Source: a virus
Direction: 5' to 3' (one strand)
DNA length: 64,000 nucleotides
IMG/VR virus record: IMGVR_UViG_3300027963_004416
Span: 1 to 64,000 of that record
Shown: in pieces, positions 1 through 64,000 of the stretch
Numbering within the stretch: the first letter of the stretch is position 1
How the letters are laid out: every line of letters begins with the position of its first letter
Translations under genes and position numbers: made by a program
Notes under the pieces: generated by a model
Told to the model about the DNA's origin: nothing
The model's database searches: none
The model's input: the letters and a program-made list of their open reading frames with translations, nothing else

Positions 1-13
1 AAGAAGTAATTTT

Positions 14-21
14 TATAAATA
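14..21 (+). promoter_or_regulatory. T4-type late promoter TATAAATA for gp23
   Basis: Exact TATAAATA 38 nt upstream of the capsid ATG; gp55 late sigma is encoded in the window. Confidence 0.85.
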
Positions 22-58
22 ATTATTAACCCAAATTAAAAAGGAAGGGGACTCAAAA

Positions 59-1405
59 ATGTATTTAAATGAAGAAATTCAACAAAAATGGCAGCCTGTG
101 CTTGAGCATCCCGATCTAGACCAGATCAAGGATCCACACAAGCGTTCAGTTACTGCTACCATCCTCGAGAACACCGAGCGCGCTTTACGCGAAGCCGGTC
201 ACGTTGCTCGTGGCAGCCAAAATCTTTTTGAAGCAGGCCAACCAGTTAACTCAGTTCAAGCTGGTGACGGTTCTAGCGCTATCGATACTTTCGATCCAGT
301 ATTGATCTCTCTAGTTCGCCGTGCAATGCCTAACCTAATCGCTTATGACATCTGCGGTGTCCAGCCTATGACTGGTCCTACAGGTCTTATTTTCGCGATG
401 CGTGCTCGTTATAGCAACCAAACCAGCACCGAGACATTCTACAACGAAGTTAACACCGGCTTCTCAGCTCTACCAGGCGGTGGCAACCAAATCGGTAACG
501 TTCACTTAGGTGCACTAGGTGGTCATACAAACACCACTTCACTAGCTACCTCAGCTAACGTTAACTATAGCTCAGGTATGCCAACAGCTTCAGCTGAATA
601 CCTAGGTTCAAACAACACCTTAGTATTCCCACAAATGGCTTTCTCAATCGAGAAGGTTTCTGTGACAGCTAAGTCACGTGCTCTTAAGGCTGAGTACACA
701 ATGGAACTTGCACAAGATCTACGTGCTATCCATGGCCTAGACGCTGAGACAGAGCTTTCGAACATCCTTTCAACCGAAATCCTAGCTGAAATCAACCGTG
801 AAGTTGTTCGTACAATCTACGTTACAGCCAAGCAAGGTGCTACAGAAGGCACAACAACATCTGGTATTTTCGACCTAGACACCGACTCGAACGGTCGTTG
901 GTCAGTTGAAAAGTTCAAGGGTCTAATGTTCCAACTCGAAAGAGAAGCAAACAAGATCGCCAAGGACACAAGACGTGGTAAGGGTAACTTCGTACTCTGC
1001 TCGTCAGACGTTGCTTCAGCCCTTCAAATGGCTGGCGTTCTAGATTACGCTCCTGCTCTAAACAGCAACAACCTAAACGTTGATGATACTGGTGCTACAT
1101 TCGCTGGTGTTCTAAACGGTCGTATTCGTGTCTATATTGATCCATATTCGACAGGTAACTTCTTCATGATGGGTTATAAGGGTTCGTCACCATTCGACGC
1201 TGGCCTTTTCTACTGCCCATACGTTCCTCTACAAATGGTTCGTGCTGTTGACCAAGACACCTTCCAGCCCAAGATTGGCTTCAAGACCAGATATGGTATG
1301 GTTGCCAACCCATTCGCTGAAGGTTCAAGTGATTCAGCTCTAGGCCGTCTAGCTGAAAACACAAACGTTTATTACAGACGTGTTCTAGTTAGCAACCTAA
1401 TGTAA
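59..1405 (+). CDS. gp23: Major capsid protein (T4 gp23 family)
   Basis: Motifs DPVLISLVRRAMPNLIAYDICGVQPMTGPTGLIFAMR, KSRALKAEY, YCPYVPLQM, FQPKIGFKTRYG. Confidence 0.98.
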   Translation: MYLNEEIQQKWQPVLEHPDLDQIKDPHKRSVTATILENTERALREAGHVARGSQNLFEAGQPVNSVQAGDGSSAIDTFDPVLISLVRRAMPNLIAYDICGVQPMTGPTGLIFAMRARYSNQTSTETFYNEVNTGFSALPGGGNQIGNVHLGALGGHTNTTSLATSANVNYSSGMPTASAEYLGSNNTLVFPQMAFSIEKVSVTAKSRALKAEYTMELAQDLRAIHGLDAETELSNILSTEILAEINREVVRTIYVTAKQGATEGTTTSGIFDLDTDSNGRWSVEKFKGLMFQLEREANKIAKDTRRGKGNFVLCSSDVASALQMAGVLDYAPALNSNNLNVDDTGATFAGVLNGRIRVYIDPYSTGNFFMMGYKGSSPFDAGLFYCPYVPLQMVRAVDQDTFQPKIGFKTRYGMVANPFAEGSSDSALGRLAENTNVYYRRVLVSNLM

Positions 1406-1436
1406 TAAAATAGAAAAATAATAATAAGAAGTAACT

Positions 1437-1463
1437 AAGCCCGCTTAACAGCGGGCTTTTTTT
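1437..1463 (+). terminator. Rho-independent terminator after gp23
   Basis: AAGCCCGC-ttaaca-GCGGGCTT followed by a T run. Confidence 0.9.
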
Positions 1464-1466
1464 AAG

Positions 1467-1474
1467 TATAAATA
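1467..1474 (+). promoter_or_regulatory. Late promoter TATAAATA for gp3
   Basis: Exact consensus directly after the terminator, 5 nt before the ATG (near-leaderless mRNA). Confidence 0.8.
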
Positions 1475-1479
1475 CTATC

Positions 1480-2004
1480 ATGAGTGCAATTACTAAAATA
1501 CCAACTAATACTAATTTTCTTTCTCCTCTAGGGTTTAAGTTTAACATTAAACGAACCCCTGGGCTGAACTACTTTGTTCAATCGGCTTCTATACCTGGTA
1601 TTAGTATCGGTGTAGCAACACTTGGTACACCATTCGTTGACTTACCATTTACTGGTGTAAAGAATACATACGATGACTTAGTAGTTACTTTTAAAGTTGA
1701 TGAGGAATTGCGCAACTACAAAGAACTATTTGACTGGATGATAGCAATAAGCTTCCCAGATGATTTTACTCAGCACCAGCAAATAGTAAATGCTAGACCA
1801 GGTTCCGGGGATGGTATTTTTTCAGATGCTACTTTGACTGTGCTAAGCAGTTCTAAAAACCCTATTGTTGAAGTTAACTTTAAAAATCTATTTCCTTATA
1901 ATCTGTCAGAGCTAAAATTCAGTTCGAGTGAAACGGATGTAAGTTATATGGAAGTAGATGTCACCTTTAAGTATCAATCATTCTCTTTCAATTACTTGAT
2001 TTAA
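1480..2004 (+). CDS. gp3: Tail tube terminator / tail completion protein (gp3-like)
   Basis: NFLSPLGFKF...YFVQSASIPGI...VDEELRNYKELFDWM; position between gp23 and uvsY. Confidence 0.85.
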   Translation: MSAITKIPTNTNFLSPLGFKFNIKRTPGLNYFVQSASIPGISIGVATLGTPFVDLPFTGVKNTYDDLVVTFKVDEELRNYKELFDWMIAISFPDDFTQHQQIVNARPGSGDGIFSDATLTVLSSSKNPIVEVNFKNLFPYNLSELKFSSSETDVSYMEVDVTFKYQSFSFNYLI

Positions 2005-2050
2005 GTTGCATAGTCTATTATAATAATAGCAATTCGTTTAGGTAATTGCT

Positions 2051-2485
2051 ATGAGACTAGAAGAAATTCAAGAACTATGGGAAAGAGATAGCTGTATAGA
2101 TCGCACGGAGCTCGGTGAAGAGAGCTTACGTATACCTCAGCTGCATTCAAAATACTTTAAGATTTTCTCTAGTGAGAGAATGCTTCTAAGAAAACTGGAA
2201 GGCGAGTCAAAGATTCTATATCGACATAAGTTTGAATACTATAACGGATCATTAGACGAAAGTACGCTCAAATCAAACGGATGGGAGCCAAATCCTCTTA
2301 AAATTTTAAGATCCGATATACCGATGTACTTAGATTCTGATACCGAGCTTAGATCATATCAGAATAGAATCGAATTGCAGAAAGAAAAAGTAGAGTTCGT
2401 TGAGTCTATCATAAAGTCTCTACCTACAAGAAGCTATCAGATCTCTCAAGCGATAGCATGGGAAAAGTTTAAAGTAGGGGCTTAA
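2051..2485 (+). CDS. uvsY: Recombination mediator UvsY
   Basis: IPQLHSKY, YYNG and AIAWEKF motifs; synteny with uvsW. Confidence 0.9.
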   Translation: MRLEEIQELWERDSCIDRTELGEESLRIPQLHSKYFKIFSSERMLLRKLEGESKILYRHKFEYYNGSLDESTLKSNGWEPNPLKILRSDIPMYLDSDTELRSYQNRIELQKEKVEFVESIIKSLPTRSYQISQAIAWEKFKVGA

Positions 2486-3942
2486 TGTCAAAAATAGTCA
2501 TAGAGAAAATTAATGATGTAGTTATTAAAGCCCACTGCGATCCAGATGTAGCGCAGGAGCTTTCTGACTATTTTACATTTTCTGTTCCAGGAGCACGCTT
2601 CCTGCCCGCCGTGCGCCGCAAGGTGTGGGATGGTAAAATAAGACTTTTTAGTTCTGCCACGCGTACCATATACGCAGGCCTGAGACTTCACATTGAACTC
2701 TTTGCCCGGGAAAGAAACTACGAAGTAGATTTCTTAGATAGAGAGCATTTTCTTGATCAAGAATTTTCACTAGTAGATGCAAAAGAATATATTAAGTCAC
2801 TTGAACTTACTTTAGAGCCTAGAGACTATCAGATAGAAGCGTTTGCGCATGCGGTAAGAAATAGACGATGCGTGCTATTATCTCCAACTGCATCGGGTAA
2901 ATCGTTAATAATTTATATACTGAGTAGGTATTTCTATAAGAAGAAAACTCTTATAGTCGTACCTACTACTTCCCTAGTACATCAAATGGCATCTGACTTT
3001 GAGTCATATAGTGGTATGGATTCGAATAAGTTTGTTCATAGAATCCTATCTGGAGCAGAGAAGGATACTGAATTGCCTTTTGTCATCTCTACCTGGCAGT
3101 CCATCTATAAAATGCCAAAGAACTGGTTTAGTCAATTCGATACAATTATAGGGGATGAAGCTCATCTATTTAAAGCTAAGAGCTTGACATCTATAATGTC
3201 AAAACTTATTGACTGTCCTAACAGATTCGGCTTTACTGGTACACTAGATGGTACACATACTCATAAACTAGTTCTTGAAGGTCTATTTGGACCAGTAAAG
3301 AGAGTTACATCTACTGCTGACTTGATGGAGCAAAATCATCTTGCAGAACTTAAAATAAAAGCTATCATACTTCAGCATTCCGATTCGGCAAAGCAAATAG
3401 TTAAGAATGCAGACTATCATACTGAGATGGACTATATAGTATGTAATCCAGCGAGAAATAAGTTTATAACTAATCTAGCGTTGTCTCTTGAAGGCAATAC
3501 ACTCCTTCTTTTCCAGTACGTTGAAAAGCACGGCAAAGTTCTTTACGATATTTTAAAGCAAAGCGGCAGGGAGGTATACTTCGTATCAGGCGAAGTAGAT
3601 GGTGAGATTAGAGAAGATATAAGACTTGCAGTTGAGAAAAGCGAAAATTCAATCATAGTAGCATCCTACGGTACATTCTCAACTGGAGTTAATATTAAAA
3701 ACCTTCATAACGTCATATTTGCTAGTCCTTCGAAGTCAAGAATTAGAAACCTTCAGTCGATAGGTAGAGGTCTTAGAAAGAGCAGTACTAAGAATACCGC
3801 TACACTGTATGATATTGCAGATGACCTAACCTGGAAATCAAAGAAGAATCATACTATACTACACTTCGCAGAACGAATAAAGATTTATAATGAGGAAAAG
3901 TTCAATTATAAAATCTATAACATAGGACTTAAGGACTCATGA
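2485..3942 (+). CDS. uvsW: SF2 helicase UvsW
   Basis: WDGKIRLF, SPTASGKS, DEAH, TGT, QSIGRGLR. Confidence 0.95.
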   Translation: MSKIVIEKINDVVIKAHCDPDVAQELSDYFTFSVPGARFLPAVRRKVWDGKIRLFSSATRTIYAGLRLHIELFARERNYEVDFLDREHFLDQEFSLVDAKEYIKSLELTLEPRDYQIEAFAHAVRNRRCVLLSPTASGKSLIIYILSRYFYKKKTLIVVPTTSLVHQMASDFESYSGMDSNKFVHRILSGAEKDTELPFVISTWQSIYKMPKNWFSQFDTIIGDEAHLFKAKSLTSIMSKLIDCPNRFGFTGTLDGTHTHKLVLEGLFGPVKRVTSTADLMEQNHLAELKIKAIILQHSDSAKQIVKNADYHTEMDYIVCNPARNKFITNLALSLEGNTLLLFQYVEKHGKVLYDILKQSGREVYFVSGEVDGEIREDIRLAVEKSENSIIVASYGTFSTGVNIKNLHNVIFASPSKSRIRNLQSIGRGLRKSSTKNTATLYDIADDLTWKSKKNHTILHFAERIKIYNEEKFNYKIYNIGLKDS

Positions 3943-4325
3943 TTACACTAATTAAGCTCATAGATGGTACTGAGATCGTCGGAGAATCAACTCAGACTGG
4001 TGATAAGGTAGTAGTAAATAATCCCTTACAGATTAATTACTTTGTGCGTTCGCCTGCTGCTCCACCGGTTATCTCAATGCATAGATATATGCCTTTTGCA
4101 GGCAATACAAAGTTTTCATTTTATATTGATCATATTGTAACACAGACTGATCCTAAGCCGAGCATGGAACAGTTTTACAATGCTACTCTAAGAGATATTA
4201 CAGAGTACATGGACCCAGCGCTCGATACAACACTATCAGAAAAAGCTGATGCGCTTTTAGAAGATACAGGTGATATTGCACAGGCTTTAATAGAAAAAAT
4301 GATAAAGAAGCCTTATCTTAACTAA
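3939..4325 (+). CDS. Conserved T4-like hypothetical (Sm-like N-terminus)
   Basis: IKLIDGTEIVG start; usual position between uvsW and gp55. Confidence 0.6.
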   Translation: MITLIKLIDGTEIVGESTQTGDKVVVNNPLQINYFVRSPAAPPVISMHRYMPFAGNTKFSFYIDHIVTQTDPKPSMEQFYNATLRDITEYMDPALDTTLSEKADALLEDTGDIAQALIEKMIKKPYLN

Positions 4326-4897
4326 TGAATAATTACTACGTCGATAATAAGAAGCTCTATGCTGAAATGGTAGAGTATAAGAAACTAGTTACAGAACACG
4401 AACAGTCAAACGGTAAGATAGGTAAGCCTGTTGTACCTCGATATGTTGGTAGCTGTATTTTAATGATCGCAAATAGACTATCTTTAAAGCCTAACTTTAT
4501 TAATTACTCATACCGAGAAGAGATGATTAGTGATGGTATAGAGAATTGTATTACCTATATCGATAATTTTGATCCTAATAGAACAAATAATCCTTTCGCA
4601 TACTTTACTCAGATAATTTACTTTGCTTTCTTGAGACGTATACAGAAAGAGAAGAAGCAACTTTATATTAAACATAAGTCACTAGAAAACTCTATTATAT
4701 TAAACACCTTATCAGATGTTAACGATTTTGATGATGGGGAGTTCGATTCACCTGGATATGAGTTTGACAATCAAAATATGTCCGACTTTATTAGAAATTT
4801 TGAAGACGGTATAGAAAAGAAGAAGAAGAAAAGAAAACAGGGTTTAGAAGTTTTCCTTGAGGAAGAACAAGAAAATGAAGATAGCGATAGTAACTGA
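4325..4897 (+). CDS. gp55: Late-transcription sigma factor gp55
   Basis: YVDNKKLY, PNFINYSYREEMISDGIENC, NPFAYFTQIIYFAFLRRI. Confidence 0.95.
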   Translation: MNNYYVDNKKLYAEMVEYKKLVTEHEQSNGKIGKPVVPRYVGSCILMIANRLSLKPNFINYSYREEMISDGIENCITYIDNFDPNRTNNPFAYFTQIIYFAFLRRIQKEKKQLYIKHKSLENSIILNTLSDVNDFDDGEFDSPGYEFDNQNMSDFIRNFEDGIEKKKKKRKQGLEVFLEEEQENEDSDSN

Positions 4898-5945
4898 TAC
4901 TCATTATGGAGCCCGGGGAGATAGCTCTTCGTTCTCTAATTTTTTTGCTAAGTTTTATAACGAAGTATTTTTTCAGTATATAGATGAGCATAAGATTGAT
5001 ACTGTACTCCATTTGGGGGATGTATTTGATAGACGTAAGTACATTAACTTTGCGTCGCTAAAGCATTGCAAAGAATACTTCTTTGATAATCTGGCGAAGA
5101 GGAATATTAAGACACATATCATCGCAGGTAATCACGACACATTTTTTAAGAATACAAACGATGTTAATTCACCCGACTTATTGCTCGGTGAATACCCTAA
5201 CATTACCACTTACAGTACCCCACATGAATTAAATCTCGACGGCACTGATATCCTTCTAATGCCATGGATATGTTCTGGCAACTATAACGATTGTTTAAAA
5301 GCCATAGATGATACGAAGAGCCAGCTACTCTTCGGTCATTTCGAGATAAGTGGATTTGAGATGTATAAAGGTTCGTTTAACGACGGGGGCTTTAGCTCCG
5401 ATACTTTCTCAAAGTTTGATATGGTACTATCTGGCCATTTTCATCACAAGTCATCACGACAAAATATTCATTATCTAGGTACACCTTACGAAATTACCTG
5501 GTCTGATTATGACGACCAGAAGGGGTTTCATATTTTTGACACACATACACGGGAGCTTACATTTGTTCCTAATCCTTTAAGAATGTTTTATAAAGTGTGG
5601 TATGATGATGTCAATAAGTCAATGGAAGAAGTTATTGTGGATAATTTTAATCAATATCGCGATAGTATTGTTAAAGTTGTGGTTAAGAATAAAACAAACC
5701 CTTACTGGTTTGATCTTTATATCGAAAAATTAGAAAAGAGCGGTGTGATAGATTTACAGGTAGTAGAGGATCATCTTAACTTAAATCTAGAAGATGATTC
5801 AGATATAATTAACGAAGCAGAAGACACCATAACAATACTCAACAAGTATGTCGAGCAATTGGAACTGAGTACAGATAAAATAAAACTTGAAAATCTATTA
5901 CGTAGTCTTTATAATGACGCTGTATCCCTTGAGCACAGTCTTTAA
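4875..5945 (+). CDS. gp47: Recombination endonuclease subunit gp47 (Mre11/SbcD-like)
   Basis: DTHYG, GDVFD, GNHD, SGHFH; start moved to MKIAIV. Confidence 0.93.
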   Translation: MKIAIVTDTHYGARGDSSSFSNFFAKFYNEVFFQYIDEHKIDTVLHLGDVFDRRKYINFASLKHCKEYFFDNLAKRNIKTHIIAGNHDTFFKNTNDVNSPDLLLGEYPNITTYSTPHELNLDGTDILLMPWICSGNYNDCLKAIDDTKSQLLFGHFEISGFEMYKGSFNDGGFSSDTFSKFDMVLSGHFHHKSSRQNIHYLGTPYEITWSDYDDQKGFHIFDTHTRELTFVPNPLRMFYKVWYDDVNKSMEEVIVDNFNQYRDSIVKVVVKNKTNPYWFDLYIEKLEKSGVIDLQVVEDHLNLNLEDDSDIINEAEDTITILNKYVEQLELSTDKIKLENLLRSLYNDAVSLEHSL

Positions 5946-7660
5946 TGATATATTTTAAAAATATACGCTGGAAGAACTTTCTTTCAACAGGCAATACGTT
6001 TACTGAAATAGACTTTACTCGTAACCGTTCAACTCTTATTGTAGGAGAGAATGGTGCTGGTAAATCTACTATTCTCGATGCTCTTGCATTTGCGCTTTAC
6101 GGCAAACCGTTTCGCAAGATTAACAAGCCTCAATTAATTAATACTATTAATCAGAAGAATCTCGAAGTTCATCTCGAGTTTAGCATTGGTAGGTATGATT
6201 ATAAAGTCATCAGAGGTATTAAGCCTAACGTATTTGAAATATACCAGAATGGCAATCTAATTAATCAGAGTTCGGAAAATAAAGAGTATCAAGAGATGTT
6301 TGAGAAAAGTATTCTCAAACTTAACTTTAAGTCATTCTCACAAATCGTCATATTAGGTAGCGCGTCGTTCGTACCGTTCATGCAACTACCAGCTGCACAC
6401 CGTAGAGAAGTTATTGAAGATCTACTTGATATTCAGATTTTCTCTACTATGAATACTCTCCTTAAAGATAGGGTTGTTACTAATAAAAATGATATAGTTG
6501 ATAATGATTACTTAATCAAGAGTCTTGCAGAAAAGATAGAGCTGCACAAAAAGCATATTGACTCAATGAAACAGAATAATGATGAACTTATTGAGCAAAA
6601 GAGAGTAAAGATAGCTGAATATGAACAGCAAATAATTACAGTTAATGAGAAAATACAGGAGTGCTCGACTCTTTCAAGTGCTTTAGATGCTGATGTAAAT
6701 CAGATAGAAGTTCTACGAGAAAATGATAGAAATCTGCGTGAACTCTATCGCAAGATGTACGAGAAATCAGTTAAGCTTATTAAAGAAAGTAATTTCTATC
6801 GAGACAACGATAATTGTCCTACGTGTAAGCAAGGTATTTCTCACGACTTTAAGGAACATGTTCTTAGCGATAATGATAATGTTGTTGGCGAAATTAGTGC
6901 AGGGCTAGGTCAAATGGATCGCAAGCTCAATCGTATTAATGAAAAGATTAGTCTTTATTCTAAGTCGTTTGAAAGACAGCAAGAACTACAAAAGGAAATT
7001 ACAGAGCATCATAATGCCGTTACAGTATGCAATGAATTTATAAAAGGACTTAATGCTGAGATATTGCTACTACAGAACAATACAAAGCATATTGATGCAG
7101 GTAATGAAGAGGTTAAAGAATTAAAAACTAACCTCAAAGATGCGTTAACTCGTAAAGAAAACCTAACTGAAGATAGAAAGCTACTAGATGTAGCTGGTAT
7201 TCTTCTTAAGGATTCAGGTATTAAGACGAAGATTATTAAGCAGTACGTGCCTGTTATGAATAAGCTTATTAACAAGTACCTGGCGGCTATGGACTTCTTT
7301 GTTAATTTTGAATTGAATGAGAATTTTGAAGAAACTATTAAATCGAGGTTTAGGGATGAATTTAGTTATGAATCTTTTAGCGAAGGTGAAAAGATGCGTA
7401 TTGACCTTGCTCTACTCTTTACCTGGAGAGCAATTGCTAAGCTGCGCAATTCTGCTAGTACTAATCTTCTTATCATGGACGAGGTTTTCGACAGCAGTCT
7501 AGATAATTCAGGTACAGATGAGTTCTTAAAGATTATTCAAACTATCACCGCAGATACTAATATCTTTATTATTAGTCATAAAGGTGATCAGTTATATGAT
7601 AAGTTTCATAGCGTTATTAAATTTGAAAAGCATAAAAACTTTAGCAGGATGGCAGCATGA
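5945..7660 (+). CDS. gp46: Recombination ATPase gp46 (Rad50/SbcC-like)
   Basis: GENGAGKST, CPTC hook, FSEGEKMRIDLALLF, DEVFDSSLD. Confidence 0.95.
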   Translation: MIYFKNIRWKNFLSTGNTFTEIDFTRNRSTLIVGENGAGKSTILDALAFALYGKPFRKINKPQLINTINQKNLEVHLEFSIGRYDYKVIRGIKPNVFEIYQNGNLINQSSENKEYQEMFEKSILKLNFKSFSQIVILGSASFVPFMQLPAAHRREVIEDLLDIQIFSTMNTLLKDRVVTNKNDIVDNDYLIKSLAEKIELHKKHIDSMKQNNDELIEQKRVKIAEYEQQIITVNEKIQECSTLSSALDADVNQIEVLRENDRNLRELYRKMYEKSVKLIKESNFYRDNDNCPTCKQGISHDFKEHVLSDNDNVVGEISAGLGQMDRKLNRINEKISLYSKSFERQQELQKEITEHHNAVTVCNEFIKGLNAEILLLQNNTKHIDAGNEEVKELKTNLKDALTRKENLTEDRKLLDVAGILLKDSGIKTKIIKQYVPVMNKLINKYLAAMDFFVNFELNENFEETIKSRFRDEFSYESFSEGEKMRIDLALLFTWRAIAKLRNSASTNLLIMDEVFDSSLDNSGTDEFLKIIQTITADTNIFIISHKGDQLYDKFHSVIKFEKHKNFSRMAA

Positions 7661-8181
7661 TATATGAATTAGTTAAACCTGATCATCATCTTCTCTTTAC
7701 TAAGTTGGAGAGATTTAACTTTACTGAACCACCTATTCATCCAGTTGAATTAGCTAATAACCTTATCGAGACTATGGTTCACAATAAAGGAATCGGTCTC
7801 TCAGCTAATCAAGTAGGATTACCTTACAGAGTGTTTGTTCTACATTCAGTAGAGCCCTTAGCTTTATTTAATCCTTCGATTGTTGACTCGACTACTGAGG
7901 AAGTAAAACTAGACGAGGGGTGCTTAACGTATCCTAATTTATTCTTACCAATTAAAAGACCATCGGTAATTAAGGTCAGGTATCAAGATGCATTTGGTGA
8001 ATTCCATACGGAAAAGTTTATCGGAATGACCGCGCGATGCGTACAACATGAGCTTGACCATTTAAACGGTATCGATTATACTAAGAGAGCTAATGCAATT
8101 CATTTAACAAGAGCTCTTAATCAAAAGAAGATTCTTGATAGGAAAGTTAAGAAGCTAAAGCAGATTGGCCGAGCTATATAA
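7657..8181 (+). CDS. def: Peptide deformylase
   Basis: GIGLSANQVG, EGCLT, QHELDHLNG. Confidence 0.93.
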   Translation: MIYELVKPDHHLLFTKLERFNFTEPPIHPVELANNLIETMVHNKGIGLSANQVGLPYRVFVLHSVEPLALFNPSIVDSTTEEVKLDEGCLTYPNLFLPIKRPSVIKVRYQDAFGEFHTEKFIGMTARCVQHELDHLNGIDYTKRANAIHLTRALNQKKILDRKVKKLKQIGRAI

Positions 8182-8217
8182 TTTATCGTGCCCTTCCACG
8201 TTAACTAGGAGTGAAAA

Positions 8218-9075
8218 ATGTCAAAAATTAAAGTCGCAGAGCTTTTTTATAGCCTGCAAGGTGAAGGGCGCTTTGTAGGTGTGCCTTCAATCTTTTTAAG
8301 AACTTTCGGTTGTAACTTCCAATGTGCCGGATTTGGCATGCCACCAGGACAGCTGAGTGATGAGAGAGATAATGTTGCTAGCCAAATTTCTAATTATAAA
8401 CTCTATGAAGAGCTTCCTCTGGTTCATACTGGATGTGATTCTTATGCTAGTTGGGATCCTCGTTTTAAGCATCTTAGTCCTGTACGATCTACTGACGAAA
8501 TTGCTCAAAAGATTTTTGAGCTGCTTCCAGAACGAAAATGGAAAAAAGAGCATTTAGTTATTACTGGCGGAGAGCCTCTTCTAGGATGGCAGCGTTCGTT
8601 CCCTGATCTTATCAAGCGCGCTGATTTCATCTACGATCTAGAAAACCTTACGTTTGAAACGAACGGTACTCAACCTTTAACAGAAGATTTTAAATACTTC
8701 TTGTTTGAAGAATTTACTAGATTTGGCCGTAACTTTGATCGACTTACATTCTCAGTATCAGCTAAACTTCCATGCTCAGGTGAGAAGTGGGAGGATGCTA
8801 TCAAGCCAGAAATTGTTCACGACTATCAAGGTATTGGTCATACCTATCTTAAGTTTGTAGTTGCGACGGAAGAAGATATTGAAGATGCTAAAAAGGCAGT
8901 TAAAGAATTTAAAGACGGCGGCTTTATCGGTGATGTATATTTGATGCCTGTTGGTGGTACAGAGCAAGTTTATTATTTAAACAATAAACAAGTAGCAGAG
9001 CATGCTATGAAATTAGGGTGGAGATACTCTCCGCGATTGCAAGTAGATATTTGGAGAAACGCATGGGGGACATAG
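8218..9075 (+). CDS. queE: 7-carboxy-7-deazaguanine synthase (radical SAM) QueE
   Basis: ELFYSLQGEG, GCNFQC...GCDS, ITGGEP, ETNGT. Confidence 0.9.
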   Translation: MSKIKVAELFYSLQGEGRFVGVPSIFLRTFGCNFQCAGFGMPPGQLSDERDNVASQISNYKLYEELPLVHTGCDSYASWDPRFKHLSPVRSTDEIAQKIFELLPERKWKKEHLVITGGEPLLGWQRSFPDLIKRADFIYDLENLTFETNGTQPLTEDFKYFLFEEFTRFGRNFDRLTFSVSAKLPCSGEKWEDAIKPEIVHDYQGIGHTYLKFVVATEEDIEDAKKAVKEFKDGGFIGDVYLMPVGGTEQVYYLNNKQVAEHAMKLGWRYSPRLQVDIWRNAWGT

Positions 9076-9497
9076 GAACCTATGAATTTACATTTGCTGA
9101 GTTTAGTTCAGCCATAGACGAACTAGTAGAGCAAATTAGAAAGAAGAAAATTAAGTATAATTATATCGTAGGCTTAACTAGAGGCGGTCTGATACCTGCT
9201 ACTATTCTAAGTCATAAGCTCGATGTCCCTATGCTAGCAAGCAATTGGGACACTGACCGTAAGAAGCCATCCATTACATTGATGGATATTCTCGATAATC
9301 CTAGAAATAAGGTCCTACTTGTAGATGAAATTTTAGATACGGGTAAGACTATTCAATCGTTTATGGAGATTCACGGCAAGACAGATGTAGCAGTGATAGT
9401 ATGGAACAAAGAACAGCCGGTAGTTCCAGACTACCATTACATGACAATACGGCGATCAGAATTTAGTGATTGGATTGATTTTTGGTGGGAGAAATAA
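9063..9497 (+). CDS. Type I phosphoribosyltransferase (Gpt-like)
   Basis: GLTRGGLIPA and PRPP loop VLLVDEILDTGKT; WIDFWWE end. Confidence 0.85.
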   Translation: MGDIGTYEFTFAEFSSAIDELVEQIRKKKIKYNYIVGLTRGGLIPATILSHKLDVPMLASNWDTDRKKPSITLMDILDNPRNKVLLVDEILDTGKTIQSFMEIHGKTDVAVIVWNKEQPVVPDYHYMTIRRSEFSDWIDFWWEK

Positions 9498-9498
9498 T

Positions 9499-9966
9499 AT
9501 GGGAAAGTTTTATAGTACTAAGACATACGGTAATGATCGAGGTCTAAGTTGTTGTTTTAGACAATGGAAAAGTACTCACAGTCATTGCTGTCTCTTGCAC
9601 GGATATTCTATTGGCGTGCATGTTACGTTTGAATGTGATAGTCTAGATGACCGCAATTGGGTTATGGACTTTGGTGGGCTGAAGGAGTTTAAAGAATGGC
9701 TAGAATACATGTTTGACCATACTTTAATTCTAGCAGAAGACGATCCGGAACTTAATACGCTTAAGCAGCTGCACGGTATGGGTGTAGCAGATGTTAGAGT
9801 AGTACCTGCTGTGGGTTGTGAGCGGTTTGCGGAGCTTGCCTATAATCAGCTTGCATTAATGCTGGATGACTGGAGAGAAAATGGAACTCTACTTAACCCC
9901 ACCGTGCGTGTAAGGTCAGTAGAAGTATTTGAGCATGCGGGTAACTCAGCATTTTATGAAGGTTAA
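9499..9966 (+). CDS. queD: 6-carboxytetrahydropterin synthase QueD
   Basis: HCCLLHGY, WVMDFGGLK, FDHT, VEVFEH. Confidence 0.9.
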   Translation: MGKFYSTKTYGNDRGLSCCFRQWKSTHSHCCLLHGYSIGVHVTFECDSLDDRNWVMDFGGLKEFKEWLEYMFDHTLILAEDDPELNTLKQLHGMGVADVRVVPAVGCERFAELAYNQLALMLDDWRENGTLLNPTVRVRSVEVFEHAGNSAFYEG

Positions 9967-9968
9967 TA

Positions 9969-10652
9969 ATGAAGTATACTGAACTGTTGCGTAATAAACT
10001 CATTAACAACAAGATAAGGTATTGGGCCGGTGATAATATTTCCTCAATTCTCAATGATGCAGATCGTGAATTTATTATTGAAGAGGCTACAAAAGCGTTT
10101 GAAGGAGTACTGGATGCTTTGCTCATTGACCGGGAAAATGACCCAAACTCAAAGGGAACAGCGAAAAGACTAGCTAAGATGTATGTTCAGGAAATTATGG
10201 CTGGTAGATATTTTCCTAGACCAGATGCTACCTCGTTCCCTAACGTAGGTAATGCTGCATACAAAGGGATGCTTGTAGTCAGGTCCGAATTAAAGTCAAT
10301 GTGTTCGCATCATCATCAGCCCGTATCCGGTGTTGCTTATATTGGTATTATTCCTGAGGATAAGGTTATAGGGCTTTCAAAGTACACGCGTATTGCGCAG
10401 TGGTGTGCCCGGCGTGGAACTTTGCAAGAAGAACTCTGCAACGATATTGCTCGCGAAATTAAAAGTGCTACGGGTAGCAAAGACGTAGCGGTTTATATTC
10501 AGGCTACTCATGGGTGCTGTGAGAATAGAGGTATTGGTGCTCATTCATCTCTTACTCAAACAACCGTACTTAAAGGCCAGTTTAAAGAGGCAGATGTAAA
10601 GAAAGAGTTTTTTGATAACGTAAAGCTGCAACAAGAATTCGCACCCCGTTGA
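9969..10652 (+). CDS. folE: GTP cyclohydrolase I
   Basis: SMCSHHHQP, GLSKYTR, LQEEL, HGCCENRG. Confidence 0.93.
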   Translation: MKYTELLRNKLINNKIRYWAGDNISSILNDADREFIIEEATKAFEGVLDALLIDRENDPNSKGTAKRLAKMYVQEIMAGRYFPRPDATSFPNVGNAAYKGMLVVRSELKSMCSHHHQPVSGVAYIGIIPEDKVIGLSKYTRIAQWCARRGTLQEELCNDIAREIKSATGSKDVAVYIQATHGCCENRGIGAHSSLTQTTVLKGQFKEADVKKEFFDNVKLQQEFAPR

Positions 10653-10666
10653 GTTAAATACGCAGA

Positions 10667-11179
10667 GTGACTAAACTATCAGAAGAGTCGGCAAAAGAAG
10701 CTGATTATCTAATTCATAAATGTTTAAGTGAGATATTTAAAGATATGGTTTGGTATCAGAACTCAGAAGGCAGATACGGTGAATCTGGTCGTAAGGGGGA
10801 TAGCGGTGAAGGGGTAGTTGAGCGCTATCTTGTAGAGAATAATATTGAATATGAAAAGAAAGAAGATCCTCATAGTCAAGTTAAATTGAAAATAGATTTT
10901 ACAGTTGATGGGCATCCTATCGATGTTAAAACTAACATCTTTAAAGGATTTCTAGGAGTAGAAGTCTATGACGATAAAGCCCGTAACGGCTGGATTTATA
11001 CTACTACTGCCCGTGAAATCTACGGTGTTGATTTAGTCTACGAAAGCATTTACTGCTATGAGGTAGATGCAATGCGAGCGCATGTAGAGAAGAACAAGCA
11101 CAGAGCTAGGCTTGTCAAGAACGGAGCTTATATTCTCTGGGTATCAAAAAACGAACCATTTATTAAGAAGCTGCAATGA
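10667..11179 (+). CDS. Hypothetical, PD-(D/E)xK nuclease-like
   Basis: GE..VE...IDF-x6-IDVKT pattern typical of the restriction-endonuclease fold; GTG start. Confidence 0.55.
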   Translation: MTKLSEESAKEADYLIHKCLSEIFKDMVWYQNSEGRYGESGRKGDSGEGVVERYLVENNIEYEKKEDPHSQVKLKIDFTVDGHPIDVKTNIFKGFLGVEVYDDKARNGWIYTTTAREIYGVDLVYESIYCYEVDAMRAHVEKNKHRARLVKNGAYILWVSKNEPFIKKLQ

Positions 11180-11964
11180 AAATAGCCCACGAAGCCCCTC
11201 TAAGTATTTTTAATAAAGTGCAAGAAGTAACCGACTATGATTATGCTCTTGTACATCTTTTTGAAGAAAATGAGAAGTACTATAGTCTTTTTGAAAGAGC
11301 ATTGCAGAAGAAACGTGAAGTAATACTTGACAATTCTGTATTTGAGCTCGGTACTGCTTTTGACAGAGACAAATACTGTGAATGGATTGAGAAGCTAGAT
11401 CCTACTTATTATATTATTCCGGATGTTCTTGAAGACGCCCAGCAAACAGTTAAGAATGTTCAGCAATGGCAACATCTTGCAGGTAAAAAGTCTATCGGGG
11501 TAGTTCAAGGTAAGAGCGTTCAAGAAATAGTCTGGTGCTATCAAGAGATTGAACCGTTAGTTGATAAGATTGCTATTTCTTTTGATTACTCTTTCTTTGT
11601 TAACGAAGAGATTAATGGCGTTCTCCCGACGAAGTACCATCACTATATGTACGGGCGAGATGCTTTAATTAATTACATGCTTAATATTGCAAATGTGATC
11701 AATATTAATAAGCCTCATCACCTTCTAGGCTGCGGGCTTCCTCAAGAGTTTGATGTGTATCGAGGCTATAAATGGATTGATTCTCTAGATACATCTAATC
11801 CTGTAGTTGCTGGTTTGAAAGATATTCGATATAATGGTATTAAAGGATTGGAAGATAAGCCTATCGAGAAGCTCTATACGCTTATTAACTCGGATATTAA
11901 TGATGAGCAATTGAGCAAGATTTTTTATAATATTGAGTGCTTTAGGTCAATAGTTAATGGTTAA
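11176..11964 (+). CDS. dpdA: DpdA-family (TGT-like) 7-deazaguanine transglycosylase, probably DpdA3-like
   Basis: TGT-like motifs ILDNSVFE, VVQG, HHLLG, SLDTSNPV; embedded in the que cluster. Confidence 0.75.
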   Translation: MKIAHEAPLSIFNKVQEVTDYDYALVHLFEENEKYYSLFERALQKKREVILDNSVFELGTAFDRDKYCEWIEKLDPTYYIIPDVLEDAQQTVKNVQQWQHLAGKKSIGVVQGKSVQEIVWCYQEIEPLVDKIAISFDYSFFVNEEINGVLPTKYHHYMYGRDALINYMLNIANVININKPHHLLGCGLPQEFDVYRGYKWIDSLDTSNPVVAGLKDIRYNGIKGLEDKPIEKLYTLINSDINDEQLSKIFYNIECFRSIVNG

Positions 11965-12502
11965 AGATAGGCGATGGGTTGCTTTATTTTCTCAGACAGG
12001 TTCTGAGATATCTGCTATTTCTTCAAAGCTTGGTATTAAGCCGGATCTAGTATATACTAATAATCTAGAGCACGCTTCGTGGCATCCTTTTATTAATACC
12101 TGTAACGTCGTATCTAATACGCATGCTAATATTATGCGGCTTATTAGAAAGGACGCATCTGATACAGTCTATACGCTGCATGGATATCTTAGGATTATTA
12201 ATGAAGATATTGTTAACTCTCGTGAAATGTATAATGGGCATCCTGGACTAATTACAAAGTACCCGGAGCTTAAAGGTAAAGATCCTCAAGAGGTGGTAGC
12301 AAAGAATCTTTCTCTTTACGATAGAATTGGAAGTATCATTCATAAGGTTACACCTGAAGTAGATGCAGGAGAGATACTTTATGAGTTTGCTGTGTTTAAT
12401 AGTTGTAACTCGCGAGAAGAGATATACGATACTCTGAAGCTTACTTCTCTTCATTCATGGCTTGCTTTTTTTAAGGATAAATTTGAATGCGAATTGGTCT
12501 AA
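11957..12502 (+). CDS. PurN-like formyltransferase (DpdN-like preQ1 formyltransferase candidate)
   Basis: ALFSQTGS, NGHPGL..YPELKG, IHKVTPEVDAGEI of the GAR-transformylase fold. Confidence 0.8.
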   Translation: MVKDRRWVALFSQTGSEISAISSKLGIKPDLVYTNNLEHASWHPFINTCNVVSNTHANIMRLIRKDASDTVYTLHGYLRIINEDIVNSREMYNGHPGLITKYPELKGKDPQEVVAKNLSLYDRIGSIIHKVTPEVDAGEILYEFAVFNSCNSREEIYDTLKLTSLHSWLAFFKDKFECELV

Positions 12503-13038
12503 GCGGTGCACAGTCTACTGGTAAAACGACTCTATTGAATGCGTTGCGTTCAGAGCCGTTCTTTAAAACCTATGATGTTTGCAGTGAAGTGACGAGAAAG
12601 GTTGCATCATATGGTCTGCCTATTAACGAAGAAGGCACTGATACAACACAAGAGCTGATTATGAATCAGCATATAGTTAATCTTTCTATGCATAATCATA
12701 TGATTACAGATAGAACAGTACTTGATGGTTATGTCTATTCCAGATATTTACGAGAGAATGGCAAGATTAAGTCTGATACTATGGATTATGTTGAGACTGT
12801 TTTTAATCGAATGATAAGTGGGTATGATATGATTTTTTATATTGCACCAGAGTTCGAGATTAAAAATGATGGTGTTCGCTCTATTAATACTTTCTTTAGA
12901 GAACGTATAGTAAATATCTTCGACGAAGCCATTACACGTTTTGAGATTCCAGTCTATCGTGTAAAAGGTACGGTGAGGGAGCGAGTTCAATTTGTACTTA
13001 ATGCAGTAGAAATTAATAGGGAAATGAATAAAATATGA
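12487..13038 (+). CDS. P-loop nucleoside/nucleotide kinase (NadR/AAA_28-like)
   Basis: GAQSTGKTT, ITDRTVLD..Y, DGVR. Confidence 0.75.
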   Translation: MRIGLSGAQSTGKTTLLNALRSEPFFKTYDVCSEVTRKVASYGLPINEEGTDTTQELIMNQHIVNLSMHNHMITDRTVLDGYVYSRYLRENGKIKSDTMDYVETVFNRMISGYDMIFYIAPEFEIKNDGVRSINTFFRERIVNIFDEAITRFEIPVYRVKGTVRERVQFVLNAVEINREMNKI

Positions 13039-13964
13039 GTGATAATCAAAAAACATTAAATGATCTTGTCTCAGTTCACCTAGGTCGCGCAGGTGATGGG
13101 ACAGTAGTCAAGCCCTATGTTACACCAGATAGTGTAGATGAGTCGCTTCTGGTATCTGTGCCTAGACAGCTTAATCGAACTGAGTATGAGCTTCACGACG
13201 ACAATCTACCCTTCATCGGACACGATGCGTGGAATGCTTATGAATTCTCAACCTTACTTAAGAACGGATTTCCTATTTCCGGCTGGTTGAAGTTTGTTTG
13301 CGATAGCAAAAGCCCTAACATTGTAGAGTCAAAGTCAGTAAAGCTATATCTCAATTCTTATAATATGGCCAAGCTGATGGATACCCCGGATGATCTATGG
13401 ATGATCGAAGACCAGATCTCTTCTCATCTAAGCAGAGCCACCGGTGCTGATGTATGGGTACAGATTGCAATTGGTCATGTGGATGAGTCTATTCCTATTA
13501 AAGGTGACTTTACTTCGCTCGAATCGTATTGCAATATACTAGAACTAACGTTTGACGAATATACCGAAAGGTCTGATATTCTACAGGTTGTTCCTAGTAT
13601 AGGGCGTTACGAGCGTTGGCGTTCGCATTCGTTGCGTTCAAACTGCCGAGTAACTAATCAGCCTGATTGGGGAGATGTGTACGTTCATATTAAAGGTAAA
13701 AACGCAGTTACACCAGAATCTCTTCTGCAATATATTGTAAGCATGCGCAAAGAGAATCATTTCCATGAAGAGATTTGTGAATGTATTTACAAGCGACTTT
13801 ACGATATCCTAGAGCCAGAAGAGCTTCTAGTTGCATGCTTGTATACACGTCGTGGCGGTATTGATATTAATCCGGTTCGCGCTTCATCATCAGAAGTATT
13901 GTATCAATATGCAGGCTCTTTGGTGTCTGAATTTAATTTCTGCAAAAAGACGATGAGGCAGTAA
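13035..13964 (+). CDS. queF: preQ0 nitrile reductase QueF (bimodular)
   Basis: VESKSVKLYLNSY, LRSNCRVTNQPDWG, FHEEICE, YTRRGGIDINP. Confidence 0.92.
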   Translation: MSDNQKTLNDLVSVHLGRAGDGTVVKPYVTPDSVDESLLVSVPRQLNRTEYELHDDNLPFIGHDAWNAYEFSTLLKNGFPISGWLKFVCDSKSPNIVESKSVKLYLNSYNMAKLMDTPDDLWMIEDQISSHLSRATGADVWVQIAIGHVDESIPIKGDFTSLESYCNILELTFDEYTERSDILQVVPSIGRYERWRSHSLRSNCRVTNQPDWGDVYVHIKGKNAVTPESLLQYIVSMRKENHFHEEICECIYKRLYDILEPEELLVACLYTRRGGIDINPVRASSSEVLYQYAGSLVSEFNFCKKTMRQ

Positions 13965-14164
13965 TGGATTCACCGGATAAGAATGTTAATGAAATTTGTG
14001 ACGAGTTCGTTGCTAGATCTTTACACGGGTATAACAAGTACAGAGTTACAACAGAAAGAACCGATCTAAACTTTGATCAATGGGTACAGCATCTTAAAGA
14101 AGAGCTAATGGATGCTGTAGTCTATATTCATAGAGTGCAGAAGGAACGAAATGAACCTAAGTGA
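13964..14164 (+). CDS. Small all-alpha NTP pyrophosphohydrolase-like (MazG-like) protein
   Basis: G..KY and HLKEELMDAVVY acidic helix (EExxD). Confidence 0.5.
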   Translation: MDSPDKNVNEICDEFVARSLHGYNKYRVTTERTDLNFDQWVQHLKEELMDAVVYIHRVQKERNEPK

Positions 14165-14903
14165 TGCTCTTAGTAGCCTACCTGATACTAATAAAAACGT
14201 TTTAGCCGTATTGTCAGGCGGGTTGGACTCTTCTATCATGACCATGCTTCTGGTAGAGAAATATGGGGCTGATAAAGTATTTGCGCTCTCATATGATTAT
14301 GGCCAGAAGCAGAAACATGAACTCAATTGCGCAACAACGCTATGTGAATCGCTAGGTATTGATCATAAAATTCTTGATCTATCTATTCTAGGAGAAATAG
14401 CTAAGCCTATTTCAGCTAATATTAGTGGTACAGATGTTGCCATGCCTACAATTAAAGACGTTTTAGGAGACCCTCAACCTAAAACGTACGTACCTTTTAG
14501 AAATTTGATTTTATTGTCTCTTACTCTTGCGCAGGCTGAAGCTACAGATGCATCATATGTGTTTACTGGTCTACAGGTTCATGACGAGTATGGCTATTGG
14601 GATACAACACAACGGTTTGTAGATAGCATTAATACGGTAGCGGAGCAGAATAGAACACATAAAGTTAAGATAGTTGCACCGTTCAGTCACCTCAGCAAGC
14701 ATCAAGAGATCGAAATCTGTAAAGAACTTAAGCTAGAACATCTCCTACAGTATACTTTGACTTGCTATAATCCATCAGACGATGGTGAGAGCTGCGGTAA
14801 GTGTCCTTCTTGTGCAGAAAGGATAGCTAACTTCGCTAAAGCAGGGTTAGAAGATCCGGTAGATTATTCTATTGATATACCGTGGGATAAGTTGATTAAG
14901 TAA
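14151..14903 (+). CDS. queC: 7-cyano-7-deazaguanine synthase QueC
   Basis: SGGLDS, YGQK, YVPFRN, TCY...CGKCPSC. Confidence 0.95.
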   Translation: MNLSDALSSLPDTNKNVLAVLSGGLDSSIMTMLLVEKYGADKVFALSYDYGQKQKHELNCATTLCESLGIDHKILDLSILGEIAKPISANISGTDVAMPTIKDVLGDPQPKTYVPFRNLILLSLTLAQAEATDASYVFTGLQVHDEYGYWDTTQRFVDSINTVAEQNRTHKVKIVAPFSHLSKHQEIEICKELKLEHLLQYTLTCYNPSDDGESCGKCPSCAERIANFAKAGLEDPVDYSIDIPWDKLIK

Positions 14904-14946
14904 TGAGTATATTCTATAATTAATCAACTCAACGGATAATTATAAT

Positions 14947-15627
14947 ATGTGCGCAATTATTGGTTCATTTGATACAACAAAGCTACACGAGCTTATTAAG
15001 TTAAATTCCTATCGAGGAAGTCATTCGTATTCGTTCTCTCTGTATGATACGTATACCGGTACACTTACTTTAATCAAGCAAGGTCTTGGTAATATCGATT
15101 TGTCTTTGGTAGAAGTGCCGCAGAGACAGTACGGAGTGGTTCATGTTCAAGCACCTACTACAGAGTCAAATAGTATTAATTCAATTCACCCGGCGCGCAT
15201 GGATTTGATTTCGACGTTCCAGGTTAGTAAGGACGTCAAGCATGAAGTATATGAAAAATGCCTCTGGCATAATGGTATTCTAAAGGAAGATGTAGTTAAG
15301 AAGTTGCAGGAGCATAGCGGAGATATTAAATGGGATACAATGCTTATGCTTCTTGAACTCTATGCAAACGGATGGTATGCATTAGACAAGCTTGATGGTT
15401 CTTTTAGTTGCCTATATTATGCAACTAATAATATGTACTTGTTTAGGAATGAAATTTCACCGATGTTTATTGATGATAAGCTTAACGTATCATCTACGAA
15501 GTTTGAGAGTTCAAAGGCAACTGAGTCTAATAAAGTGTTGATGATGAACTTTGAAAATAAGACAGCAAGCCCGATCTTTAGTTTTAAGACGGTTGAGAAT
15601 CCTTACTTTTTTGGAGATGAAGTATGA
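14947..15627 (+). CDS. Class II (Ntn) glutamine amidotransferase domain protein
   Basis: N-terminal M-C-A-I-I-G, YRG, WHNGIL, WDT, DGSFS. Confidence 0.8.
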   Translation: MCAIIGSFDTTKLHELIKLNSYRGSHSYSFSLYDTYTGTLTLIKQGLGNIDLSLVEVPQRQYGVVHVQAPTTESNSINSIHPARMDLISTFQVSKDVKHEVYEKCLWHNGILKEDVVKKLQEHSGDIKWDTMLMLLELYANGWYALDKLDGSFSCLYYATNNMYLFRNEISPMFIDDKLNVSSTKFESSKATESNKVLMMNFENKTASPIFSFKTVENPYFFGDEV

Positions 15628-16124
15628 AGCATGTTTACGGTCGACATTCAGAGACAACTCTTTCGCATGTTGATTCTAAGTCTGATGTGCAACCGAACGC
15701 AGTAGACTTGAGATTGGGTAAGGTATATAAAATAAGTAATACTGTATTTGAAATTACTAACCATAGTAAGACTCATAGAGGTTCGACAGAAATTCACCCG
15801 GATGTAGATGGATTTTTCGAGCTTGAACCTGGCTCTTATGAAGTAATCATGAAGAATAGTATCACCGTAGGCCCTAACGAGGCCGGGTGGGTAATTACAC
15901 GAAGCACGCTGAATCGCAATGGAGTATTTCTTACTTCTGGCCTTTACGATTCAGGGTATAGTGGTGTTATGGCAGGGGTAATGCATGTAACGTGCGGACC
16001 TGCTAGAATTAAAAAGGGTACTCGTATTGGTCAGTACTTGAGTTTTGATGCAGAGGCGCTACACCTATATGACGGCGACTATGGGGTAGGTAAGGAACAT
16101 GATAAAAAATATGGAGCATCGTAA
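15624..16124 (+). CDS. Trimeric dUTPase / dCTP deaminase family
   Basis: QPNAVDLRL, RSTLNRNG, YDSGYSG, RIGQ. Confidence 0.85.
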   Translation: MKHVYGRHSETTLSHVDSKSDVQPNAVDLRLGKVYKISNTVFEITNHSKTHRGSTEIHPDVDGFFELEPGSYEVIMKNSITVGPNEAGWVITRSTLNRNGVFLTSGLYDSGYSGVMAGVMHVTCGPARIKKGTRIGQYLSFDAEALHLYDGDYGVGKEHDKKYGAS

Positions 16125-17074
16125 TGCAAATCCAAATCGCAGTTGAAGAATTACAGAAGAAAAAGCTATTCGTAGCTACGCCTATGTACGGTGGTCAGTG
16201 CGCAGGTATGTATACACGTAGCATTGCTGACCTTTCAGCAATGTGTGCAAAGTATAATATCCCTTTGCAGCTTTACTACTTGTTTAACGAGTCTCTTATT
16301 ACCAGAGCTCGTAACTATTGCGTAGATGAGTTTATGCGGTCAGATGCAACTCACCTAATGTTTATCGATAGTGATATCGGGTTTAACCCTCAAGACATTC
16401 TCGCTTTACTTGCTCTTATGACTGATGAGAGTGATTATGACGTTATGGGCGGCCCTTATCCCAAGAAGTGTATTTCCTGGGAAAAGATTAAGCAAGCAGT
16501 TGATAAGGGTGTAGCTGAAGAGGATCCAAACAAGCTAGAAAATTATGTTGGCGACTATGTATTCAATCCAAAGTCAAATACACGTGAGATTCCGCTTGGT
16601 GAGCCGGTTGAAGTTCTAGAAATTGGTACAGGCTTTATGATGGTTCAGCGTCGTGCATTTGAGCGCTATAAGGAAGCTTATCCATACCTGTCGTACAAGC
16701 CTGACCATGTCCGTACAGAGCATTTCGATGGTACACGTGAGATTCATGCCTACTTCGATTGTATTATCGACCGGGGTTTTAGCTATCAATCTCTACATGA
16801 TCTACTGGAAGACGTTGCTAACGGCAAGGAAGGTTTGCAAGCTGCAGCTAAGAAGATTGTTGACAACGAAAAAGAATCGTCTAAGCGTTACCTCTCAGAA
16901 GACTATAATTTCTGCTATCATGCAGCTAAGGCAGGTCTTAAGGTTTGGTTCTGCCCTTGGATGAAGCTACAGCACGTTGGCTCGTATATCTTCGGTGGTA
17001 GTTTGATTGACCTTGCTACGATTGGTGCTTCGGCAACAGCTGATGTATCGCAGCTACGGAAAGGTAAAAAATGA
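16124..17074 (+). CDS. GT-A fold glycosyltransferase-like protein
   Basis: ATPMYGG, NESLITRARN, FIDSDIGF (DxD), GTGFM, YLSEDY.FC. Confidence 0.7.
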   Translation: MQIQIAVEELQKKKLFVATPMYGGQCAGMYTRSIADLSAMCAKYNIPLQLYYLFNESLITRARNYCVDEFMRSDATHLMFIDSDIGFNPQDILALLALMTDESDYDVMGGPYPKKCISWEKIKQAVDKGVAEEDPNKLENYVGDYVFNPKSNTREIPLGEPVEVLEIGTGFMMVQRRAFERYKEAYPYLSYKPDHVRTEHFDGTREIHAYFDCIIDRGFSYQSLHDLLEDVANGKEGLQAAAKKIVDNEKESSKRYLSEDYNFCYHAAKAGLKVWFCPWMKLQHVGSYIFGGSLIDLATIGASATADVSQLRKGKK

Positions 17075-17730
17075 AATTAGATCAAAGAACAGTTCAAATC
17101 CTTAAGAACTTTTCTACGATTAACCCCTCTCTTATTTTTAGAGAGGGGAAGGTTCTCACGACAGTATCTCCTCAGAAAACAATTATGGCGTCAGCAACGA
17201 TTAAAGAAGAGATCCCCCGCTCCTTTGCAATCTATGATTTGTCGCGTTTTCTAGGAGTACTGTCGCTTTTCGATCAACCTGAATTAGATATTCAAGAAAG
17301 TAATATGACTATCTCTTCTGGTAAGCAGAAGGTTCAGTATACGTTTGCAGATCCTAGAATGATTATTAGTTCAGACGCTAAAGGTGTAAACATGCCAGAG
17401 GCGGAAATTAACTTTGTTCTAACTGCAGAAGACTTGCAGAAGGTTTCAAAAGCTTTGGGCGTACTTCAACTACCTGAAATCGCGGTAACAGGCGAGGATG
17501 GCGAGATGTATCTTGAGGCTATTGATTCAAAGAATCCTTCTAGTGATAACTACCGCGTTCACTTGAAGAGCACGGAGCATACTTTCAGGATGATCTTTAA
17601 GGCAGAAAATATTAAGGTAATGGGTGGTAGCTACGATGTTAACATCACTTCTAAGGGGGTCGCACAATTTAAGAGTGATGATGTTACATACTGGGTAGCA
17701 ACCGAAGCAAGTTCAAACTTTCAAGCATGA
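17071..17730 (+). CDS. gp45: Sliding clamp gp45
   Basis: ILKNFSTINPS, FAIYDLSRFLG, YWVATE. Confidence 0.93.
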   Translation: MKLDQRTVQILKNFSTINPSLIFREGKVLTTVSPQKTIMASATIKEEIPRSFAIYDLSRFLGVLSLFDQPELDIQESNMTISSGKQKVQYTFADPRMIISSDAKGVNMPEAEINFVLTAEDLQKVSKALGVLQLPEIAVTGEDGEMYLEAIDSKNPSSDNYRVHLKSTEHTFRMIFKAENIKVMGGSYDVNITSKGVAQFKSDDVTYWVATEASSNFQA

Positions 17731-18293
17731 AAAACTACGTCGAGATAGGCACTAGCGATTTTGACAATCTCGATAACTTCTTAACTCCGGATAACAGGGT
17801 CTACTTCGTAGAGCCTGTTTCAGAGTATCTTGACTCTCTTAAAAAAAGAATAGGCACTAATGATGGTGCCTTTTTTGATAACTGTGCTATTTCTAGCTAT
17901 AATGGGAAAGCTGAAATAACCTATATTGACCCTAATACTGCTTCAGAGCAATGGGTTAGAGGTATTAGTCATTTAAACTTCTCTAGTAGTAATTTAATTG
18001 AACGTAACTTAAAAGAAGGCTACTTAAGTTCATGCAAGGCTATTACGAGAAATGTTAAGTGTTTTACTTTAGATTACTTTTTTTACAGGCATGGTATTAG
18101 AGATGTAGAGTATTTAAAGATGGATGTAGAAGGTCATGAACTAGAGATTCTATGTGCTTATAACTGGAGAGTAAAACCGAAGAAGCTTAAAATAGAACAT
18201 AAGTTTGTTGATCTCAATGTGCTTTTGAGTATCTTAGCAGAACAAGGGTATACTGTTCTTGTTCATGGTGATGATGTATATGCGACGCTTTAG
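17727..18293 (+). CDS. FkbM-family SAM methyltransferase
   Basis: VEIG, FVEP, NCAIS, YLKMDVEGHE, IEH. Confidence 0.8.
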   Translation: MKNYVEIGTSDFDNLDNFLTPDNRVYFVEPVSEYLDSLKKRIGTNDGAFFDNCAISSYNGKAEITYIDPNTASEQWVRGISHLNFSSSNLIERNLKEGYLSSCKAITRNVKCFTLDYFFYRHGIRDVEYLKMDVEGHELEILCAYNWRVKPKKLKIEHKFVDLNVLLSILAEQGYTVLVHGDDVYATL

Positions 18294-18301
18294 GATATAT
18301 T

Positions 18302-19234
18302 ATGAAAGAATTTCTATGGGTAGAGAAGTATCGCCCGCGCACTATCGAAGAAACTATTCTTCCTGACGAATTAAAAACTGCTTTTCAAACGTTTGTCGAT
18401 CAAAAAAACGTACCTAATTTGCTATTAACTGGTCGTGCAGGTGTAGGTAAGACGACCGTTGCTAAGGCCATGCTTGAGCAGTTGGGGTGTGACTATATCG
18501 TAATTAACGGTTCTATGAACGGTAATATCGATACACTCCGTAATGAGATACAACAGTTTGCATCCTCCGTTTCCCTTGTTGGAGGTCGTAAATATGTTAT
18601 TCTAGATGAAGCAGACTATCTTAACCCAAACAGCACTCAGCCTGCCTTACGCAATTTTATGGAGGAATTCTCTAAGAATTGCGGGTTTATTCTTACATGC
18701 AACTTTCGTAACCGTATCATTGATCCTCTTCATTCACGGTGCTCAGTTGTTGAATTTAAGATTCCTAAGTCGTCTAGACCTAAGATGGCTACTAAGTTTT
18801 ATAATCGTGTAGCAGAGATTCTTAATTCTGAAAAGGTTGAGTTTGAGTCAAAAGCTCTTGCAGTAGTAGTAGAAAGGTTCTTTCCAGACTTCCGTAGAAC
18901 CTTAAACGAGCTTCAACGATACTCTGCTACGGGTAAAATTGATACCGGTATACTCTCTTCATTTACCGATACTAAGTTTAAAGAGCTAGTAGGTTTGCTA
19001 AAAGAAAAGAACTTTAGCGGTATTCGTAAATGGGTAGGTGAATCAGAGGTAGACGACGCAGTTTTTTTTAGACAGTTCTATGATTCAGCGTCTGAATGCT
19101 TGCAACCATCTTCTGTACCGCAGTTAATCTTAATCATAGCAGAGTATCAATACAAAGCTGCTTTTGTTGCGGACAGAGAGATTAATCTTGTAGCCTTTCT
19201 TACAGAGACAATGGTTAACTGTGAATTCAAATGA
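18302..19234 (+). CDS. gp44: Clamp loader large subunit gp44
   Basis: LWVEKYRP, GVGKTT, DEAD, SRC. Confidence 0.95.
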   Translation: MKEFLWVEKYRPRTIEETILPDELKTAFQTFVDQKNVPNLLLTGRAGVGKTTVAKAMLEQLGCDYIVINGSMNGNIDTLRNEIQQFASSVSLVGGRKYVILDEADYLNPNSTQPALRNFMEEFSKNCGFILTCNFRNRIIDPLHSRCSVVEFKIPKSSRPKMATKFYNRVAEILNSEKVEFESKALAVVVERFFPDFRRTLNELQRYSATGKIDTGILSSFTDTKFKELVGLLKEKNFSGIRKWVGESEVDDAVFFRQFYDSASECLQPSSVPQLILIIAEYQYKAAFVADREINLVAFLTETMVNCEFK

Positions 19235-19614
19235 ACCCGTTTGACTTTACAAATTCCATTACCTATAACAAAAAAGACCTAATAGGAGACTCGGATAACG
19301 AAGAACTCTCCGAGAAGTCTTATTCGCCTTTTCTAATTAATAAGTCGCTATCATATTTTCCTGATACCGTTCTTTATGCTAATGAAGTAAACCGATACAG
19401 CCATCTAGATAATAAACTTCAATATTACTATCTCCTATATAGTATTAGGTCCCAAAAGCGATTTGCTAAATGGGTAAAAAAACAAGATAGTAATGATTTT
19501 GAAGCTGTTAAGCAGTTTTATGGTTATAGCGATGAGAAAGCCTCTCAAGCATTATCCTTGCTATCGAATGATCAAATTAGCATGATCAAAAAACAATTAG
19601 AAAAAGGTGGCTAA
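19231..19614 (+). CDS. gp62: Clamp loader small subunit gp62
   Basis: YSPFLINKSLSYFPDTVLYANE, KRFAKW. Confidence 0.9.
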   Translation: MNPFDFTNSITYNKKDLIGDSDNEELSEKSYSPFLINKSLSYFPDTVLYANEVNRYSHLDNKLQYYYLLYSIRSQKRFAKWVKKQDSNDFEAVKQFYGYSDEKASQALSLLSNDQISMIKKQLEKGG

Positions 19615-20013
19615 ATGAACGTGCTTGATAGCTTGATTGAAGTTCGTCTAATAAAGGAGGACGACTTTTTAAAAATTCGTGAAACTCTCACTCGTATCGG
19701 TGTGGCTTCGAGAAAAGACCGTAAGCTTTATCAATCATGTCATATTCTCCATAAGCAAGGTAGATACTATGTTGTACATTTTAAAGAATTATTCTTATTG
19801 GATGGTAAGCCATCTAACTTCTCCGAGGATGATATTGCCCGGCGCAATACGATAGTTAATCTTCTTACTGAGTGGGGACTTATACAACAGATTAACCCTC
19901 TAAAAACCAGAGAACCAGTTTCACCTTTGTCACAGATCAAAGTTCTTCCCTATAAAGAAAAAGACGAATGGGAATTAGTAGCAAAGTACAACATTGGTCG
20001 TAAGGTAAGATAA
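19615..20013 (+). CDS. regA: Translational repressor RegA
   Basis: DFLKIRETLTRIGVAS, LYQSCHILHKQGRYY.VHFKELF. Confidence 0.95.
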   Translation: MNVLDSLIEVRLIKEDDFLKIRETLTRIGVASRKDRKLYQSCHILHKQGRYYVVHFKELFLLDGKPSNFSEDDIARRNTIVNLLTEWGLIQQINPLKTREPVSPLSQIKVLPYKEKDEWELVAKYNIGRKVR

Positions 20014-20065
20014 CAATTGCATTCTTTTACTTTCTAAACTATAATTTATTTGTTGTTGAGAAATA

Positions 20066-20159
20066 CCTCCTGTAGTTTAATGGTAAAACACCCGGCTTAT
20101 ACCCGGCATTGGCTCTAGATGGGGGCACGTTACAGGTTCGAATCCTGTCGGGAGGACCA
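20066..20159 (+). tRNA. tRNA-Ile(UAU) with long variable arm
   Basis: Acceptor CCTCCTG/CGGGAGG, loop CT-TAT-AC, TTCGAAT T-loop, CCA; about 23-nt extra arm. Confidence 0.75.
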
Positions 20160-20167
20160 GATTAATT

Positions 20168-20250
20168 GCCCAGGTGGTGGAATTGGTAGACACGCTGGTC
20201 TTAGAAGCCAGTGCTTCGGCGTAAGAGTTCGAGTCTCTTCTTGGGCACCA
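20168..20250 (+). tRNA. tRNA-Leu(UAG)
   Basis: Cloverleaf, CT-TAG-AA loop, V-arm, CCA. Confidence 0.92.
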
Positions 20251-20256
20251 ATTTAT

Positions 20257-20346
20257 GGAAGTGTGGCAGCCCGGTTTATTGCAACAGTCTTGAAAACTGT
20301 CGTGCCAGCGATGGCACCGTGAGTTCGAATCTCACCGCTTCCGCCA
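20257..20346 (+). tRNA. tRNA-Ser(UGA)
   Basis: CT-TGA-AA loop, long V-arm, GCCA end. Confidence 0.92.
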
Positions 20347-20347
20347 A

Positions 20348-20421
20348 CCCGGTGTAGTTTAATGGCAGAACCGCAGCCTCCAAATCTGCATGTGGGAGTT
20401 CGATTCTCTCCACCGGGTCCA
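20348..20421 (+). tRNA. tRNA-Trp(CCA)
   Basis: CT-CCA-AA loop, CCCGGTG/CACCGGG acceptor; atypical U73 and 31:39 mismatch. Confidence 0.8.
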
Positions 20422-20423
20422 AG

Positions 20424-20451
20424 TTGACTTATATTCAATAAGCAGTATAAT
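20424..20451 (+). promoter_or_regulatory. Sigma70-type promoter inside tRNA array
   Basis: TTGACT-N16-TATAAT. Confidence 0.7.
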
Positions 20452-20459
20452 GTACGTAT

Positions 20460-20533
20460 AGCGGGATAGTGAAATGGCATCACACAGGTCTCATAAGCCT
20501 GAGTTCTTAGTTCGAATCTAGGTCCCGCAACCA
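20460..20533 (+). tRNA. tRNA-Met(CAU), initiator-like
   Basis: CT-CAT-AA loop; 1:72 A-A mismatch. Confidence 0.8.
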
Positions 20534-20539
20534 GTTTAT

Positions 20540-20615
20540 TCTCCGATAGCTCAGTCGGTAGAGCAACGGACTGTTAATCCGTGTGTCCCTGGTTCGAGCC
20601 CAGGTCGGGGAGCCA
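20540..20615 (+). tRNA. tRNA-Asn(GUU)
   Basis: CT-GTT-AA loop, GCCA end. Confidence 0.93.
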
Positions 20616-20621
20616 AGTCTT

Positions 20622-20697
20622 GCCCTGTTAGCTCATTTGGTAGAGCAACGCACTTGTAATGCGTAGGTGGTCAGTTCGAATCCGACACAGGGCACCA
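20622..20697 (+). tRNA. tRNA-Thr(UGU)
   Basis: CT-TGT-AA loop, CCA. Confidence 0.93.
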
Positions 20698-20704
20698 GTT
20701 TTCT

Positions 20705-20777
20705 GCGAGTGTGGCGCAGTTGGTAGCGCAACGGACTTTTAATCCGCTGGTCGCGAGTTCGAGTCTCGCCACTCGTA
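20705..20777 (+). tRNA. tRNA-Lys(UUU)
   Basis: CT-TTT-AA loop; followed by CAA, not CCA. Confidence 0.88.
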
Positions 20778-20784
20778 CAAGTTT

Positions 20785-20861
20785 CTCGGCGTAGTTCAGT
20801 CTGGTAGAATGCCTGCTTTGGGAGCAGGAGGTCGCAGGTTCGAACCCTGCCGCCGAGACCA
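20785..20861 (+). tRNA. tRNA-Pro(UGG)
   Basis: TT-TGG-GA loop, CCA. Confidence 0.92.
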
Positions 20862-20865
20862 AAAT

Positions 20866-20941
20866 AGGAGGTTAGCTCAGTTGGTAGAGCGTCACGCTTA
20901 CACCGTGAATGTGATCGGTTCGAACCCGGTACCTCCTACCA
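20866..20941 (+). tRNA. tRNA-Val(UAC)
   Basis: CT-TAC-AC loop, CCA. Confidence 0.92.
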
Positions 20942-20944
20942 AAC

Positions 20945-21410
20945 CCCCGTGTCTCCTTGGGTTTAGGAGAGGTGTGAGTTTGTGTTATGCCACAGCACTA
21001 TTGGCCAAATAGTGTCCAGAACTCTCAGGTGCCTAGTTCCACCATATGACTAGCGATTCTTAAAGATCGAATACTTTAAGCGTTATCGTCGAAGCGTTAT
21101 TAGACGTGGTCGGAGTAACCTCCCGGTCAAGTGGTTCCCCGGTAAGGAATGGCTTGACACCTATAACAGTCCTTCTGATGAGTCTTTAGGAGACGATAAC
21201 AGTAGCGCGTACAGCGAAATGGCGAGCCCTTCTTATAGGCCGTACCCAGAGTAGTCGTTACTGTCAAGGACCCGCCCCATACCTTTCGGTGTATTGGGTG
21301 CGAAGCGAAAGCTAGGGACGAAAGGGTGTATAAGTGTAGGAGCGGTCTAGAACGCGAACTGCAACCTGAGTAGCGTAACCGATTATTTTTCGTAGCAAGA
21401 GCCTACGACT
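20945..21410 (+). ncRNA. Candidate large structured ncRNA downstream of the tRNA array
   Basis: No credible ORF, GC-richer than flanks, about 10 local hairpins plus long-range helix CTCAGGT(21024)/ACCTGAG(21364); boundaries approximate. Confidence 0.7.
21169..21271 (+). ncRNA. Hammerhead ribozyme (type I topology, core with one extra U)
   Basis: Stem I GTCCTT/AAGGAC, CTGATGA, stem II GTCT/AGAC, GA(T)A, stem III ACAGTAGCG/CGTTACTGT, GUC cleavage triplet ending at C21265. Confidence 0.7.
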
Positions 21411-21515
21411 TTAAATGTATTAAACTTAATCCAGTAAGTCATAGTGTCAAGGGCTGCCATACAAGATGCTTTATCTTGAAATTCTAAAAATACCTTGCCA
21501 GGTATGTCTGCCGGA

Positions 21516-22298
21516 TTATTGATTTGCACTACTATTATTAGTAGAATCCATTTCATCTTTTGCCTCTGTCCAATAAACTATTTCCCATAATCCATCATGG
21601 TGTTCAACTAGCGCAGAGCAGCTCTCAACCCAATCACCGGTATTCATATATGTAACACCGTTAATAGTTTTAATTTCCGGTGTATGAATATGACCACATA
21701 TTATTCCGTCAAAATTTCTTTTAGCAGCATAGCTAGTTACATTTAATTCAAATTTAAATACAAAATCTACTGCTTTTTTTACTTTATGCTTTAAAAATCT
21801 AGATAAACTCCAATATCCAAATCCTAACTTATGACGCCACCAATTAAATTTAGTGTTGAGCCATAAAACACAATCATAAGCTTTATCGCCCAGGAATGAT
21901 AGCCATGGAGCTAATCTAGTTATTCCGTCGAACATATCTCCGTGAACTATTAAATACTTCTCCCCGTTTATTGATCTGTATTCTGCAGAGTTTACTATGT
22001 TAATGTTACCGAGTGAGAAGGAACCGACATATGGTCTTAAGAACTCATCATGGTTCCCAGTAACATAAGTAATCGAGGTGTTATCTCTGCTTAGTTTAAG
22101 GATTCTTCTAATAAAGGCGGAATGACTTTTTTTCCAATGCCATTTTTTTTGTTGAATTCTCCAGCCATCGATGATATCACCCACTAGAAATAAATTCTCA
22201 CAGGTATTATACTTTAAAAAGTTGGCAGCTAAATCAGCTCTGCTGTCTTTAGTTCCAAGATGTACATCAGAAATAAAAATGGATTTGTATTTTGTCAT
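21516..22298 (-). CDS. Calcineurin-like metallophosphoesterase (LpxH / UDP-2,3-diacylglucosamine hydrolase-like)
   Basis: SDVHLG, GDIID, GNHD, HGD, CGHIH, NTGDWVE. Confidence 0.85.
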   Translation of the reverse strand: MTKYKSIFISDVHLGTKDSRADLAANFLKYNTCENLFLVGDIIDGWRIQQKKWHWKKSHSAFIRRILKLSRDNTSITYVTGNHDEFLRPYVGSFSLGNINIVNSAEYRSINGEKYLIVHGDMFDGITRLAPWLSFLGDKAYDCVLWLNTKFNWWRHKLGFGYWSLSRFLKHKVKKAVDFVFKFELNVTSYAAKRNFDGIICGHIHTPEIKTINGVTYMNTGDWVESCSALVEHHDGLWEIVYWTEAKDEMDSTNNSSANQ

Positions 22299-22313
22299 TT
22301 TTCCCCTCCACTT

Positions 22314-22321
22314 TATTTATA
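22314..22321 (-). promoter_or_regulatory. Late promoter TATAAATA for the phosphoesterase
   Basis: Exact consensus on the minus strand upstream of a GGAGG RBS. Confidence 0.75.
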
Positions 22322-22358
22322 GTTGATATCTTTTCACGAGTAGGATATAATAAATCAT

Positions 22359-22435
<77 letters not shown>

Positions 22436-22441
22436 GTTTTA

Positions 22442-22517
22442 GCGCTTGTAGCTTAATGGTTAAAGCAGCGGACTCATAATCCGTTGAGTGTAGGTTCGAA
22501 TCCTACCGGGCGCACCA
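22442..22517 (+). tRNA. tRNA(CAU), likely Ile2 (lysidine type) or elongator Met
   Basis: CT-CAT-AA loop, paired G1-C72; overall resemblance to bacterial tRNA-Ile2. Confidence 0.8.
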
Positions 22518-22534
22518 ATATAAAGGAGAAGTAA

Positions 22535-22882
22535 ATGTTAACAATTATCGGTATCATTGCTGCAGCCCTAGCAGTTGCATTTGTATGGAACTATCTGGAT
22601 AAAGCAGGACTAGAATATCTAGATGATATTAAACAACCGGAGCCTCCTCCTGCTCCTGCTCCTGCCCCAGAACCAGTTAAAGAAGTTCAAAGCGTGATTA
22701 TTACAGATAACTCCGAGGTTTCAGATATTAAGATCGAACTGCCTCCTGAGCCAGCTCCTGTGGTAGAAGAACCAGCTCCTGTAGTAGATGAGCCTGTTGT
22801 ACAGGAAGTAGTGGAAACTAAGCCTCCTGTTGCTAAGAAACCTGGTCGTAAACCTGGTCGTAAGCCAGCCGCTAAAAAGTAA
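22535..22882 (+). CDS. Membrane-anchored Pro/Glu-rich protein with basic KPGRKP tail
   Basis: AAGGAG RBS, N-terminal TM, PEPAP repeats. Confidence 0.7.
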   Translation: MLTIIGIIAAALAVAFVWNYLDKAGLEYLDDIKQPEPPPAPAPAPEPVKEVQSVIITDNSEVSDIKIELPPEPAPVVEEPAPVVDEPVVQEVVETKPPVAKKPGRKPGRKPAAKK

Positions 22883-22887
22883 TATTT

Positions 22888-22975
22888 GCCCGGGTGGTGA
22901 AATAGGTAGACACAGCAGACTTAAAATCTGCCGCCTTAAAACGGCGTACCGGTTCGATTCCGGTCCCGGGCACCA
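22888..22975 (+). tRNA. tRNA-Leu(UAA)
   Basis: CT-TAA-AA loop, V-arm, CCA. Confidence 0.92.
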
Positions 22976-22989
22976 ATTAAGGAGTAAGC

Positions 22990-23460
22990 ATGCTAAAAAT
23001 AGATATTAATGAAGTAAAAGAGTTTATCGAAGCACAAGGCCCTAGCACAAAAATTTATATTGGTGGCGACTCTGAAAGATTCATTAATAACAATATTTGG
23101 TATGCTGATTACACACTCGCAATAGTAGTACACATTGACGGAAGACATGGTTGCAAGCTCTTTGGCGAAGTTCAAAGAGAACGCGATTATGATCAAAGCA
23201 AGAACCGCCCAAGAATGCGGCTAATGAATGAAGTATATAAAGTTGCAGAGCTGTATTTAAAACTACAAGAAGTTCTAGAAGATAGAGATGTTGAAGTTCA
23301 TCTAGATATTAATCCAAGTGATCTTCACGGTTCGAGTTGTATTATTAACGAGGCAGTAGGATATATTAAGGGCATGTGCAATGTTACACCCCTTATTAAG
23401 CCTCAAGCGTTTGCAGCGAGTTATGCTGCTGATAGGATTAAAGAAGTATTGGCTGCCTAG
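22990..23460 (+). CDS. RNase H-like YkuK (DUF458) family protein
   Basis: IYIGGDS, RLMNEV, EVHLDIN, AASYAAD. Confidence 0.8.
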   Translation: MLKIDINEVKEFIEAQGPSTKIYIGGDSERFINNNIWYADYTLAIVVHIDGRHGCKLFGEVQRERDYDQSKNRPRMRLMNEVYKVAELYLKLQEVLEDRDVEVHLDINPSDLHGSSCIINEAVGYIKGMCNVTPLIKPQAFAASYAADRIKEVLAA

Positions 23461-23533
23461 CGGGATTCGTAAAATGGTATTACCCTAGCCTTCCAAGCTA
23501 GAGTCGCGGGTTCGATTCCCGCATCCCGCTCCA
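23460..23533 (+). tRNA. tRNA-Gly(UCC)
   Basis: CT-TCC-AA loop, TCCA end; first G shared with the upstream stop codon. Confidence 0.92.
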
Positions 23534-23549
23534 ACTTTAAGGATATATT

Positions 23550-23912
23550 ATGTCTAAATTTACTTTTACTCATACGCTTGACGATCTCAAGATTACTCAT
23601 GAGTTTGATGAGATTCAACTTAATAATGTTATAGAAAATTTTGAATCTTTTCTTCGCGGTTGTGGATTTGTCTTTAATGGTAACTTAGAAATTATTGAGA
23701 ATAGCAACTTTGAATTTTCTTCTCATGGCTGTGAAACTGTTAGTTTTTTAGGTGACAGTATGATAGGTATAGAAGGGGCTGCAGGCTCAGACTATATTAG
23801 TATTGACCCTTCAGGAGCTGTTGGTTCTGCAGGACCCTACGACACCTATCTTGGTGATTGGGATACTCAATGCAAAAATATTGATACCATTGCTAAAGGT
23901 AAGAACAAGTGA
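23550..23912 (+). CDS. Hypothetical protein
   Basis: AAGGA RBS; FESFLRGCGF motif familiar from T4-like phages. Confidence 0.6.
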   Translation: MSKFTFTHTLDDLKITHEFDEIQLNNVIENFESFLRGCGFVFNGNLEIIENSNFEFSSHGCETVSFLGDSMIGIEGAAGSDYISIDPSGAVGSAGPYDTYLGDWDTQCKNIDTIAKGKNK

Positions 23913-24355
23913 AAAAGTCATTTGTTTTAAGTGTTCAAGAAGGTGTTGATAAGGAACTCTATCTTCAGCTTAACGATGAAATCTTAGAAGCCTCTGGATT
24001 TAAAATCGGTGACAAGCTACAATGGATTAACAATAAAGATGGCTCATGGAGCATAATTAAAGTGGATGATAATCTTAATTATTTTGTTGTAGATGTTCTA
24101 AGCACGTTCCGAAATCGATATGTTGTAAAGGCAAAGGGCCTTGATGATGCTATGGACGAGGTTGTCTTTAACGAGCACGATCCTGACTTTAAGGAATTTT
24201 CCCAGAAGCATCTAGGTACTCAGGTTTTCGATGGCCGTCAGATTGAATATGCTGATTTACTGGAACTTAGCAAGAAAGATAATGATTACATAAGCACGTG
24301 GACAGATGCAGAAGTAATTGAACAACTTACTAATACTATCGACTATAAGGACTAA
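23909..24355 (+). CDS. Hypothetical protein (AbrB-like N-terminus possible)
   Basis: Coupled ORF; GFKIGDKLQW. Confidence 0.55.
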   Translation: MKKSFVLSVQEGVDKELYLQLNDEILEASGFKIGDKLQWINNKDGSWSIIKVDDNLNYFVVDVLSTFRNRYVVKAKGLDDAMDEVVFNEHDPDFKEFSQKHLGTQVFDGRQIEYADLLELSKKDNDYISTWTDAEVIEQLTNTIDYKD

Positions 24356-24356
24356 A

Positions 24357-24542
24357 ATGTTTCGTAGTCAAGCTCAGCTTAAAGTTATGCGTGACCAGAA
24401 GGAATCTGCTATGAGCGGTTTCTTCTATAATCTAGTAGAGACAACACAATTTGCTTTAGAAGATATTCAGGACATGTTTCTAGAAGAATTTCCTGATGAG
24501 CATGACTTTCTTAATGAACTTGTTTCGGAGCTTGATAATTGA
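24357..24542 (+). CDS. Hypothetical acidic protein
   Basis: AAGGA RBS then ATG. Confidence 0.5.
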   Translation: MFRSQAQLKVMRDQKESAMSGFFYNLVETTQFALEDIQDMFLEEFPDEHDFLNELVSELDN

Positions 24543-24629
24543 TAGTAAAAGTAAGTAACTCCGGGCGTAAACCTTCGAAAAAAGCCCGCGATAAGCAAAA
24601 AGCTGCTTGGAAAGCATGGTGTGAAAAAT

Positions 24630-25151
24630 ATGGACTCAAAGAACAAACTAGTAAACAACGTCGACAATTGGCGATGGAATCTATCGTTAGAGAGTCCAGT
24701 CAGCTTAACAAGTTTGGACAAATCCAGAGATAAATGGGATCAAAGGTTCTTAGATCTTGCAGCACACATAAGTAGTTGGTCTAAAGACCCTAGCACGAAG
24801 GTTGGAGCAGTTATAGTAAATGATAAAAATCATATTATCTCTCTTGGTTATAATGGTCTTCCTAGAGGCGTTGATGATTGTGAGGCTCGCTACAATCATC
24901 GAGATGTCAAATATAAATTTGTATGTCATGCCGAACGAAACGCCATCGATAATGCACACACCGATGTTACAGGGTGCACTATATACGTAACATTAATGCC
25001 GTGCAATGAATGTGCTAAATCAATCATTCAGCGCGGTATAAAAAGAGTTGTATGTAAGGCTTCAGATGAGATTAAGCCTTACCTCAACTGGGACGTAACT
25101 AAGGTTATGTTCGAGGAAGCTGGCATTCAGTTGGATGTCCTAGCTAAATAA
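24630..25151 (+). CDS. cd: dCMP deaminase
   Basis: SKDPSTKVGA, GYNG, HAERNA, PCNEC; start uncertain. Confidence 0.9.
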   Translation: MDSKNKLVNNVDNWRWNLSLESPVSLTSLDKSRDKWDQRFLDLAAHISSWSKDPSTKVGAVIVNDKNHIISLGYNGLPRGVDDCEARYNHRDVKYKFVCHAERNAIDNAHTDVTGCTIYVTLMPCNECAKSIIQRGIKRVVCKASDEIKPYLNWDVTKVMFEEAGIQLDVLAK

Positions 25152-25155
25152 TAAC

Positions 25156-25210
25156 GCGATGCCTTCGGGGTCGCAATTTGCAATCTTGCTTAATTAAGGA
25201 GAAATTTATG
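25156..25210 (+). promoter_or_regulatory. ROSE-like RNA thermometer in hsp20 leader
   Basis: UUCG hairpin then TCTTGCTT-aatt-AAGGAGA pairing over the SD (U(U/C)GCU motif). Confidence 0.65.
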
Positions 25211-25702
25211 ACTACAATTCCTAGTCTCTTTACCGGTTCTTATAAGGACCTCGATAAGTTCTTTGTTGGTTTCGATGAAACCTTTAACCGTCTGGCAAAG
25301 TTCCATGACGATGTAGCTAAGAACATTCCAAACTATCCTCCATACAACATCAAGAAGGTTGATGATAACAAGTACGTTATCGAACTCGCAGTGGCCGGCT
25401 TCGCTAAGCATGAGCTTGAGCTTGAGCTTATTGATAGCGTTCTTACAGTTAAAGGCCAATCTACTCTTGATTCTCTAACTGCTGATGGTGTTGATCAGAC
25501 CTATATCTACAAGGGTATTTCTGACCGTGCCTTCTCACGCAAGTTTAATCTCGCTGATACGGTTGAGATTAAAAATGCCGAATATCTAAACGGCATGCTG
25601 AAGGTTTTCCTTGAGCGTATTATTCCTGAACACAAAAAGCCAAAGAAGATCGAAATCAGTACTTCTTCTGATAAGCAACTTCTTACTGAAGATAAGGCTT
25701 AA
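25208..25702 (+). CDS. hsp20: Small heat-shock protein Hsp20 (IbpA-like)
   Basis: NYPPYNI, IELAVAGF, YKGISDRAF.RKF, NGML. Confidence 0.93.
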   Translation: MTTIPSLFTGSYKDLDKFFVGFDETFNRLAKFHDDVAKNIPNYPPYNIKKVDDNKYVIELAVAGFAKHELELELIDSVLTVKGQSTLDSLTADGVDQTYIYKGISDRAFSRKFNLADTVEIKNAEYLNGMLKVFLERIIPEHKKPKKIEISTSSDKQLLTEDKA

Positions 25703-25758
25703 TCATGTGGCCCGTTACTGATGAAGAATGGGCATGGCTAAATCAGTGGAATTGAAGG

Positions 25759-25778
25759 AGGGGGCTTCGGCCCCCTTT
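25759..25778 (+). terminator. Probable terminator hairpin after hsp20
   Basis: GGGGC-TTCG-GCCCC then TTT. Confidence 0.6.
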
Positions 25779-25781
25779 ACT

Positions 25782-25991
25782 ATGGAAACAATTATTAAGT
25801 GGGCATCATCTTTCTTCGTAGTGCTAGCAGCAGGGCTAACAGCATATGATATTACACCTATCAATTTTATCTTTTATCTTCTAGGTAATTTTGGTTGGAT
25901 GTATATTTCATTTAAGTGGAAAGAGTGGAGTCTATTCTTTGTAAGCACTATAATTACCATTCTCTACACTATTGGATATCTAAATGGCTAG
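25782..25991 (+). CDS. Small membrane protein
   Basis: Three hydrophobic segments. Confidence 0.55.
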   Translation: METIIKWASSFFVVLAAGLTAYDITPINFIFYLLGNFGWMYISFKWKEWSLFFVSTIITILYTIGYLNG

Positions 25992-26277
25992 CATTAAAAT
26001 TGTTCGTATGATTAACGGGGAAGAGCTTATTGGCGAGCTTACCTTCGATAACGCAACTTTTTTCAAGCTCAAGAACATCGCTATTGTTCAGATGCTTCCA
26101 TCTCAATCTGGCAATTTTACTGTAGGGCTGATCCCTTTCGCCCCATATGCCGAAGAGGTTGAGTTTGCGTTTGACACCGTTCATCGTACGTGCACCTTCA
26201 CACCTAACGTTGAGCTCCTAAATAACTACAACCGTATTTACGGATCAGGGCTCGTAGTTGCTAAGACAATGAAGTGA
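25984..26277 (+). CDS. Conserved T4-like hypothetical (Sm-like)
   Basis: IVRMINGEELIG...YNRIYGSGLVV; typical position before gp43. Confidence 0.65.
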   Translation: MASIKIVRMINGEELIGELTFDNATFFKLKNIAIVQMLPSQSGNFTVGLIPFAPYAEEVEFAFDTVHRTCTFTPNVELLNNYNRIYGSGLVVAKTMK

Positions 26278-26292
26278 GATTAAATCTTCATA

Positions 26293-28830
26293 ATGAGATT
26301 TTATACTAACGTCCACCTGTATAAAGGTGAATTTCTAATTCGAGGTTATGAAAGCGGGGAACGAGTTCAATATACCGTTCCATGCGAGCCTTTCTTATTT
26401 ACTACCGACCGGGTAAGTCTTGATGAGTATAAAACTCTTCAGGGTCGTACAGTATATAAGAAGGTTTTTGATAATCCCTACGAAGCTAGAAACTATATTA
26501 AGGAAAATTCCGATATCTCCGGTAAAGAAATCTACGGGATGACTAACTGGGTATATCCGTTTATTAACGAACACTACTCCGGAGAGGTGGACTATGATGC
26601 GAAGAAAATCTCAGTTGTCTCAATCGATATCGAAATCGAGGCGACGGGCGGTTTTCCAGACATCTCGACAGCAGAAAGACCCCTCACAGCAATCACCCTC
26701 GCTAAAAACGGAAAATACGTCGTCTTCGGATATCACGAATATACCGTTACTGACGAAAACGTAACATATCTTCGTTGCAAGGATGAGCTAGATTTAATCA
26801 ATAAGTTTATTACCGTTTGGCGATCAAAGCAGTTTTTGCCTGATATCGTTACAGGCTGGAACGTAGAGTTCTTTGATATGCCTTACATCATTAATCGTGT
26901 TACGCGTTTGGTAGGACCGGAATCAGCTAAGCGACTTTCACCATGGGGTCTTCTATCAGAACGCGAGGTAGAAATAGCAGGCAAGACGTTTAATATTCCT
27001 ATCATCGTTGGCGTTACAATTCTTGATTATTTGCAACTTCACAAGAAGTTTTCGTTTACTAATCAAGAAAGCTATAAGCTAGATCATATTGCATTTGTTG
27101 AACTAGGTGAAAAGAAGCTAGACTATAATGCTCTAGGCTTTGATAATCTGGATGACTTCTATAAAAATGACTTCCAGAACTATATTAATTATAACATTCG
27201 AGACGTTCAGCTAGTTGACAGGCTAGAAGATAAGCTTAAGTTTATCGAGCAGGTATTTGCTCTAGCATACGATGCTAAGGTCAACTATCTTGATACGTTT
27301 ACTTCCGTTCGAATGTGGGATATTATTATCCATAACTATCTTATGGGTCAAGGTATTGTAGTTCCTAACTTTGACGTAGCTGACAGGCGGGAAAAGGACA
27401 AGCAGATTGTAGGTGCCTATGTTAAGGACCCTCAGCTCGGTATGCACAAGTGGGTGGTATCGTTTGACCTGAATAGTCTATATCCTCATCTAATCATGCA
27501 ATATAATATCTCACCTGAGACCTATAAGGGAACGTTTGCAGCACTTGCAACTGACTCAGGCATCGAAAAGATACTTAACGGAGCTCTAAACGATCTCTCA
27601 ATTAGAAACGAGATGCTAACGCAGAACTATACTGTTGCTGCTTCTGGCTGCTACTTTGATAGAGACTATCAAGGGTTTCTACCTAAGCTGATGGAACAGA
27701 TGTATAATGACCGCGTCAAGTATAAGAAGTTGATGATTGAAGCTAAGAAGAAGTATGAAGCTAATCCTTCGTATGAATTCGAGAAGGAAATTGCACGTTG
27801 TCATAATATGCAGCTTGCTAAGAAAATTCAGCTGAATAGCGCTTATGGTGCACTTGGCAATATGTTTTTCCGCTGGTTTGACCCTCGCTACGCGGAGTCA
27901 ATCACTAAGTCAGGTCAACTATCCATCCGCTGGATGGAAAAGAAGATTAATGAGTATCTAAACAAGACTCTTAAAACGAACGGCATTGATTACGTATTAG
28001 CTGTAGATACTGATTCAATGTATATTACCTTGGACAGACTAGTACAGCATGCTGCTCCGGATCAGACTGATGAAAAAACAGTTAAGTTTCTAGATAAGTT
28101 CTGCGACCAGGTGCTCGAGCCTTATATTGATAAATGCTATGAAGAGCTTGCTCTTTATGTAAATGCATACGATCAAAAGATGAAGATGAAGCGAGAAGTA
28201 ATCGCTAATAAGGGAATTTTCACCGCTAAGAAACGATACATCCTTAATGTCCATAACTCAGAAGGCGTGCAGTATGCGGAGCCTAAACTGAAGATGATGG
28301 GCATCGAAGCAGTTAGGTCTTCAACACCTGCGTCTTGTAGAACTCTTATTAAAAAAGCTATCAAGCTTATTATCGAGAAGACGGAAGACGATCTAATTAA
28401 TTTTATCGCGCAAGAGCGAGACGAGTTTAAGAAGCTTGGTTTTGATGCTATAGCGTTCCCTCGAGGGTGTAAAGAGCTGGACAAGTGGCAAGATAAGAGC
28501 GGCGGTAAGATATTTAAGACTGGTACTCCAATTCACGTTAAAGGTGCTATTCTCTATAATCATGCGTTGAAGGAGAGAGGCTTAGACAAGAGATATGATC
28601 TAATTAACAAAGGCGATAAGATTAAGTTCTGTTATCTAAAGTCGCCTAACTATCTCGGTGAGCACGTTATTACTACTCCTGGCAAACTGCCTAAGGAACT
28701 AGAGCTCGATCATATGATCGACTATGATAAGCAGTTTGAGAAGGCATTTATTGAGCCTCTCAAAGGTATTCTAGACGTTATCGGATGGGAAACAGAACGT
28801 AGAAGCACGCTAGAAGGATTTTTCGTATGA
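26293..28830 (+). CDS. gp43: Family B DNA polymerase gp43
   Basis: DIE exonuclease, SFDLNSLYP, KIQLNSAYG, DTDS, KKRY; C-terminal clamp-binding TLEGFF. Confidence 0.97.
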   Translation: MRFYTNVHLYKGEFLIRGYESGERVQYTVPCEPFLFTTDRVSLDEYKTLQGRTVYKKVFDNPYEARNYIKENSDISGKEIYGMTNWVYPFINEHYSGEVDYDAKKISVVSIDIEIEATGGFPDISTAERPLTAITLAKNGKYVVFGYHEYTVTDENVTYLRCKDELDLINKFITVWRSKQFLPDIVTGWNVEFFDMPYIINRVTRLVGPESAKRLSPWGLLSEREVEIAGKTFNIPIIVGVTILDYLQLHKKFSFTNQESYKLDHIAFVELGEKKLDYNALGFDNLDDFYKNDFQNYINYNIRDVQLVDRLEDKLKFIEQVFALAYDAKVNYLDTFTSVRMWDIIIHNYLMGQGIVVPNFDVADRREKDKQIVGAYVKDPQLGMHKWVVSFDLNSLYPHLIMQYNISPETYKGTFAALATDSGIEKILNGALNDLSIRNEMLTQNYTVAASGCYFDRDYQGFLPKLMEQMYNDRVKYKKLMIEAKKKYEANPSYEFEKEIARCHNMQLAKKIQLNSAYGALGNMFFRWFDPRYAESITKSGQLSIRWMEKKINEYLNKTLKTNGIDYVLAVDTDSMYITLDRLVQHAAPDQTDEKTVKFLDKFCDQVLEPYIDKCYEELALYVNAYDQKMKMKREVIANKGIFTAKKRYILNVHNSEGVQYAEPKLKMMGIEAVRSSTPASCRTLIKKAIKLIIEKTEDDLINFIAQERDEFKKLGFDAIAFPRGCKELDKWQDKSGGKIFKTGTPIHVKGAILYNHALKERGLDKRYDLINKGDKIKFCYLKSPNYLGEHVITTPGKLPKELELDHMIDYDKQFEKAFIEPLKGILDVIGWETERRSTLEGFFV

Positions 28831-29099
28831 ACTTAAAAATTAACGATGATTTTGACTTTGGATTTAGTTTAGTTAATGAGACTGAACTTGAAGCTGTTCA
28901 AGAAGCTCAAGAAACAGTAGTTTCTACTACTAAAGTAGCATCTGCTACAGCACAAAAAATAGATAAGCTCTACAATATGATAGTACCTCTATTAAATAAT
29001 CTTGCAAAAAATCCAGAGAAAGAATATATTTACTGGCCTAATCGTGTAGAAAAAATTGAAGCCTTTAGAGAAAAACTTAATGAGGTTTACAACGGCTAA
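28827..29099 (+). CDS. Conserved hypothetical protein
   Basis: DFDFGF...PLLNNLAKNPEKEYIYWPNR. Confidence 0.65.
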   Translation: MNLKINDDFDFGFSLVNETELEAVQEAQETVVSTTKVASATAQKIDKLYNMIVPLLNNLAKNPEKEYIYWPNRVEKIEAFREKLNEVYNG

Positions 29100-29275
29100 T
29101 ATTCTATGAAGTATTTTTATTATGCAGCAGATGAGTTCGGAGATAAGTTTCGTAAATTTGAAACTAAACGATATGCTGAGGTCTTTATTAATAAAAGAGA
29201 TGGATGGTACTTAATTAAGGAAGAGCGTATAATTAAGCCTATTATTGACTGGAATAACTTTGAAGAGGCTTTATT

Positions 29276-29767
29276 TTGAAAGTGCATATCGGTAGGTATC
29301 CTAAAGATAGTACTAAAGAGCGTAAGATTGATATCCGTATCGACAAGTGGGATACATGGGGTATGGATCATACGCTTGCACTTATTATCCTTCCTATGCT
29401 TAAGCAGATTAAAGCTAACAAACAAGGTTCACCAGGAAGCCTTCCAGAATTTCAACAAACATCTGATCAATATCCTCAACTATGCTTTGACTTCTATGCA
29501 GACGGAAATCAAGATGCATGGGATGCTGGTCATAAGCATTGGATTGAAATCTTGGATAAAATGATTTGGTCATTTGAGCAAGTTCTAGACGATGATTGGG
29601 AAGAGCAATATTGGCTAGTCAAGCCTGAAATCGATTGGTACAAGGGTGGAGAAATTAAATGGAAGGTTCGAGGTGAATGTGACTGGGACGGTCGTATGAT
29701 GCATCTGCAACGTATCAATGAAGGTCTAGAACTCTTCGGTAATTATTATCAGGATTTGTGGGATTAA
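29276..29767 (+). CDS. Hypothetical protein
   Basis: WDTWGMDHTLA...W.EILDKMIWSF...GLELFG.YY. Confidence 0.65.
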   Translation: MKVHIGRYPKDSTKERKIDIRIDKWDTWGMDHTLALIILPMLKQIKANKQGSPGSLPEFQQTSDQYPQLCFDFYADGNQDAWDAGHKHWIEILDKMIWSFEQVLDDDWEEQYWLVKPEIDWYKGGEIKWKVRGECDWDGRMMHLQRINEGLELFGNYYQDLWD

Positions 29768-29958
29768 TATGATAGAAAAGTCTCAATTAGATGGTATTTT
29801 ATTTGCTATGGTTGGTGATGACACCTTGGTAGAGCGCTGGTGGAATGGTCCAAACAAAGCTTTTGATATGCAAAAACCAATCGATATATTTGAAGTTGAT
29901 TCTGAGCGAGTAATAGATTATATTATGAAATGTGCACGCTTTTAATAAAGGATAGACG

Positions 29959-31005
29959 ATGAGCTTTTTTAGAGATTTAGTGGAGACGATTAAAGATGAA
30001 GATACTTGTATTGCCGCTGACGGCAATGGCAGTGCTGAGTTTGGGGGCTTTATTGATACTGGCAGCTATATTCTCAACGCTGTCCTCTCTGGTAGCCTCT
30101 ATGGCGGCGTACCTGATAATAAAGTTACTGCTTTTGCAGGGGAGTCCGCTACTGGTAAAACTTTTTTCGTTCTTGGGGTCGTCCGATCTTTCCTTGACCG
30201 AAACCCAACCGGAGGAGTTGTCTACTACGACACCGAAGCGGCGGTCACAAAGCAGATGATGGAAGAACGCGGTATCGATACTAACCGAGTCATTATTGCA
30301 GAACCAGATACAATTCAGAAGTTTAAGACTCATGCGCTAAGAATGATCGAGGCATATGAAAAGCAGCCGGAAGAAAAGCGTCCTCCTATGATGTTTGTGC
30401 TTGATTCTCTAGGCCTGTTATCTACTTCTAAGGAAATGGAAGATAGTCTTGAAGGTAAGGATACGCGAGATATGACTAAATCGCAAGTCATTAAAGCTAC
30501 CTTCCGTGTACTTACATTGAAACTTGCTAAGGTGCGAGTTCCGATGCTAGTTACCAACCACGTCTATGAAATGGTTGGCTCTTATGTCCCTATGAAGGAG
30601 GTATCAGGTGGTTCAGGCCTTAAATACGCTGCCAGCACTATTGCAATGCTTAGCAAAAAGAAAGAAAAAGACGGAGATGAAGTTATCGGAAACGTTATCC
30701 GAGTCAAAATGTATAAGTCCCGTCTCTCTAAAGAGCACGCTCAAGCAGAAGTGCTACTTACTTACGACAAAGGCCTCGACAGATATTACGGGCTTCTAGA
30801 CCTAGCAGAGAAACATAATATCTTTGTTAAGTCATCAACCCGCTATGAATTACCAGATGGCTCTAAAGTATTTGGTAAGGAAATTAATCGTAACCCCGAG
30901 AAGTATTTTACAGAAGAAGTCATGGCAAGGCTAGAAGACGTAGCTAAGAAAGAGTTTAGTTACGGTGCAGGTCAACAATCACAGGTGACTGATACTGATG
31001 ATTGA
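29959..31005 (+). CDS. uvsX: RecA-like recombinase UvsX
   Basis: AGESATGKTF, YDTE, LDSLG, GGSGLKYAAS. Confidence 0.95.
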   Translation: MSFFRDLVETIKDEDTCIAADGNGSAEFGGFIDTGSYILNAVLSGSLYGGVPDNKVTAFAGESATGKTFFVLGVVRSFLDRNPTGGVVYYDTEAAVTKQMMEERGIDTNRVIIAEPDTIQKFKTHALRMIEAYEKQPEEKRPPMMFVLDSLGLLSTSKEMEDSLEGKDTRDMTKSQVIKATFRVLTLKLAKVRVPMLVTNHVYEMVGSYVPMKEVSGGSGLKYAASTIAMLSKKKEKDGDEVIGNVIRVKMYKSRLSKEHAQAEVLLTYDKGLDRYYGLLDLAEKHNIFVKSSTRYELPDGSKVFGKEINRNPEKYFTEEVMARLEDVAKKEFSYGAGQQSQVTDTDD

Positions 31006-32383
31006 AAAGAGTATCTTTTCTAACTTACTTTACAATGAAACGTTTGCACGTAAGACTCTTCCATTCCTTAAAGAAGATTATTTTCAGAATAAACTAGATA
31101 AGAAGCTCTATAAACTTATTGATGTTTATGTTGACAAATATAATACAGTGCCTACTAAAGCAGCACTGGTTATTGAGGCCGCTGAAGTAGCTGGTCTTAA
31201 TGACGAAGAGCATAAACTTCTAGTTGAGAACATTCAGACACTAGAAGAAGTAAAGTCTGATGAGCGCTGGTTAGTAGATCAGACTGAAAAGTTTTGTCAG
31301 GATAAAGCTATTTACAATGCTATTATGGAGTCTATTCAAATTATGAATGGACAGTCTGATAATGGTAAAGGTAATATTCCTAAAATTCTATCTGATGCAT
31401 TAGCAATATCGTTTGATACTCATATCGGTCATGATTTTTTAGACGATTACGAAGCCCGCTATGAATTTTATCATCAGAAAGAGAGAAGAGTTCCCTTTGA
31501 CTTAGATTACTTTAATACTATTACTAAAGGCGGACTACCATTAAAGACTCTTAATATTGCACTTGCGGGTACCGGTGTTGGTAAGTCATTGTTTATGTGT
31601 CACTGCGCAGCGTCTAACTTATCATCCGGTTATAATGTTCTTTACATTACAATGGAAATGGCTGAAGAAAAGATTGCAGAAAGAATTGATGCTAATCTTT
31701 TGAACGAGGCTATGGATATGCTTACTATGCTTCCAAAAGAGACATATGAAAAAAAGGTAGAGAGGGTTAAGAGTAAGACTACAGGCAAGCTTATTATTAA
31801 AGAATATCCTACTGCATCAGCTGGTGCCGGGCACTTCAGGCATCTTATGAATGAATTGAAGTTGAAAAGAAATTTCGTTCCTGATATAATCTATATCGAC
31901 TACTTAAACATCTGCATGTCTTCAAGGCTGAAGTATGGTTCGAATGTTAATTCGTATACGTATATTAAATCGATTGCTGAAGAACTACGCGGCCTCGCTG
32001 TTGAATTCAACGTTCCGATTGTTTCGGCTACTCAAACTACGCGTTCAGGTTATACTAATACTGATCTCGGTCTCGAAGACACTAGCGAGAGTTTCGGGCT
32101 ACCGGCGACTGCCGATTTTATGTTCGCTCTTATATCGACCGAGGAAATGGAAGATCTTGGCCAAATACTGGTCAAACAACTTAAGAACAGGTACAATGAT
32201 CCAAGCATGCATCGCAAGTTTGTGGTTGGTATTGACCGGGCGAAGATGAGACTTTATAACGTCGAGCAAGTCGCGCAAGACGATATTATAGATGATAAGC
32301 CCCTTTTCGATCAGTCTTCTACAGGAGAGAGGTTGAGGGGAGAAAAGAAGTTTAATAAAGATATTTTTGATACATTTAAATGA
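30998..32383 (+). CDS. gp41: Replicative helicase gp41
   Basis: AGTGVGKSL, IKEYPT, IDYLNI, ATQT, SESFGLPATAD. Confidence 0.96.
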   Translation: MIEKSIFSNLLYNETFARKTLPFLKEDYFQNKLDKKLYKLIDVYVDKYNTVPTKAALVIEAAEVAGLNDEEHKLLVENIQTLEEVKSDERWLVDQTEKFCQDKAIYNAIMESIQIMNGQSDNGKGNIPKILSDALAISFDTHIGHDFLDDYEARYEFYHQKERRVPFDLDYFNTITKGGLPLKTLNIALAGTGVGKSLFMCHCAASNLSSGYNVLYITMEMAEEKIAERIDANLLNEAMDMLTMLPKETYEKKVERVKSKTTGKLIIKEYPTASAGAGHFRHLMNELKLKRNFVPDIIYIDYLNICMSSRLKYGSNVNSYTYIKSIAEELRGLAVEFNVPIVSATQTTRSGYTNTDLGLEDTSESFGLPATADFMFALISTEEMEDLGQILVKQLKNRYNDPSMHRKFVVGIDRAKMRLYNVEQVAQDDIIDDKPLFDQSSTGERLRGEKKFNKDIFDTFK

Positions 32384-32850
32384 AATATTACAAATACGAT
32401 TATGAAGAAGGAAAGCTGGCTAACTTTACTATTCGTGGTCGTAGTAGAAAAATTCTAAGAAATGCTGTGGAGTTTTTCGCTTCAAAGATTTTTACTCAGA
32501 ACTCACTTTATAAGATACATTTCTTTATCAATGTAAAGAATAAACTTGAACAATCTGCTCTTGGTTATTGCTCGTTTAATAATGACTTTAATGAGCCGGA
32601 GTTTGATATTGAGATACTAAATACTAAAGATATTGATGATATGCTTTCTACTCTGGCTCATGAAATGGTTCACGCTAGACAATATTATAGGAAAGAGCTT
32701 AAATTCTCTAATAATAAGAATTATTGGAAGAAGCAAGAACATAGTGAGGATGACGGAATTAACAGTCCATGGGAACGAGAAGCTTATATTAACGAAAGAA
32801 TCCTACTAGACCTTTTTAGAGATAATTATGACAGAAAAGAAAAAAGCTAA
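32380..32850 (+). CDS. HExxH zinc metallopeptidase-like protein
   Basis: LAHEMVHARQY...PWEREA. Confidence 0.75.
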   Translation: MKYYKYDYEEGKLANFTIRGRSRKILRNAVEFFASKIFTQNSLYKIHFFINVKNKLEQSALGYCSFNNDFNEPEFDIEILNTKDIDDMLSTLAHEMVHARQYYRKELKFSNNKNYWKKQEHSEDDGINSPWEREAYINERILLDLFRDNYDRKEKS

Positions 32851-33058
32851 AGAAAAGTCATATCACCTTTATGTTTCTCTTAATTCAATTAAGGTTGGTG
32901 ACTGGACTGTTAAAGCAAGTTCTATGGGTAGTAGAGGGATTCTTCTAATTCTTTTTAATGAAAAGACTATTGAATCTATTACTAGGTATTTTACAAATGA
33001 AATAGAGGCCGCTAGCTTTATGTCCGATCTAGGAGCTAGGGCCTCTAATAGAGCTTAA
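32828..33058 (+). CDS. Hypothetical protein
   Basis: Coupled ORF. Confidence 0.5.
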   Translation: MTEKKKAKEKSYHLYVSLNSIKVGDWTVKASSMGSRGILLILFNEKTIESITRYFTNEIEAASFMSDLGARASNRA

Positions 33059-33579
33059 TTAGCTAGAGGATTATCAAGAGCTTTCTTGATTTTATCATCT
33101 ACATCCTTACGAAGCTTTCTAAATTCACCATCATTCTCTTTATCGATTCTAGTCATCTCTGAGCGAAGATCCTTATCCAACTTGCTCATATCAGTTCTAG
33201 AATCTTTAACAGCATTATCCATATCACGCTGTGATTGTTTAGTATTTCTTTCGACCTGCTCAACTACTTCCTCTAGTCTACGAATATCAGCTTTGAGATC
33301 ATTTTTAATATCTCTAGTATAATCAGTAGATTTAGCAGAGTTTTCTTCTACTATAGCTAACTTCTTATCGATTTCAGATAAGTCTGGAGCAACGTAAGTT
33401 TGAATTGCTTCTTTCATATCCATATAATCTTTGTAGATTTCAAATCCACCCCAGAGAGTTCCTACAACAGCTGATACAATAGATCCAGCTAACATTAACT
33501 TCATTGGGGTAAAGCTAAAATTACCAATCTTTATTTCAGTATCAGCAATTTGTTCTTCTAAGTTTTTTTCTTCTAACAT
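33055..33579 (-). CDS. Membrane-anchored coiled-coil protein
   Basis: TM segment then heptads, ending ALDNPLAN. Confidence 0.7.
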   Translation of the reverse strand: MLEEKNLEEQIADTEIKIGNFSFTPMKLMLAGSIVSAVVGTLWGGFEIYKDYMDMKEAIQTYVAPDLSEIDKKLAIVEENSAKSTDYTRDIKNDLKADIRRLEEVVEQVERNTKQSQRDMDNAVKDSRTDMSKLDKDLRSEMTRIDKENDGEFRKLRKDVDDKIKKALDNPLAN

Positions 33580-33580
33580 T

Positions 33581-35401
33581 TTAGTTACCTTTTAGTGAGT
33601 ATTGACTATCGATCATTTTTTCATGAAGCCTGTCACTACCACCTGATAAACCACGAAGCAAGCGTATATTATCAACATTATTTTGATTTTTATAAACTTC
33701 TACCTTCTTATAAAACTGAATATCTTTAAGAGTATTGTTTAAATAAGCATCAAACCCGGGAACAAATCCCATTGCTCCTATTACAATACCCTGATTATTA
33801 ATTTGTTCGTTCATTGATTTAGCTTGTCCCATGTTAGCAGCAGCTTGCGATCCTTTTTCAGCATTTGATTTCTGCGCAGATTCTTTAGCAGCGGCTCTAG
33901 CTGAAGCCATTTTAGCTGACTCAGGCTTGCTTTCAGTTTTAGTTTCTGACTTGGGTTCTGATTTAGACTCAGGTTTCGATTCTTGTTTACCAGGTTGACC
34001 TTGCTCCATCGGCGATTGCATTTGTGTAGACTGAGGCTGAGCTGTAAGGTTTACAGGAGCGGCTGGCGCAGCTCCTGTCGGTGCAGCGGTTGTAGCAGTT
34101 GATGTAATGGTCTGATTAACTACTGCATCAGGTACAAGGGCTACAGATGAAGGAGAGTTTGAAGAAGTCGAGACCGCAGTTGTTGACGCAGTTTCGGGTT
34201 TAGGAGTGTTTATTATATGTTGCTTGGCATATTCTTCAGCATACTTTGGACAGGTTCTATCGTATAGTCCATTAAGATTGCATTGTTGATTAAAGTAAGC
34301 AGTGCTGTACCCTGGGCAACCAGTATGATATAATGGATTCAACGAACATTGCTGATTGTAATACGCTAACTCATATCCCGGGCAACCAGTATCATAGAGA
34401 GGATTTAAAGAGCATTGATGGTTGTAATAAGCTTGATTGTAGCCAGGGCAACCAGTGTCGTATAAAGGATCAGTAGAACATTGCTGATTATAATATGCTT
34501 GTGTATACCCTGGGCATCCAGTATCGTACAGCGCGTTTAAAGAACATTGTTGAATATAATATGCTGCACCGTAACCGGGGCAGGAAGAACTAAACAGAGC
34601 AGTTATAGTGCACTGCTGGGCAAGATACGCTTCAGCATATCCCGGGCAAGAAGCATCGAATAGAGGATTAATTATACAAGGATTTCCTCCGCCTGTTCCT
34701 CCTAGTGCTTGCCATGAAACAGATCCACCTTGATTTATGTTTATCCCGCTCCCGTGATAGAATTGATAAAACTCACCCTTGCTTATATCTCCAATCATGC
34801 CTGAAGTAACCGGGCTTCCGGTTACAAGTGCTCCGGCTATTCTAGTATCAACAAGACCGGAAGCATCAATTTTTACTTCGAAGCTATTTCTATTATTAAT
34901 ATTTCCATACTGACTTACTCCGTACCACCCATATGTTAATGCATTAGCTTCGCGTAAGTAATAATGACTTCCTCCTTGATATGCTATTAAATCAGTCCAT
35001 AAAGGAACAATGGAATAATTGTATGCTGGGTTTCTTAAGGTGTTTAAGTTTTCTCCTGCGCAGCAAAAGCCTCCAGGAACATCTGGACCTTTAAAACTTA
35101 CTCCACCATTAGAATACATCCATGAGTTTGTAAAGCTTTGACCAAAGAAAGGAAAAGTAAACCCTAAAGGTATATTAACGTTACTATCATCACCCATAGT
35201 AACGTTAAAGGCTTGAGGGTTGTTTTTTATTTCAGCAAGAGGTATAGCATTTACACCTGTACCTACTGTTACGTTTAGTCCAGGTGCACCAGGAATAGGG
35301 ACGGTAATTATATCTGCTTTAGCAGGCTTAATAGCAGCTAATAATAAAACAGAGATAACAATTGCACCCCATAGTAAAAAGTTAATTAACTTATCTTTCA
35401 C
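33581..35401 (-). CDS. Exported protein with nidogen-like domain and seven 22-aa Cys repeats
   Basis: Signal peptide; IPLGFTFPFFG...SNG; CxxNPLYDTGCPGY repeats (66-nt period). Confidence 0.75.
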   Translation of the reverse strand: MKDKLINFLLWGAIVISVLLLAAIKPAKADIITVPIPGAPGLNVTVGTGVNAIPLAEIKNNPQAFNVTMGDDSNVNIPLGFTFPFFGQSFTNSWMYSNGGVSFKGPDVPGGFCCAGENLNTLRNPAYNYSIVPLWTDLIAYQGGSHYYLREANALTYGWYGVSQYGNINNRNSFEVKIDASGLVDTRIAGALVTGSPVTSGMIGDISKGEFYQFYHGSGININQGGSVSWQALGGTGGGNPCIINPLFDASCPGYAEAYLAQQCTITALFSSSCPGYGAAYYIQQCSLNALYDTGCPGYTQAYYNQQCSTDPLYDTGCPGYNQAYYNHQCSLNPLYDTGCPGYELAYYNQQCSLNPLYHTGCPGYSTAYFNQQCNLNGLYDRTCPKYAEEYAKQHIINTPKPETASTTAVSTSSNSPSSVALVPDAVVNQTITSTATTAAPTGAAPAAPVNLTAQPQSTQMQSPMEQGQPGKQESKPESKSEPKSETKTESKPESAKMASARAAAKESAQKSNAEKGSQAAANMGQAKSMNEQINNQGIVIGAMGFVPGFDAYLNNTLKDIQFYKKVEVYKNQNNVDNIRLLRGLSGGSDRLHEKMIDSQYSLKGN

Positions 35402-35865
35402 TCTTTACTTTTTACTTTTTGAGGCTGGCGAGTTGGATTAGCTTCCCAAATTTCTCTAGCCTTTTCACCTATTTGACCATCAACAGGACAGGGCGTTCCA
35501 GCATTTAACATAGCTGAGAATACTCTTTCATCTTGACAGAGAACAGATACTGCAGCTACTTTCATGCCCATGTCATAAAGATTCTTAGCAAGCTTTAAGC
35601 GCTCACAATTCTTATCGACATAGGTAGAACCAATAGCAATGCCTAGGATTTGAGTTTGAGCTGCTCCAGAAATACCAACAGCGCATACATCGCTATTAAT
35701 ACTTGTGAAGGATGGAGCTACAGCGGTTGGAGGAGGTGACTTGACGGTAGTTTCGCTTTTAGAGTCAGAGAAGCTTCTTGTAGTCGAATCAGTAACGATT
35801 GGCTCAGCGAATGAAGAAGAAGCAAATAATATAGCCATAACCAATGCAAGAGTGTTTTTATTCAT
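35398..35865 (-). CDS. Exported Cys-containing protein
   Basis: Signal peptide; SPPPTAVAP, DKNCERLK, AGTPCP. Confidence 0.7.
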   Translation of the reverse strand: MNKNTLALVMAILFASSSFAEPIVTDSTTRSFSDSKSETTVKSPPPTAVAPSFTSINSDVCAVGISGAAQTQILGIAIGSTYVDKNCERLKLAKNLYDMGMKVAAVSVLCQDERVFSAMLNAGTPCPVDGQIGEKAREIWEANPTRQPQKVKSKE

Positions 35866-35892
35866 GTTATTCCCTTGGGTTAGTTTACAGCG

Positions 35893-36504
35893 TTAGTATT
35901 TATTAAAGTTGTCAGCTGTGGACTTTGATCTCCCTAATCTATATCCTTCTGGTATCTTATCTGTGACTCTAATAACCTTTTCTTCTCCTGTGATAGGATT
36001 AAAACAGAAGGTCCATCCTTCCCTATGCTTGTTACCTATCTTTTTCTCTGCTATCTTTCGTTTTGATTCTTCAGTATGTTTTTTACCTGTGAAATTACTA
36101 GGTTGAGTCTTCTTTGTAGCGCTTATTTTCTGCTTATGCTCTTCAGTTAAGCCATTAGCATTTGGATGTAGTTCTTTGCTAAACTGTTTTCTTCTTCTTT
36201 CTCTATCTTCATCGGTAATCTTAAACTTAGTACCTGGTTTAGGACCGGGCTTTAACGGTTTTCTTAGAGGGTTTCTTAGAGGGGATACTTCTTTTTTGTC
36301 TAAGAAAGTTTTAACCGGGCATTTATATAACTTTCTTAGAGGTTCTATGCGGTTTCCCGCTATGAATTTGTCTTGATGTTTCTCTAATAATTCTATATGA
36401 AATAATCTAGGAGAATATTCTATGAAAACTGTCTTTTCTCCATCAAAGATATGGATTAACTTAGACTGAGTTAGCTTTTCAGTTATTAGATACACGCAGT
36501 ACAT
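35893..36504 (-). CDS. NUMOD3-containing, homing-endonuclease-like protein
   Basis: GKKHTEESKRKI and LTEEHKQKIS NUMOD3 repeats; degenerate GIY-like YCVYLIT start. Confidence 0.6.
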   Translation of the reverse strand: MYCVYLITEKLTQSKLIHIFDGEKTVFIEYSPRLFHIELLEKHQDKFIAGNRIEPLRKLYKCPVKTFLDKKEVSPLRNPLRKPLKPGPKPGTKFKITDEDRERRRKQFSKELHPNANGLTEEHKQKISATKKTQPSNFTGKKHTEESKRKIAEKKIGNKHREGWTFCFNPITGEEKVIRVTDKIPEGYRLGRSKSTADNFNKY

Positions 36505-36645
36505 AAGATAAGGTTATTAAAGCACTTTCGAAAATTGTTATCTATATCTATCTTGGCTAAAATCAGGGGAGAAAGTGGTTGACTTTTTTTCCGAGCGCTC
36601 GTAAAATGATTGTGTTGTTAGGGAAACACACACAAGGAGACATAG

Positions 36646-37155
36646 ATGAGCAGCAACAAGACCGATATCAAAGTAGACGAAAACGTTTTCACTACCGTCC
36701 AGATCAATACCTACATGAAGGGTAACCTGGAAGTTTTTCGCAAGGTTGTCGCAGCAGCGAAGAAGGCTATCGAAGCTCCGTTGCGCGAAAAGCTGACAGA
36801 TGCAGGTAACGATGTTCGTATCATATACTACCTGAAGAACCTCAAGACCAAGCGCACGCACGGCAAGTGCATCCGTAGCAGTAACGGCAAGCTGATTACC
36901 GTACTGCTTAACGCAAAGGTTTTGCCGAGCTTCAAGGATATGGCTGAGACGCTCGGTCATGAGATGGTTCACGTTGAGCAGTACATGTCCGGGCGCCTTG
37001 CTCGCGACGGGTATCACCACGTCTGGAACGGTCAGAAGCATGTAGGTCGCGGTGCTACCTTCGAGAGCTATCGCAACCTGCCTTGGGAGATTGAGGCGTT
37101 CGATCGCCAGGCTGCCGAAGCTTCGAAGATCGTCAATGCGTACCACAAGGGTTGA
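36646..37155 (+). CDS. Early HExxH metallopeptidase-like protein
   Basis: LGHEMVHVEQY...PWEIEA. Confidence 0.75.
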   Translation: MSSNKTDIKVDENVFTTVQINTYMKGNLEVFRKVVAAAKKAIEAPLREKLTDAGNDVRIIYYLKNLKTKRTHGKCIRSSNGKLITVLLNAKVLPSFKDMAETLGHEMVHVEQYMSGRLARDGYHHVWNGQKHVGRGATFESYRNLPWEIEAFDRQAAEASKIVNAYHKG

Positions 37156-37218
37156 CTTTATTTCTGCGTGACGCTATCATGTATTGGTCGTTAGGGAAAA
37201 CACACACAAGGAGAGAAA

Positions 37219-38094
37219 ATGATTTCTGTGACTCAAGTCGGTAACAAGTTCGTCGGTTCGATCGACGGTGTCGAAGTTGTTCGTTCGGTGAACGCTTCGT
37301 ATGTCAACAAGAAGGTTCGCGAGATGAGCTCGTCAAGCTTCATACCTCAAGCTGCTGAACCGGTTTCGCAGTTCGGCATTAATCAGCGTTTTGACTTTAC
37401 TTCAGATCTCGTGACGATGGTCGCGAAGGGTCAGACTGCTTCGGCCGTTATTACTGGCGAAGGCGGTCTTGGCAAGTCGTTTACGGTAGTTGCTGCTCTG
37501 AAGGCCGCTGGTCTGAAAGACTTTAGCGAAAAGGAACCGGGTGAGGTTGCTGCTCCGCGTTCGACTTATCGCATCGTTAAGGGCTTTTCGACTGCGAAGG
37601 GTCTTTATCGTGTTCTGTATGAGAACCGTAACTCGATTATCGTTTTCGATGATTGCGATAGCATTCTGAAGGACGCTGATGCGCTTAACCTGCTCAAGGG
37701 TGCGCTTGATTCGTATGATCGTCGCATTATCTCGTGGAATACTTCGCGTATTGACGATCTGCCGCGTTTCTTCCAGTTCAAGGGCGGGGTCGTGTTCATC
37801 TCGAATATGCCGCAATCAAAGATCGATCAGGCTATTCGTTCGCGTTCGATGAACGTTGACCTGTCGATGACGACCGATCAGAAGATCGAGCGCATGGAGA
37901 CTCTCGTTATTACTCCGAGCTTTCAGCCGGATATGAATGCAGGTGTTAAGCGTGATGCTCTTGATCTGATTAAGCAGAAGCGTAATGAGGCTCGTGAGAT
38001 TAGCTTGCGTACGCTGCTGATGGTTGCGAAGATTCGTAACTCGGGTAAGCCGGACTGGAAGAGCCTGGCGACTTATATGCTGGTTAACGGTTAA
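37219..38094 (+). CDS. Early AAA+-like ATPase
   Basis: GEGGLGKS, IVFDDCD, LLKGALD, FISN, AIRSRS. Confidence 0.85.
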   Translation: MISVTQVGNKFVGSIDGVEVVRSVNASYVNKKVREMSSSSFIPQAAEPVSQFGINQRFDFTSDLVTMVAKGQTASAVITGEGGLGKSFTVVAALKAAGLKDFSEKEPGEVAAPRSTYRIVKGFSTAKGLYRVLYENRNSIIVFDDCDSILKDADALNLLKGALDSYDRRIISWNTSRIDDLPRFFQFKGGVVFISNMPQSKIDQAIRSRSMNVDLSMTTDQKIERMETLVITPSFQPDMNAGVKRDALDLIKQKRNEAREISLRTLLMVAKIRNSGKPDWKSLATYMLVNG

Positions 38095-38312
38095 AATGAA
38101 CAACCGATTAACTGCATTGGTTAATGTTGCCACTAGAGCTACGGCAAACAAGCCAGAAACTATGCCAGCTCTTTTGGCGCAGCTTATTATTGAAGACTGT
38201 ATTAAGTTGTGTAATATAGATTCTGATAGTGATAAGACATGGGAAATTGATATTGGCAGAATGATGGCTGCTGCAGAGATTCAATTAAAAATAAAAAAGG
38301 CATATAAAGATA

Positions 38313-38624
38313 ATGATTAGTGTTCGTGAGATTACTAACTGGGATTGGAGTAATCATACCTATTTTCTTAATGACTCTCAAAACAAGCTATTAGGTTATC
38401 AAATAGATGGCGAGAAACCGGTCACGTTCACCTCGCCGATGGACTTCGATAAACGCGGGCGTAAGTTTGAAGTTATTAAAGCTGATACAGAAAAGAATAC
38501 TCGCATCATTCGAGGTTCAAAAGGTAGTGTTTATTATATTACTAATGTAAATGGCGTTGAACGATGTACGTGTACTGGATTTAAGTATCACGGCAAATGC
38601 AAACATATTAAGGAGGCAGTATGA
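38313..38624 (+). CDS. SWIM zinc-finger protein
   Basis: GSKG..Y, CTCTGFKYHGKCKH. Confidence 0.75.
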   Translation: MISVREITNWDWSNHTYFLNDSQNKLLGYQIDGEKPVTFTSPMDFDKRGRKFEVIKADTEKNTRIIRGSKGSVYYITNVNGVERCTCTGFKYHGKCKHIKEAV

Positions 38625-38776
38625 GTAAGTCACCGTTTGAAATTCGTCTAGATATTTTCCGTCAAGCATATCATATTACATGGGAAAATTCTAATAAGGA
38701 TGCTACAGCAGAAGAAGTAATTAACGCTTCTTTTGAACTAGCTGCACGTATTAAGGCCTTTGTGGATAAAAGCTAA
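38621..38776 (+). CDS. Small hypothetical protein (not in ORF track)
   Basis: AGGAGG RBS; MSKSPFEIRLDIF...FVDKS. Confidence 0.6.
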   Translation: MSKSPFEIRLDIFRQAYHITWENSNKDATAEEVINASFELAARIKAFVDKS

Positions 38777-39126
38777 TGAGCGATAATATTATTAAGCCTT
38801 TCGATCTTCAAGAAACTATTGACGATTTTATCGATTATTTCGATTGGGAACGCGTTAATGATGTGATGGAACATTTGGATTGGAGATGGGCTACTATCGG
38901 AAACGATATTCCTTCTATTCCTCAAATGAAGAAGCATGCTCGTAAATATCTTCGAGAAGTCGCTGAAGGAGTATTGAAGCAAGCAACTGAAAAACCAGAT
39001 CTTGATTCGGTAAACTATTATACTAGTACAGGTGGCTTTTATTACGAAGCTACCAAATACAAAGATAGCGATAAAATCTATCTAAAGATGCACTTCGCCG
39101 TATCGGAGTGGAGCAATTACGACTAG
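38776..39126 (+). CDS. Hypothetical protein
   Basis: FDWERV..VME.LDWRW...STGGF. Confidence 0.65.
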   Translation: MSDNIIKPFDLQETIDDFIDYFDWERVNDVMEHLDWRWATIGNDIPSIPQMKKHARKYLREVAEGVLKQATEKPDLDSVNYYTSTGGFYYEATKYKDSDKIYLKMHFAVSEWSNYD

Positions 39127-39180
39127 TTGACTTTATTTCTTCGTCACGCTACAATGTCTATGTTGAGTGAGGAGAACGAA

Positions 39181-39306
39181 ATGAAACCAAGGAACTTTTT
39201 TGCAGTGCATGCGCACTTCCGCAAGGGCGGTGCGCATGGTAAGACCAACAAGGCTAATCGCAAGCAAGGTAAGCAGAACCTTCAAAAGGAGCTTCGTAGT
39301 GTTTGA
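39181..39306 (+). CDS. Small basic protein (not in ORF track)
   Basis: Follows promoter 39127 and GAGGAG; MKPRNFFAVHAHFRKGGAHGKTNK. Confidence 0.6.
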   Translation: MKPRNFFAVHAHFRKGGAHGKTNKANRKQGKQNLQKELRSV

Positions 39307-39529
39307 TTCTCATGCTCGAGAACAGAACTTCGAGGAATCCGAGATGGGCCAGCTACATGCTATCCATCTAAGCGAGAACGCCGTAGCGAGGGTGAGAGCA
39401 GGTCTCTCCTATGCTCCTAGCCTGTCGCATTGTATTGACTGCGGAGAAGAAATTCCAGAAGCCCGGCGCAAAGCTGCATCAGGCGTATGTCGATGCATCT
39501 TTTGTCAAGAGGATTTCGAAAGGAGATAG
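39299..39529 (+). CDS. TraR/DksA C4 zinc-finger protein
   Basis: CIDCGEEIPEARRKA...RCIFCQ; GTG start with AAGGAG. Confidence 0.85.
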   Translation: MFDSHAREQNFEESEMGQLHAIHLSENAVARVRAGLSYAPSLSHCIDCGEEIPEARRKAASGVCRCIFCQEDFERR

Positions 39530-39677
39530 CATGAGTCGTTATCGCTACTGGATGGACAATAGATGCCCTCGATTGCTAAAGTTCCTTGACCAGTTTACTT
39601 TCATAGAGTGGGCTTTTGTGGTTGCTTTAATTTCTTTTCCCCTGTATACTGTCTTTGTTAACTAAGGAGACACACAC

Positions 39678-39866
39678 ATGACGAACTTGACGAACGATCA
39701 ACGCGGCGAAACTATCCTCAACCTCATCGAGGCTGGCGATATGGATATTCGCTTCATTGCCAACCGACTGGTTGCGCGCAATCCTGAGCAAGCAGCGCTG
39801 CTTGCCGACTTCCTAAACACCTACATTCAAATCTTTGACGTGAAGAACTCGCAGGAGGTTGCGTAA
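39678..39866 (+). CDS. Early hypothetical protein
   Basis: Promoter 39622 plus AAGGAG RBS. Confidence 0.65.
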   Translation: MTNLTNDQRGETILNLIEAGDMDIRFIANRLVARNPEQAALLADFLNTYIQIFDVKNSQEVA

Positions 39867-40351
39867 TGTTTACTCTTACTAAAGAAGAGCAAGAGAGCAT
39901 TCATAATGGCATTTGTCGTCTTGAGAGCGCTATTCAAGAGCTTGAGGATGTCCTTTCGCCTCGTTTGATTAGTACTCTTCAAAAGGCCAAGCAGGGTATT
40001 GAAAAAGGCTTCAAAAACGTTCGCTTGCAGGAAGCCGAATGGTTTAATACTCAGATGGATGTTTTTGAACAGATTCGAATGGCTAACGGGCTTCATACTA
40101 CCTGGTCTATTTTCGAAGTCGAGAATATCTACGACGATTCTAAAATCCGAGGTACTACTTTGGTATTTGAGGGCTGGGAAAGTGATGCCGAGGTTCCCAT
40201 TACCTGTAATCCGATTAACGGTGAAGTGTCTTGGATGCATTTGTGGATGGCTGCCGATAAGGCTATTCAGGAATCTAACGATCATCATACCTTTATTGAG
40301 AAGTTCATTCCGATGTCCGATGGGCGCGTTCGTCTGATTTGTGGGAGCTAA
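39866..40351 (+). CDS. Early hypothetical protein
   Basis: GGAGG RBS; HH.FIE.F...GS C-terminus. Confidence 0.65.
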   Translation: MFTLTKEEQESIHNGICRLESAIQELEDVLSPRLISTLQKAKQGIEKGFKNVRLQEAEWFNTQMDVFEQIRMANGLHTTWSIFEVENIYDDSKIRGTTLVFEGWESDAEVPITCNPINGEVSWMHLWMAADKAIQESNDHHTFIEKFIPMSDGRVRLICGS

Positions 40352-40528
40352 TATGAACGAATATTTTAAGAAACAAATTGAAGAAGGTGCCACAAACCAG
40401 TTTTTCTATGCTATAATGCAAGAAGGTAACTTGACCATTCAGCGGCATCGTGGCACACTGGATACCTTGCCCATGTTAGAATATGTGCGGCACTTGACTG
40501 ATGGTGTGCCCCTGTTCAAGGAAACAAA

Positions 40529-40756
40529 ATGAACCAACGAATTCGAGAACTTGCTGAACAGGCTGGATTTTATTATACTGACAAGACTGGGTTTATTACA
40601 CCTGCTGGTTGTAATCCTGCAAAGTTCGCCGAGTTGATTGTGCAGGAATGTTTAGGCATTGTAGACGATGCTGAACGAGGTGGTAGTAATGATATTTGGG
40701 ACAATGCCGTGAAGTTTATTAAACGAGATTTACAAGAACATTTCGGAGTTGAATGA
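40529..40756 (+). CDS. Hypothetical protein (MNxRIRELAEQAG family)
   Basis: KFAELIV.EC...HFGVE pattern familiar from freshwater phages. Confidence 0.65.
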   Translation: MNQRIRELAEQAGFYYTDKTGFITPAGCNPAKFAELIVQECLGIVDDAERGGSNDIWDNAVKFIKRDLQEHFGVE

Positions 40757-40971
40757 TGGGATTCTTTAATACTGGTATTCCTCGTTATAGTTACCGCGGT
40801 AGTAATGATCGTATTCCTTCGCGGGATGATAATTCATATTGCGCATACAAAGCTCCTGAGAAGCGTTATACTGGGAACAATATGGTAGGTATTACCATTA
40901 TGCACAAGAGCTGCCTTCAGCCTATCTTTAATGAAGAGTCGGCTATTGATGCTGCTACAATGAGACGTTGA
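40753..40971 (+). CDS. Conserved hypothetical protein
   Basis: YTG..MVGI..MHKS...P.F...A.D.A.MRR. Confidence 0.65.
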   Translation: MMGFFNTGIPRYSYRGSNDRIPSRDDNSYCAYKAPEKRYTGNNMVGITIMHKSCLQPIFNEESAIDAATMRR

Positions 40972-41002
40972 GTTATTATTCATTATAGGTCATAATAGAG
41001 CT

Positions 41003-41311
41003 ATGTTATACGCCGATATTAAATTAGTTGACGGTTCCGTTACGCGGAAGTTTTTCGAGGACCGTGCGAAGGGTTATGGAGATTTTGGTTATGTTAAGTA
41101 TCTTCTTCGCAAAGAGTTTGGAAAAGATTCCACTCTATTATCCATTGGTGCAATTCCTGACGAACGAGTTCACGGATGGACACCTCCTAAGCCTCCTATC
41201 GATTATGAGTTTGAGAACATGAGGCATACAAAGTTTGCATTCGGACGAACAACGAAAAAGGTCATCGGTTTCGTTCCTCGCGACGACGACTTCGACGAGG
41301 AAAGTGCTTGA
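41003..41311 (+). CDS. Early hypothetical protein
   Basis: Lies between promoters 40968 and 41308. Confidence 0.55.
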   Translation: MLYADIKLVDGSVTRKFFEDRAKGYGDFGYVKYLLRKEFGKDSTLLSIGAIPDERVHGWTPPKPPIDYEFENMRHTKFAFGRTTKKVIGFVPRDDDFDEESA

Positions 41312-41367
41312 CTTAATTCTCGTGCCACGCTAAAATTAGTTCAACATTGAGAGAAAGGAGATGTGAG

Positions 41368-41541
41368 ATGGCTAAGGTAAACGTGGTGTACAAGACGGTT
41401 CTGTACTTCCAGCAGCAGGTCGAGGTTCCAGAAGACCAGCTGGACAACATCAAGCAATACATTCTTGATAACGACAAGCTCAACTTCGTTGATGAGTTCG
41501 ACAGCGACACGACTATCCTCAGCTACGGGGTTGCCTCTTGA
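41368..41541 (+). CDS. Early cassette protein
   Basis: Start reassigned to ATG after AAAGGAG. Confidence 0.65.
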   Translation: MAKVNVVYKTVLYFQQQVEVPEDQLDNIKQYILDNDKLNFVDEFDSDTTILSYGVAS

Positions 41542-41596
41542 CTTTATTTCCTCACCAGGCTATAATGAATCATCATTGAGAGAGAGGAGAAGCAAG

Positions 41597-41803
41597 ATGA
41601 ACACGAAAGAAGCACTGGCAATCATAGAACAGATCCAAGCGTTCCTGCAGCAGCACGTCAACAAGGATGCTGACTTCATCCATGCGATGGAGTACACGCG
41701 AGACAACCTCGAGAGTTGTTATCAGGAAGAGAAGGAAGCGTATGCCCACCTGGTCGTGGAGATGCGCAAGATGTTCGCAGCAGTCGAGTCCATCAGGGCT
41801 TGA
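41597..41803 (+). CDS. Early cassette protein
   Basis: Start reassigned to ATG after GAGAGAGGAG. Confidence 0.65.
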   Translation: MNTKEALAIIEQIQAFLQQHVNKDADFIHAMEYTRDNLESCYQEEKEAYAHLVVEMRKMFAAVESIRA

Positions 41804-41860
41804 TTTTATTCTCGCGCCAGCTTATAATTAGTTTAACATGATGAGAGAGGGGAATGCATA

Positions 41861-42100
41861 ATGAAAGTATCTAAACTGATTGAGCTGTTAGAAGGCTTCG
41901 ATGCAGAAGCCGAAATCCATTTTACGTATGGATACAATGACTATTGGCGCACGCAGGTCGCGCCGGCTGTTCGTGATGTATTCGAGGGAGAGGTTGAGTA
42001 TAGTGAATATCACAGAACGGACAAGCTGCTTGAAGACTATGAAGGTCCTCAAGACGATGACGACGACCGAGTAGTGAGAAAGGTCGTAGTTATTCAATAA
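41861..42100 (+). CDS. Early cassette acidic protein
   Basis: Promoter 41800; Y.Y.DYWRT.VAP. Confidence 0.65.
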   Translation: MKVSKLIELLEGFDAEAEIHFTYGYNDYWRTQVAPAVRDVFEGEVEYSEYHRTDKLLEDYEGPQDDDDDRVVRKVVVIQ

Positions 42101-42291
42101 CGATTTTTGCGTTTGCGCTTGACAGTTGCAGGGGCGGTGAAGGCACCTGCAACTCTCTTAGCGATAGCCTTTTTGGTGACCGGCAGGAGATTGGTCGCGA
42201 TTTTGCCAATCCCCCTGAGTCGTTTAGACGCAACAGAGAGCCCGGTCAAGTCACCGATCAGGCCTTCGTTGAACTCTCTGAATGTCTTCAT
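42094..42291 (-). CDS. Small basic protein with capsid-targeting-like N-terminus
   Basis: MKTFREFNEG resembles the T4 internal-protein CTS. Confidence 0.6.
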   Translation of the reverse strand: MKTFREFNEGLIGDLTGLSVASKRLRGIGKIATNLLPVTKKAIAKRVAGAFTAPATVKRKRKNRY

Positions 42292-42629
42292 GGTGCAGGG
42301 TCGTTTTCGTTAGCTGCATCCATTTCAGCTTTTTGGTTTAGCGCATGTGCAACGCCGGCCATAGCAGCTTCCTTGCCGGTTCCCGCAAGCATGATGCCCG
42401 AGAGCGTGCCGCAAAGGAATGTAGCAACGGGGATGATTAGCTCGAAGAACTTTTGATCGATGGGCGAAATAGCCCCAAGCGGTTGCGTTACAAAGATGAT
42501 TGAGTACAGGACCACGAACACGATGCCGATTAGCGTCAATGCCAGGCACATGCCAATGAAGAACTTCAGACGAACCATCAATTCTTCTGATGTATATCTT
42601 TCGCCTCTTTTAGATGAAACTTCGCTCAT
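42288..42629 (-). CDS. Two-TM membrane protein
   Basis: Two hydrophobic helices. Confidence 0.65.
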   Translation of the reverse strand: MSEVSSKRGERYTSEELMVRLKFFIGMCLALTLIGIVFVVLYSIIFVTQPLGAISPIDQKFFELIIPVATFLCGTLSGIMLAGTGKEAAMAGVAHALNQKAEMDAANENDPAP

Positions 42630-42829
42630 TTTTTAGCTCCTTGTTCACTAGGAAGAATCTGCATCACTTCCGGTTGTGATTCAAAAATATATTTAGGACA
42701 GTCCCGATTTATTTCACATACAGGCGCCTTACATTCAGGCTTTTTCCAATTCTCATTATCTTGGCAAGGATACCGAAACTCAGCATCACAGCCACTTAAC
42801 AATAGCATAGTTAACATTATTCTTTTCAT
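42626..42829 (-). CDS. Small lipoprotein
   Basis: MKRIMLTMLLLSGC lipobox; late promoter TATAAATA at 42859-42866 (minus). Confidence 0.7.
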   Translation of the reverse strand: MKRIMLTMLLLSGCDAEFRYPCQDNENWKKPECKAPVCEINRDCPKYIFESQPEVMQILPSEQGAKK

Positions 42830-43357
42830 ATTCCCCCCTTTTAAGTCAACATGCCTTTTATTTATAGAGAAAGAACATGGTAATATATTATGTAGTACTA
42901 ATGACGCTGTCCGGTTCCCAGAACCTAACGCTAAAAGAATTCTCCACACATACTGAATGTGAATCGTATATGAAGAGCAACCATAAACGATTAACTAAAG
43001 TGTATTATGTGGAGAACAAACAACGAATGACCGGATCAGGATGTAGAAACAAATAATATGATATTGCTTCTCCTAATAGGATTGATAATACTAGGATGCA
43101 TGTTCGAAACTATATTGAGCATTGTGTTTCATATAGCTATCATTGCAATGCTCATGATGGGATTCGGAGTAATGGCAGCAGGAGTATACGCCCTATTGGT
43201 TACTCTGGTAGTTCTTAGCTGATTTATTAGCGAGTTTCATAGAGATATATTTTGTTAAACTGAATCGTCAAAATGTATATGGATCGCTATGATATAAGAG
43301 AATGCGTTCAATAGCGAGGTGCTGAGAAGGTCTCTGATATATTCTCTCGCTGTTTTT

Positions 43358-43440
43358 CTCTATGAAATACTCTATGAAATACTCTATGAAATACTCTATG
43401 CATTCCCCGCTATGAAACCGCTATGAAAACTCTATGCATT
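43358..43440. repeat. Tandem 12-bp repeat CTCTATGAAATA (3 perfect + 4 partial copies)
   Basis: Read directly; inverted partial copy TTTCATAGAG at 43235. Confidence 0.9.
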
Positions 43441-43571
43441 ATCGCGCCGCGCTACTATGTACAGCAAATGATTTGCAGCATTATACTACCGCAATAATCT
43501 TTCGCAAATCACTATCGCAAACAGATACAGCTAGTCATTAGCGCATTCAGCTTTCGCGCACATGATCTTCC

Positions 43572-43720
43572 ATTATGCCTGATCTCTGAAATTAAATCAA
43601 CTCAGATCAGTAGCGCAATTTGTTTGCGGTGCTAGGGCTGTGGGCCACCCGTCCCGTCCATCCCAGGCGTGCCTTTCGAATCATTAAAGACATTGTACTG
43701 GGGCGCGGAAAAAAAAACCA
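43572..43720 (-). promoter_or_regulatory. Two leftward early-type promoters
   Basis: Minus strand TGGTTT-N17-TACAAT (43720-43692) and TTGATT-N17-CATAAT (43600-43572), same spacer style as the cassette promoters. Confidence 0.65.
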
Positions 43721-43800
43721 GCACTTTTGGGGCGAGAAAGTTGTTGACTTTTTTTCCGCGCCAGGATATAATGAATCATCATGAGAGAGAGGAGTGAGAA

Positions 43801-44028
43801 ATGATCTACACGGAATCGATGATTGACCATATGATGGGCCTCGATGCACTGAGTATCGAAAAGGGCTTTCGCAATGCAGAGTACTTCGATATCAAAATTA
43901 AGTCAAGCAAGTTCGTTGGTCTGAATAGCGATGGCCATTTCGTATATAAGTGCGAGTTCTCAGAAGGAATGAAGCAAAACGTTTTCGCTACTCTTAACGA
44001 GAACTCGAAGCTGATGTGTGAATTTTGA
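43801..44028 (+). CDS. Early cassette protein
   Basis: Promoter 43744 plus GAGAGAGGAG leader. Confidence 0.7.
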   Translation: MIYTESMIDHMMGLDALSIEKGFRNAEYFDIKIKSSKFVGLNSDGHFVYKCEFSEGMKQNVFATLNENSKLMCEF

Positions 44029-44087
44029 GCTTGACTTAATTTTCGCGTCAGGATATAATGAATCATCATGAGAGAGAGGAGAGAGAA

Positions 44088-44303
44088 ATGAGCAATCAAC
44101 GTGAGATGGTTCTTGACAGTCAGATGGATGTTCTGGATAGCGCAATCATCGCCATCGGTCGTGCGATTCAAGAACTGGATAGCGGTGATCGCTGGTGCGA
44201 TTTGGATACCAATGATGCGATCTTGAAGCTCGAAGCGATTCGTCAAGAACTGACAGATCAGTACATGCTTATCGAAGACGAATTGCGTCAAATCGAGGCT
44301 TGA
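44088..44303 (+). CDS. Early acidic coiled-coil protein (paralog A)
   Basis: MSNQREMVLDSQ...; own promoter. Confidence 0.75.
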   Translation: MSNQREMVLDSQMDVLDSAIIAIGRAIQELDSGDRWCDLDTNDAILKLEAIRQELTDQYMLIEDELRQIEA

Positions 44304-44357
44304 CTTTTTTTCCGGGCTCATGCATAATGAACGTACATTAAGAGAGAGGAGTAGGAA

Positions 44358-44579
44358 ATGAACAATCAACGTGAAATGATTCTCGAAAGCCAATTGAGCA
44401 TCCTGACCAACGCAATCGTTGCATTGAGTCGCACGATCAATGAACTGGATGAAGCTGATCGCTTTCCGGATCTGGATACGAAAGAAGCTATCGCTAAACT
44501 CGAAGACGTTCGTCAGGATCTGGAAGATCAGGTGATGGGTATCGAAGAAGAGTTGAACGAAATCGAAGATAGCTTTTGA
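44358..44579 (+). CDS. Early acidic coiled-coil protein (paralog B)
   Basis: MNNQREMILESQ...; own promoter. Confidence 0.75.
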   Translation: MNNQREMILESQLSILTNAIVALSRTINELDEADRFPDLDTKEAIAKLEDVRQDLEDQVMGIEEELNEIEDSF

Positions 44580-44643
44580 ACGAAGTCGCTTGACTTAATT
44601 TCCGCGGCAGGATATAATGAATCATCATGAGAGAGAGGAGAGT

Positions 44644-44832
44644 ATGATGACGGAACTGAAACAAATCACGCTGATGCTTAACGCCGATGAAGCCGAGTTC
44701 TTGGCGCAGGCGTTGGAGATTCACGCAGACAAGTACGCAGGCAGAATCTCGTTTGTTGAGGAGCTTGATCGCTACGTGCGTTCGACTCTGCAGACGAAGT
44801 TCGATCCGGCTTTCGCGGAGGACGTAGAATGA
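44644..44832 (+). CDS. Early cassette protein
   Basis: Promoter 44590 plus leader. Confidence 0.65.
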   Translation: MMTELKQITLMLNADEAEFLAQALEIHADKYAGRISFVEELDRYVRSTLQTKFDPAFAEDVE

Positions 44833-44990
44833 CTGAGCAACAAATTGAGCTGGTCGTTGAGAAGTGGTTCGATCGCATCGACCGCCAGTATATGGGCAAC
44901 GAGTTATCCTATCAAGACTACATGGCAGAGGTCGAGGCCGTGCGCCTCTGGGCTGATGCAAAGTATGCTGAGATGACGGCGTTGCATTAA
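44829..44990 (+). CDS. Early small protein (not in ORF track)
   Basis: GGAGG RBS, ATGA overlap; MTEQQIELVVEKWFD. Confidence 0.55.
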   Translation: MTEQQIELVVEKWFDRIDRQYMGNELSYQDYMAEVEAVRLWADAKYAEMTALH

Positions 44991-45039
44991 TTTCCTCAGG
45001 AAGCTACAATGAAGTACATTGTGAGAGAGGAGAAAGACG

Positions 45040-45207
45040 GTGTACGATGCAGATGGATGGGATAGCTACGCCGCGTACGCTCATGAGCAGATGCTCGAGC
45101 TGATGTTCAAGGAGTCGGACGATTGCGTGGAGTTTGTCAACAAGTGGATCCAGGATCAGCTGGCCACGGCGGTTCCTACGGAAGTGTTTCAGGAGATTGA
45201 GCAATGA
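45040..45207 (+). CDS. Early small acidic protein (not in ORF track)
   Basis: GTG start after the GTGAGAGAGGAG leader. Confidence 0.55.
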   Translation: MYDADGWDSYAAYAHEQMLELMFKESDDCVEFVNKWIQDQLATAVPTEVFQEIEQ

Positions 45208-45398
45208 GTGCAATGAGTGATCTGGATATCGTCAAGCAAGAGGTCTTCGAGTTCTTGGATGACCTGCGGTTGAGCGGTGAGACCAACATGTTTGGAGCTG
45301 CACCGTACATCGTCGAGGAGTTTGGCATGAACAAGGCTGAGGCGCGCGTCCTGTTGAGTGCATGGATGCAGACGTTCAGCGAGCGTCACGCAGCGTAA
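45204..45398 (+). CDS. Conserved small phage protein
   Basis: FLDDLR.SG.TNMFGAAPY...F...EAR..L..WM. Confidence 0.7.
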   Translation: MSAMSDLDIVKQEVFEFLDDLRLSGETNMFGAAPYIVEEFGMNKAEARVLLSAWMQTFSERHAA

Positions 45399-45399
45399 G

Positions 45400-45586
45400 A
45401 ACCGACCAGGTGGTGTACGGCTGCCAAAGCCACCGGGTGACTATGAGCAGGGTCGAGCCTGGGACATGACCCAAAAACAGGCAACGATTTCCCCCGGTGG
45501 CCTCGGCTCCTCTCTCACTCTCCGCAGAGGCCACCACCCAACCTGTCGCCCGCGTGCGACCCCGGACCAGTAACCGGGACCTTTTC
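45400..45586 (+). ncRNA. Candidate structured sRNA with anti-RBS loop
   Basis: Five hairpins; GGTGGCCTC/GAGGCCACC stem encloses CTCCTCTCTCAC, the reverse complement of the early-gene leaders. Confidence 0.6.
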
Positions 45587-45648
45587 TGGTTGCGTTTATT
45601 TCCTGAAGACGTCATAATGAAGTACATTGTGAGAGAGGAGTGAAAGAA

Positions 45649-46020
45649 ATGCAAGCAACCTACACCTTCGACGAAAACATCGTCAGCGACCTGCACAAGG
45701 ATGCCTACGGCTTTCGTCCGAGCCAGTCGTTCTGGGAGTACTGGACAGGTGCCGACGACGACCGCAAGCAGCGGATCTGGGACGACCTGCTGGGTGCCCT
45801 GGATCGTGAGATGGAGTACCAGCGTCAGCGTGAAGCTGAGGCCGTGGAGGATTTCGATGAGATGCTCGATCGACTGTACCGGGCCGGTGCGAAGGACTTC
45901 ACGATGGCGATCAAGTGGGCACATGATGCGCACGATACGGACGGGGACGATGAGTACCTGGAGTACACCCTCGGTCTGCCGTTCAACCACATCCGCAAAG
46001 CACGCGAGGCCACGAAGTAG
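45649..46020 (+). CDS. Early conserved phage protein
   Basis: SDLHKDAYGFRP motif; promoter 45590. Confidence 0.7.
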   Translation: MQATYTFDENIVSDLHKDAYGFRPSQSFWEYWTGADDDRKQRIWDDLLGALDREMEYQRQREAEAVEDFDEMLDRLYRAGAKDFTMAIKWAHDAHDTDGDDEYLEYTLGLPFNHIRKAREATK

Positions 46021-46184
46021 TGGCCTTATTTTCGTGTGGCGCCGATAATGAATCATCAAGAGAGAGAAAGAGGAGTAGGGAAATGAAAGAACTGATCTTT
46101 GTTGCATTCTGCGTTATGGGTGGTTACGGTCTGCATGACATGGTTATCACTTTGAGCAAGCTGGCTCACTAAGGAGAGAGAGAA

Positions 46185-46457
46185 ATGAGTCTAGAATGGG
46201 AATTGAGCTGTTACGGTGTTGCTGAGAAGCACCTCGAAGAGACCTTCAAGTCGTCGTACGTGCAGATGGTCGGTATCGACATGTACGTGGCAGGCATCAT
46301 GAGTGACTGTCAGGAGATCCTGGAGCACTATGATGACAAGGAGGGCAAGGAGGCTGTCCGTCAGCTCCTGAATCGGGCGAAGTACTATCTGAGCCGTCGC
46401 TATGATGAGCAGCGTCAGGCTGCTGATGAAGACTTCCGGAAGCGGAGGGTTGCATGA
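46185..46457 (+). CDS. Early hypothetical protein
   Basis: AAGGAG RBS; MSDCQE...RQ.LNRAKY. Confidence 0.65.
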   Translation: MSLEWELSCYGVAEKHLEETFKSSYVQMVGIDMYVAGIMSDCQEILEHYDDKEGKEAVRQLLNRAKYYLSRRYDEQRQAADEDFRKRRVA

Positions 46458-46663
46458 TGGAGTACAGTGTCGAGTTGTATGAGGACCCGGACCAGTGGTC
46501 CTTCTGGGAGGTGATCGAATGGGGTCCTCATCCACATCCAGAAGACACCGTACGTCGACGGACCGGCATGATCCTCCATCGTGTCCGTGGCAATGACTGG
46601 GTATCTGAAATGGCTGCTCGTGAGTGGCTACACATCTACAAAAAGGAGAATGGAATTGAATAA
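46454..46663 (+). CDS. Hypothetical protein
   Basis: GGAGG RBS, ATGA overlap. Confidence 0.55.
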   Translation: MMEYSVELYEDPDQWSFWEVIEWGPHPHPEDTVRRRTGMILHRVRGNDWVSEMAAREWLHIYKKENGIE

Positions 46664-47457
46664 TGGTGACATGTACGTGGGTTACGCCCTCTGGTTCGTG
46701 GCAGGCTTCCTGCTAGGCTACATCGTGTTAGGTGCACTAGTATGATCTACTTACAGTACGTAGTGACACTAGTATGTGCACTGCTGGTGCCGGTGTTCGT
46801 AGTGCGTGGTGACACGTACCATGCCGTCATCTTCTCCATCATGGCCGGCGTCAACCTGGTCATGATACTGGACCGTCGTACATGAGGCACTAGTGTACAG
46901 TGATTGCAGAATTAGTACTAGTAGGGTACATGGGTACAAAAATAGTTGGTACGTTAACGAAGATTTAACCGTGTAATTTTTTGCGTGCTCTCATAACCTC
47001 TTTATCCCTCCCCCAGTACAAAAATAGTGCGTGCCTCTGAGATTTTTATCCGCGGGAAAATCGCGCGCGCAAAAACCCCGTAGAATTGCTTTTCTCAGAG
47101 ACCTATATTAATATACAGTATTATTCTTCACTCAGGAGGTGTCATGACACTGGCAGATAATCTTAAAAATCTTCTTCAGAAAAAAAACTCTTCATCTCAT
47201 GTAGACAAGAAGAGGGGTAGTGGTGTTGACGTAGTCTCCAAGAGTCAGGTGAACGTCAACAAGCCTCAAAGAAAGAGTGCAGGGAGGGGTCGATGAAGCA
47301 AGTCAAGGTGGTAAGAAACAAAAACGGGACGACTCGTAGTTACATACGTACTCAGACTGGCAAATGGCAGAAGTGTGGTCAGAGTACGTACAACAATAGG
47401 AAGAAGCGGTAGGGAAAATTTTTTGGCCTAAGGCTGTGAGATTCAAAGGAGAAGGAA

Positions 47458-47703
47458 GTGAAAAGAGAACAGATAATTGAAATGGCATATCAGTATAAGT
47501 TTGATGGTAGTGACGGTGTATTCCAGTGGAACAATGAAGAACACTTTAAAGCCGGTTTTCTGTCTTTTGAGAGGTTTGTGAATGACTTCGAAGAGCGAAT
47601 CAGGCTTGAATGTGCTAACCTGGCCGATGAGTTGGGTTCGTACGAAGTAGCCAGCGCAATTCGTACTCTTGCATACAATGATGAGAGAAGCGATCGTTAT
47701 TAG
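47458..47703 (+). CDS. Hypothetical protein
   Basis: AAGGAG upstream of GTG. Confidence 0.5.
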   Translation: MKREQIIEMAYQYKFDGSDGVFQWNNEEHFKAGFLSFERFVNDFEERIRLECANLADELGSYEVASAIRTLAYNDERSDRY

Positions 47704-47754
47704 CCGAACCGGCGCTCTATCTAAATACCTTAGTGTAGAGCATAGGTAGGTAGC

Positions 47755-48474
47755 ATGTCGGCTAAATCAGATCAGTACGAAAAAGACGTAGCATCATATA
47801 TTAATAGCATCCCTGGGATTAAGGCTACTCGGCCACCTGGGGATACTGGCTATTCTGATGTCTTGATCTACTACAAGAACAAAAAAGAATGGCTAGAAGT
47901 CAAGATGAATCACACCGACAATCTAGCAAACCCGCGCATGTTCTATTCTGATGGTAGATGGAAAGCATCTTATAGTACACCATCAGCGACAGCAGCCGTT
48001 AATATCTTAAATTCTTCATCACAAACTAAAAAGTTTGTTGAAGACTTGGCTATGTTTGCAAAAATACCTCTTAAAGAAATAAAAATTCCAACTACAAAAG
48101 GTGGTCTGAAAGAACCCGGTGCGGTGCCTCTCAGCGTAATGAAAGCATACTTTGATCAGCCAGGCAAGAATCGGTACATTGCTAGTAAAGAAAGCAATCT
48201 AGGATCTGTAGTTATTAATCACTACACCAAAGGTAAAAAAAGTCCTGCATACTATATGCAGGCCGGTGATGATTTTTTTCTTATCTCTAATGCCGATCCT
48301 TTGGGAATTGGTCAAGGAGTTCCGCAGCTGAAAGGCACGGGTGAATTTAAAGTTCGCGTGTCGACTCGTTCAGAATTCTATGAAGTACAGGCTGAAATTA
48401 AGATCATAAATATGGGTACTAGTAAATACTCACTCAAGCCCGGTACAAAAAAATTGAACCCGTTTCTAAGATGA
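47755..48474 (+). CDS. PD-(D/E)xK nuclease-like hypothetical protein
   Basis: YE...SDV-x9-LEVK; CTAAATA late-promoter variant upstream. Confidence 0.55.
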   Translation: MSAKSDQYEKDVASYINSIPGIKATRPPGDTGYSDVLIYYKNKKEWLEVKMNHTDNLANPRMFYSDGRWKASYSTPSATAAVNILNSSSQTKKFVEDLAMFAKIPLKEIKIPTTKGGLKEPGAVPLSVMKAYFDQPGKNRYIASKESNLGSVVINHYTKGKKSPAYYMQAGDDFFLISNADPLGIGQGVPQLKGTGEFKVRVSTRSEFYEVQAEIKIINMGTSKYSLKPGTKKLNPFLR

Positions 48475-49664
48475 TCACATTTAAAAATTTCCTTACCGAA
48501 GCCGTTTCGGATGAATCGAAGCTAACTCACCTTGAGCATGCTGAAGATCATGTTATAAATGCCGGGAAAAAGGCTTCGGCGCATGCCTATCATAATCTTA
48601 CTGACGTGCATGATAAGCTTAAAGGCAAGCACAACAGCACAACAGTTACTACTAAGTATGACGGTTCACCTTCTATTGTGTTTGGACATCACCCTGAAAC
48701 GGGTAAGTTCTTTGTTGGTTCAAAATCAGTTTTTAATAAGTCACCAAAAATTAACTACTCAAATGAAGACATCGATAAGAACCATGGTCATGCACCGGGG
48801 CTTGCCGAGAAGTTAAAAACTGCATTGAAGCACCTTCCTAAAGTGACGCCTAAGCATGGCGTCTTTCAAGGGGATGTGATGCATTCTGGCGTCAAGTCAA
48901 AATCTACCCCTCACGGTGATGTTGAAGAACATGGCGGCAAGTTTCACTTCAAGCCAAATACAATCTCTTATTCTACAAAGACCGGATCAGAAGAAGGTAG
49001 GAAGATTGCTAAGTCAAAGTTTGGTGTTGCGGTTCATACTGCATATCATGGTTCAGACTTAGAGAACATGAAAGCACATTATAACGCTGATACATCTCAC
49101 TTTAAAGAGCATCCCGATGTTCATGTGATATCAACACATCACGACTTTAGTAAATCACATTATCCAAAAGAAGAGCAAGATAAGTTCGAGCATCATATTA
49201 AAGCTGCTGTAAAAGCTTTTCACGACTCACCAAAAGATTTTCACAAAGCTATTGAACCACACACAGAGCATTTAAAGACTTATATTAATAAGACTGTACG
49301 GGAAGGCACTAAACCTACAGTCGCCGGCTATAAGCAGCATCTAAAAGATCATTTTACTAAAGAGATTGGTAAAGTCAAAACATCAGCTGCTATAGAGAAG
49401 AAGAAAGGTGTTATGGATCAACACCTTGCTCACGTAGATAAGCACCCGGGACATTTTCAAAGCACACTTAACATGCATAAGCATTCAGCCGCTGCTAAGG
49501 ATGTTCTTGTTCACGCTATGTCAAAAGATCCTAAGTTTGAACATCACATTGGTGGTCAAGCTGCTAAGCCAGAAGGCTTTGTATCCGTTAGAGGTAACCG
49601 ACCAACTAAATTAGTAGATAGAAGCGAGTTCAGTAGAGCTAACTTCCTTGCAAGGGAAAGATAA
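48471..49664 (+). CDS. Conserved T4-like protein with ligase-type nucleotidyltransferase motifs; His-rich, CTS-like start
   Basis: HLEHAED, TTKYDGSP (KxDG), FQGD, EGFV, KLVDR..FS..NF. Confidence 0.7.
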   Translation: MITFKNFLTEAVSDESKLTHLEHAEDHVINAGKKASAHAYHNLTDVHDKLKGKHNSTTVTTKYDGSPSIVFGHHPETGKFFVGSKSVFNKSPKINYSNEDIDKNHGHAPGLAEKLKTALKHLPKVTPKHGVFQGDVMHSGVKSKSTPHGDVEEHGGKFHFKPNTISYSTKTGSEEGRKIAKSKFGVAVHTAYHGSDLENMKAHYNADTSHFKEHPDVHVISTHHDFSKSHYPKEEQDKFEHHIKAAVKAFHDSPKDFHKAIEPHTEHLKTYINKTVREGTKPTVAGYKQHLKDHFTKEIGKVKTSAAIEKKKGVMDQHLAHVDKHPGHFQSTLNMHKHSAAAKDVLVHAMSKDPKFEHHIGGQAAKPEGFVSVRGNRPTKLVDRSEFSRANFLARER

Positions 49665-49691
49665 TGGCGCCTGGCTTGAGCAACTATAAGG

Positions 49692-49699
49692 TATAAATA
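49692..49699 (+). promoter_or_regulatory. Late promoter TATAAATA
   Basis: Exact consensus upstream of the cytidyltransferase-like gene. Confidence 0.8.
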
Positions 49700-49742
49700 C
49701 CTTTACGGATAAGTCTACGGAAAACTCCGATAAGGATAAAAT

Positions 49743-51470
49743 ATGGCATTAGATGATCAAGTTACGTCATTCCCTAACAAGGGAAAGAAGGTAAAGGTAC
49801 CTTCTACAAAAAAAGACAAGATAGTAGTCAACCCAAAAGTGGTTGACACTAACATTAATGAAGAGAAAGACTCTACAGCTGTCATGGCCTTTGGTAGGTT
49901 TAATCCACCTACAGTTGGTCATGAGAAGCTAATTCATAAAGTCGCACAAATTGCTAAAGAGCATGGCGGTACAGCTCATGTCATAGCAAGTCATAGCGAA
50001 AACAAACCAAAAGATCCTCTACCTCAAGATAAGAAGATTCAACATCTCAAGAAGGTAGCTCCCTCCTCAGTTCATGTCAGCGGCTCTTCTAAAGAAGCAC
50101 CGTCGTTCCTGCATGCCGCTAAGAAACTTCACGAAGCCGGTCATAAGCATCTAGTCATGGTTGCAGGTAGTGATAGAGTTAATGAATATAAAGAAAGACT
50201 CAATCACTACAATGGTAAGGAAGGTCACTATAACTTTAAATCTATTAAAGTAGTTTCATCTGGTGAGAGAGACCCGGACGCTGAAGGTGTTGAAGGTATG
50301 TCAGGTACCAAGATGAGAGCTCATGCAAGAGCTGGTGAAATGGATAAATTTAAATCTGGGCTTCCTAAAGCACTACACTCACACGCTAATGAAATAGCAA
50401 ACCATATTAGATCTGTTAAAGAAGAATTAGATCTTAATGAATCGTTTAAGGCAAGATTTTCTTCAAATATTACATTTGAACACTTTAATAAAATCTATGA
50501 TTTTGTAGAAGACTACAAGCCTTCCAATCAAGGTGTTAATTCACTCTTTAAAAAATCTTCTGAATATAACATTCCTCTTAAGACAATAGTTGAGGTCTAT
50601 CAAAGAGGAGTAGAAGACTGGGTTAAATCTATGCCTGAAGATAAAACAGCGCAGCAATGGGCATTTGCTAGAGTTAATTCCTTTATTAATGGTGGAAAGG
50701 CTCTTGAAGAGGATACTGACTTATTTGAAAGTCTAAAGGATGCTTCTGACAATCCATGCTGGAAAGGATACAAGCCGGTAGGTACTAAGAAGAAAAACGG
50801 AAAAGAAGTTCCTAATTGCGTGCCTGAGGAGAGAAATATGGATCTTAATCGAGAATTTAGTCGGGCCTTTCAACTGCAAGAAGGACAAGCAGACTCTAAG
50901 CCCAGACCAGGTGCTTATGAAGTAGCTATTCATCATGGCCAGACAGATGAAAAACTAAGACACTACAAGATTAAGCATGCAGAATCAGTTTTCCATGCAC
51001 AAAATATTGCTGGCAAGATAGCTAAAAAAGATCCAGAATTAAAGTGGTATAAGGTTAAGGTTGTAAGTAAGCCTGACCTCAAAGAAGACGTAGAACAGAT
51101 TGATGAGATATCAACTAGTACTAGAATGAGATATGTTGCTAAAGCGGCTACATCAACTCACGAACCAAAAGATAATGAGTCTCAATCTCAGTATCTAGAA
51201 AGACTCCATAAGAGAATGAGTGGAATTAAGAAGGCTCTATCTAAGGTATCTCCAGCTTCTAGATTTCAGAAAGAAGCCGTACAAATACCCGACAATACAG
51301 TGAGACATCTTAAGAAGGTTACTAAGCAGCTGGATAAATCAGTTAAAACGCATCACCAGCAAAGCGTACTGCTTAAAAAACTTGTTAATGCAGACACACC
51401 GGATATAAAAGAGAACAGAAACTGTGGTTGTGGTCAAACTCCGTGCAAGACCTACGGGGCTGTAAAATGA
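49743..51470 (+). CDS. HIGH-superfamily cytidyltransferase-like multidomain virion protein
   Basis: FGRFNPPTVGHEKL, AGSDR, GMSGTKMR; later QWAFARVNSF and CWKGY...VPNCVP modules. Confidence 0.8.
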   Translation: MALDDQVTSFPNKGKKVKVPSTKKDKIVVNPKVVDTNINEEKDSTAVMAFGRFNPPTVGHEKLIHKVAQIAKEHGGTAHVIASHSENKPKDPLPQDKKIQHLKKVAPSSVHVSGSSKEAPSFLHAAKKLHEAGHKHLVMVAGSDRVNEYKERLNHYNGKEGHYNFKSIKVVSSGERDPDAEGVEGMSGTKMRAHARAGEMDKFKSGLPKALHSHANEIANHIRSVKEELDLNESFKARFSSNITFEHFNKIYDFVEDYKPSNQGVNSLFKKSSEYNIPLKTIVEVYQRGVEDWVKSMPEDKTAQQWAFARVNSFINGGKALEEDTDLFESLKDASDNPCWKGYKPVGTKKKNGKEVPNCVPEERNMDLNREFSRAFQLQEGQADSKPRPGAYEVAIHHGQTDEKLRHYKIKHAESVFHAQNIAGKIAKKDPELKWYKVKVVSKPDLKEDVEQIDEISTSTRMRYVAKAATSTHEPKDNESQSQYLERLHKRMSGIKKALSKVSPASRFQKEAVQIPDNTVRHLKKVTKQLDKSVKTHHQQSVLLKKLVNADTPDIKENRNCGCGQTPCKTYGAVK

Positions 51471-51658
51471 TCTCCTTTAAACTTTTCTCAGAAAACTTTA
51501 TGAACGGTAAGAATCCAGAAGATAAAGGTGACATGGCTAGGCATGGTCTTAAAGGAAAGTCGATTACTCAGCTAAAGAAAATTCGCTCATCAAATTCTGC
51601 ATCACCAAGAACAAAACAGCTTGCTCACTGGTATATTAATATGCATAAGAAAGACTAA
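51467..51658 (+). CDS. Small basic CTS-bearing protein
   Basis: MISFKLFSE start; AHW..NM end. Confidence 0.6.
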   Translation: MISFKLFSENFMNGKNPEDKGDMARHGLKGKSITQLKKIRSSNSASPRTKQLAHWYINMHKKD

Positions 51659-51659
51659 C

Positions 51660-51953
51660 ATGCTAACTTTTAAAGAATTTATTTTAGAGTCTGCGGCTTG
51701 GCAAAGAAAAGAAGGTAAGAGCCCTACCGGTGGTCTTAATCAAAAAGGTATTGCAAGTTACAGAAGAGAGAATCCAGGTAGTAAGCTTTCTATGGCAGTA
51801 ACTACAAAGCCTTCTAAGCTTAAAAAAGGTAGTAAAGCTTATAACAGACGCAAGTCGTTTTGTGCTAGAATGGGTGGAGCAAGAGGTCCTATGAAGGATG
51901 AAAAAGGTCACCCGACGCGCAAGGCTCTTGCATTAAGAAAGTGGAATTGCTAA
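51660..51953 (+). CDS. Small basic CTS-bearing protein
   Basis: MLTFKEFILE; GGLN.KG, RRKSFCARM, ALRKWNC. Confidence 0.7.
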   Translation: MLTFKEFILESAAWQRKEGKSPTGGLNQKGIASYRRENPGSKLSMAVTTKPSKLKKGSKAYNRRKSFCARMGGARGPMKDEKGHPTRKALALRKWNC

Positions 51954-52378
51954 TGAAAACATTTTTACAGCACCTAATTGAGAAAGAAACAAGCTGCCCT
52001 GCTGCCACTTTTGATCTTTCGCTTAATTTAGAAAATAGACAGCGAGCTATTGATGAGTACGGGTATGGACCTTTAAACCCTATGGAGCCATCGAATGAGT
52101 TTTGGAGTGCTAAAGCAAAGATGTGGAAGGTCGCTCCTGAATATGCAAAAACAGCTAGATGTGGCAATTGCGCTGCATTTAATATAACAGACAAGATGCG
52201 TGAGTGTATAGTAAATGGTCGTGCTGATAAAGACGATGCTGGAGAAGTAGATAATTTTGAATCTACAGTAGATAAAGCTGATCTAGGGTATTGTAATATA
52301 CTTCATTTTAAGTGCGCCGGTACAAGAACATGCGATGCATGGCTTACCAACGGGCCGTTAGATAACAAGGATGTATGA
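51953..52378 (+). CDS. Cys-rich hypothetical protein, CTS-like start
   Basis: MKTFLQHLIE; RCGNCAAF, GYC..LHFKCA..RTC.AW. Confidence 0.65.
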   Translation: MKTFLQHLIEKETSCPAATFDLSLNLENRQRAIDEYGYGPLNPMEPSNEFWSAKAKMWKVAPEYAKTARCGNCAAFNITDKMRECIVNGRADKDDAGEVDNFESTVDKADLGYCNILHFKCAGTRTCDAWLTNGPLDNKDV

Positions 52379-52827
52379 TGGATGAATTAGTTAATCAAAT
52401 GAACAAGCTTTTAGCTGATGCGTTTACGCTCTATCTTAAGGCTCATTACTATCACTGGAACGTTGAGGGTAGCAACTTTCCTCAATATCATGAGTTCCTT
52501 GGTGAGCTCTATGAAGAGATTTTTGGATCGGTTGATAATATAGCAGAACACATCAGAGCATTGAATGCCTATGCTCCTGGCACCCTTACTAGATTTAAAG
52601 AGTTAACAAGCATCACTGAAACTATATCGGTCCCTTCGGCAGAAGCTATGTTTCTGGACTTGTTTAATCAGAATAAGCAATACCTGGGTATGCTAATGAC
52701 CGTGTATGTTCTTGCAGACAGATTCAATGAATTAGGCTTAGCTAATTTCTTACAGGATAGAATGGCAGCTCATAAGAAACATGAATGGATGCTTCGCTCT
52801 ATTCTTAAAAAGGCAGAAAATGAATAA
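52375..52827 (+). CDS. dps: Dps-family ferritin-like protein
   Basis: KAHYYHWNVEG..F..YH...ELYEE....D..AEHIR, H.K..WML. Confidence 0.9.
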   Translation: MMDELVNQMNKLLADAFTLYLKAHYYHWNVEGSNFPQYHEFLGELYEEIFGSVDNIAEHIRALNAYAPGTLTRFKELTSITETISVPSAEAMFLDLFNQNKQYLGMLMTVYVLADRFNELGLANFLQDRMAAHKKHEWMLRSILKKAENE

Positions 52828-53449
52828 GTATAAATCACTGATATCAGTGTATAGAGACTCTCAAAAAGGTCTTATTGAGACTAGTTCAAGGGCATCGCTT
52901 GTAAATTCTATTAAGAGAGTAATCTTAGGTGAGCAGCCGCATTATATAGAAAAGCATGTTAAGGATCAAATAGTAGCTGGTACATACCATACCAAAAACT
53001 TCGAGCAAGCACCTAAAGCGCAGATTCTCTACACCAAGCTACCTAAAGACACTCCCCCAGATGTTGCGGAAAAAGCTGCCATATTTCAAGATCAACTATT
53101 TGCTATAGAAAAACAAGTTCTTGCTACTAGCAGAGCCACTCCTGAAGATGTTGAGAGTGCACGCGTACTGGTAGATAAAATTATGCACATGGCAAGTATG
53201 ATGAACCTTAAAGATGAGCATTCATATGTTAATGATAGCTTTGCAAAGATACAAAAATACGCTTCTCAAGATTCAAATGTCGTTGATCAAAACAAGTTAG
53301 ATCTTAACAAAGAGGTCGAGCGTAGATTCGGTGTACCTCCCTATGAAGAAACACCTGAAAGACGTGATATGGACATCGACAATTCTAAGTTTTTGCTAAG
53401 TAGAAATTTAAAAGCTCAACGCAAGTTAAAAATTATTGATAACGACTAG
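52820..53449 (+). CDS. Hypothetical protein
   Basis: Coupled ORF in late block. Confidence 0.6.
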   Translation: MNKYKSLISVYRDSQKGLIETSSRASLVNSIKRVILGEQPHYIEKHVKDQIVAGTYHTKNFEQAPKAQILYTKLPKDTPPDVAEKAAIFQDQLFAIEKQVLATSRATPEDVESARVLVDKIMHMASMMNLKDEHSYVNDSFAKIQKYASQDSNVVDQNKLDLNKEVERRFGVPPYEETPERRDMDIDNSKFLLSRNLKAQRKLKIIDND

Positions 53450-53458
53450 GAGACAGAA

Positions 53459-54694
53459 ATGTTATTTAAAGGCCCAAAATCATTGTTAGACTCGATTACA
53501 AATGTAATCAAAGAAGAAAGAGTTCAGTACGCTAAAGAGCAAGCTGAAATGGATAAGCTTGTAGCAGAAAAAATGCTTTCACCAAAGCAAAAGAAGATTG
53601 CTAAGGTCGCCGGAGATCCAGATAAGATGGATGCTGCTGATTTTGCTGCTCTTCGTTCAGGTAAGAAGATGAATAGTGAAGGCTATAATGCCAAGAGAGA
53701 GCATGAGCTAAACATGGATGCAGCTCAAAGACATATGGATCGCAGAGCAGCTGAAGGCGAAGACATGACTGGTGCTAAAATTCATCCTAAGACATATGAA
53801 ATTATTATGCCTAAGAGTAATACTAAGAAAATGGCCAAAGAAGAAGTAGAGCAAGTTCAGGAAGGAGACCCTTCGTACTACAAAGGAAAGAGCACCACTG
53901 GTAATGCTTTACCACCTCCAGGTTCTTTTGCAGACAGAAAGCGAACTGGCAATACTTTTTTGAAGGGATTTAAGTCCAATCCGCAGCCAATCAAGCCCTA
54001 CGTAGCCCCTAAAAGCAAAAATGAAGAAATTGAGCATCTGGACGAACTCTCCGTAGATTTACTTAAAAGAGCTCGTGATAAAGCAGAAAGAATTTCTGGC
54101 GATTCACTTGGTAAAAATCCAATAAAGATGAAAGCATATCAGCGCCAAGCAGACACATTTACTGATGCACTTCACAAGAAATATAAGGCACAATTGTCAT
54201 CTGGTAAAAGAAAGTATGTTGAAGAATACGAACATATTGATGAAACTTTAGGTGCAACTTCAAGTAAATATGGTCCTGGCTTAGATGTTCCTAGCTTAGG
54301 AAAAGAAGAATTGAAAAAAAAATACTTGGATGCCGATACTCGCACTAGATATACTTTAGGTAAAGCTCCTGAAAATCATACTGATGCATTAAAAGGATTA
54401 GCAAAAATAAACAAACGCGGTGAAATAGCTAACAAAGTTCGTCAGAGTCTTAAAAATGAAGCTACTGATACTCCTGGAAACGGTCGCGAGCATCAATGCG
54501 CTATTCATGTTAAGAATGAGCAATTCGGTGAAGGTAAGACTCTTACAACACAACATGCTGAGCCTGATGAGAACGGGGATATTGCTTGGTATGATGTCAT
54601 GTTCGATCATGGTATTGAGCGCGTAATGACTGAAGATCTTGATATTTTAGTTTCAGAAGCTCATGTTCACAATAAGCCAAAGAAGGGAATGTAA
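53459..54694 (+). CDS. Mosaic head-internal-type protein
   Basis: AGGAG RBS; repeated (K/N)EEVEQ/IEH.DE linkers resembling prohead protease sites. Confidence 0.6.
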   Translation: MLFKGPKSLLDSITNVIKEERVQYAKEQAEMDKLVAEKMLSPKQKKIAKVAGDPDKMDAADFAALRSGKKMNSEGYNAKREHELNMDAAQRHMDRRAAEGEDMTGAKIHPKTYEIIMPKSNTKKMAKEEVEQVQEGDPSYYKGKSTTGNALPPPGSFADRKRTGNTFLKGFKSNPQPIKPYVAPKSKNEEIEHLDELSVDLLKRARDKAERISGDSLGKNPIKMKAYQRQADTFTDALHKKYKAQLSSGKRKYVEEYEHIDETLGATSSKYGPGLDVPSLGKEELKKKYLDADTRTRYTLGKAPENHTDALKGLAKINKRGEIANKVRQSLKNEATDTPGNGREHQCAIHVKNEQFGEGKTLTTQHAEPDENGDIAWYDVMFDHGIERVMTEDLDILVSEAHVHNKPKKGM

Positions 54695-54696
54695 TT

Positions 54697-55248
54697 ATGG
54701 ATAAGCCACCATTCGAACCTGATAATAATCCTAAAAAGATAGCTGTTGCTGGTAAAAAAGGCTATGGAGCATCGGCAGCAGCCCACTTAGCTAAACAAGG
54801 TATGCAGAGTGTGATGAAGAAAAAAGAAGAAAAGAATATGAAAGAAGAAAGACAACTCCTTACCTTAAGACAGATTTTAGAGGGCCGCGGCCGTCCCCGC
54901 AAGAACCCAGATGATCCTAAATGGCAAAAGAAACCAGCTGCTGCGGCCAAAGGTAACGATGATCATGATGAAGAAGATCATGGACCGGCTAGGCCAGATA
55001 GCCCTCACCTTAATACTGAGCCGGATAAGCATATTTCAGTACAGCTAAAAGTAGCTCATGATATGAAAGATGAAAAAGGTGGATCTGATGTTAAATTTGC
55101 AAATGGCAAAACACACTTCGTCAAGCACGATGTAGCTGGTAAAGTACTACACGCTCTTGATAAGCTTAAGCCCGCCGACAGAGCAAAAGTACATGATCAT
55201 ATGGCACAGTCTCATGAAAATCTAATGGCGGTCCATAAGGTGCTCTAA
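54697..55248 (+). CDS. Basic protein with AT-hook-like motif
   Basis: GRGRPRK. Confidence 0.6.
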   Translation: MDKPPFEPDNNPKKIAVAGKKGYGASAAAHLAKQGMQSVMKKKEEKNMKEERQLLTLRQILEGRGRPRKNPDDPKWQKKPAAAAKGNDDHDEEDHGPARPDSPHLNTEPDKHISVQLKVAHDMKDEKGGSDVKFANGKTHFVKHDVAGKVLHALDKLKPADRAKVHDHMAQSHENLMAVHKVL

Positions 55249-55619
55249 TGCCATTAATAGTAGGCGGTCAAAAAACACAACCTGAAAAACCAAAGGCACC
55301 CATAGAAAAGTCTATAAGTTTTTCTGAACTTAGAGCTTCTTTAAAACCTAGAGAAGAAGTGCAAGAAACTATAGAAGTGCAAAAAACACAACCTGAAAAA
55401 CCAAAGGCACCCATAGAAAAGTCTATAAGTTTTTCTGAACTTAGAGCTTCTTTAAAACCTAGAGAAGAAGTGCAAGAAACTATAGAAGTGCAAGAAACTA
55501 TAATAGAAGCAGTAAAAGAAACTGAGCTTTTACCACCGCCGCATGCTACAATTAAAGAGCAGATAGAAAAGAACAAGCATTCAGATTTTCTACTTGACAT
55601 GTTTACTTTAGACGAATAA
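55248..55619 (+). CDS. Hypothetical protein with 37-aa internal duplication
   Basis: QKTQPEKPKAP...IEV twice. Confidence 0.55.
   Translation: MPLIVGGQKTQPEKPKAPIEKSISFSELRASLKPREEVQETIEVQKTQPEKPKAPIEKSISFSELRASLKPREEVQETIEVQETIIEAVKETELLPPPHATIKEQIEKNKHSDFLLDMFTLDE
55269..55490 (+). repeat. Perfect 111-bp tandem duplication
   Basis: 55269-55379 repeated at 55380-55490. Confidence 0.9.
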
Positions 55620-55651
55620 TAAATAACTAAGTTAAAACAAGGAGAAGTAAA

Positions 55652-56491
55652 ATGGGTACACAATGGGGTAAATCAGACGCTGCTTCTAACAGCGTTATTT
55701 GGGCGCCAACAAGCGTTAAGCTTTCGCCCAATACAACAAATAGAAATAACCTATATTCTAATGTAACTCCAGATGCTTTCATTACAGGTGTTACTGAAGG
55801 TATGTTTGCTGTAGATGCAACCGAATCAGCAGTTGGATCAGGCAATGTTGCTCAGATTACTGTAACATTTGCTGGATCTGGATACACTGGAAACGCTACA
55901 GTATCATTCTCAGGTGGTGGTGGCTCATCTGCCTCCGCTAACGCATTTGCTAATCTATCAATCGGAAAGATTACGACAGTTAATATTACAGCAGCTGGTT
56001 CAAGCTACGAAACAAATCCAACCGTTGCAATATCAGCTCCAACAGCTATAACATTTAATGCGCTATCAGCTGTTTCAAACACCAATGATACCATTGCACT
56101 TACGACTGCTAATAGCAAATTTGTTGTTGGAGATAGACTTACATACACAGTAGCAGCTGGTAATACGGCTGTTGGTGGGCTAACAACAGGTACACAGTAT
56201 TACGTTGTTGCAGCTAATACAACAACTATTAAGCTCTCGAGCACCGCATCCGGTAGCGCAATCGATCTAACAGCTGGCGTTACTGAGACAGGTCATAGTC
56301 TCACAGGCGAAACTGCTACTGCTACTGCTGTGGTCGGTGGAGCTCAAAACAAGGGTGTTCAGCATGCCGGTTGGGTTCTACGTACAGTAGGAACTGGTGG
56401 TCGCGCAGGCCGTGTTCAATACGAAACCTTGGTTGCTATGGGATCGATAGCTACTGATAGTTCTGATGATTCAATACTACCTGACGCATAA
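55652..56491 (+). CDS. Virion structural protein (T/A/G-rich beta repeats)
   Basis: WGKSD start, GSGYT repeats, HAGWV...GRAGRVQYETLVAM; AATAAATA upstream. Confidence 0.7.
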   Translation: MGTQWGKSDAASNSVIWAPTSVKLSPNTTNRNNLYSNVTPDAFITGVTEGMFAVDATESAVGSGNVAQITVTFAGSGYTGNATVSFSGGGGSSASANAFANLSIGKITTVNITAAGSSYETNPTVAISAPTAITFNALSAVSNTNDTIALTTANSKFVVGDRLTYTVAAGNTAVGGLTTGTQYYVVAANTTTIKLSSTASGSAIDLTAGVTETGHSLTGETATATAVVGGAQNKGVQHAGWVLRTVGTGGRAGRVQYETLVAMGSIATDSSDDSILPDA

Positions 56492-56886
56492 TGACTGATA
56501 GAGCTAAAAAAGTATCAGAGCTCACTGCTCTTACTAATGCCACCGCGGATGATCTACTATTAATTATAGATGATCCCGGTGGTACTCCTGAGTCAAAGAA
56601 GATAACCATTGCTAATTTCTTTGGCAATGTTTCTACTAATGCAGTTTTTAAGAATACTTTAACTGTTAACGGTTCAATTACGTTAGCAGGTAATACAACA
56701 ATTAACAAGCCAGTTACGCTTTCTAATACTGCTACTGTAACAGGTAAATTAGTATTATCTGTAGCAGCTCCAACCTCTAATACAGACACAGGTACAGCCG
56801 GTGAGATAAGAATAGATTCTAACTCTCTGTATGTTTGTATTAATACTAACTCATGGAAGAAAGTAGACTTAACTGACTTTACTTAG
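56491..56886 (+). CDS. Virion/fibre-associated small protein
   Basis: KVSELTAL...DDLLLIID...SKKIT; G.AGEI..D...LYVC...N.WK. Confidence 0.6.
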   Translation: MTDRAKKVSELTALTNATADDLLLIIDDPGGTPESKKITIANFFGNVSTNAVFKNTLTVNGSITLAGNTTINKPVTLSNTATVTGKLVLSVAAPTSNTDTGTAGEIRIDSNSLYVCINTNSWKKVDLTDFT

Positions 56887-56887
56887 T

Positions 56888-57283
56888 ATGCATATTGAAA
56901 AATTAGATGAGTCCAACTTTTTATTATACGCTGCAAAACATTACGATAACCCGTCATGTTTTGACACTATAGAATTTTATGAAGATCTTAATAGGTTCAA
57001 GTATATAAAAAGACTCTTTAGTAGATACGAAGAAACAGGCGAGCTTAAAGAAAGACTGATTTTAAATCATATAATTATACTTTATAATTTATTTGGTACC
57101 GTTGCTGCTACTAGAATGCTATTCTTAAAGTTAAAAGGCCATTATCATCTATTAAAGCCGTTTTTAGTCTTTTTAGAGTACTGCCCTGATAAAGTAGATA
57201 GAATAGGAATAGAAGGAACTAATGTTATTACATCTGATATTGTTATGGATGAAAGTGTAGTCTACGCTCTAAGGAAAATTTAA
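56888..57283 (+). CDS. Conserved T4-like hypothetical
   Basis: YAAKHYDNP.C...EF.EDL.RFKYIKRL...LILNHII.LYN.FG. Confidence 0.75.
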   Translation: MHIEKLDESNFLLYAAKHYDNPSCFDTIEFYEDLNRFKYIKRLFSRYEETGELKERLILNHIIILYNLFGTVAATRMLFLKLKGHYHLLKPFLVFLEYCPDKVDRIGIEGTNVITSDIVMDESVVYALRKI

Positions 57284-57780
57284 TGTCATCTAGACCGCTT
57301 GATCTGCTTTATACCTATCAGTTCTTAAAAAGACTTGCTACTCCTTTTAAGGAGTGGGATGCCTTTAAGCTCGGTATTATTGACGAAGATGGTAAAGTTC
57401 TTAGAAAGAGTTCTACTTTAAAGACTGTAGAAGAAAAAAATGCCTGGGGTAATTTTGATAGGTTAGTTGCTAATTTGAAAAAGCTATTAGGCAAATTACC
57501 CTTAGGTAAAACAAGACTAGCATCATACGCTGCGGCATTGCTTTTACTAAAAGAGTCCAATAATAAAGAGTTAGAAAGATTAGATGAAGAAGAGCTTAGT
57601 CTTGCGGTTAATAAATTGTTTGAGAAGGTATATTACAGCTTAGAAGAAGATATTGCAAATGTAGCTGGTGCGGGTAATATAGCTGGGATTGGTATTGGAC
57701 CGCAGGGTGAGCCTCCAAAGAAAAAGAAAACTCTAGTGATAAAGAATGTTATTAAACGAAAGGCGCCTGTAAATGTATAA
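57283..57780 (+). CDS. Conserved T4-like hypothetical
   Basis: TPF..W.AFKLGIID..G, LV.NLKKLL, SYAAAL.LLKE. Confidence 0.75.
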   Translation: MSSRPLDLLYTYQFLKRLATPFKEWDAFKLGIIDEDGKVLRKSSTLKTVEEKNAWGNFDRLVANLKKLLGKLPLGKTRLASYAAALLLLKESNNKELERLDEEELSLAVNKLFEKVYYSLEEDIANVAGAGNIAGIGIGPQGEPPKKKKTLVIKNVIKRKAPVNV

Positions 57781-58171
57781 GTTAATTCCTCTTATCTTTC
57801 TTTTGACAGGTTGCGCTGTAATAGATGCCTATAGAATGGGTAAATATGATGTAATTGAACATGATAAAATTAATAACATTCGTTCTTCTGCTGAGTTGTC
57901 AATTCCATACTGCGGTGATAATGATACAGTAAAAGTTATTTCAACTAACCTTTACAATAAAAGTGTTGAGCTAAAGAATTATTCCTCAACATTGCCTAAC
58001 AACAAAGAAGCTGGCGAATTAAGTGGAATGCTAGTCGAGGTGACTGGTAGTATGATGAAGGCGTATCAGGAAGACAAACCTCATAGCAAGGTATTCTGTG
58101 AGCTAAAGCTAAAAAATGTTGAAGACTCTGCTATAAAAATTCAAACTGTTATAGCAAGGAAGCCAAGATGA
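57773..58171 (+). CDS. Lipoprotein
   Basis: LLTGC lipobox. Confidence 0.7.
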   Translation: MYKLIPLIFLLTGCAVIDAYRMGKYDVIEHDKINNIRSSAELSIPYCGDNDTVKVISTNLYNKSVELKNYSSTLPNNKEAGELSGMLVEVTGSMMKAYQEDKPHSKVFCELKLKNVEDSAIKIQTVIARKPR

Positions 58172-58416
58172 ACTTCAAAGAAGCTCTAGATCCATTCATA
58201 AAAAGTAATGACTTAATAATCTGCACAGTTGCTGCAAAAGCAGAATCATATACTGATGAGTTTAAAAAAGGAAACTTAAGCTTAAGTGAGTATAAAGATC
58301 TTATGAACGATCTTACTATACTAAAGAGGATTGATGAATCTGCTGATTTACTTCAGCAGAGAATTAGTTTAAACACTGCTATTAATGGACTTATAGCTGC
58401 TGCATCTTTAGTATAA
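58168..58416 (+). CDS. Hypothetical protein
   Basis: Coupled ORF. Confidence 0.55.
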   Translation: MNFKEALDPFIKSNDLIICTVAAKAESYTDEFKKGNLSLSEYKDLMNDLTILKRIDESADLLQQRISLNTAINGLIAAASLV

Positions 58417-58703
58417 TGCAGGAAAATACTGAAGACTGGATGACAAAAAAGTGGAGGCCTATGATGGCCGTCACATATATGGCTATAAATATATGTGATT
58501 TTATTATTTTTCCAGTTATGCATACGTTTGTGTTTTTTTGGAATAATCCGGCTAACGTTGCTACTTTCAAGCAGTGGGAGCCGATCACATTACAATATGG
58601 TGGATTAATACACTTGGCTTTTGGAGCAATTTTGGGCATTTCTGCATGGACGCGAGGTCAAGAGAAAGTAGCAGCAATTAATAAAAATAATAATCAGGTA
58701 TAG
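58416..58703 (+). CDS. Holin-like membrane protein
   Basis: W..KWRP, two TM segments, LG..AW.R..EK. Confidence 0.6.
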   Translation: MQENTEDWMTKKWRPMMAVTYMAINICDFIIFPVMHTFVFFWNNPANVATFKQWEPITLQYGGLIHLAFGAILGISAWTRGQEKVAAINKNNNQV

Positions 58704-58705
58704 AG

Positions 58706-58936
58706 ATGGAAACATTCGATACAAATTCAAGGATTGCAGTGCTAGAAAACGAAGTCAAAAACATAGCCTCGGACATCAAGGAGCTTAGATTGGAACAAAA
58801 AGAGCAACACGATGCTCTGATGAAGCATTTTGTTTCAATTGAGGAAAGATTAACTAATCTTGAAAAATGGCGCTGGATGGTCGTAGGCGGAGCTTTGGTT
58901 GTTGGCTTCCTACTTTCACACATAATAAAATATTAA
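58706..58936 (+). CDS. Coiled-coil plus C-terminal TM protein
   Basis: RIAVLE...LEKWRWMVVGG. Confidence 0.6.
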   Translation: METFDTNSRIAVLENEVKNIASDIKELRLEQKEQHDALMKHFVSIEERLTNLEKWRWMVVGGALVVGFLLSHIIKY

Positions 58937-58940
58937 ATAG

Positions 58941-58990
58941 TTGAATTAAGTACCTGTTTCGTATATAATGAATTGTTGACAACAGGTACT
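58941..58990 (+). promoter_or_regulatory. Sigma70 promoter for primase interleaved with a 10-bp inverted repeat
   Basis: TTGAAT-N17-TATAAT; AGTACCTGTT (58949) / AACAGGTACT (58981). Confidence 0.65.
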
Positions 58991-58992
58991 AT

Positions 58993-60009
58993 ATGCTGTA
59001 TATTGATCTTAAGTATATCGGTCTTATTTCTAATCGCTTAGAACGTCTCAAGCGAAAAACTAACAATATATTCAATTGTAGATGCCCTTTGTGTGGCGAT
59101 TCCAGATCTGATCGCACAAAGACGCGTGGCTACCTATTCGAGAAGAAAGGCAACATGCTGTACTTTTGCCACAACTGTGGTGCATCGATGTCGTTCGCTA
59201 ATTTCCTTAAATCTATAGATGGTGAGCTATACAAAGAATATGCTCAAGAGACGTTCATTGAGAAATATTCTAGCAACACCACTGTACAGCCGGTAGATAT
59301 TACTAATCCTTCACCTCCTAAATTCATGAAGGATTCGCCGCTTAAACAACTGAAAAAAATCTCACAGCTACCGTACAATCATCCGGCAAAGCTGTATGTG
59401 GAGAAGCGTAAAATACCACCGGCTTCACATTATAAACTATTTTATGCACCAAAATTTAAAACCTGGGTGAATACTTTTATCCCGGATAAGTTTGCAGTAG
59501 AAATTGATGAGCCTAGACTGATACTCCCGTTCCTGGATAAGGAAAAAAACTGCTTTGGGTTTCAAGGTCGAGCCTTTGCGGCGTCTGCACTGAGATATAT
59601 CACTATAATGTTAGATTCAGATAAGCCCAAGATATTTGGCCTTGACTCGCTTGATATAACGCGACCGTTTTATATTACCGAAGGTCCAATCGACTCACTC
59701 TTTTTACCTAATGCGATTGCAATGGCCGGTGCCGACGCCAGCATTGATTGGATCGATCCTTCGTATAGAAAAAATAGCGTATATGTTTACGATAATGAAC
59801 CACGTAATAGTCAGATAACAAGCCGAATGGAAAAGGTTATCGACAAGGGATATAAGGTTGTAGTGTGGCCATCAGAAACGAAAGAGAAAGATATAAATGA
59901 TATGGTGCTAACTGGTAAACCACTACCCGCGCTAAAGGACATTATAGATAGTAATACATTTGAGGGATTGAGCGCCAAGCTTGCCTTTACAACATGGAAA
60001 AAAATATGA
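58993..60009 (+). CDS. gp61: DNA primase gp61
   Basis: CRCPLCGDS, CHNCG, GFQGR, EGPIDSLF, DNEPRN, KDINDM. Confidence 0.95.
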   Translation: MLYIDLKYIGLISNRLERLKRKTNNIFNCRCPLCGDSRSDRTKTRGYLFEKKGNMLYFCHNCGASMSFANFLKSIDGELYKEYAQETFIEKYSSNTTVQPVDITNPSPPKFMKDSPLKQLKKISQLPYNHPAKLYVEKRKIPPASHYKLFYAPKFKTWVNTFIPDKFAVEIDEPRLILPFLDKEKNCFGFQGRAFAASALRYITIMLDSDKPKIFGLDSLDITRPFYITEGPIDSLFLPNAIAMAGADASIDWIDPSYRKNSVYVYDNEPRNSQITSRMEKVIDKGYKVVVWPSETKEKDINDMVLTGKPLPALKDIIDSNTFEGLSAKLAFTTWKKI

Positions 60010-60671
60010 ACGTTAAAATTATAAGCTATTCGCAGCCCCCTGTAGGTACATCACTCGGACTCAAAAGCGCACAGGAGCTAGTAGCATATTGCGCTAGAGT
60101 ATCAAATCCATCAAATCAGCTTAATACGGAAACGTCAGACAAGCTTATTAAATATCTCGTCAAGAATAAACACTGGTCACCACTTGAAATGGTATCACTA
60201 TGTTTAGAGGTTAACACAACGAGAGACATAGCGAGACAAATTCTTAGACATAGGAGCTTCTCGTTTCAAGAGTTTAGTCAGAGGTATGCTGACCCTGTCA
60301 AAGAGCTTAGTTTTATTACTCGGGAGGCTCGACTTCAAGATCTTGAGAATCGTCAAAATTCTATAGAGATACATAATAAGCTGTTACAAGAGCAATGGGA
60401 ATTACATCAAAAGGAAGTAATAGAATTAGCTAAGTCAAAGTATGAATGGGCAATAAAGTCCGGTATTGCAAAAGAACAGGCGCGGGTAGTTCTTCCAGAA
60501 GGCTTAATTGAATCAAAACTTTATGTAAATGGAACTTTGAGGTCATGGGTTCACTACATACAGCTCAGATCAGGTAACGGTACGCAAAAAGAACATAAGG
60601 AAATAGCTCAAGCTTGCGCTAAGGTTATTGCTGATGTGTTCCCTATTATAGAAGACTTTAATGATATGTAG
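60006..60671 (+). CDS. thyX: Flavin-dependent thymidylate synthase
   Basis: HWSPLE, QILRHRSFSFQEFSQRY, AR.VLP, TQKEH. Confidence 0.95.
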   Translation: MNVKIISYSQPPVGTSLGLKSAQELVAYCARVSNPSNQLNTETSDKLIKYLVKNKHWSPLEMVSLCLEVNTTRDIARQILRHRSFSFQEFSQRYADPVKELSFITREARLQDLENRQNSIEIHNKLLQEQWELHQKEVIELAKSKYEWAIKSGIAKEQARVVLPEGLIESKLYVNGTLRSWVHYIQLRSGNGTQKEHKEIAQACAKVIADVFPIIEDFNDM

Positions 60672-60679
60672 AGGTAACT

Positions 60680-61276
60680 ATGTGGTTAATTAATTTTATA
60701 CCAGACTGGGTTTTTCATTTAGCAACTTTAGCGGGGATTCTTCTTTTAGTTACCTCAATTGTCTTAGGCTTTATTCCTTTCATTTCAAAATTTAAAACCC
60801 CTTTGCTTGTTTTAGGGGTAGTAGTGATGAGTGCGGGATTATTTTTTGAAGGTACCTTATACTGTAATGCTCAATGGAATGAAAAGGTAGCAGAGCTAGA
60901 GCGCAAGGTAGCAGCGGCAGAAGTTGCATCGGCTAAGCAGAATACTAGAATTGTCACTAAGTATATAACGAATGTAGAGAAGATAAAGGATACAACGGAT
61001 GAAAATATTAAACTCGTCGAGCAGCATGTTACTGGTGATGATAGCAAGTGTACTGTCCCTAACTCTGTCGTCGTGCTCCACGACAGTGCCAGTAAGAATC
61101 AGCTTCCCCCAAGCACCGGAGGAGCTTATGAAGGAGCCTCCGATGTTAAAATCAGTGAACTCACAACAACCGTCGTTGAAAACTACGGAACCTACTACCA
61201 AATCTCCGAGCAATTAAAAGCGTGGCAAGAGTGGTATAAAACTCAAAAAGATATTTTCGAAAAAGCTTTTAATTAA
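60680..61276 (+). CDS. Inner-membrane spanin (Rz-like)
   Basis: N-terminal TMs, periplasmic coiled coil, nested lipoprotein gene. Confidence 0.75.
   Translation: MWLINFIPDWVFHLATLAGILLLVTSIVLGFIPFISKFKTPLLVLGVVVMSAGLFFEGTLYCNAQWNEKVAELERKVAAAEVASAKQNTRIVTKYITNVEKIKDTTDENIKLVEQHVTGDDSKCTVPNSVVVLHDSASKNQLPPSTGGAYEGASDVKISELTTTVVENYGTYYQISEQLKAWQEWYKTQKDIFEKAFN
60999..61217 (+). CDS. Outer-membrane spanin (Rz1-like) nested in +1 frame
   Basis: LTLSSC lipobox, Pro-rich FPQAPEELMKEPP; AAAGGA upstream. Confidence 0.75.
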   Translation: MKILNSSSSMLLVMIASVLSLTLSSCSTTVPVRISFPQAPEELMKEPPMLKSVNSQQPSLKTTEPTTKSPSN

Positions 61277-61284
61277 GAGGTAGC

Positions 61285-63081
61285 ATGAACAATATTGTAC
61301 ACGGTATTACGGTAGACTATTCGCGTGATTCTTTGTTTGACGAGTTAGGAATTAAGCGACTAAAAGAATCATATATGACAGATGAAGAGGTATCCCCTCA
61401 GGAGAGATTTGCTTATGTATCAAAAATCTTTGGATCGAATCCTGAACATTCTCAGAGACTTTATGACTATAGTAGTCGGCATTGGCTATCTTATAGTACT
61501 CCTATCCTTTCATTTGGCCGTAGTAAGCGGAGTCTTCCTATATCATGTTTTTTACCTTATTTACACGATAGTGCGGAAGGCTTGGTTGACTGCTTATCAG
61601 AAGTAAACTGGCTATCAATGCTTGGAGGTGGGATTGGAATTGGTCTTGGTATTCGCAGTGCTGATGATAAGTCTGTTGGTATTATGCCTCATCTTAGAAC
61701 TTATGATGCATCCTCTCTTGCATATCGTCAAGGCAGGACTCGTCGCGGTAGCTATGCTGCTTATCTTGACATATCTCACCCGGATATTTTGATCTTTCTA
61801 GAGATGCGCAAGCCTACCGGTGATCAGAACATGCGCTGTTTGAACTTGCATCACGGCATTAATATCACGGATGACTTCATGCAGATTATTGAAAAGTGCA
61901 TGATTGATCCTACAGCAGAAGATACCTGGGAACTAAAAGATCCTCATAATAATGAGGTGAAGGAAAAAGTATCTGCACGTGAGCTTTGGCAGCGTATTCT
62001 TGAAATGCGTATGGTTACGGGTGAGCCATACTTACATTTTATTGATACAAGCAACAATGCATTACCAGAGTCACAAAAAGCTTTAGGTCTTAAGGTCAGG
62101 CAATCAAACCTATGTTCAGAAATTGTTTTACCAACAGATAAAGATAGAACCGCAGTATGCTGTCTATCATCTGTAAATCTGGAGTATTACGATGAATGGA
62201 AAAATGATCCTAGATTTCTTCGGGATATTGCGGAAATGCTTGATAATGTGCTACAACACTTTATTGATAATGCTCCAGATGTTATTCACCGTGCTCGTTT
62301 TAGCGCCGCTCGTGAGCGAAGTATTGGTATCGGAGCTCTTGGTTTCCATGCGTACCTTCAAAAGACGAATGTTCCCTGGGAGTCGCCGCTAGCAGTTAGC
62401 GCTAATCACCGTATTTTTAAGTACATGAAGGAGCAGGTAGATGCTGCAAATAAACAGCTTGGTGGTGAACGCGGCGAAGCTCCAGATGCTGCTGGTACTG
62501 GAAACCGCTTCTGCCACCTTATGGCTATCGCGCCTAACGCCTCATCATCAATTATCATGGGAAATACTTCGCCAAGTATTGAACCGTACCGTGCTAATGC
62601 CTATAGACAAGACACTCTCTCCGGATCGTTCTTAAATAAAAACAGATATCTTGATAAAATCATTAAAGACGCATCCGAAAAAGATAACAAGATAGATTAC
62701 CATGAGACATGGTCCAGTATTATTGCGAATGATGGCTCAGTACAGCATTTAGAATGGATGGACGAGTGGGTGAAGGATGTATTTAAGACGTCCATGGAGA
62801 TAGATCAAAGATGGATTATTCAGCATGCTGCTGATCGTCAACCGTATATTGATCAGGCCCAGTCGTTAAATCTCTTCTTCAGACCGAATACAAACGTTAA
62901 GTATTTACATGCGGTTCATTTTATGGCCTGGAAACAGGGTCTAAAGACGCTTTACTATTGCCGATCTGAAAAAATTGGTAAAGCAGATAAAGTAGCAAAA
63001 AAGATTGAAAGACAGGTTATCGAAGAATTAGATCTTAAACAAATAGCAGAAGGCGAGGTTTGCCTTGCATGCGAGGGATAA
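61285..63081 (+). CDS. nrdA: Class I ribonucleotide reductase alpha subunit (no ATP cone)
   Basis: PISCF, QSNLCSEI, VCCLSS, APNASSS, KTLYYCRS, C-terminal CLACEG. Confidence 0.95.
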   Translation: MNNIVHGITVDYSRDSLFDELGIKRLKESYMTDEEVSPQERFAYVSKIFGSNPEHSQRLYDYSSRHWLSYSTPILSFGRSKRSLPISCFLPYLHDSAEGLVDCLSEVNWLSMLGGGIGIGLGIRSADDKSVGIMPHLRTYDASSLAYRQGRTRRGSYAAYLDISHPDILIFLEMRKPTGDQNMRCLNLHHGINITDDFMQIIEKCMIDPTAEDTWELKDPHNNEVKEKVSARELWQRILEMRMVTGEPYLHFIDTSNNALPESQKALGLKVRQSNLCSEIVLPTDKDRTAVCCLSSVNLEYYDEWKNDPRFLRDIAEMLDNVLQHFIDNAPDVIHRARFSAARERSIGIGALGFHAYLQKTNVPWESPLAVSANHRIFKYMKEQVDAANKQLGGERGEAPDAAGTGNRFCHLMAIAPNASSSIIMGNTSPSIEPYRANAYRQDTLSGSFLNKNRYLDKIIKDASEKDNKIDYHETWSSIIANDGSVQHLEWMDEWVKDVFKTSMEIDQRWIIQHAADRQPYIDQAQSLNLFFRPNTNVKYLHAVHFMAWKQGLKTLYYCRSEKIGKADKVAKKIERQVIEELDLKQIAEGEVCLACEG

Positions 63082-64000
63082 ATGATTAAAAAAACAAAAT
63101 CAAGACTTACCGATGAGCGGGAATCATTTAAGCCATTTAACTACCCTTGGGCATATGAAGACTGGCTCAAGCATGAACAAGCTCACTGGCTCCATACAGA
63201 GGTGCCAATGCTTGAGGATGTAAAGGATTGGAAAAACAAACTTACAGACCCACAGAAGCATTTCCTTACAAATATTTTTAGATTTTTTACACAAGGTGAT
63301 GTTGATGTAGCAGGTGGATATGTAAAAAATTATTTACCTTACTTTCCGCAACCGGAAATAAGAATGATGTTGATGGGATTTGCTGCCAGAGAGGCACTAC
63401 ATGTAGCGGCCTACTCACATCTTATAGAGACACTAGGCATGCCAGAATCGACTTATGCTGAATTTCTGGAATATTCGCAGATGCGTGACAAGCATGATTA
63501 TTTTGTAGATCTTTCACATAAAAATGGCACTGCAGCATCGGTAGCAGCAAATATTGCTGCTTTTTCAGCCTTCACTGAAGGTATGCAACTATTCAGTTCA
63601 TTTATTATGTTGCTTAATTTTCCTCGACATGGGCTTATGAAGGGTATGGGTCAAATCGTGACATGGTCTATTGTAGATGAAACCATGCATGCTGAATCAA
63701 TGATCAAGCTTTTCAGAACATATATAGAAGAAAATAAGGAATTGTGGAACGATGAACTTAAGAGTACAATTTATACCATCGCTGAAAAGATGGTTGAGCT
63801 TGAGGACAAATTTATTGATCTTGCTTTTAACATGGGTGATATGCCAGGTCTCACAGCGGACGACGTTAAGCGCTATATTAGGTATATTGCTGACCGCCGG
63901 CTTATATCTCTCGGTCTCAAGGGAATATTTAAAGTTAAGAAAAATCCTCTCTCGTGGGTAGAGGAAATGATTAATGCACCAACCCACACTAACTTTTTTG
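63082..64000 (+). CDS. nrdB: Class I ribonucleotide reductase beta subunit, truncated by window end
   Basis: FKPFNYPWA, HWLHTEV, FFTQGD, REALHVAAYS, EGMQLFSSF, DETMH. Confidence 0.93.
   Translation, partial: MIKKTKSRLTDERESFKPFNYPWAYEDWLKHEQAHWLHTEVPMLEDVKDWKNKLTDPQKHFLTNIFRFFTQGDVDVAGGYVKNYLPYFPQPEIRMMLMGFAAREALHVAAYSHLIETLGMPESTYAEFLEYSQMRDKHDYFVDLSHKNGTAASVAANIAAFSAFTEGMQLFSSFIMLLNFPRHGLMKGMGQIVTWSIVDETMHAESMIKLFRTYIEENKELWNDELKSTIYTIAEKMVELEDKFIDLAFNMGDMPGLTADDVKRYIRYIADRRLISLGLKGIFKVKKNPLSWVEEMINAPTHTNFF

Follow-up and report, generated by a model that had tools for sequence, protein, structure and literature searches.

The window, a stretch of 64,000 nucleotides of DNA from an uncultured T4-like phage, carries at positions 8218-16124 an operon for the synthesis and transfer of a 7-deazaguanine. 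The question it raises is whether guanine is exchanged in finished DNA or on free nucleotides before the DNA is copied. The only paper on the transglycosylase concerned, DpdA3, argues for post-replicative insertion (PMC10516641). We consider the chances evenly balanced that the operon serves to make formyl-preQ1 (fdPreQ1) DNA through exchange by DpdA3 on a free deoxynucleoside or nucleotide, followed by a kinase and incorporation in replication. The guanine-replacement gene set is already known, and the gain made here is real comparative support for the partnership of DpdA3 with this kinase.

Gene content and synteny of the operon

The genes run in the following order.

8218..9075, + strand: QueE, divergent radical-SAM 7-carboxy-7-deazaguanine synthase (Radical_SAM, Fer4_12, NCBIfam, synteny)
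9063..9497, + strand: 6-oxopurine (XGPRT-like) phosphoribosyltransferase, PRTase (PF00156, 50.5 bits)
9499..9966, + strand: QueD, 6-carboxytetrahydropterin synthase (PF01242, PTPS, 62 bits)
9969..10652, + strand: FolE, GTP cyclohydrolase I (PF01227, 135 bits)
10667..11179, + strand: 170-aa ORF outside known families, an optional insertion that separates FolE from DpdA3 (D...DVK motif)
11176..11964, + strand: DpdA3, minimal TGT-fold 7-deazaguanine transglycosylase (identity to immuto, CP220 and phiST proteins, AF2 model)
11957..12502, + strand: DpdN, PurN-like formyltransferase (43% identity to immuto DpdN)
12487..13038, + strand: AAA_28 P-loop nucleoside/nucleotide kinase, partner of DpdA3 (PF13521, 70 bits)
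13035..13964, + strand: QueF, two-domain preQ0 reductase (QueF_N 101 bits, QueF 68 bits)
13964..14164, + strand: conserved helical protein of 66 aa (only PHROGs of unknown function match)
14151..14903, + strand: QueC, preQ0 synthase (PF06508, 179 bits)
14947..15627, + strand: stand-alone Ntn (class II) glutamine-amidotransferase-like protein after QueC (phrog_12378, weak GATase_7)
15624..16124, + strand: dUTPase/dCTP-deaminase-fold protein (PF22769 DCD, 55 bits)

These genes form a single co-directional, translationally coupled run on the + strand, with junctions that vary between a gap of 43 nt and an overlap of 58 nt when the ORFs are taken as originally listed. The longest ORF of the PRTase starts at GTG 9018, but its likely start is ATG 9063 with GGAG upstream, which would reduce the largest overlap from 58 to 13 nt; the longest ORF of QueD begins at GTG 9466. 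Immuto, a Flavobacterium phage, and more than 100 metagenomic phage contigs keep the operon order, a synteny far beyond chance, and the system occurs in at least 562 IMG/VR contigs and at least 1462 protein clusters. The first-pass annotation had named QueE, QueD, FolE, QueC, QueF, the PRTase, a DpdA-type protein, a PurN-like protein and the kinase as one coupled run in a T4-like phage; the profile and identity matches, the tight junctions with conserved order and the encoded gp44, gp45, gp46-like protein and RNR all agree with it. It was silent on three genes within the run, namely the 170-aa ORF, the Ntn amidotransferase-like gene and the dUTPase/dCTP-deaminase-fold gene.

QueE matches Radical_SAM (30.5 bits) and Fer4_12 in Pfam, the NCBIfam QueE models align to its N-terminal motifs and its core, and its place in the operon is the syntenic position in related loci. 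QueD and QueF are each 43% identical to their immuto counterparts, QueF scores 229 bits with TIGR03138, and QueC scores 171 bits with TIGR00364, above the model cut-off. The Ntn amidotransferase-like protein begins with Met-Cys and matches phrog_12378 (7.7e-44) but GATase_7 weakly, and its homologues adjoin QueC in KVP40/nt-1-type Vibrio phages. GTP would be converted to preQ0 by FolE, QueD, QueE and QueC, probably with ammonia from the Ntn amidotransferase, and preQ0 to preQ1 by QueF. The aminomethyl group would then be formylated by DpdN, in which the N-x-H...D triad is aligned with that of GAR transformylases. The natural substrate of PurN is a 5'-phosphorylated aminomethyl compound.

In the DNA of immuto, fdPreQ1 amounts to 345,000 per 10^6 nt and a peak of dG is absent (Cui et al. 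2023). Immuto has the same enzymes in a near-identical order (QueD/QueE, PRTase, FolE, DpdA3, DpdN, AAA_28 kinase, QueF). On the other hand, a family A polymerase adjoins the immuto cluster whereas the backbone of the window phage is T4-like; QueC, the Ntn amidotransferase and the dUTPase-fold gene come after QueF only in the window phage; the small ORFs that follow QueF in the two phages are unrelated; and the window phage lacks the PRA-PH-like NTP pyrophosphatase and DUF4494 of immuto. Moreover, fdPreQ1 was measured in immuto DNA, while the window phage is known from its genes. The earlier prediction of formylated preQ1 DNA is nevertheless supported at the sequence level, in that all genes of the immuto set (FolE, QueD, QueE, QueC, QueF, DpdA3, DpdN) are present and syntenic, and the predicted product is fdPreQ1 as in immuto.

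DpdA3 and its kinase partner

The transglycosylase shares 51% identity with the 'DNA guanine transglycosylase' of immuto, 40% with CP220 gp056 and 24.5% with the phiST protein. An assignment to DpdA4 was rejected, since the identities to the immuto and CP220 proteins place it in DpdA3. Its AF2 model (pLDDT 97.7; only 262 aa) is superimposed on TGTs with Z 17-18 and rmsd of about 3 A over 220-230 residues, sharing the (beta/alpha)8 barrel with S. Montevideo DpdA, Z. mobilis TGT and P. horikoshii ArcTGT. D52, D83 and D205 are invariant in the family and correspond, at motif level, to the general-acid, base-recognising and nucleophile Asp residues. In contrast to those enzymes, to which it is about 11-13% identical, it is acidic (pI 5.06; family median 5.5), has only about 36 residues from strand 8 to the last helix, and lacks Ins1/Ins8-type insertions, C-terminal domains and the CxCxxC...H Zn motif. 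As modelled, DpdA3 is a bare, acidic TGT barrel without a Zn site or nucleic-acid-binding insertions. DNA may still be its substrate in spite of the acidic surface and the absent insertions. Bacterial DpdA and TGT enzymes act on DNA or tRNA, whereas a nucleotide substrate for DpdA3 is a proposal; to our knowledge, all characterised members of the superfamily work on polynucleotides, which counts against it.

The kinase shares 36% identity with gp68 of immuto and 34% with gp057 of CP220. Its AF2 model (pLDDT 94.4) is matched best by the ribosylnicotinamide kinase domain of NadR (Z 19.5, rmsd 2.5 A, 170 residues) and next by thymidylate (TMPK), deoxyguanosine (dGK) and deoxynucleoside (dNK) kinases (Z about 15), so the model indicates that it is of the nucleoside/NMP-kinase class. 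When neighbouring genes were clustered without bias across 137 non-redundant loci (DpdA3 identity capped at 90%), the kinase was the second commonest neighbour of DpdA3 (99), after QueF (104) and ahead of DpdN (86, adjoining DpdA3) and FolE (50). In 88 of the 111 non-redundant loci with adequate flanks it is at most four genes away from DpdA3, as often as QueF, and no kinase was found near DpdA3 in the other 23; in loci with at least 5 kb on either side (n = 73), kinase, QueF and FolE were found in 56, 58 and 37, respectively. One clade retains DpdA3-kinase-QueF alone among structural genes, and CP220, which has an additional HD-AAA_33 protein, retains DpdA3 and the kinase. DpdN and QueF lie too close together to leave room for a kinase in 19 close relatives. 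The kinases beside DpdA3 in phiST and Chryseobacterium phage MA9V-3 belong to AAA_18, a different P-loop family.

Natural gene fusions, each known from one short contig only, join DpdA3 with the AAA_28 kinase (P0262, 34% identical to the window kinase, with QueC next), DpdN (P0159, P0234), QueF (P0275, P0276) and DUF3310 (P0204), the last being the domain of a T7-group 'nucleotide kinase' at the gene 1.7 position (82 bits). All these partners are small-molecule enzymes. Complex prediction of DpdA3 with the kinase (partner pLDDT at least 81; at least 95% contact agreement between runs) scored 0.52 against 0.01 for the best control. This level was attained by 58 of the 80 solved complexes and by 2 of the 110 mismatches, yet scores up to 0.60 include only 7 of the 80 solved complexes and both passing mismatches, so the prediction gives the pairing weak backing. 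The earlier idea that the kinase belongs to the pathway is thus strengthened by its rank among DpdA3 neighbours, the fusion and the class of its model. That the kinase travels with, or is fused to, such a stripped-down DpdA3 suggests a swap on free nucleotides before the DNA is copied.

Substrate level of the guanine exchange

We infer pre-replicative replacement, in which DpdA3 most likely swaps guanine for the deazapurine on free dG, dGMP or dGTP. After formylation, the product would be phosphorylated by the AAA_28 kinase, carried further by host kinases and used by the phage polymerase at replication, and the displaced guanine would return via GMP to GTP through the XGPRT-like PRTase and be reused for synthesis. 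The gene identities, the synteny with immuto, the folds, the linkage of DpdA3 to the kinase and the fusions are observed here; at which level DpdA3, DpdN and the kinase act, in what order the steps follow and how dGTP is excluded belong to the inference.

In the published model, which Cui et al. 2023 propose for all DpdA subfamilies (PMC10516641), the free base, preQ1 or formyl-preQ1, arises in the cytoplasm and DpdA3 then swaps it for guanine in replicated DNA; we hold this to be plausible, though somewhat on the improbable side. DpdN may then act on DNA, and kinase and PRTase would feed pools only, for example guanine to GMP, GDP and GTP for FolE, or dNMP salvage. The TGT fold and catalytic Asp of DpdA3 are indeed those of polynucleotide-acting enzymes, an XGPRT-like PRTase suits salvage of released guanine, and the proportion of related loci without the kinase or the PRTase ranges from a fifth to two thirds. 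However, neither the Zn site nor the tRNA/DNA-binding insertions of TGT and bDpdA are present in DpdA3, which is acidic, and the kinase tracks, and fuses to, DpdA3 more closely than FolE or the PRTase and resembles nucleoside, dNMP and TMP kinases, unlike the guanylate kinase family. Moreover, tests of DpdA3 in an E. coli DNA-modification model were unsuccessful (Cui et al. 2023), and to swap all of the roughly 56,000 G in each genome copy after replication would be demanding.

Exclusion of dGTP bears on both models. Nucleotide phosphohydrolases adjoin DpdA3 in phiST (MazG), immuto (PRA-PH-like) and CP220 (HD protein), the three phages for which 100% replacement has been measured (Cui et al. 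2023), and the post-replicative model gives them no role. In its favour, no dGTP-specific pyrophosphatase was recognisable in the window phage's record (85% complete). The 66-aa ORF had been read as a MazG-like mini-protein that removes dGTP; this reading was not supported, as the ORF had no Pfam match at E<=1, nothing meaningful among solved-structure sequences and an hhalign probability of 0.2 with the immuto NTP-pyrophosphatase family. Its family (core KYG..TER.D...W..HL.EEL.DA..Y) occurs in 25 of 80 close loci. Pfam MazG, PRA-PH, HD, DUF3310 and DUF1599 were sought across the 146-kb record and none was found in the operon. The dUTPase-fold protein (84 bits with the NCBIfam archaeal-type dUTPase, below the cut-off) is probably a backbone dUTPase and may have a role in dGTP exclusion; its gene is also near DpdA3 in MA9V-3, and in Rhizobium phage RHph_I1_18, which gave no DpdA3 match, it lies upstream of a GT-like gene, gp45 and gp44. 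The 170-aa ORF, whose D...DVK motif resembles PD-(D/E)xK nucleases, had no matches in Pfam, PHROG or NCBIfam and is confined to 10 of the 80 close loci.

The first-pass annotation had the PRTase and DpdA attach the base to a (deoxy)ribose phosphate. A PRTase route of this kind would join base and PRPP into a ribonucleoside monophosphate for the kinase and the phage-encoded RNR to convert to dNTP, with DpdA3 as back-up or proofreading. Deazapurine nucleoside antibiotic pathways do begin with PRTases such as ToyH and TubE, the enzyme in the operon is of the 6-oxopurine type, and homologues occur in immuto, phiST and Synechococcus phage BUCT-ZZ01, where it adjoins a queuosine-biosynthesis gene. 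Nevertheless this route is unlikely. DpdA3 is the universal gene, whereas tblastn detected the PRTase in no more than 29 of 55 related loci and phmmer in 23 of 73; it had no homologue in CP220-type phages by tblastn, and lies about 17 kb from DpdA3 in phiST. Its best solved relatives are a purine PRTase (1vdm, 1.6e-11) and XPRT/XGPRT, and it scores 49 bits, below the cut-off, with the NCBIfam xanthine PRTase. Since it is XGPRT-like, salvage of displaced guanine is at least an equally good explanation, and it looks like an optional salvage enzyme rather than a core step.

The phage carries 14 tRNAs, among them Asn(GTT), which speaks for a role in tRNA queuosine-type modification or folate/pterin supply. 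Such a role is very improbable, because only one of the 14 is of the Q-accepting GUN type, canonical TGT is absent, DpdN and the kinase have no function in tRNA-Q, and the cultured phage closest to the cluster as a whole carries fully fdPreQ1 DNA.

Relation to other guanine-replacement systems

CP220 and phiST, with dADG and dDG, respectively, at 100% of G (Cui et al. 2023), share the minimal transglycosylase family, with a P-loop kinase and a nucleotide phosphohydrolase on its flanks, but end at CDG-derived bases without QueF and DpdN; the phiST kinase is AAA_18 and tblastn found no PRTase homologue in CP220. An ADG nucleoside in CP220-infected cells, cited by Cui et al. 2023, is in line with exchange on free nucleotides. 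In the DpdA1 cluster of Enterobacteria phage 9g, FolE, QueD, QueE, a QueC-type enzyme and DpdA likewise adjoin replication genes. However, DpdA1 is longer (317 aa), the cluster has no annotated kinase, PRTase or NTP pyrophosphatase, and replacement is partial, dG+ taking about 25% of G.

T4 makes hydroxymethyl-dC with gp56 dCTPase, gp42 dCMP hydroxymethylase and gp1 dNMP kinase, and the Z-genome of S-2L depends on DatZ, MazZ and PurZ. These two pathways serve as our working analogy: in both, a mononucleotide is remade by a phage enzyme, a dedicated kinase follows and a phosphohydrolase acts on the canonical dNTP, leading to complete replacement. The window genes are not homologous to gp42, gp1 or PurZ, the exchange would be a transglycosylation, and the window phage has no identifiable hydrolase for the canonical dNTP. 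If exchange on free nucleotides is true, these phages would replace the base before it enters DNA, contrary to the published swap on finished DNA.

The operon and its phage setting

The operon occupies positions 8218-16124 on the plus strand and consists of 13 genes arranged head to tail, whose families were assigned by Pfam, PHROG and NCBIfam searches of the ORFs. Neighbouring genes are at most 43 nt apart or overlap by 1-16 nt, once the likely later starts at 9063 and 9499 are taken, which remove two larger overlaps.

Genes of the operon in order
From 8218, +: QueE, a radical SAM protein with the QueE N-terminal motifs
9063 (likely start)-9497, +: type I phosphoribosyltransferase (PRTase; PF00156)
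After the PRTase, +: QueD and FolE, by family searches
10667-11179, +: 170-aa ORF of no assigned family, between FolE and DpdA3
11176-11964, +: 262-aa ORF (DpdA3), matching only phage families and a weak 'queuine tRNA-ribosyltransferase' PHROG
11957-12502, +: PurN-like protein (DpdN), by family searches
12487-13038, +: AAA_28 P-loop kinase, by family searches
After the kinase, +: two-domain QueF, by family searches
13964-14164, +: 66-aa ORF
Before 14947, +: QueC
14947-15627, +: 226-aa Met-Cys protein like class II (Ntn) glutamine amidotransferases
15624-16124, +: dUTPase/dCTP-deaminase-fold protein, the last gene of the operon

The phage is represented by an IMG/VR record of 145.7 kb (CheckV 85% complete, 38.5% G+C), and no near-identical DNA was found in the phage collection searched. 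The operon is flanked upstream by a gp46/SbcC-like ATPase and a peptide deformylase, and downstream by a glycosyltransferase-like gene, the gp45 clamp, an FkbM methyltransferase and the gp44 clamp loader. The closest cultured relatives of gp44 are in Stenotrophomonas phage DLP6, Methylophilales phage Melnitz, Pelagibacter phage Mosig and cyanomyoviruses; because of these relatives and the gp44/gp45/gp46-like context, the first-pass annotation was right to call the phage T4-like. The deformylase gene (7657-8181, +) lies directly upstream of the operon, a layout shared by many related contigs and by Rhizobium phage RHph_I1_18. The FkbM-family gene (17727-18293, +) is inserted between the clamp and the clamp loader, and few related loci have one. 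No riboswitch or other Rfam family was found in the window, where the Rfam matches were tRNAs only. Among the 14 genes of a tRNA array (20066-23533, +) are an Ile(TAT) gene whose variable arm is long and two of Met(CAT) type, and Asn(GTT) is the sole tRNA with a GUN (queuosine-type) anticodon among the 14.

DpdN, DpdA3 and the predicted DNA modification

With regard to the modification itself, the window DpdN is 43% identical over 175 aa (E 5e-34) to DpdN of the Flavobacterium phage immuto (YP_010114479 group). Its score against Pfam Formyl_trans_N is 24.6 bits, just below the cut-off of 26.1 (PurN, 29 bits), so that the family call rests on the immuto match. The motifs 'YNGHPG' and 'VDAGEI' align with 'LNIHPS' and 'VDAGQI' of human GART, keeping the Asn-His...Asp triad of GAR transformylase. 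The natural substrate of PurN is a 5'-phosphorylated aminomethyl compound, and DpdN has a 'TGSE' loop at what we take to be the place of the phosphate-binding 'GSN' loop of PurN, which is a hint only. The start of dpdN overlaps the stop of dpdA3 by 8 nt, and the gene is encoded together with DpdA3 and the genes from FolE through QueF. Gene order in the immuto cluster is almost identical to that of the operon (QueD, QueE, PRTase, FolE, NTP pyrophosphatase, DpdA3, DpdN, 'thymidylate kinase', QueF), and besides DpdN the immuto kinase and QueF are 36% and 43% identical to those of the window. Since immuto DNA contains 345,000 fdPreQ1 (formylated preQ1 deoxynucleoside) per 10^6 nucleotides and shows no dG peak (PMC10516641), the prediction, made by analogy, that the window phage DNA carries fdPreQ1 is well founded. 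The earlier proposal of formylated preQ1 DNA thus holds as a prediction from the immuto-like gene set and order and from DpdN with its triad. In this respect the locus is one more immuto-type cluster, and the kind of DNA modification is already known.

The transglycosylase, previously described as a divergent DpdA, is assigned to DpdA3, the subfamily that Cui, Hutinet et al. (NAR 2023, PMC10516641) defined by the proteins of immuto, Campylobacter phage CP220 and Cellulophaga phage phiST, because it is kin to all three. It is 51% identical to the immuto protein, 40% to CP220 gp056 and 24.5% to phiST CGPG_00065 (at least 91% of the length; E 1e-70 to 1e-6), and the family tree places it inside the immuto clade. 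It is also co-encoded with the 7-deazaguanine synthesis genes. These three phages showed a measured 100% replacement of G, and DpdA4 is the subfamily of archaeal viruses (PMC10516641).

Predicted folds were needed for DpdA3 and the kinase, because sequence searches against solved structures gave nothing useful for either. The AlphaFold (AF2) model of DpdA3, made from an alignment of 118 diverse sequences, has a pLDDT of 97.7 and a TGT-type (beta/alpha)8 fold. It matches ArcTGT (1iq8) with Z 17.9 and rmsd 2.8 A over 230 residues and the Z. mobilis TGT with Z 17.4, and all the top PDB matches listed for it (Foldseek, VIA-align) are TGTs. D52 (in LDNS), D83 (PD) and D205 (DTSNP) are invariant in the 118 sequences; by motif likeness they probably correspond to TGT D102, D156 and D280, that is, the general acid, the base-recognising Asp and the nucleophile.

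On the other hand, the parts with which related enzymes hold nucleic acids are missing. DpdA3 has no structural Zn motif (CxCxxC...H), its only conserved cysteines being C121 (90%) and C186 (76%), and is without the nucleic-acid-binding insertions of Ins8 and Ins1 type seen in bDpdA, DpdA1/2 and TGT. In the model, strand 8 and the last helix (helix 8) are about 36 residues apart, whereas bacterial DpdA carries a 128-residue Ins8 at the same place (PMC10164549). In the bacterial enzyme, Ins8, Ins1 and the Zn site form a positively charged crescent that holds DNA, and TGT grips the anticodon arm by Ins3 and Ins8 (PMC10164549). Moreover, DpdA3 is acidic (window protein, pI 5.06 and net charge -12; family median, pI 5.5). 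As modelled, DpdA3 is a barrel only. Some DpdA3 genes of other contigs (P0277, P0133) are interrupted by an intein that has a LAGLIDADG endonuclease, or have a NUMOD3 homing-endonuclease module at the C-terminal end, and such selfish elements suggest that DpdA3 is conserved and probably essential.

The kinase and other neighbours of DpdA3

DpdA3 is widespread, with 3446 matching proteins at E<=1e-3 (90% clusters), 1462 clusters at 50% identity, and at least 562 carrier contigs in IMG/VR, many of them 150-170 kb long. As single-sequence queries of IMG/VR, the phiST and CP220 proteins found few near relatives only. For a census of neighbours we took 234 IMG/VR loci from three parts of the DpdA3 tree, reduced them to 137 with DpdA3 at <=90% identity, and clustered every ORF within four genes of DpdA3 without prior labels. 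QueF came first among these neighbours (104 loci), followed by the AAA_28 kinase (99, Pfam-confirmed), DpdN (86, adjoining DpdA3) and FolE (50). When enough flanking DNA was available, the kinase lay within four genes of DpdA3 in 88 of 111 loci and within two genes in 76. Similarly, the 73 loci with at least 5 kb on both sides had the kinase in 56, QueF in 58, DpdN in 50, FolE in 37 and the PRTase in 23. One clade retains just DpdA3, kinase and QueF, between baseplate and capsid genes; CP220 likewise has DpdA3 and the kinase among structural genes, between tail genes, with an additional HD-AAA_33 protein on the other side of DpdA3. In phiST and Chryseobacterium phage MA9V-3, DpdA3 is adjoined by a kinase of another P-loop family, AAA_18. 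By contrast, the DpdA1 cluster of phage 9g, in which G is only partly replaced, has no annotated kinase, PRTase or pyrophosphatase.

The window kinase has the Walker A motif 'GAQSTGKT' and matches PF13521 with 70 bits. Its model (pLDDT 94.4) is closest to the ribosylnicotinamide kinase (RNK) domain of NadR (Z 19.5, rmsd 2.5 A, 170 residues), followed at Z 15-15.5 by vaccinia thymidylate kinase, human deoxyguanosine kinase and insect and protist deoxynucleoside kinases. The fold thus predicts a kinase of nucleosides or nucleoside monophosphates rather than of polynucleotides or proteins. Among cultured phages, the family occurs only in immuto, Campylobacter phages and a group of Streptomyces phages. 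In the last (for example BoomerJR and Samisti12; about 131 kb) the AAA_28 kinase gene near 67-68 kb adjoins a methyltransferase, and the pair may represent another nucleotide-level modification pathway.

DpdA3 is also found fused to other proteins. P0262, from another contig, is a fusion of an AAA_28 kinase, 34% identical to the window kinase, with DpdA3, and QueC follows it. P0204 is DpdA3 fused to DUF3310, which is also the domain (82 bits) found in a 'nucleotide kinase' that a T7-group Klebsiella phage encodes between ligase and RNA-polymerase inhibitor, at the place of T7 gene 1.7; T7 gp1.7 is a dGMP/dTMP kinase. Others are DpdA3-DpdN (P0159, P0234) and DpdA3-QueF (P0275, P0276) fusions, and the partner is a small-molecule enzyme in every case. 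The kinase fusions are leads and not proof, since each comes from one short contig. Complex prediction for DpdA3 and the window kinase gave a score of 0.52 (best control, 0.01), with partner pLDDT of at least 81 and contact agreement between runs of at least 95%; this mark is reached by 58 of 80 solved complexes and 2 of 110 mismatches, and a score at the mark but not above 0.60 was seen for only 7 of those 80 and for both mismatches. The prediction thus gives weak support to a putative DpdA3-kinase complex and does not count by itself. The linkage in most loci, the fusion and the fold class agree with the first-pass annotation in placing a kinase in the pathway.

A MazG-like function had been proposed for the 66-aa ORF, which belongs to a real, conserved family of small proteins. 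This function finds no support: the ORF has no Pfam match at E<=1, MazG and PRA-PH included; its profile gave only a chance match (E 0.15) against the sequences of solved structures; and hhalign against the immuto NTP-PPase family gave a probability of 0.2. An Atlas lead to YosH_C reached 0.78 only, and no kinship was detected to DUF3310 or to immuto gp70, the ORF at the same position. The gp70 family (L001:11924-12193, in a related locus, and relatives), which follows QueF in immuto-type clusters, has a conserved acidic 'DLYGE[FY]' end that looks like a docking peptide. DUF1599 was not found in the operon. The 170-aa ORF had no family match, and no more than 10 of 80 close loci have it; it has a D...DVK motif reminiscent of PD-(D/E)xK nucleases, and we rejected it as a counterpart of the immuto NTP pyrophosphatase because the two show no similarity. 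The slot just upstream of DpdA3 is filled by different small genes in different lineages.

The Ntn amidotransferase-like gene stands directly after QueC, and homologues adjoin QueC in KVP40, nt-1 and VH7D-type Vibrio phages and in Pseudomonas phage pf16. The protein resembles one half of a Gat-QueC fusion that has been split, and may only feed ammonia to QueC or may divert preQ0 to G+. The dUTPase-fold protein scores best with an archaeal-type dUTPase model. Together with a 316-aa glycosyltransferase-like gene (phrog_1574) it forms a conserved pair (15624-17074, +) before gp45 and gp44. In RHph_I1_18, the gene is likewise followed by the glycosyltransferase-like gene, gp45 and gp44, a DUF3310 protein stands before the pair, and no DpdA3 match was found; the gene is also near a DpdA3-like gene in MA9V-3. 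It is probably a backbone gene, and a role as a dedicated dGTPase is possible but unsupported, since dUTPase is the family that it fits best and since it also stands in the replication backbone of RHph_I1_18.

A possible nucleotide-level route

We propose that DpdA3 is no DNA transglycosylase but the first base exchanger of the TGT superfamily to act on a free deoxynucleoside or deoxynucleotide, and that with the kinase, and with DpdN where present, it forms a pre-replicative pathway; we give this proposal an even chance. The case is built from comparative genomics and predicted structures only. FolE, QueD, QueE and QueC would convert GTP to preQ0, probably with ammonia from the adjoining Ntn amidotransferase, and QueF would reduce preQ0 to preQ1. 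DpdA3 would then replace the guanine of a free deoxynucleoside or deoxynucleotide by the deazapurine, DpdN would formylate the aminomethyl group, and the AAA_28 kinase would phosphorylate the formylated product, leaving the remaining steps to host kinases and the phage polymerase, while the PRTase would recycle guanine. T4, with its dCTPase, dCMP hydroxymethylase and dNMP kinase, offers a working analogy for pre-replicative replacement. Such a route would account for the 100% replacement in DpdA3 phages, unlike DpdA1 and DpdA2 phages, and for the phosphohydrolases that adjoin DpdA3 in relatives, namely MazG in phiST, a PRA-PH-like protein in immuto and HD in CP220. It also fits the report that DpdA3 could not be made active in the E. 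coli DNA-modification model of Cui et al. (PMC10516641) and the ADG nucleoside seen in CP220-infected cells, as related in the same paper. A modified-dGTP route for Campylobacter phages was, according to citing papers, proposed before the discovery of DpdA3 (Crippen et al., 2019). Beyond Cui et al. (2023; PMC10516641), the searchable literature holds nothing on the biochemistry of DpdA3 or on a reaction at the dGMP level, and the idea of nucleotide-level action of DpdA3 is absent from it.

On the other hand, the chief rival, the published post-replicative model (PMC10516641), in which the kinase and the PRTase would serve a guanine-to-GTP loop, is possible though on balance doubtful to us. All characterised TGT and DpdA enzymes act on polynucleotides, the kinase is missing from a fifth of loci, and 19 close relatives have too little room between DpdN and QueF to accommodate it. 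Moreover, the window phage has no recognisable dGTP hydrolase: Pfam MazG, PRA-PH and HD gave no match across the whole 85%-complete record, where the dUTPase-fold protein is the only candidate hydrolase of canonical dNTPs.

The first-pass annotation had made the PRTase, together with DpdA, the step that attaches the base. The protein exceeds the PF00156 cut-off (50.5 bits), and its best solved relatives are the purine PRTase 1vdm and XPRT/XGPRT; it is not an XPRT equivalog (NCBIfam, 49 bits; cut-off 138). Tblastn detected it in 29 of 55 close loci and phmmer in 23 of 73 non-redundant ones, and it was not found in CP220. A PRTase-first route is improbable because the enzyme is dispensable in most lineages, and the proposed step is not supported. 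The PRTase is optional and closest to xanthine/guanine enzymes, and recycling of the guanine released per exchange fits at least as well as a biosynthetic role. It is very unlikely that the operon serves tRNA or folate metabolism.

Cases in which a canonical base is completely replaced are known for C, T and A, where this is achieved at the level of the nucleotide pool. For G, the 7-deazaguanine phages are the main case, to which the literature assigns post-replicative base exchange (PMC10516641). The opposite, pre-replicative model is made concrete by a bare acidic TGT barrel, by a kinase as constant as QueF, by unrelated kinases at the same position in other lineages and by the kinase fusions. 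If it is false, the locus is simply another immuto-type fdPreQ1 cluster. If it is true, it would explain complete G replacement in immuto, CP220 and phiST, and probably in a large group of aquatic myoviruses, and would add a new reaction class to the TGT fold and an enzymatic route to 7-deaza-dGTP analogues. It would also provide a rule for predicting, among hundreds of uncultured aquatic phages, those in which G is fully substituted; such genomes are resistant to many restriction enzymes and give distorted sequencing signals.

Follow-up and report, generated by a model that had tools for sequence, protein, structure and literature searches.

What lies behind the tRNA genes of a T4-like phage when the array gives way to a GC-rich stretch without reading frames, and could a self-cleaving ribozyme end the transcript there? 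The locus that raises this question belongs to a DNA stretch of 64,000 nucleotides (the window), which opens an IMG/VR contig (145.7 kb in length) from a T4-like phage and encodes the sliding clamp, the clamp loader, gp62 and RegA; the DNA runs containing the phage are freshwater and lake metagenomes. Its plus strand carries an array of 10 tRNA genes (20066-20941), and the ORF-free stretch after the array has a G+C content of about 50% versus about 36% around it. A preliminary description of this DNA, made from the letters alone, placed a variant hammerhead ribozyme in that stretch and stated that self-cleaving ribozymes occur beside phage tRNA genes and that hammerhead core variants exist in nature. 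The literature bears out both points, with theta ribozymes in phage tRNA clusters (PMC10879173) and a recorded U13a insertion (PMC3088659), respectively. Here, we ask whether the motif is a hammerhead, whether it may still cleave, and which task it might have at the end of a tRNA operon.

Anatomy of the motif

Re-reading the window returned the coordinates and letters of the motif as first given: between 21169 and 21271 of the plus strand, all hammerhead core nucleotides are found in order, along with three helices of 6, 4-5 and 9 bp. Stem I is made of GUCCUU (21169-21174), which is invariant in 7 haplotypes, and AAGGAC (21266-21271). The strand CUGAUGA (21175-21181) supplies C3 to A9, with U21179 as N7, and is followed by stem II with its loop (21182-21194), in which GUCU(U) at 21182-85/86 pairs with (G)AGAC at 21190/91-94, including the G10.1-C11.1 pair, around the loop UUAGG; the stem is invariant and the loop has a U to C change in the relative L278. 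G12, A13, U13a and A14 occupy 21195-21198, so that the GAAA strand carries one inserted U at 21197, and the extra U (GAUAA) noted in the preliminary description is indeed present. Stem III begins with A15.1 in its 5' strand ACAGUAGCG (21199-21207) and ends with U16.1 in its 3' strand CGUUACUGU (21256-21264), the A15.1-U16.1 pair being A21199-U21264, and the non-G residue 17 is C21265 (GUC); pair and residue are invariant in 7 haplotypes. Cleavage is predicted at 21265/21266, a site placed from the hammerhead consensus. With stem I open and stems II and III closed, 21169-21271 probably represents a hammerhead of type-I topology, and that it is a real hammerhead-class ribozyme motif we consider very likely.

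The two strands of stem III are capped by an extension of 48 nt (21208-21255) with two conserved blocks and a variable distal hairpin. This insert had been called branched, a term that did not survive folding, as the predicted structure is an irregular hairpin with an internal loop. The blocks CGAAAUGG and CCAnAGUAGU face each other, and both are kept in L278 while 18 of the 48 positions differ. We infer that the facing blocks resemble the AGUA/GAA loop-E (bulged-G) motif, which suggests a docking or protein-binding arm.

To describe the motif formally, a type-I descriptor was written (CUGANGA, stem II, GAAA with or without one inserted base, stem III from A-U, a non-G residue and stem I), and its sole match on both strands of the 64-kb window was this site. 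No match was obtained with stems of at least 5/4/5 in 150 dinucleotide-preserving shuffles of the window, or at 5/4/5 when the 444-nt element was shuffled 20,000 times, and very lax stems of 4/3/4 gave 14 matches in 150 dinucleotide-preserving window shuffles. The descriptor found no further hammerhead in 2.56 Mb of related phage loci.

At gathering score, Rfam reported no hammerhead in the window and no ribozyme in the window or the rest of the 145.7-kb genome, where only tRNAs and a permuted tmRNA were returned. The comparison with Infernal and the Rfam hammerhead models that had been proposed as a check gave partial matches, all of them sub-threshold. For the type III model RF00008, whose cut-off is 48.5 bits, the scores were 17.0 (window) and 21.7 (L278); the type I model RF00163, with a cut-off of 34, reached 15.1 bits in L278 and matched nowhere in the genome of the window. 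These matches extend from the 5' strand of stem I up to the start of stem III, and, with thresholds relaxed, the part of the window aligned to the type III model is limited to CUGAUGAG..CGAuAAC. The Rfam hammerhead models contain no long stem III insert, and the low scores are probably caused by the 48-nt stem III extension (66 nt between the stem III strands).

Relatives and conservation

In 50,697 phage records, 160 syntenic loci that surround regA and LpxH-like homologs, and five related contigs searched over their full length, blastn and nhmmer found no match to the element. Relatives were retrieved by exact matching of 20-mer seeds that avoid the catalytic core, in the case of L278 with a seed outside the hammerhead. 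The module is present in the IMG/VR contigs L165/L166, L167 and L278, in the JGI metagenome contigs L247 and L248, and in the further assemblies L317-L329, which were found through neighbouring proteins. Homology starts directly after the CCA of a tRNA (tRNA-Val; tRNA-Pro in L278) and ends at about 21382, past which the neighbours differ: a convergent LpxH-like gene in the window, L318 and L322, a 52-aa ORF in the L165 type, a promoter and tRNA-Arg in L167, and a convergent HExxH ORF in L278. The LpxH-like metallophosphatase gene (window 21516-22298, minus strand, convergent to the tRNA unit) is an insertion restricted to the window, L318 and L322 haplotypes and absent from the other relatives. 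When viral contigs were scanned for further U13a hammerheads sharing this stem II (CTGANGAGTC..GACGATAA), all matches were chance or coding ones, and with the stem III insert as seed (CGAAATGG..CCANAGTAGT) only the known contigs and chance matches came up. In 185,579 prokaryote genomes, scanned twice, there were 0 matches, and one metagenome scan yielded near-identical copies only.

Among the close haplotypes (L165, L167 and a variant in run X2 matching L322), the 134-nt block 21160-21293 shows two substitutions in all, U21179 to C, which is N7, and C21206 to U, by which one C-G pair of stem III becomes U.G; in contrast, the 5' domain upstream has 17 substitutions (L165 and L167), and 21294-21382 has more than 30 as well as indels. 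L278 is far more informative, as it differs from the window at 25 positions of the 103-nt motif (24% divergence) with none of the 12 core positions, none of the 12 stem I positions and none of the 8 stem II positions changed. The differences fall on N7 (1/1), loop II (1/5), the insert (18/48) and stem III (4/16), and all those in stem III preserve pairing (G.U to G-C, C-G to U-A, G-C to G.U). The swap from C-G to U-A has its U.G intermediate in L165, and across haplotypes pair 8 is C-G, U.G or U-A, pair 7 is G.U or G-C, and pair 9 is G-C or G.U. Stem III thus holds one compensatory and two wobble-compatible pairs, and stems I and II are invariant and hence uninformative, so that covariation is limited to stem III and comes from essentially one divergent lineage. 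Counted over 7 haplotypes, 98% of cells are paired, versus 31-44% when the partners are slid.

The core of L278 is fully canonical (CUGACGA ... GAAA ... GUC), and its lineage has the exact GAAA in place of the window's GAUAA. The extra U occurs in the window, L165, L167 and L322 types and is absent from L278, L326, L327, L328 and L329, which read GAAA. Conservation of the CUGAUGA/GUC core in homologs, which the preliminary description had made a test of its proposal, was found apart from N7, which is C in L322 and L278 (CUGACGA), and from C3, which is U only in L326/L328 (UUGACGA), two ENA assemblies. With this exception at C3, the core is kept in relatives, the GAAA strand is canonical in the L278 lineage and stem III covaries, all of which upholds the original assignment to the hammerhead class. 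L326/L328 are 99.94% identical to L278/L327 over 6.5 kb, the C3U change being among just 4 differences, and this allele, located at L326:3539-3708(-) and at the same coordinates in L328, shows that catalysis is not under absolute selection. For the GAAA region, Perreault et al. 2011 (PMC3088659) list a natural U13a insertion, which they judged likely to be accommodated, arguing that the residue could face outwards from the core with hardly any change to the structure. A natural hammerhead with U3 and G8 is known from a halophile phage, and in vivo ends were mapped near its site.

Predicted folds and flanking elements

In isolation, the minimum-energy fold of the 111-nt RNA is the exact hammerhead secondary structure (-29.4 kcal/mol), and the hammerhead is also the single-sequence minimum-energy fold of the L278 fragment. 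Unconstrained RNAalifold of 4 sequences, L278 included, predicts the hammerhead fold plus two hairpins behind stem I. In longer contexts, competitors that re-pair GUCCUU are favoured over the hammerhead fold by 0.3-2.2 kcal/mol. The alternative pairings named in the preliminary description, GUCCU with AGGGAC (21314-19) and ACACC with GGUGU, do exist and form part of the minimum-energy fold of a longer fragment; as conserved switch helices they fared poorly, the ACACC/GGUGU helix being broken in L165, L322 and L278. A long-range CUCAGGU/ACCUGAG helix from a companion note is destroyed in L278. Pairing of CGAAAGG with CCUUUCG was also considered and set aside, as it is not conserved among relatives.

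Directly behind stem I lie two conserved hairpins, A (21273-21302) and B (21304-21313, with a GNRA-type loop in most haplotypes), the latter with an A-U to G-C change in L278. They are followed by AGGGAY-GAAA, a fast-evolving stretch and the conserved tail AGUAGCGYAACCG (21314-21382, plus strand). In the downstream RNA of approximately 117 nt, the first 48 nt, which comprise hairpins A and B, are conserved and the remainder is not; a search for a common fold of this 3' product beyond the two hairpins found none. Natural hammerheads rely on a pseudoknot in about 40% of cases, and some show no such contact. For the present motif, no tertiary contact between stem I and stem II was established. 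A possible 4-bp pseudoknot joins UAGG of loop II to CCUA at 21160-63, and the loop change from U to C in L278, which lacks compensation, weakens this pairing. Hairpins A and B are candidates for the tertiary contact of the hammerhead and, as modelled, may constitute a peripheral domain of the ribozyme.

The upstream RNA and its genomic setting

The hammerhead starts 5 nt behind another structured RNA. This 5' domain (20942-21164, plus strand; about 222 nt) runs from right after the CCA of tRNA-Val to ...GACACCUAU, has about 50% GC against a background of 36% and contains no ORF. A covariance model built from it found homologs that lack the hammerhead directly behind tRNAs in other lake phages, with 90 bits in L193 (6908-7064) and weaker scores in L224 (6073-6194), L243 (563-719), L223 (489-584) and L187 (6348-6414). 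The family has 14 pairs with compensatory change, a number equalled in 0 of 500 shuffles, and shares the 3' signature GGACAGRGUAAC...GUCnnGG-hairpin-CCnnGACACC; no Rfam match was found for it. By this comparative evidence, the 5' domain is a separate, uncatalogued structured RNA family in the tRNA arrays of lake T4-like phages. In L224 and L243, a tRNA begins 3-11 nt after the ...ACACC end of the family, so that RNase P would release the ncRNA, and in the window's clade the hammerhead block stands in place of that tRNA, with variable DNA beyond. Lake metatranscriptome contigs from two assemblies cover 20903-21139; two runs stop at 21139 and none extends over 21140 onwards, but 21139/21140 is polymorphic and assembly graphs break there, which makes these contigs uninformative on RNA ends or hammerhead RNA.

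The hammerhead strand is the transcribed strand of the tRNA operon, with which it is contiguous. A promoter-like site, TTGACT-16-TATAAT (20424-20451, plus strand), agrees with 11 of 12 consensus positions and, being a consensus match only, would drive the tRNA-Met to tRNA-Val genes, the ncRNA and the hammerhead. A second such site (22323-22351) precedes tRNA-Arg, and on the basis of both sites the module can be read as the tail of a six-tRNA unit. On these sequence data, the hammerhead and its two flanking hairpins are the most conserved block (21160-21313) of a non-coding module of about 440 nt that ends a predicted tRNA transcription unit.

Several other features of these phages deserve mention. 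The permuted tmRNA is of betaproteobacterial type (L249:12091-12445, equal to genome 76091-76445; RF04321 141 bits, RF01850 108 bits), which hints at a betaproteobacterial host. The tRNA-Ile(UAU) gene at window 20066-20159 is 94 nt in length with a long extra arm and is kept in L167, L168 and L247. A gene for a 156-aa RNaseH_like (PF04308) protein lies between tRNA genes at window 22990-23460 and occupies the same place in about 80 related phage arrays. Finally, the 21-tRNA array of a related phage holds a GC-rich (49%), ORF-free spacer of 269 nt (L108:11118-11386) that does not match the 5' domain model R1.

Discussion

With type I hammerheads of bacteria and phages (RF00163, in a clan with RF00008 and RF02275-7; PMC3088659), the motif shares the core C3U4G5A6N7G8A9 / G12A13A14 (with one U inserted after A13 in the window) / A15.1-U16.1 / C17, the G10.1-C11.1 pair, three helices and an open stem I, as well as a phage-borne, intergenic position on the sense strand of a polycistronic unit. 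Unlike them, it has a conserved 48-nt extension of stem III, with which all Rfam models stay below threshold, the residue U13a in the window's lineage, no identified loop-loop or pseudoknot contact, and a location behind an ncRNA inside a tRNA operon. The U13a variant of Perreault et al. 2011 (Figure 5, 'Core nucleotide variation'; PMC3088659) has the same single U between A13 and A14, whereas in the family described here some members lack it. HDV-like theta ribozymes (Kienbeck et al. 2024, PMC10879173) are likewise a small self-cleaving class in phage tRNA clusters, the cleavage of the present motif being a prediction. They belong to a different class whose cleavage site is the 5' end of the ribozyme itself, immediately after a tRNA, so that the cut makes the tRNA 3' end, while the cut predicted for our hammerhead is at its 3' end and a 222-nt RNA separates it from the tRNA. 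GOLLD and ROOL (RF01998, RF03087) occur in the same context, as large GC-rich ORF-free RNAs in phage tRNA regions, but their models did not match the module even at E<=10, and the module is a composite, with the hammerhead block between the 222-nt RNA of the family and a variable tail. Judged from its sequence, the motif gives a known ribozyme class a new architecture, and it sits in a setting for which the literature searched holds no description.

Could an ordinary three-way junction of a structured RNA have come to spell the hammerhead core by chance? Sub-threshold Rfam scores, the lax descriptor's 14 matches in 150 shuffled windows and the fact that about 250,000 windows were scanned, so that rare chance motifs are expected somewhere, could be cited in favour of this view. 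However, shuffles gave no match at realistic stringency, and the same 12 core letters occur in a lineage with 24% divergence, where the sole deviation reverts to the exact consensus. The retention of the core, the canonical GAAA and the pair-preserving stem III changes in L278 speak for a hammerhead by descent and exclude chance in our assessment, to which we assign next to no probability. The motif could also be a hammerhead by descent that no longer works in the window's lineage, U13a (and C3U in L326/L328) having crippled catalysis and the junction having been kept as a structural part, for instance as a scaffold presenting the loop-E-bearing arm. The U13a of the window, L165, L167 and L322 types as opposed to the canonical L278, the C3U polymorphism and the failure to find a tertiary contact are supportive of this idea, and the strong conservation of the stem III extension and of hairpins A and B, equal to that of the core, would suit a structural role. 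Yet lineages with differences at 25 of 103 positions agree at each of the 12 catalytic-core positions, the only CUGAUGA substitution in U13a lineages is at the free position N7, and both the published judgement that U13a is accommodable with minimal structural change (PMC3088659) and the halophile-phage hammerhead, with U3, G8 and in vivo ends near its site, argue against a crippled core. We therefore regard a loss of activity as unlikely and lean towards the view that the U13a form of the window is still self-cleaving.

Activity might instead be gated, as the preliminary description had envisaged, if the 5' strand of stem I alternated between AAGGAC in an active form and AGGGAC (21314-19) or a local hairpin GUCCUUCUGA/UUUAGGAGAC in an inactive one. 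Folding of the 176-nt and of the full-length RNA gives the alternative pairings as the minimum-energy solution, as does one alifold run, and AGGGAY-GAAA is conserved in every haplotype, L278 included. Nevertheless, the kept AGGGAY varies in its pairing with GUCCU by just a C/U change at 21319 opposite G21169, which is compatible with pairing and not diagnostic, the companion helix ACACC/GGUGU is lost in three of the relatives, the consensus fold with L278 is the hammerhead, with CCU/AGG closing the junction, and no ligand- or protein-binding element was identified. A switchable hammerhead hence seems improbable to us.

A role of the hammerhead in transcript punctuation is plausible. Transcription from 20424-20451 would yield an RNA with six tRNAs, the 222-nt ncRNA and, after them, the hammerhead, which would then fold and cut itself between C21265 and A21266. 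The upstream piece, consisting of ncRNA and ribozyme (about 324 nt after removal of the tRNAs), would receive a 2',3'-cyclic phosphate and the downstream piece a 5'-OH, and the cut would uncouple the tRNA/ncRNA transcript from the variable DNA downstream, be it a convergent gene, a small ORF or a new promoter. As the hammerhead block replaces a tRNA and the DNA beyond it is variable, we read the block as a possible device for severing the tRNA/ncRNA transcript from downstream sequence. Processing of the tRNA operon's 3' trailer, as put forward in the preliminary description, is harder to argue for, since RNase P and tRNA 3' processing require no ribozyme, and related tRNA arrays exist without one. 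A type-I hammerhead would stay on the upstream product, which fits poorly with a purely trimming function at the 3' end of the ncRNA, and, as the downstream RNA would get a clean 5'-OH, maturation of the RNA of about 117 nt could be an alternative purpose.

Here we speculate, with due hesitation, that the hammerhead is the punctuation mark of an undescribed ncRNA family of phage tRNA arrays. RNase P acting at the next tRNA would free the RNA in most members, and in the clade of the window, where that tRNA was lost, a ribozyme cassette composed of the hammerhead, the loop-E-bearing arm and the two hairpins might have taken over. If true, the locus would produce a two-piece RNA, or a small RNA with a 5'-OH and a function of its own.

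The natural 'mutants' at hand, with canonical core, U13a, C3U and U or C at N7, make the tolerance of the core to U13a directly testable, and the example shows that hammerheads with long stem III extensions are missed by curated covariance models. What hammerheads do for bacteria and phages is still poorly understood; the context is fixed here, at the end of a tRNA operon behind a covarying ncRNA, and the replacement of RNase P/tRNA punctuation by a ribozyme is an idea that can be put directly to the test.

Follow-up and report, generated by a model that had tools for sequence, protein, structure and literature searches.

A conserved structured RNA in an uncultured T4-like phage displays a loop complementary to its early-cassette leaders

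An uncultured T4-like phage carries, between the small early genes D and E, a conserved structured RNA that is not matched to any described family by the searches reported here. The element (45399-45589, + strand) spans ~190 nt and lies in the 251-nt gap between the stop codon at 45398 and the ATG at 45649. One of its five predicted hairpins, hairpin B, displays a pyrimidine-rich loop that is the reverse complement of the ribosome-binding leaders of the phage's own early cassettes. The statistics of this complementarity show that it is not a product of chance, and comparison of relatives gives good support for a loop that, across three diverged lineages, has stayed complementary to the leaders of the lineage in question. 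On sequence evidence, the element is most likely an anti-Shine-Dalgarno riboregulator situated on the 3' end of the C-D early transcript, and it probably damps the translation of early cassette genes.

Source phage and early cassettes

The analysed stretch of DNA, here termed the window, comprises the first 64 kb of a 145,707-bp IMG/VR virus record with an estimated completeness of 85%. The phage has a GC content of ~40%, and 14 tRNA genes lie within 20-23.5 kb of the window. T4-type core genes are encoded in the record, including those for a gp23-like head protein and for UvsW-, gp46-, gp43-, and gp41-like proteins. The major head protein shares 69% identity with that of Stenotrophomonas phage DLP6 and 65% with that of Methylophilales phage Melnitz. 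Judged by these core genes and head protein identities, the phage is a distant uncultured T4-like myovirus. A search of the phage collection at the DNA level returned no match to known phages. The record, at 85% completeness, encodes RegA at 19633-19998, but no RegB was detected in it; in T4, RegB inactivates early mRNAs by acting at GGAG.

On its + strand, the 145,707-bp record as a whole holds seven copies of the leader 10-mer GAGAGAGGAG (41580, 43785, 44072, 44342, 44631, 45023, and 45631), each inside a promoter-leader unit. The complement of this 10-mer marks a single - strand site in the same 145.7-kb record, at 45507-45516. With both strands of the window counted, 8 matches stand against 0.10 expected, a chance expectation (0.1) derived from dinucleotide shuffles of the window, and the observed count was reached in 0/100 such shuffles. 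An exact antisense 12-mer and several 10-nt core matches had been claimed in the original prediction; all of their coordinates were confirmed across the window and the whole record.

A sigma-70-like promoter, TTGACT-17-TATAAT or a close variant of it, lies ~20 nt 5' of all seven leaders, and in each unit GAGAGAGGAG is followed after 6-9 nt by the ATG or GTG of a small ORF. An eighth, looser leader, AGAGAGAGAAAGAGGAG, precedes a 29-aa ORF at 46083. By this architecture, the repeated leaders are recognizable as PeSL-type early cassettes of T4-like phages, an already known class. A PeSL combines a sigma-70-like early promoter, a Shine-Dalgarno (SD) sequence, and a start codon, often with an upstream stem-loop (PMC4122927). 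The 2014 paper reports PeSL units as repeated in hyperplastic regions, implicates them in modular shuffling, and attributes their uniformity to recombination (PMC4122927). Relatives also differ from the window in the order and content of their cassettes; the breakpoints fall at the repeated units, and the same units stand before other or reordered small ORFs. Within the window, a stem-loop lies 5' of the promoter only at the units at 45590, where it is the element itself, and 46021 (hairpin 46006-46027); at the remaining PeSL units, the preceding stop codon abuts or overlaps the -35. The features of the region are collected in Table 1.

Table 1. Features of the early-cassette region that surrounds the RNA element, with window coordinates.
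Feature	Coordinates	Strand	Description
Five further PeSL units	41538-44646	+	Leader GAGAGAGGAG at 41580, 43785, 44072, 44342, and 44631
PeSL-type unit heading genes C and D	44982-45039	+	Promoter TTGCAT-17-TACAAT; leader GTGAGAGAGGAG (45021-45032)
Genes C and D	45040-45398	+	Overlapping small early ORFs: C, 45040-45207, 55 aa; D, 45204-45398, 64 aa
Hairpin 0	45409-45434	+	6-bp stem 45409-45414/45429-45434; invariant loop core ACGGCTGCCA (45417-45426)
Linker	45435-45456	+	Conserved GTGACTNNGAGCAGG, hairpins 0 to A; served as search pattern
Hairpin A	45457-45482	+	GCCTG/CAGGC; 16-nt loop
Single-stranded tract	45488-45495	+	TTTCCCCC, immediately 5' of hairpin B; kept in three lineages
Hairpin B	45496-45535	+	Stem GGTGGCCTC/GAGGCCACC (+GC/GC); 16-nt CU-rich loop 45508-45523
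Hairpin C	45545-45560	+	GTCGC/GCGAC; stem kept in L072 and L082 with different loops, replaced in L077
Hairpin D and tail	45561-45589	+	CCCGG/CCGGG (45561-45578), then ACCTTTTCT; terminator-like 3' end
PeSL-type unit of gene E	45590-45648	+	Promoter TTGCGT (45590-45595), 17-nt spacer, CATAAT (45613-45618); leader GTGAGAGAGGAG (45629-45640)
Gene E	45649-46020	+	123 aa; PHROG 21968, no function assigned

The RNA element: structure and conservation

The gap between genes D and E had been described as GC-rich and packed with hairpins, and this description is borne out. The GC content of the element reaches 63.9%, compared with 51-59% in the flanking genes and ~40% in the phage, and RNAfold and RNAalifold both predict the five hairpins. 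The fold z-score is modest (-1.94 on the + strand, -1.09 on the - strand); the main support for the structure comes from covariation in relatives.

Carriers of the element comprise three IMG/VR relatives and about a dozen contigs retrieved through a metagenome pattern scan and exact-protein look-ups. The element lies at the 3' end of the C-D transcription unit, and its position after a homologue of gene D is constant among relatives; in the lineages of the window type and of L077, gene E lies directly 3' of it. Divergence is marked in two lineages: the gene D products of L077/L033 and L082/L083 are 65.6% and 59.7% identical to that of the window. The RNA module retains nucleotide identities of 80.8% and 70.1% in these lineages, against 71.9% and 66.1% for gene D. 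The element at least matches the adjacent gene in conservation and is, by this measure, under selection. Among close relatives, 1-nt indels at three places and 75-110-nt insertions of whole hairpins mark the element as non-coding on both strands. The ORFs at 45358-45573, 45497-45643, and 45376-46107 (- strand, 243 aa) were rejected as spurious, their frames being broken among relatives.

In hairpin 0, all 6 of 6 pairs change on both sides and remain 100% paired over four lineages, with the stems GGTGG/CCACC, GATGG/CCATC, CATCGG/CCGATG, and GACAG/CTGTC arranged around the same ACGGCTGCCA. The U·G pairs of hairpin 0 are legal on the + strand only and would be A·C on the other strand. In hairpin B, 4 of 12 pairs carry changes on both sides and 94.8% pairing is maintained; 0/500 shuffles attained the observed covariation value. 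The stem occurs as GGTGGCCTC/GAGGCCACC, as GAGGCCCTC/GAGGGCCTC, and as AGAGGCGCCA/TGGCGCCTCT, the third version being that of L082; the L006 group adds a fourth compensated variant. Hairpins A, C, and D show no stem variation in the lineages that have them and so are uninformative on covariation. Hairpin D and its tail ACCTTTTC are nearly identical in all lineages. A terminator consensus scan lists 45561-45578 with ACCTTTTCTG (5-bp stem, U-tract short and offset) and also an alternative hairpin, 45570-45593 with GTTTATTTCC, which overlaps the -35 of the next promoter. Taken as a whole, the pattern of paired changes lends good support to a conserved RNA structure on the + strand.

Similarity searches did not connect the element with known RNAs. 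No tRNA or tmRNA was found within it, and no Rfam family matched it in the four lineages searched. The phage holds no second copy: one site was found with model R1 of hairpin B, and one with the motif ACGGCTGCCA. An exact-pattern scan of bacterial genome contigs with the hairpin 0/linker pattern returned 37 matches, all of them chance or coding occurrences and none accompanied by hairpin A; a group of Verrucomicrobiota matches shares one protein N-terminus (TYGCQMNERDSEQ), presumably MiaB/RimO-like. L084 and L085 were likewise discarded as carriers, their pattern matches being chance occurrences inside coding sequence.

Sequences with more distant gene D homologues (L008-L016) are without the element and carry other promoter types. 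The original prediction had regarded relatives that keep the leader and lack the element as evidence against a regulatory link. Two such sequences exist, L080/L081, whose gene E homologues have 79% identity and a similar leader and which lack the element, so that it is dispensable for that gene; the three lineages described above retain it. For the gene E homologues L124-L127, absence was judged from short gene spacings. L086 carries hairpins 0 and A without hairpin B, in a module that follows a sigma-70-like promoter and precedes tRNA-Trp, and no (GA)n leaders occur in the 1.4 kb examined.

The anti-leader loop

Reverse complementation of the 12-mer CTCCTCTCTCAC (45507-45518) gives exactly GTGAGAGAGGAG, the leader found at 45021-45032 and 45629-45640. 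Complementarity extends over 12 nt for these two flanking leaders only and over 10 contiguous nt for the five others. Display of the segment in a loop, as proposed from the sequence, is reproduced by RNAfold: the minimum-energy structure puts 11 of the 12 antisense bases into a 16-nt loop on a 9(+2)-bp stem, with an opening cost of ~2 kcal/mol. A 12-bp helix within a 16-nt loop is sterically strained. Some degree of match to purine-rich SD leaders is also inevitable for any CU-rich loop.

Comparison of lineages indicates that loop and leader change together. After a conserved TTCCCCC tract, the loop of hairpin B keeps CTCCTCTCTC in the window and L077 or CCTCTCTCTCC in L082. In window-type sequences, the gene E leader is ATTGTGAGAGAGGAG and the loop reads ...CTCTCAC (CTCCTCTCTCAC); in L077, the leader is ATTGAGAGAGAGGAG and the loop reads ...CTCTCTC (CTCCTCTCTCTC). 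The single leader difference between them, T-to-A, is answered by A-to-T in the loop, and both pairings are perfect over 12 nt. Close relatives show two substitutions inside the 12-mer, A to G in L007/L071/L079 and C to T in L006/L063/L067, and both keep pairing through G·U. The upstream leader of L072 has become CTGAGAGAGAGGAG through a cassette swap, and the loop still exactly complements the downstream gene E leader. Of the covariation between loop and leader that the original prediction proposed as a check, one matched change was found, and the loop stays complementary in three lineages. The matched position, the only truly covarying one in leader and loop, sits in a slippage-prone (TC)n/(GA)n context.

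L082 has leaders of a different type (AAGGAGAGAGA; …ACTGACTTCAAGGAGAGAGAAATG), and its loop carries UCUCUCUCC. The motif GGAGAGA occurs three times in 3.5 kb of this lineage, each time at a ribosome-binding site (RBS). The loop matches one of these leaders over 9 nt and two over 7 nt, compared with 5 nt for a gene without a GGAGAGA leader. It also matches window-type leaders slightly better (10 nt) than its own best (9 nt).

When loops were shuffled with composition preserved and compared with each lineage's own leaders, the observed matches gave P=0.0002 for the window, 0.001 for L077, and 0.024 for L082. With the opening of both partners paid, the net energy amounts to -13 to -20 kcal/mol for 8 window leaders; it is -16 to -18 kcal/mol in L077 and -12 in L082, versus -3.4 for the non-matching L082 gene. 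In a scan by raw duplex energy, the leaders rank within roughly the top 0.2% of scanned segments, though not uniquely at the top, which makes duplex energy alone a weak discriminator. When read-through RNA is folded, gene E has its SD and AUG paired with the T-rich promoter spacer of its own PeSL, and the loop stays free. The loops of hairpins 0 and A, compared with the genome, yielded only two complementary 10-mers, which corresponds to chance level, and neither lies at an RBS.

Proposed mechanism and alternative explanations

The C-D transcript would start at the promoter at 44982 and end at hairpin D and its U-tract, with the element as its 3' end. Hairpin B would hold open a pyrimidine-rich loop that amounts to an extended anti-Shine-Dalgarno sequence. 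This loop would pair with the purine-rich leader (GA)nGGAG of the phage's PeSL early cassettes, through 12 bp in two cases and 10 bp in five, and the pairing would cover the SD and thereby block 30S binding. A build-up of the stable folded RNA would then exert negative feedback on the translation of early cassettes. The data establish the structure, its conservation, the complementarity and its upkeep within each lineage, and favourable pairing energies; a stable RNA species, pairing in vivo, repression, and trans action on several leaders are inferred. The L086 module, which has neither hairpin B nor (GA)n leaders in its 1.4 kb, and the failure to detect RegB in the 85%-complete record are in keeping with this reading. 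For this last step, loop pairing with several PeSL leaders in trans, the case is tentative and falls somewhat short of an even chance.

The original prediction had envisaged a discrete sRNA serving as a master off-switch for the early cassettes, a notion that goes beyond the data. No promoter of the element's own was found within the window, and exact 12-nt matches exist only to the flanking leaders. Given this lack of a promoter, the element would form all or part of the 3' UTR of the C-D mRNA, so that each copy of the RNA would come with one copy of one of its targets (1:1). The further suggestion that such an RNA explains why the leaders are long and uniform was also set aside. The uniformity of PeSL cassettes is known and is put down to recombinational shuffling (PMC4122927), and the leaders can be accounted for on this basis with no RNA regulator.

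The same pairing could operate in cis only, between the loop and a leader on the same molecule, and would then represent local tuning of one module. The partner would be either the gene E leader, located 110 nt downstream in a read-through transcript, or the 5' leader of the C-D mRNA; in the former case, gene E would be translated only from its own promoter. The restriction of exact 12-nt matches to the two flanking leaders points in this direction. So do the exact complementarity to the gene E leader that L072 retains after its upstream leader was swapped and, for window-type phages and L077, the joint inheritance of the element with the promoter and gene E. T4 also offers a precedent, as SD/AUG sequestration occurs in the long early transcripts of e, soc, 49, and I-TevI (PMC3014915). 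Action on one transcript in cis is equally compatible with these data. L082 is harder to accommodate, with a match of 5 nt (-3.4 kcal/mol) for the gene directly downstream compared with 7-9 nt for three other leaders. Moreover, the promoter spacer sequesters the SD and AUG of gene E in read-through folds without help from the loop, and the conserved hairpin D and U-tract probably halt transcription before gene E. Overall, pairing confined to cis appears unlikely. Alternatively, the element may be a structural module at the 3' end of the C-D transcript (a terminator, a barrier to 3' exonucleases, or a processing or protein-binding site), in which the CU-rich loop is kept for a protein, for example, S1 or a phage RNA-binding protein, and complementarity is a by-product. 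Such a role would account for the conservation of hairpins 0, A, C, and D, which have no leader complementarity, for the occurrence of hairpins 0 and A alone beside a tRNA in L086, and for the conserved 3' half of the loop, ACTCYCCG, which is not antisense to the leader. It would also fit the L082 loop, which is not best matched to its own leaders, and the PeSL definition, which includes an upstream stem-loop regarded as a terminator (PMC4122927). The matched T/A to A/T change and the wobble-preserving substitutions are difficult to reconcile with it, and composition-preserving shuffles rarely attain the observed runs. In addition, most PeSL units of the window have no upstream stem-loop, and a 190-nt multi-hairpin unit is accordingly not needed for cassette function. 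We regard the structural role as somewhat unlikely as a full explanation.

Events at the DNA level would require the 12-mer to be the scar of an inverted PeSL or a 12-bp inverted repeat that allows inversion of the gene E promoter. PeSLs do recombine and shuffle, both in the 2014 paper (PMC4122927) and visibly here; the copies at 45507-45518 and 45629-45640 flank the promoter, and identical inverted repeats would also seem to covary. A decayed inverted cassette leader, named in the original prediction as an outcome that would speak against a regulatory RNA, nevertheless finds no support. With the 12-mer masked, no consistent similarity extends past it: 5 of the 7 PeSL units score below the 95% shuffle value, and the other 2 touch or just exceed it (18 vs 18, 19 vs 17). 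The motif is placed in the loop of a covarying stem with U·G pairs, for which DNA repeats give no explanation. No recombinase lies nearby, no inverted arrangement appears in about 15 relatives, and seven direct copies would lead to deletions and not to a switch. A DNA-level origin is thus highly improbable. Improbable, too, is a general anti-SD RNA directed at host mRNAs with GGAG-type SDs, which would contribute to host shut-off and make the phage match secondary. The loop and the flanking UCCCCC tract do hold CUCC/CCUC, complementary to any strong SD, and resemble cuckoo/CcsR-type loops (PMC4615179). Against this, complementarity runs 10-12 nt into the phage-specific (GA)n part and tracks lineage variants.

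Comparison with known regulatory systems

The c4 RNA uses its loops to pair with the RBS region of icd/ant, the gene that lies downstream. In phages P1 and P7, the RNA is co-transcribed upstream of its target, and its binding site is located just upstream of icd (Citron & Schuster 1990, cited in PMC8198154). The element resembles c4 in being a phage-encoded structured RNA that belongs to the same transcription unit and exposes anti-RBS segments. However, c4 (Rfam C4, RF01695) is a discrete repressor RNA of ~77 nt, released by processing of an operon transcript and acting on the downstream gene, and it serves the immunity control of a temperate phage, whereas the element belongs to a lytic T4-like phage. 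A promoter also separates the element from its nearest target, and seven or eight dispersed leaders are its potential targets. The C4 covariance model RF01695 gave no match in the window (gathering score or E up to 10) and none in the three other lineages (E up to 1).

The cuckoo/CcsR/alpha-r14 sRNAs of Alphaproteobacteria are composed of 2-4 adjacent hairpins, each with CCUCCUCCC in its loop (PMC4615179). They share with the element the use of variable, covarying stems to display a fixed pyrimidine-rich anti-SD loop motif. Unlike in these sRNAs, only 1 of the 5 loops of the element is CU-rich, with the motif CUCCUCUCUC, and the other loops (e.g., ACGGCUGCCA) are unrelated; the element is also phage-borne, and its candidate targets are the phage's own cassette leaders. 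By motif and covariance model, the element is outside both the C4 and cuckoo families, with a similar proposed mechanism.

A bacterial parallel is provided by the icaR mRNA of Staphylococcus aureus, in which a C-rich anti-SD motif in the 3' UTR pairs with the mRNA's own SD and blocks translation. That case concerns a bacterial mRNA with a single target, whereas the loop of the element also matches leaders of other transcripts. Within the PeSL class, the element holds the stem-loop position upstream of one PeSL promoter. The PeSL stem-loops described in the 2014 paper are, however, short single hairpins regarded as terminators, and the element is a multi-hairpin unit (PMC4122927). The part of that paper covered here makes no mention of an antisense relation between PeSL stem-loop and PeSL leader (PMC4122927).

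T4 itself silences genes at the RBS through local helices (e, soc, 49, and I-TevI) and through RegB cleavage of GGAG (PMC3014915, PMC1702504). The likeness lies in post-transcriptional silencing at the RBS, timed by the promoter in the case of the helices or by early-mRNA class in the case of RegB. The T4 helices are local and RegB is a protein nuclease, whereas the element displays its anti-SD sequence far from the leaders, in a hairpin loop that folds on its own, which leaves room for action in trans. By analogy, an anti-leader RNA might do by base-pairing what RegB does in T4: made from an early transcript, it would titrate the leader common to all PeSL early cassettes, with which its loop would co-evolve, and so close the early translation programme, an idea that we consider rather doubtful. 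A literature search for a phage sRNA that acts on the phage's own early SDs found none.

Biological significance

The element represents a concrete regulatory RNA candidate backed by covariation, with a defined seed and seven to eight defined targets. Should the pairing not be operative, the element would still constitute an undescribed conserved phage RNA, whose hairpin 0/A module also occurs beside a tRNA gene in another phage. If the anti-leader reading is true, T4-like phages would have in this element their first regulatory RNA that acts in trans, and the uniformity of PeSL leaders would be tied to regulation as well as to recombination. PeSL cassettes would then be more than portable promoters, since a gene that lands behind one would join a shared post-transcriptional circuit. 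Such an arrangement would bear on how the hyperplastic regions of T4-like phages recruit and control new genes.

Genomic setting and possible origin of the element

The multi-hairpin RNA element lies within a GC-rich island, with 51.6% GC in 44-46 kb vs ~40% phage-wide, and genes C-E, which flank the element, reach 53-59%. Among cultured phages, the nearest homologues of gene E, located 3' of the element, belong to rhizobial phages (Mesorhizobium, Sinorhizobium, and Agrobacterium; 31-40% identity). Together, base composition and homology suggest that this module was imported.

The terminator-like hairpin 3' of gene E and hairpin B (45496-45535), whose loop is antisense to the early-gene leaders, are built from identical 8-mer arms in opposite order. 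GAGGCCAC has three matches in the window vs 0.74 expected, a count reached in 6 of 100 shuffles, and these are confined to the two hairpins. Regarding known translational regulators, a RegA homologue is encoded in the window. RegB (PF10715) was undetected in this 85%-complete record; the same search was also matchless in control genomes, and hence its absence is not established. Downstream of gene E, a 29-aa hydrophobic ORF may encode a small membrane peptide.

Features of the window and of related contigs
Feature	Location	Details
RegA translational-repressor homologue	window 19633-19998	PF01818, E=2.5e-42
GC-rich island	window 44000-46100	
PeSL unit of gene E	window 45590-45651	
Terminator-like hairpin 3' of gene E	window 46006-46027	arms GAGGCCAC...GTGGCCTT, then ATTTTC
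29-aa hydrophobic ORF	window 46083-46172	MKELIFVAFCVMGGYGLHDMVITLSKLAH; preceded by eighth, looser PeSL leader
Insertion between hairpins A and B	L077:1364-1462	~75 nt, palindromic
Module 1 without hairpins B-D	L086:890-1161	IMGVR_UViG_3300047284_000539
Contig end in adapter sequence	L033:2564-2635	OGWM01002221.1, public metagenome contig

Variation among relatives

In L086, module 1 (hairpin 0, linker, and hairpin A) occurs alone, ~30 nt 3' of a good sigma-70-like promoter (TTGATT-17-TATAAT) and with a tRNA-Trp gene ~70 nt further 3'. This solitary placement between promoter and tRNA gene suggests an independent small-RNA unit, recalling RNA C and RNA D, two unexplained RNAs of the T4 tRNA region.

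In L077, copies of the direct repeat ACTTATACGT border the insertion, whose ends form imperfect inverted repeats (GTGAGTCAGCTGG / CTAGCTGGCTCAC); it thus resembles a miniature mobile hairpin element that has duplicated its target site. At the same spot, L082 carries a different insertion, which likewise starts with CTTATACG. The L033 contig runs out into Illumina adapter (AGATCGGAAGAGCACACGTCTGAACTCCAGTCAC...), so that its copy of the element is cut short by an assembly artefact; the complete version is found in L077.

Promoter spacer of the PeSL units

In the PeSL units (early promoter, SD leader, and start codon), including that of gene E, the promoter spacer is T-rich and conserved (TTTATTTCC / TTTTTTTCC), and it is complementary to GGAGTGAAAGAAATG, which runs from SD to AUG in the same unit. 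In predicted folds of read-through RNA, the spacer pairs with gene E's SD and AUG and so masks both; it is absent from transcripts begun at the unit's own promoter. As modeled for the gene E unit, the spacer could be a built-in device permitting translation only from a unit's own promoter, similar to T4 gene e.
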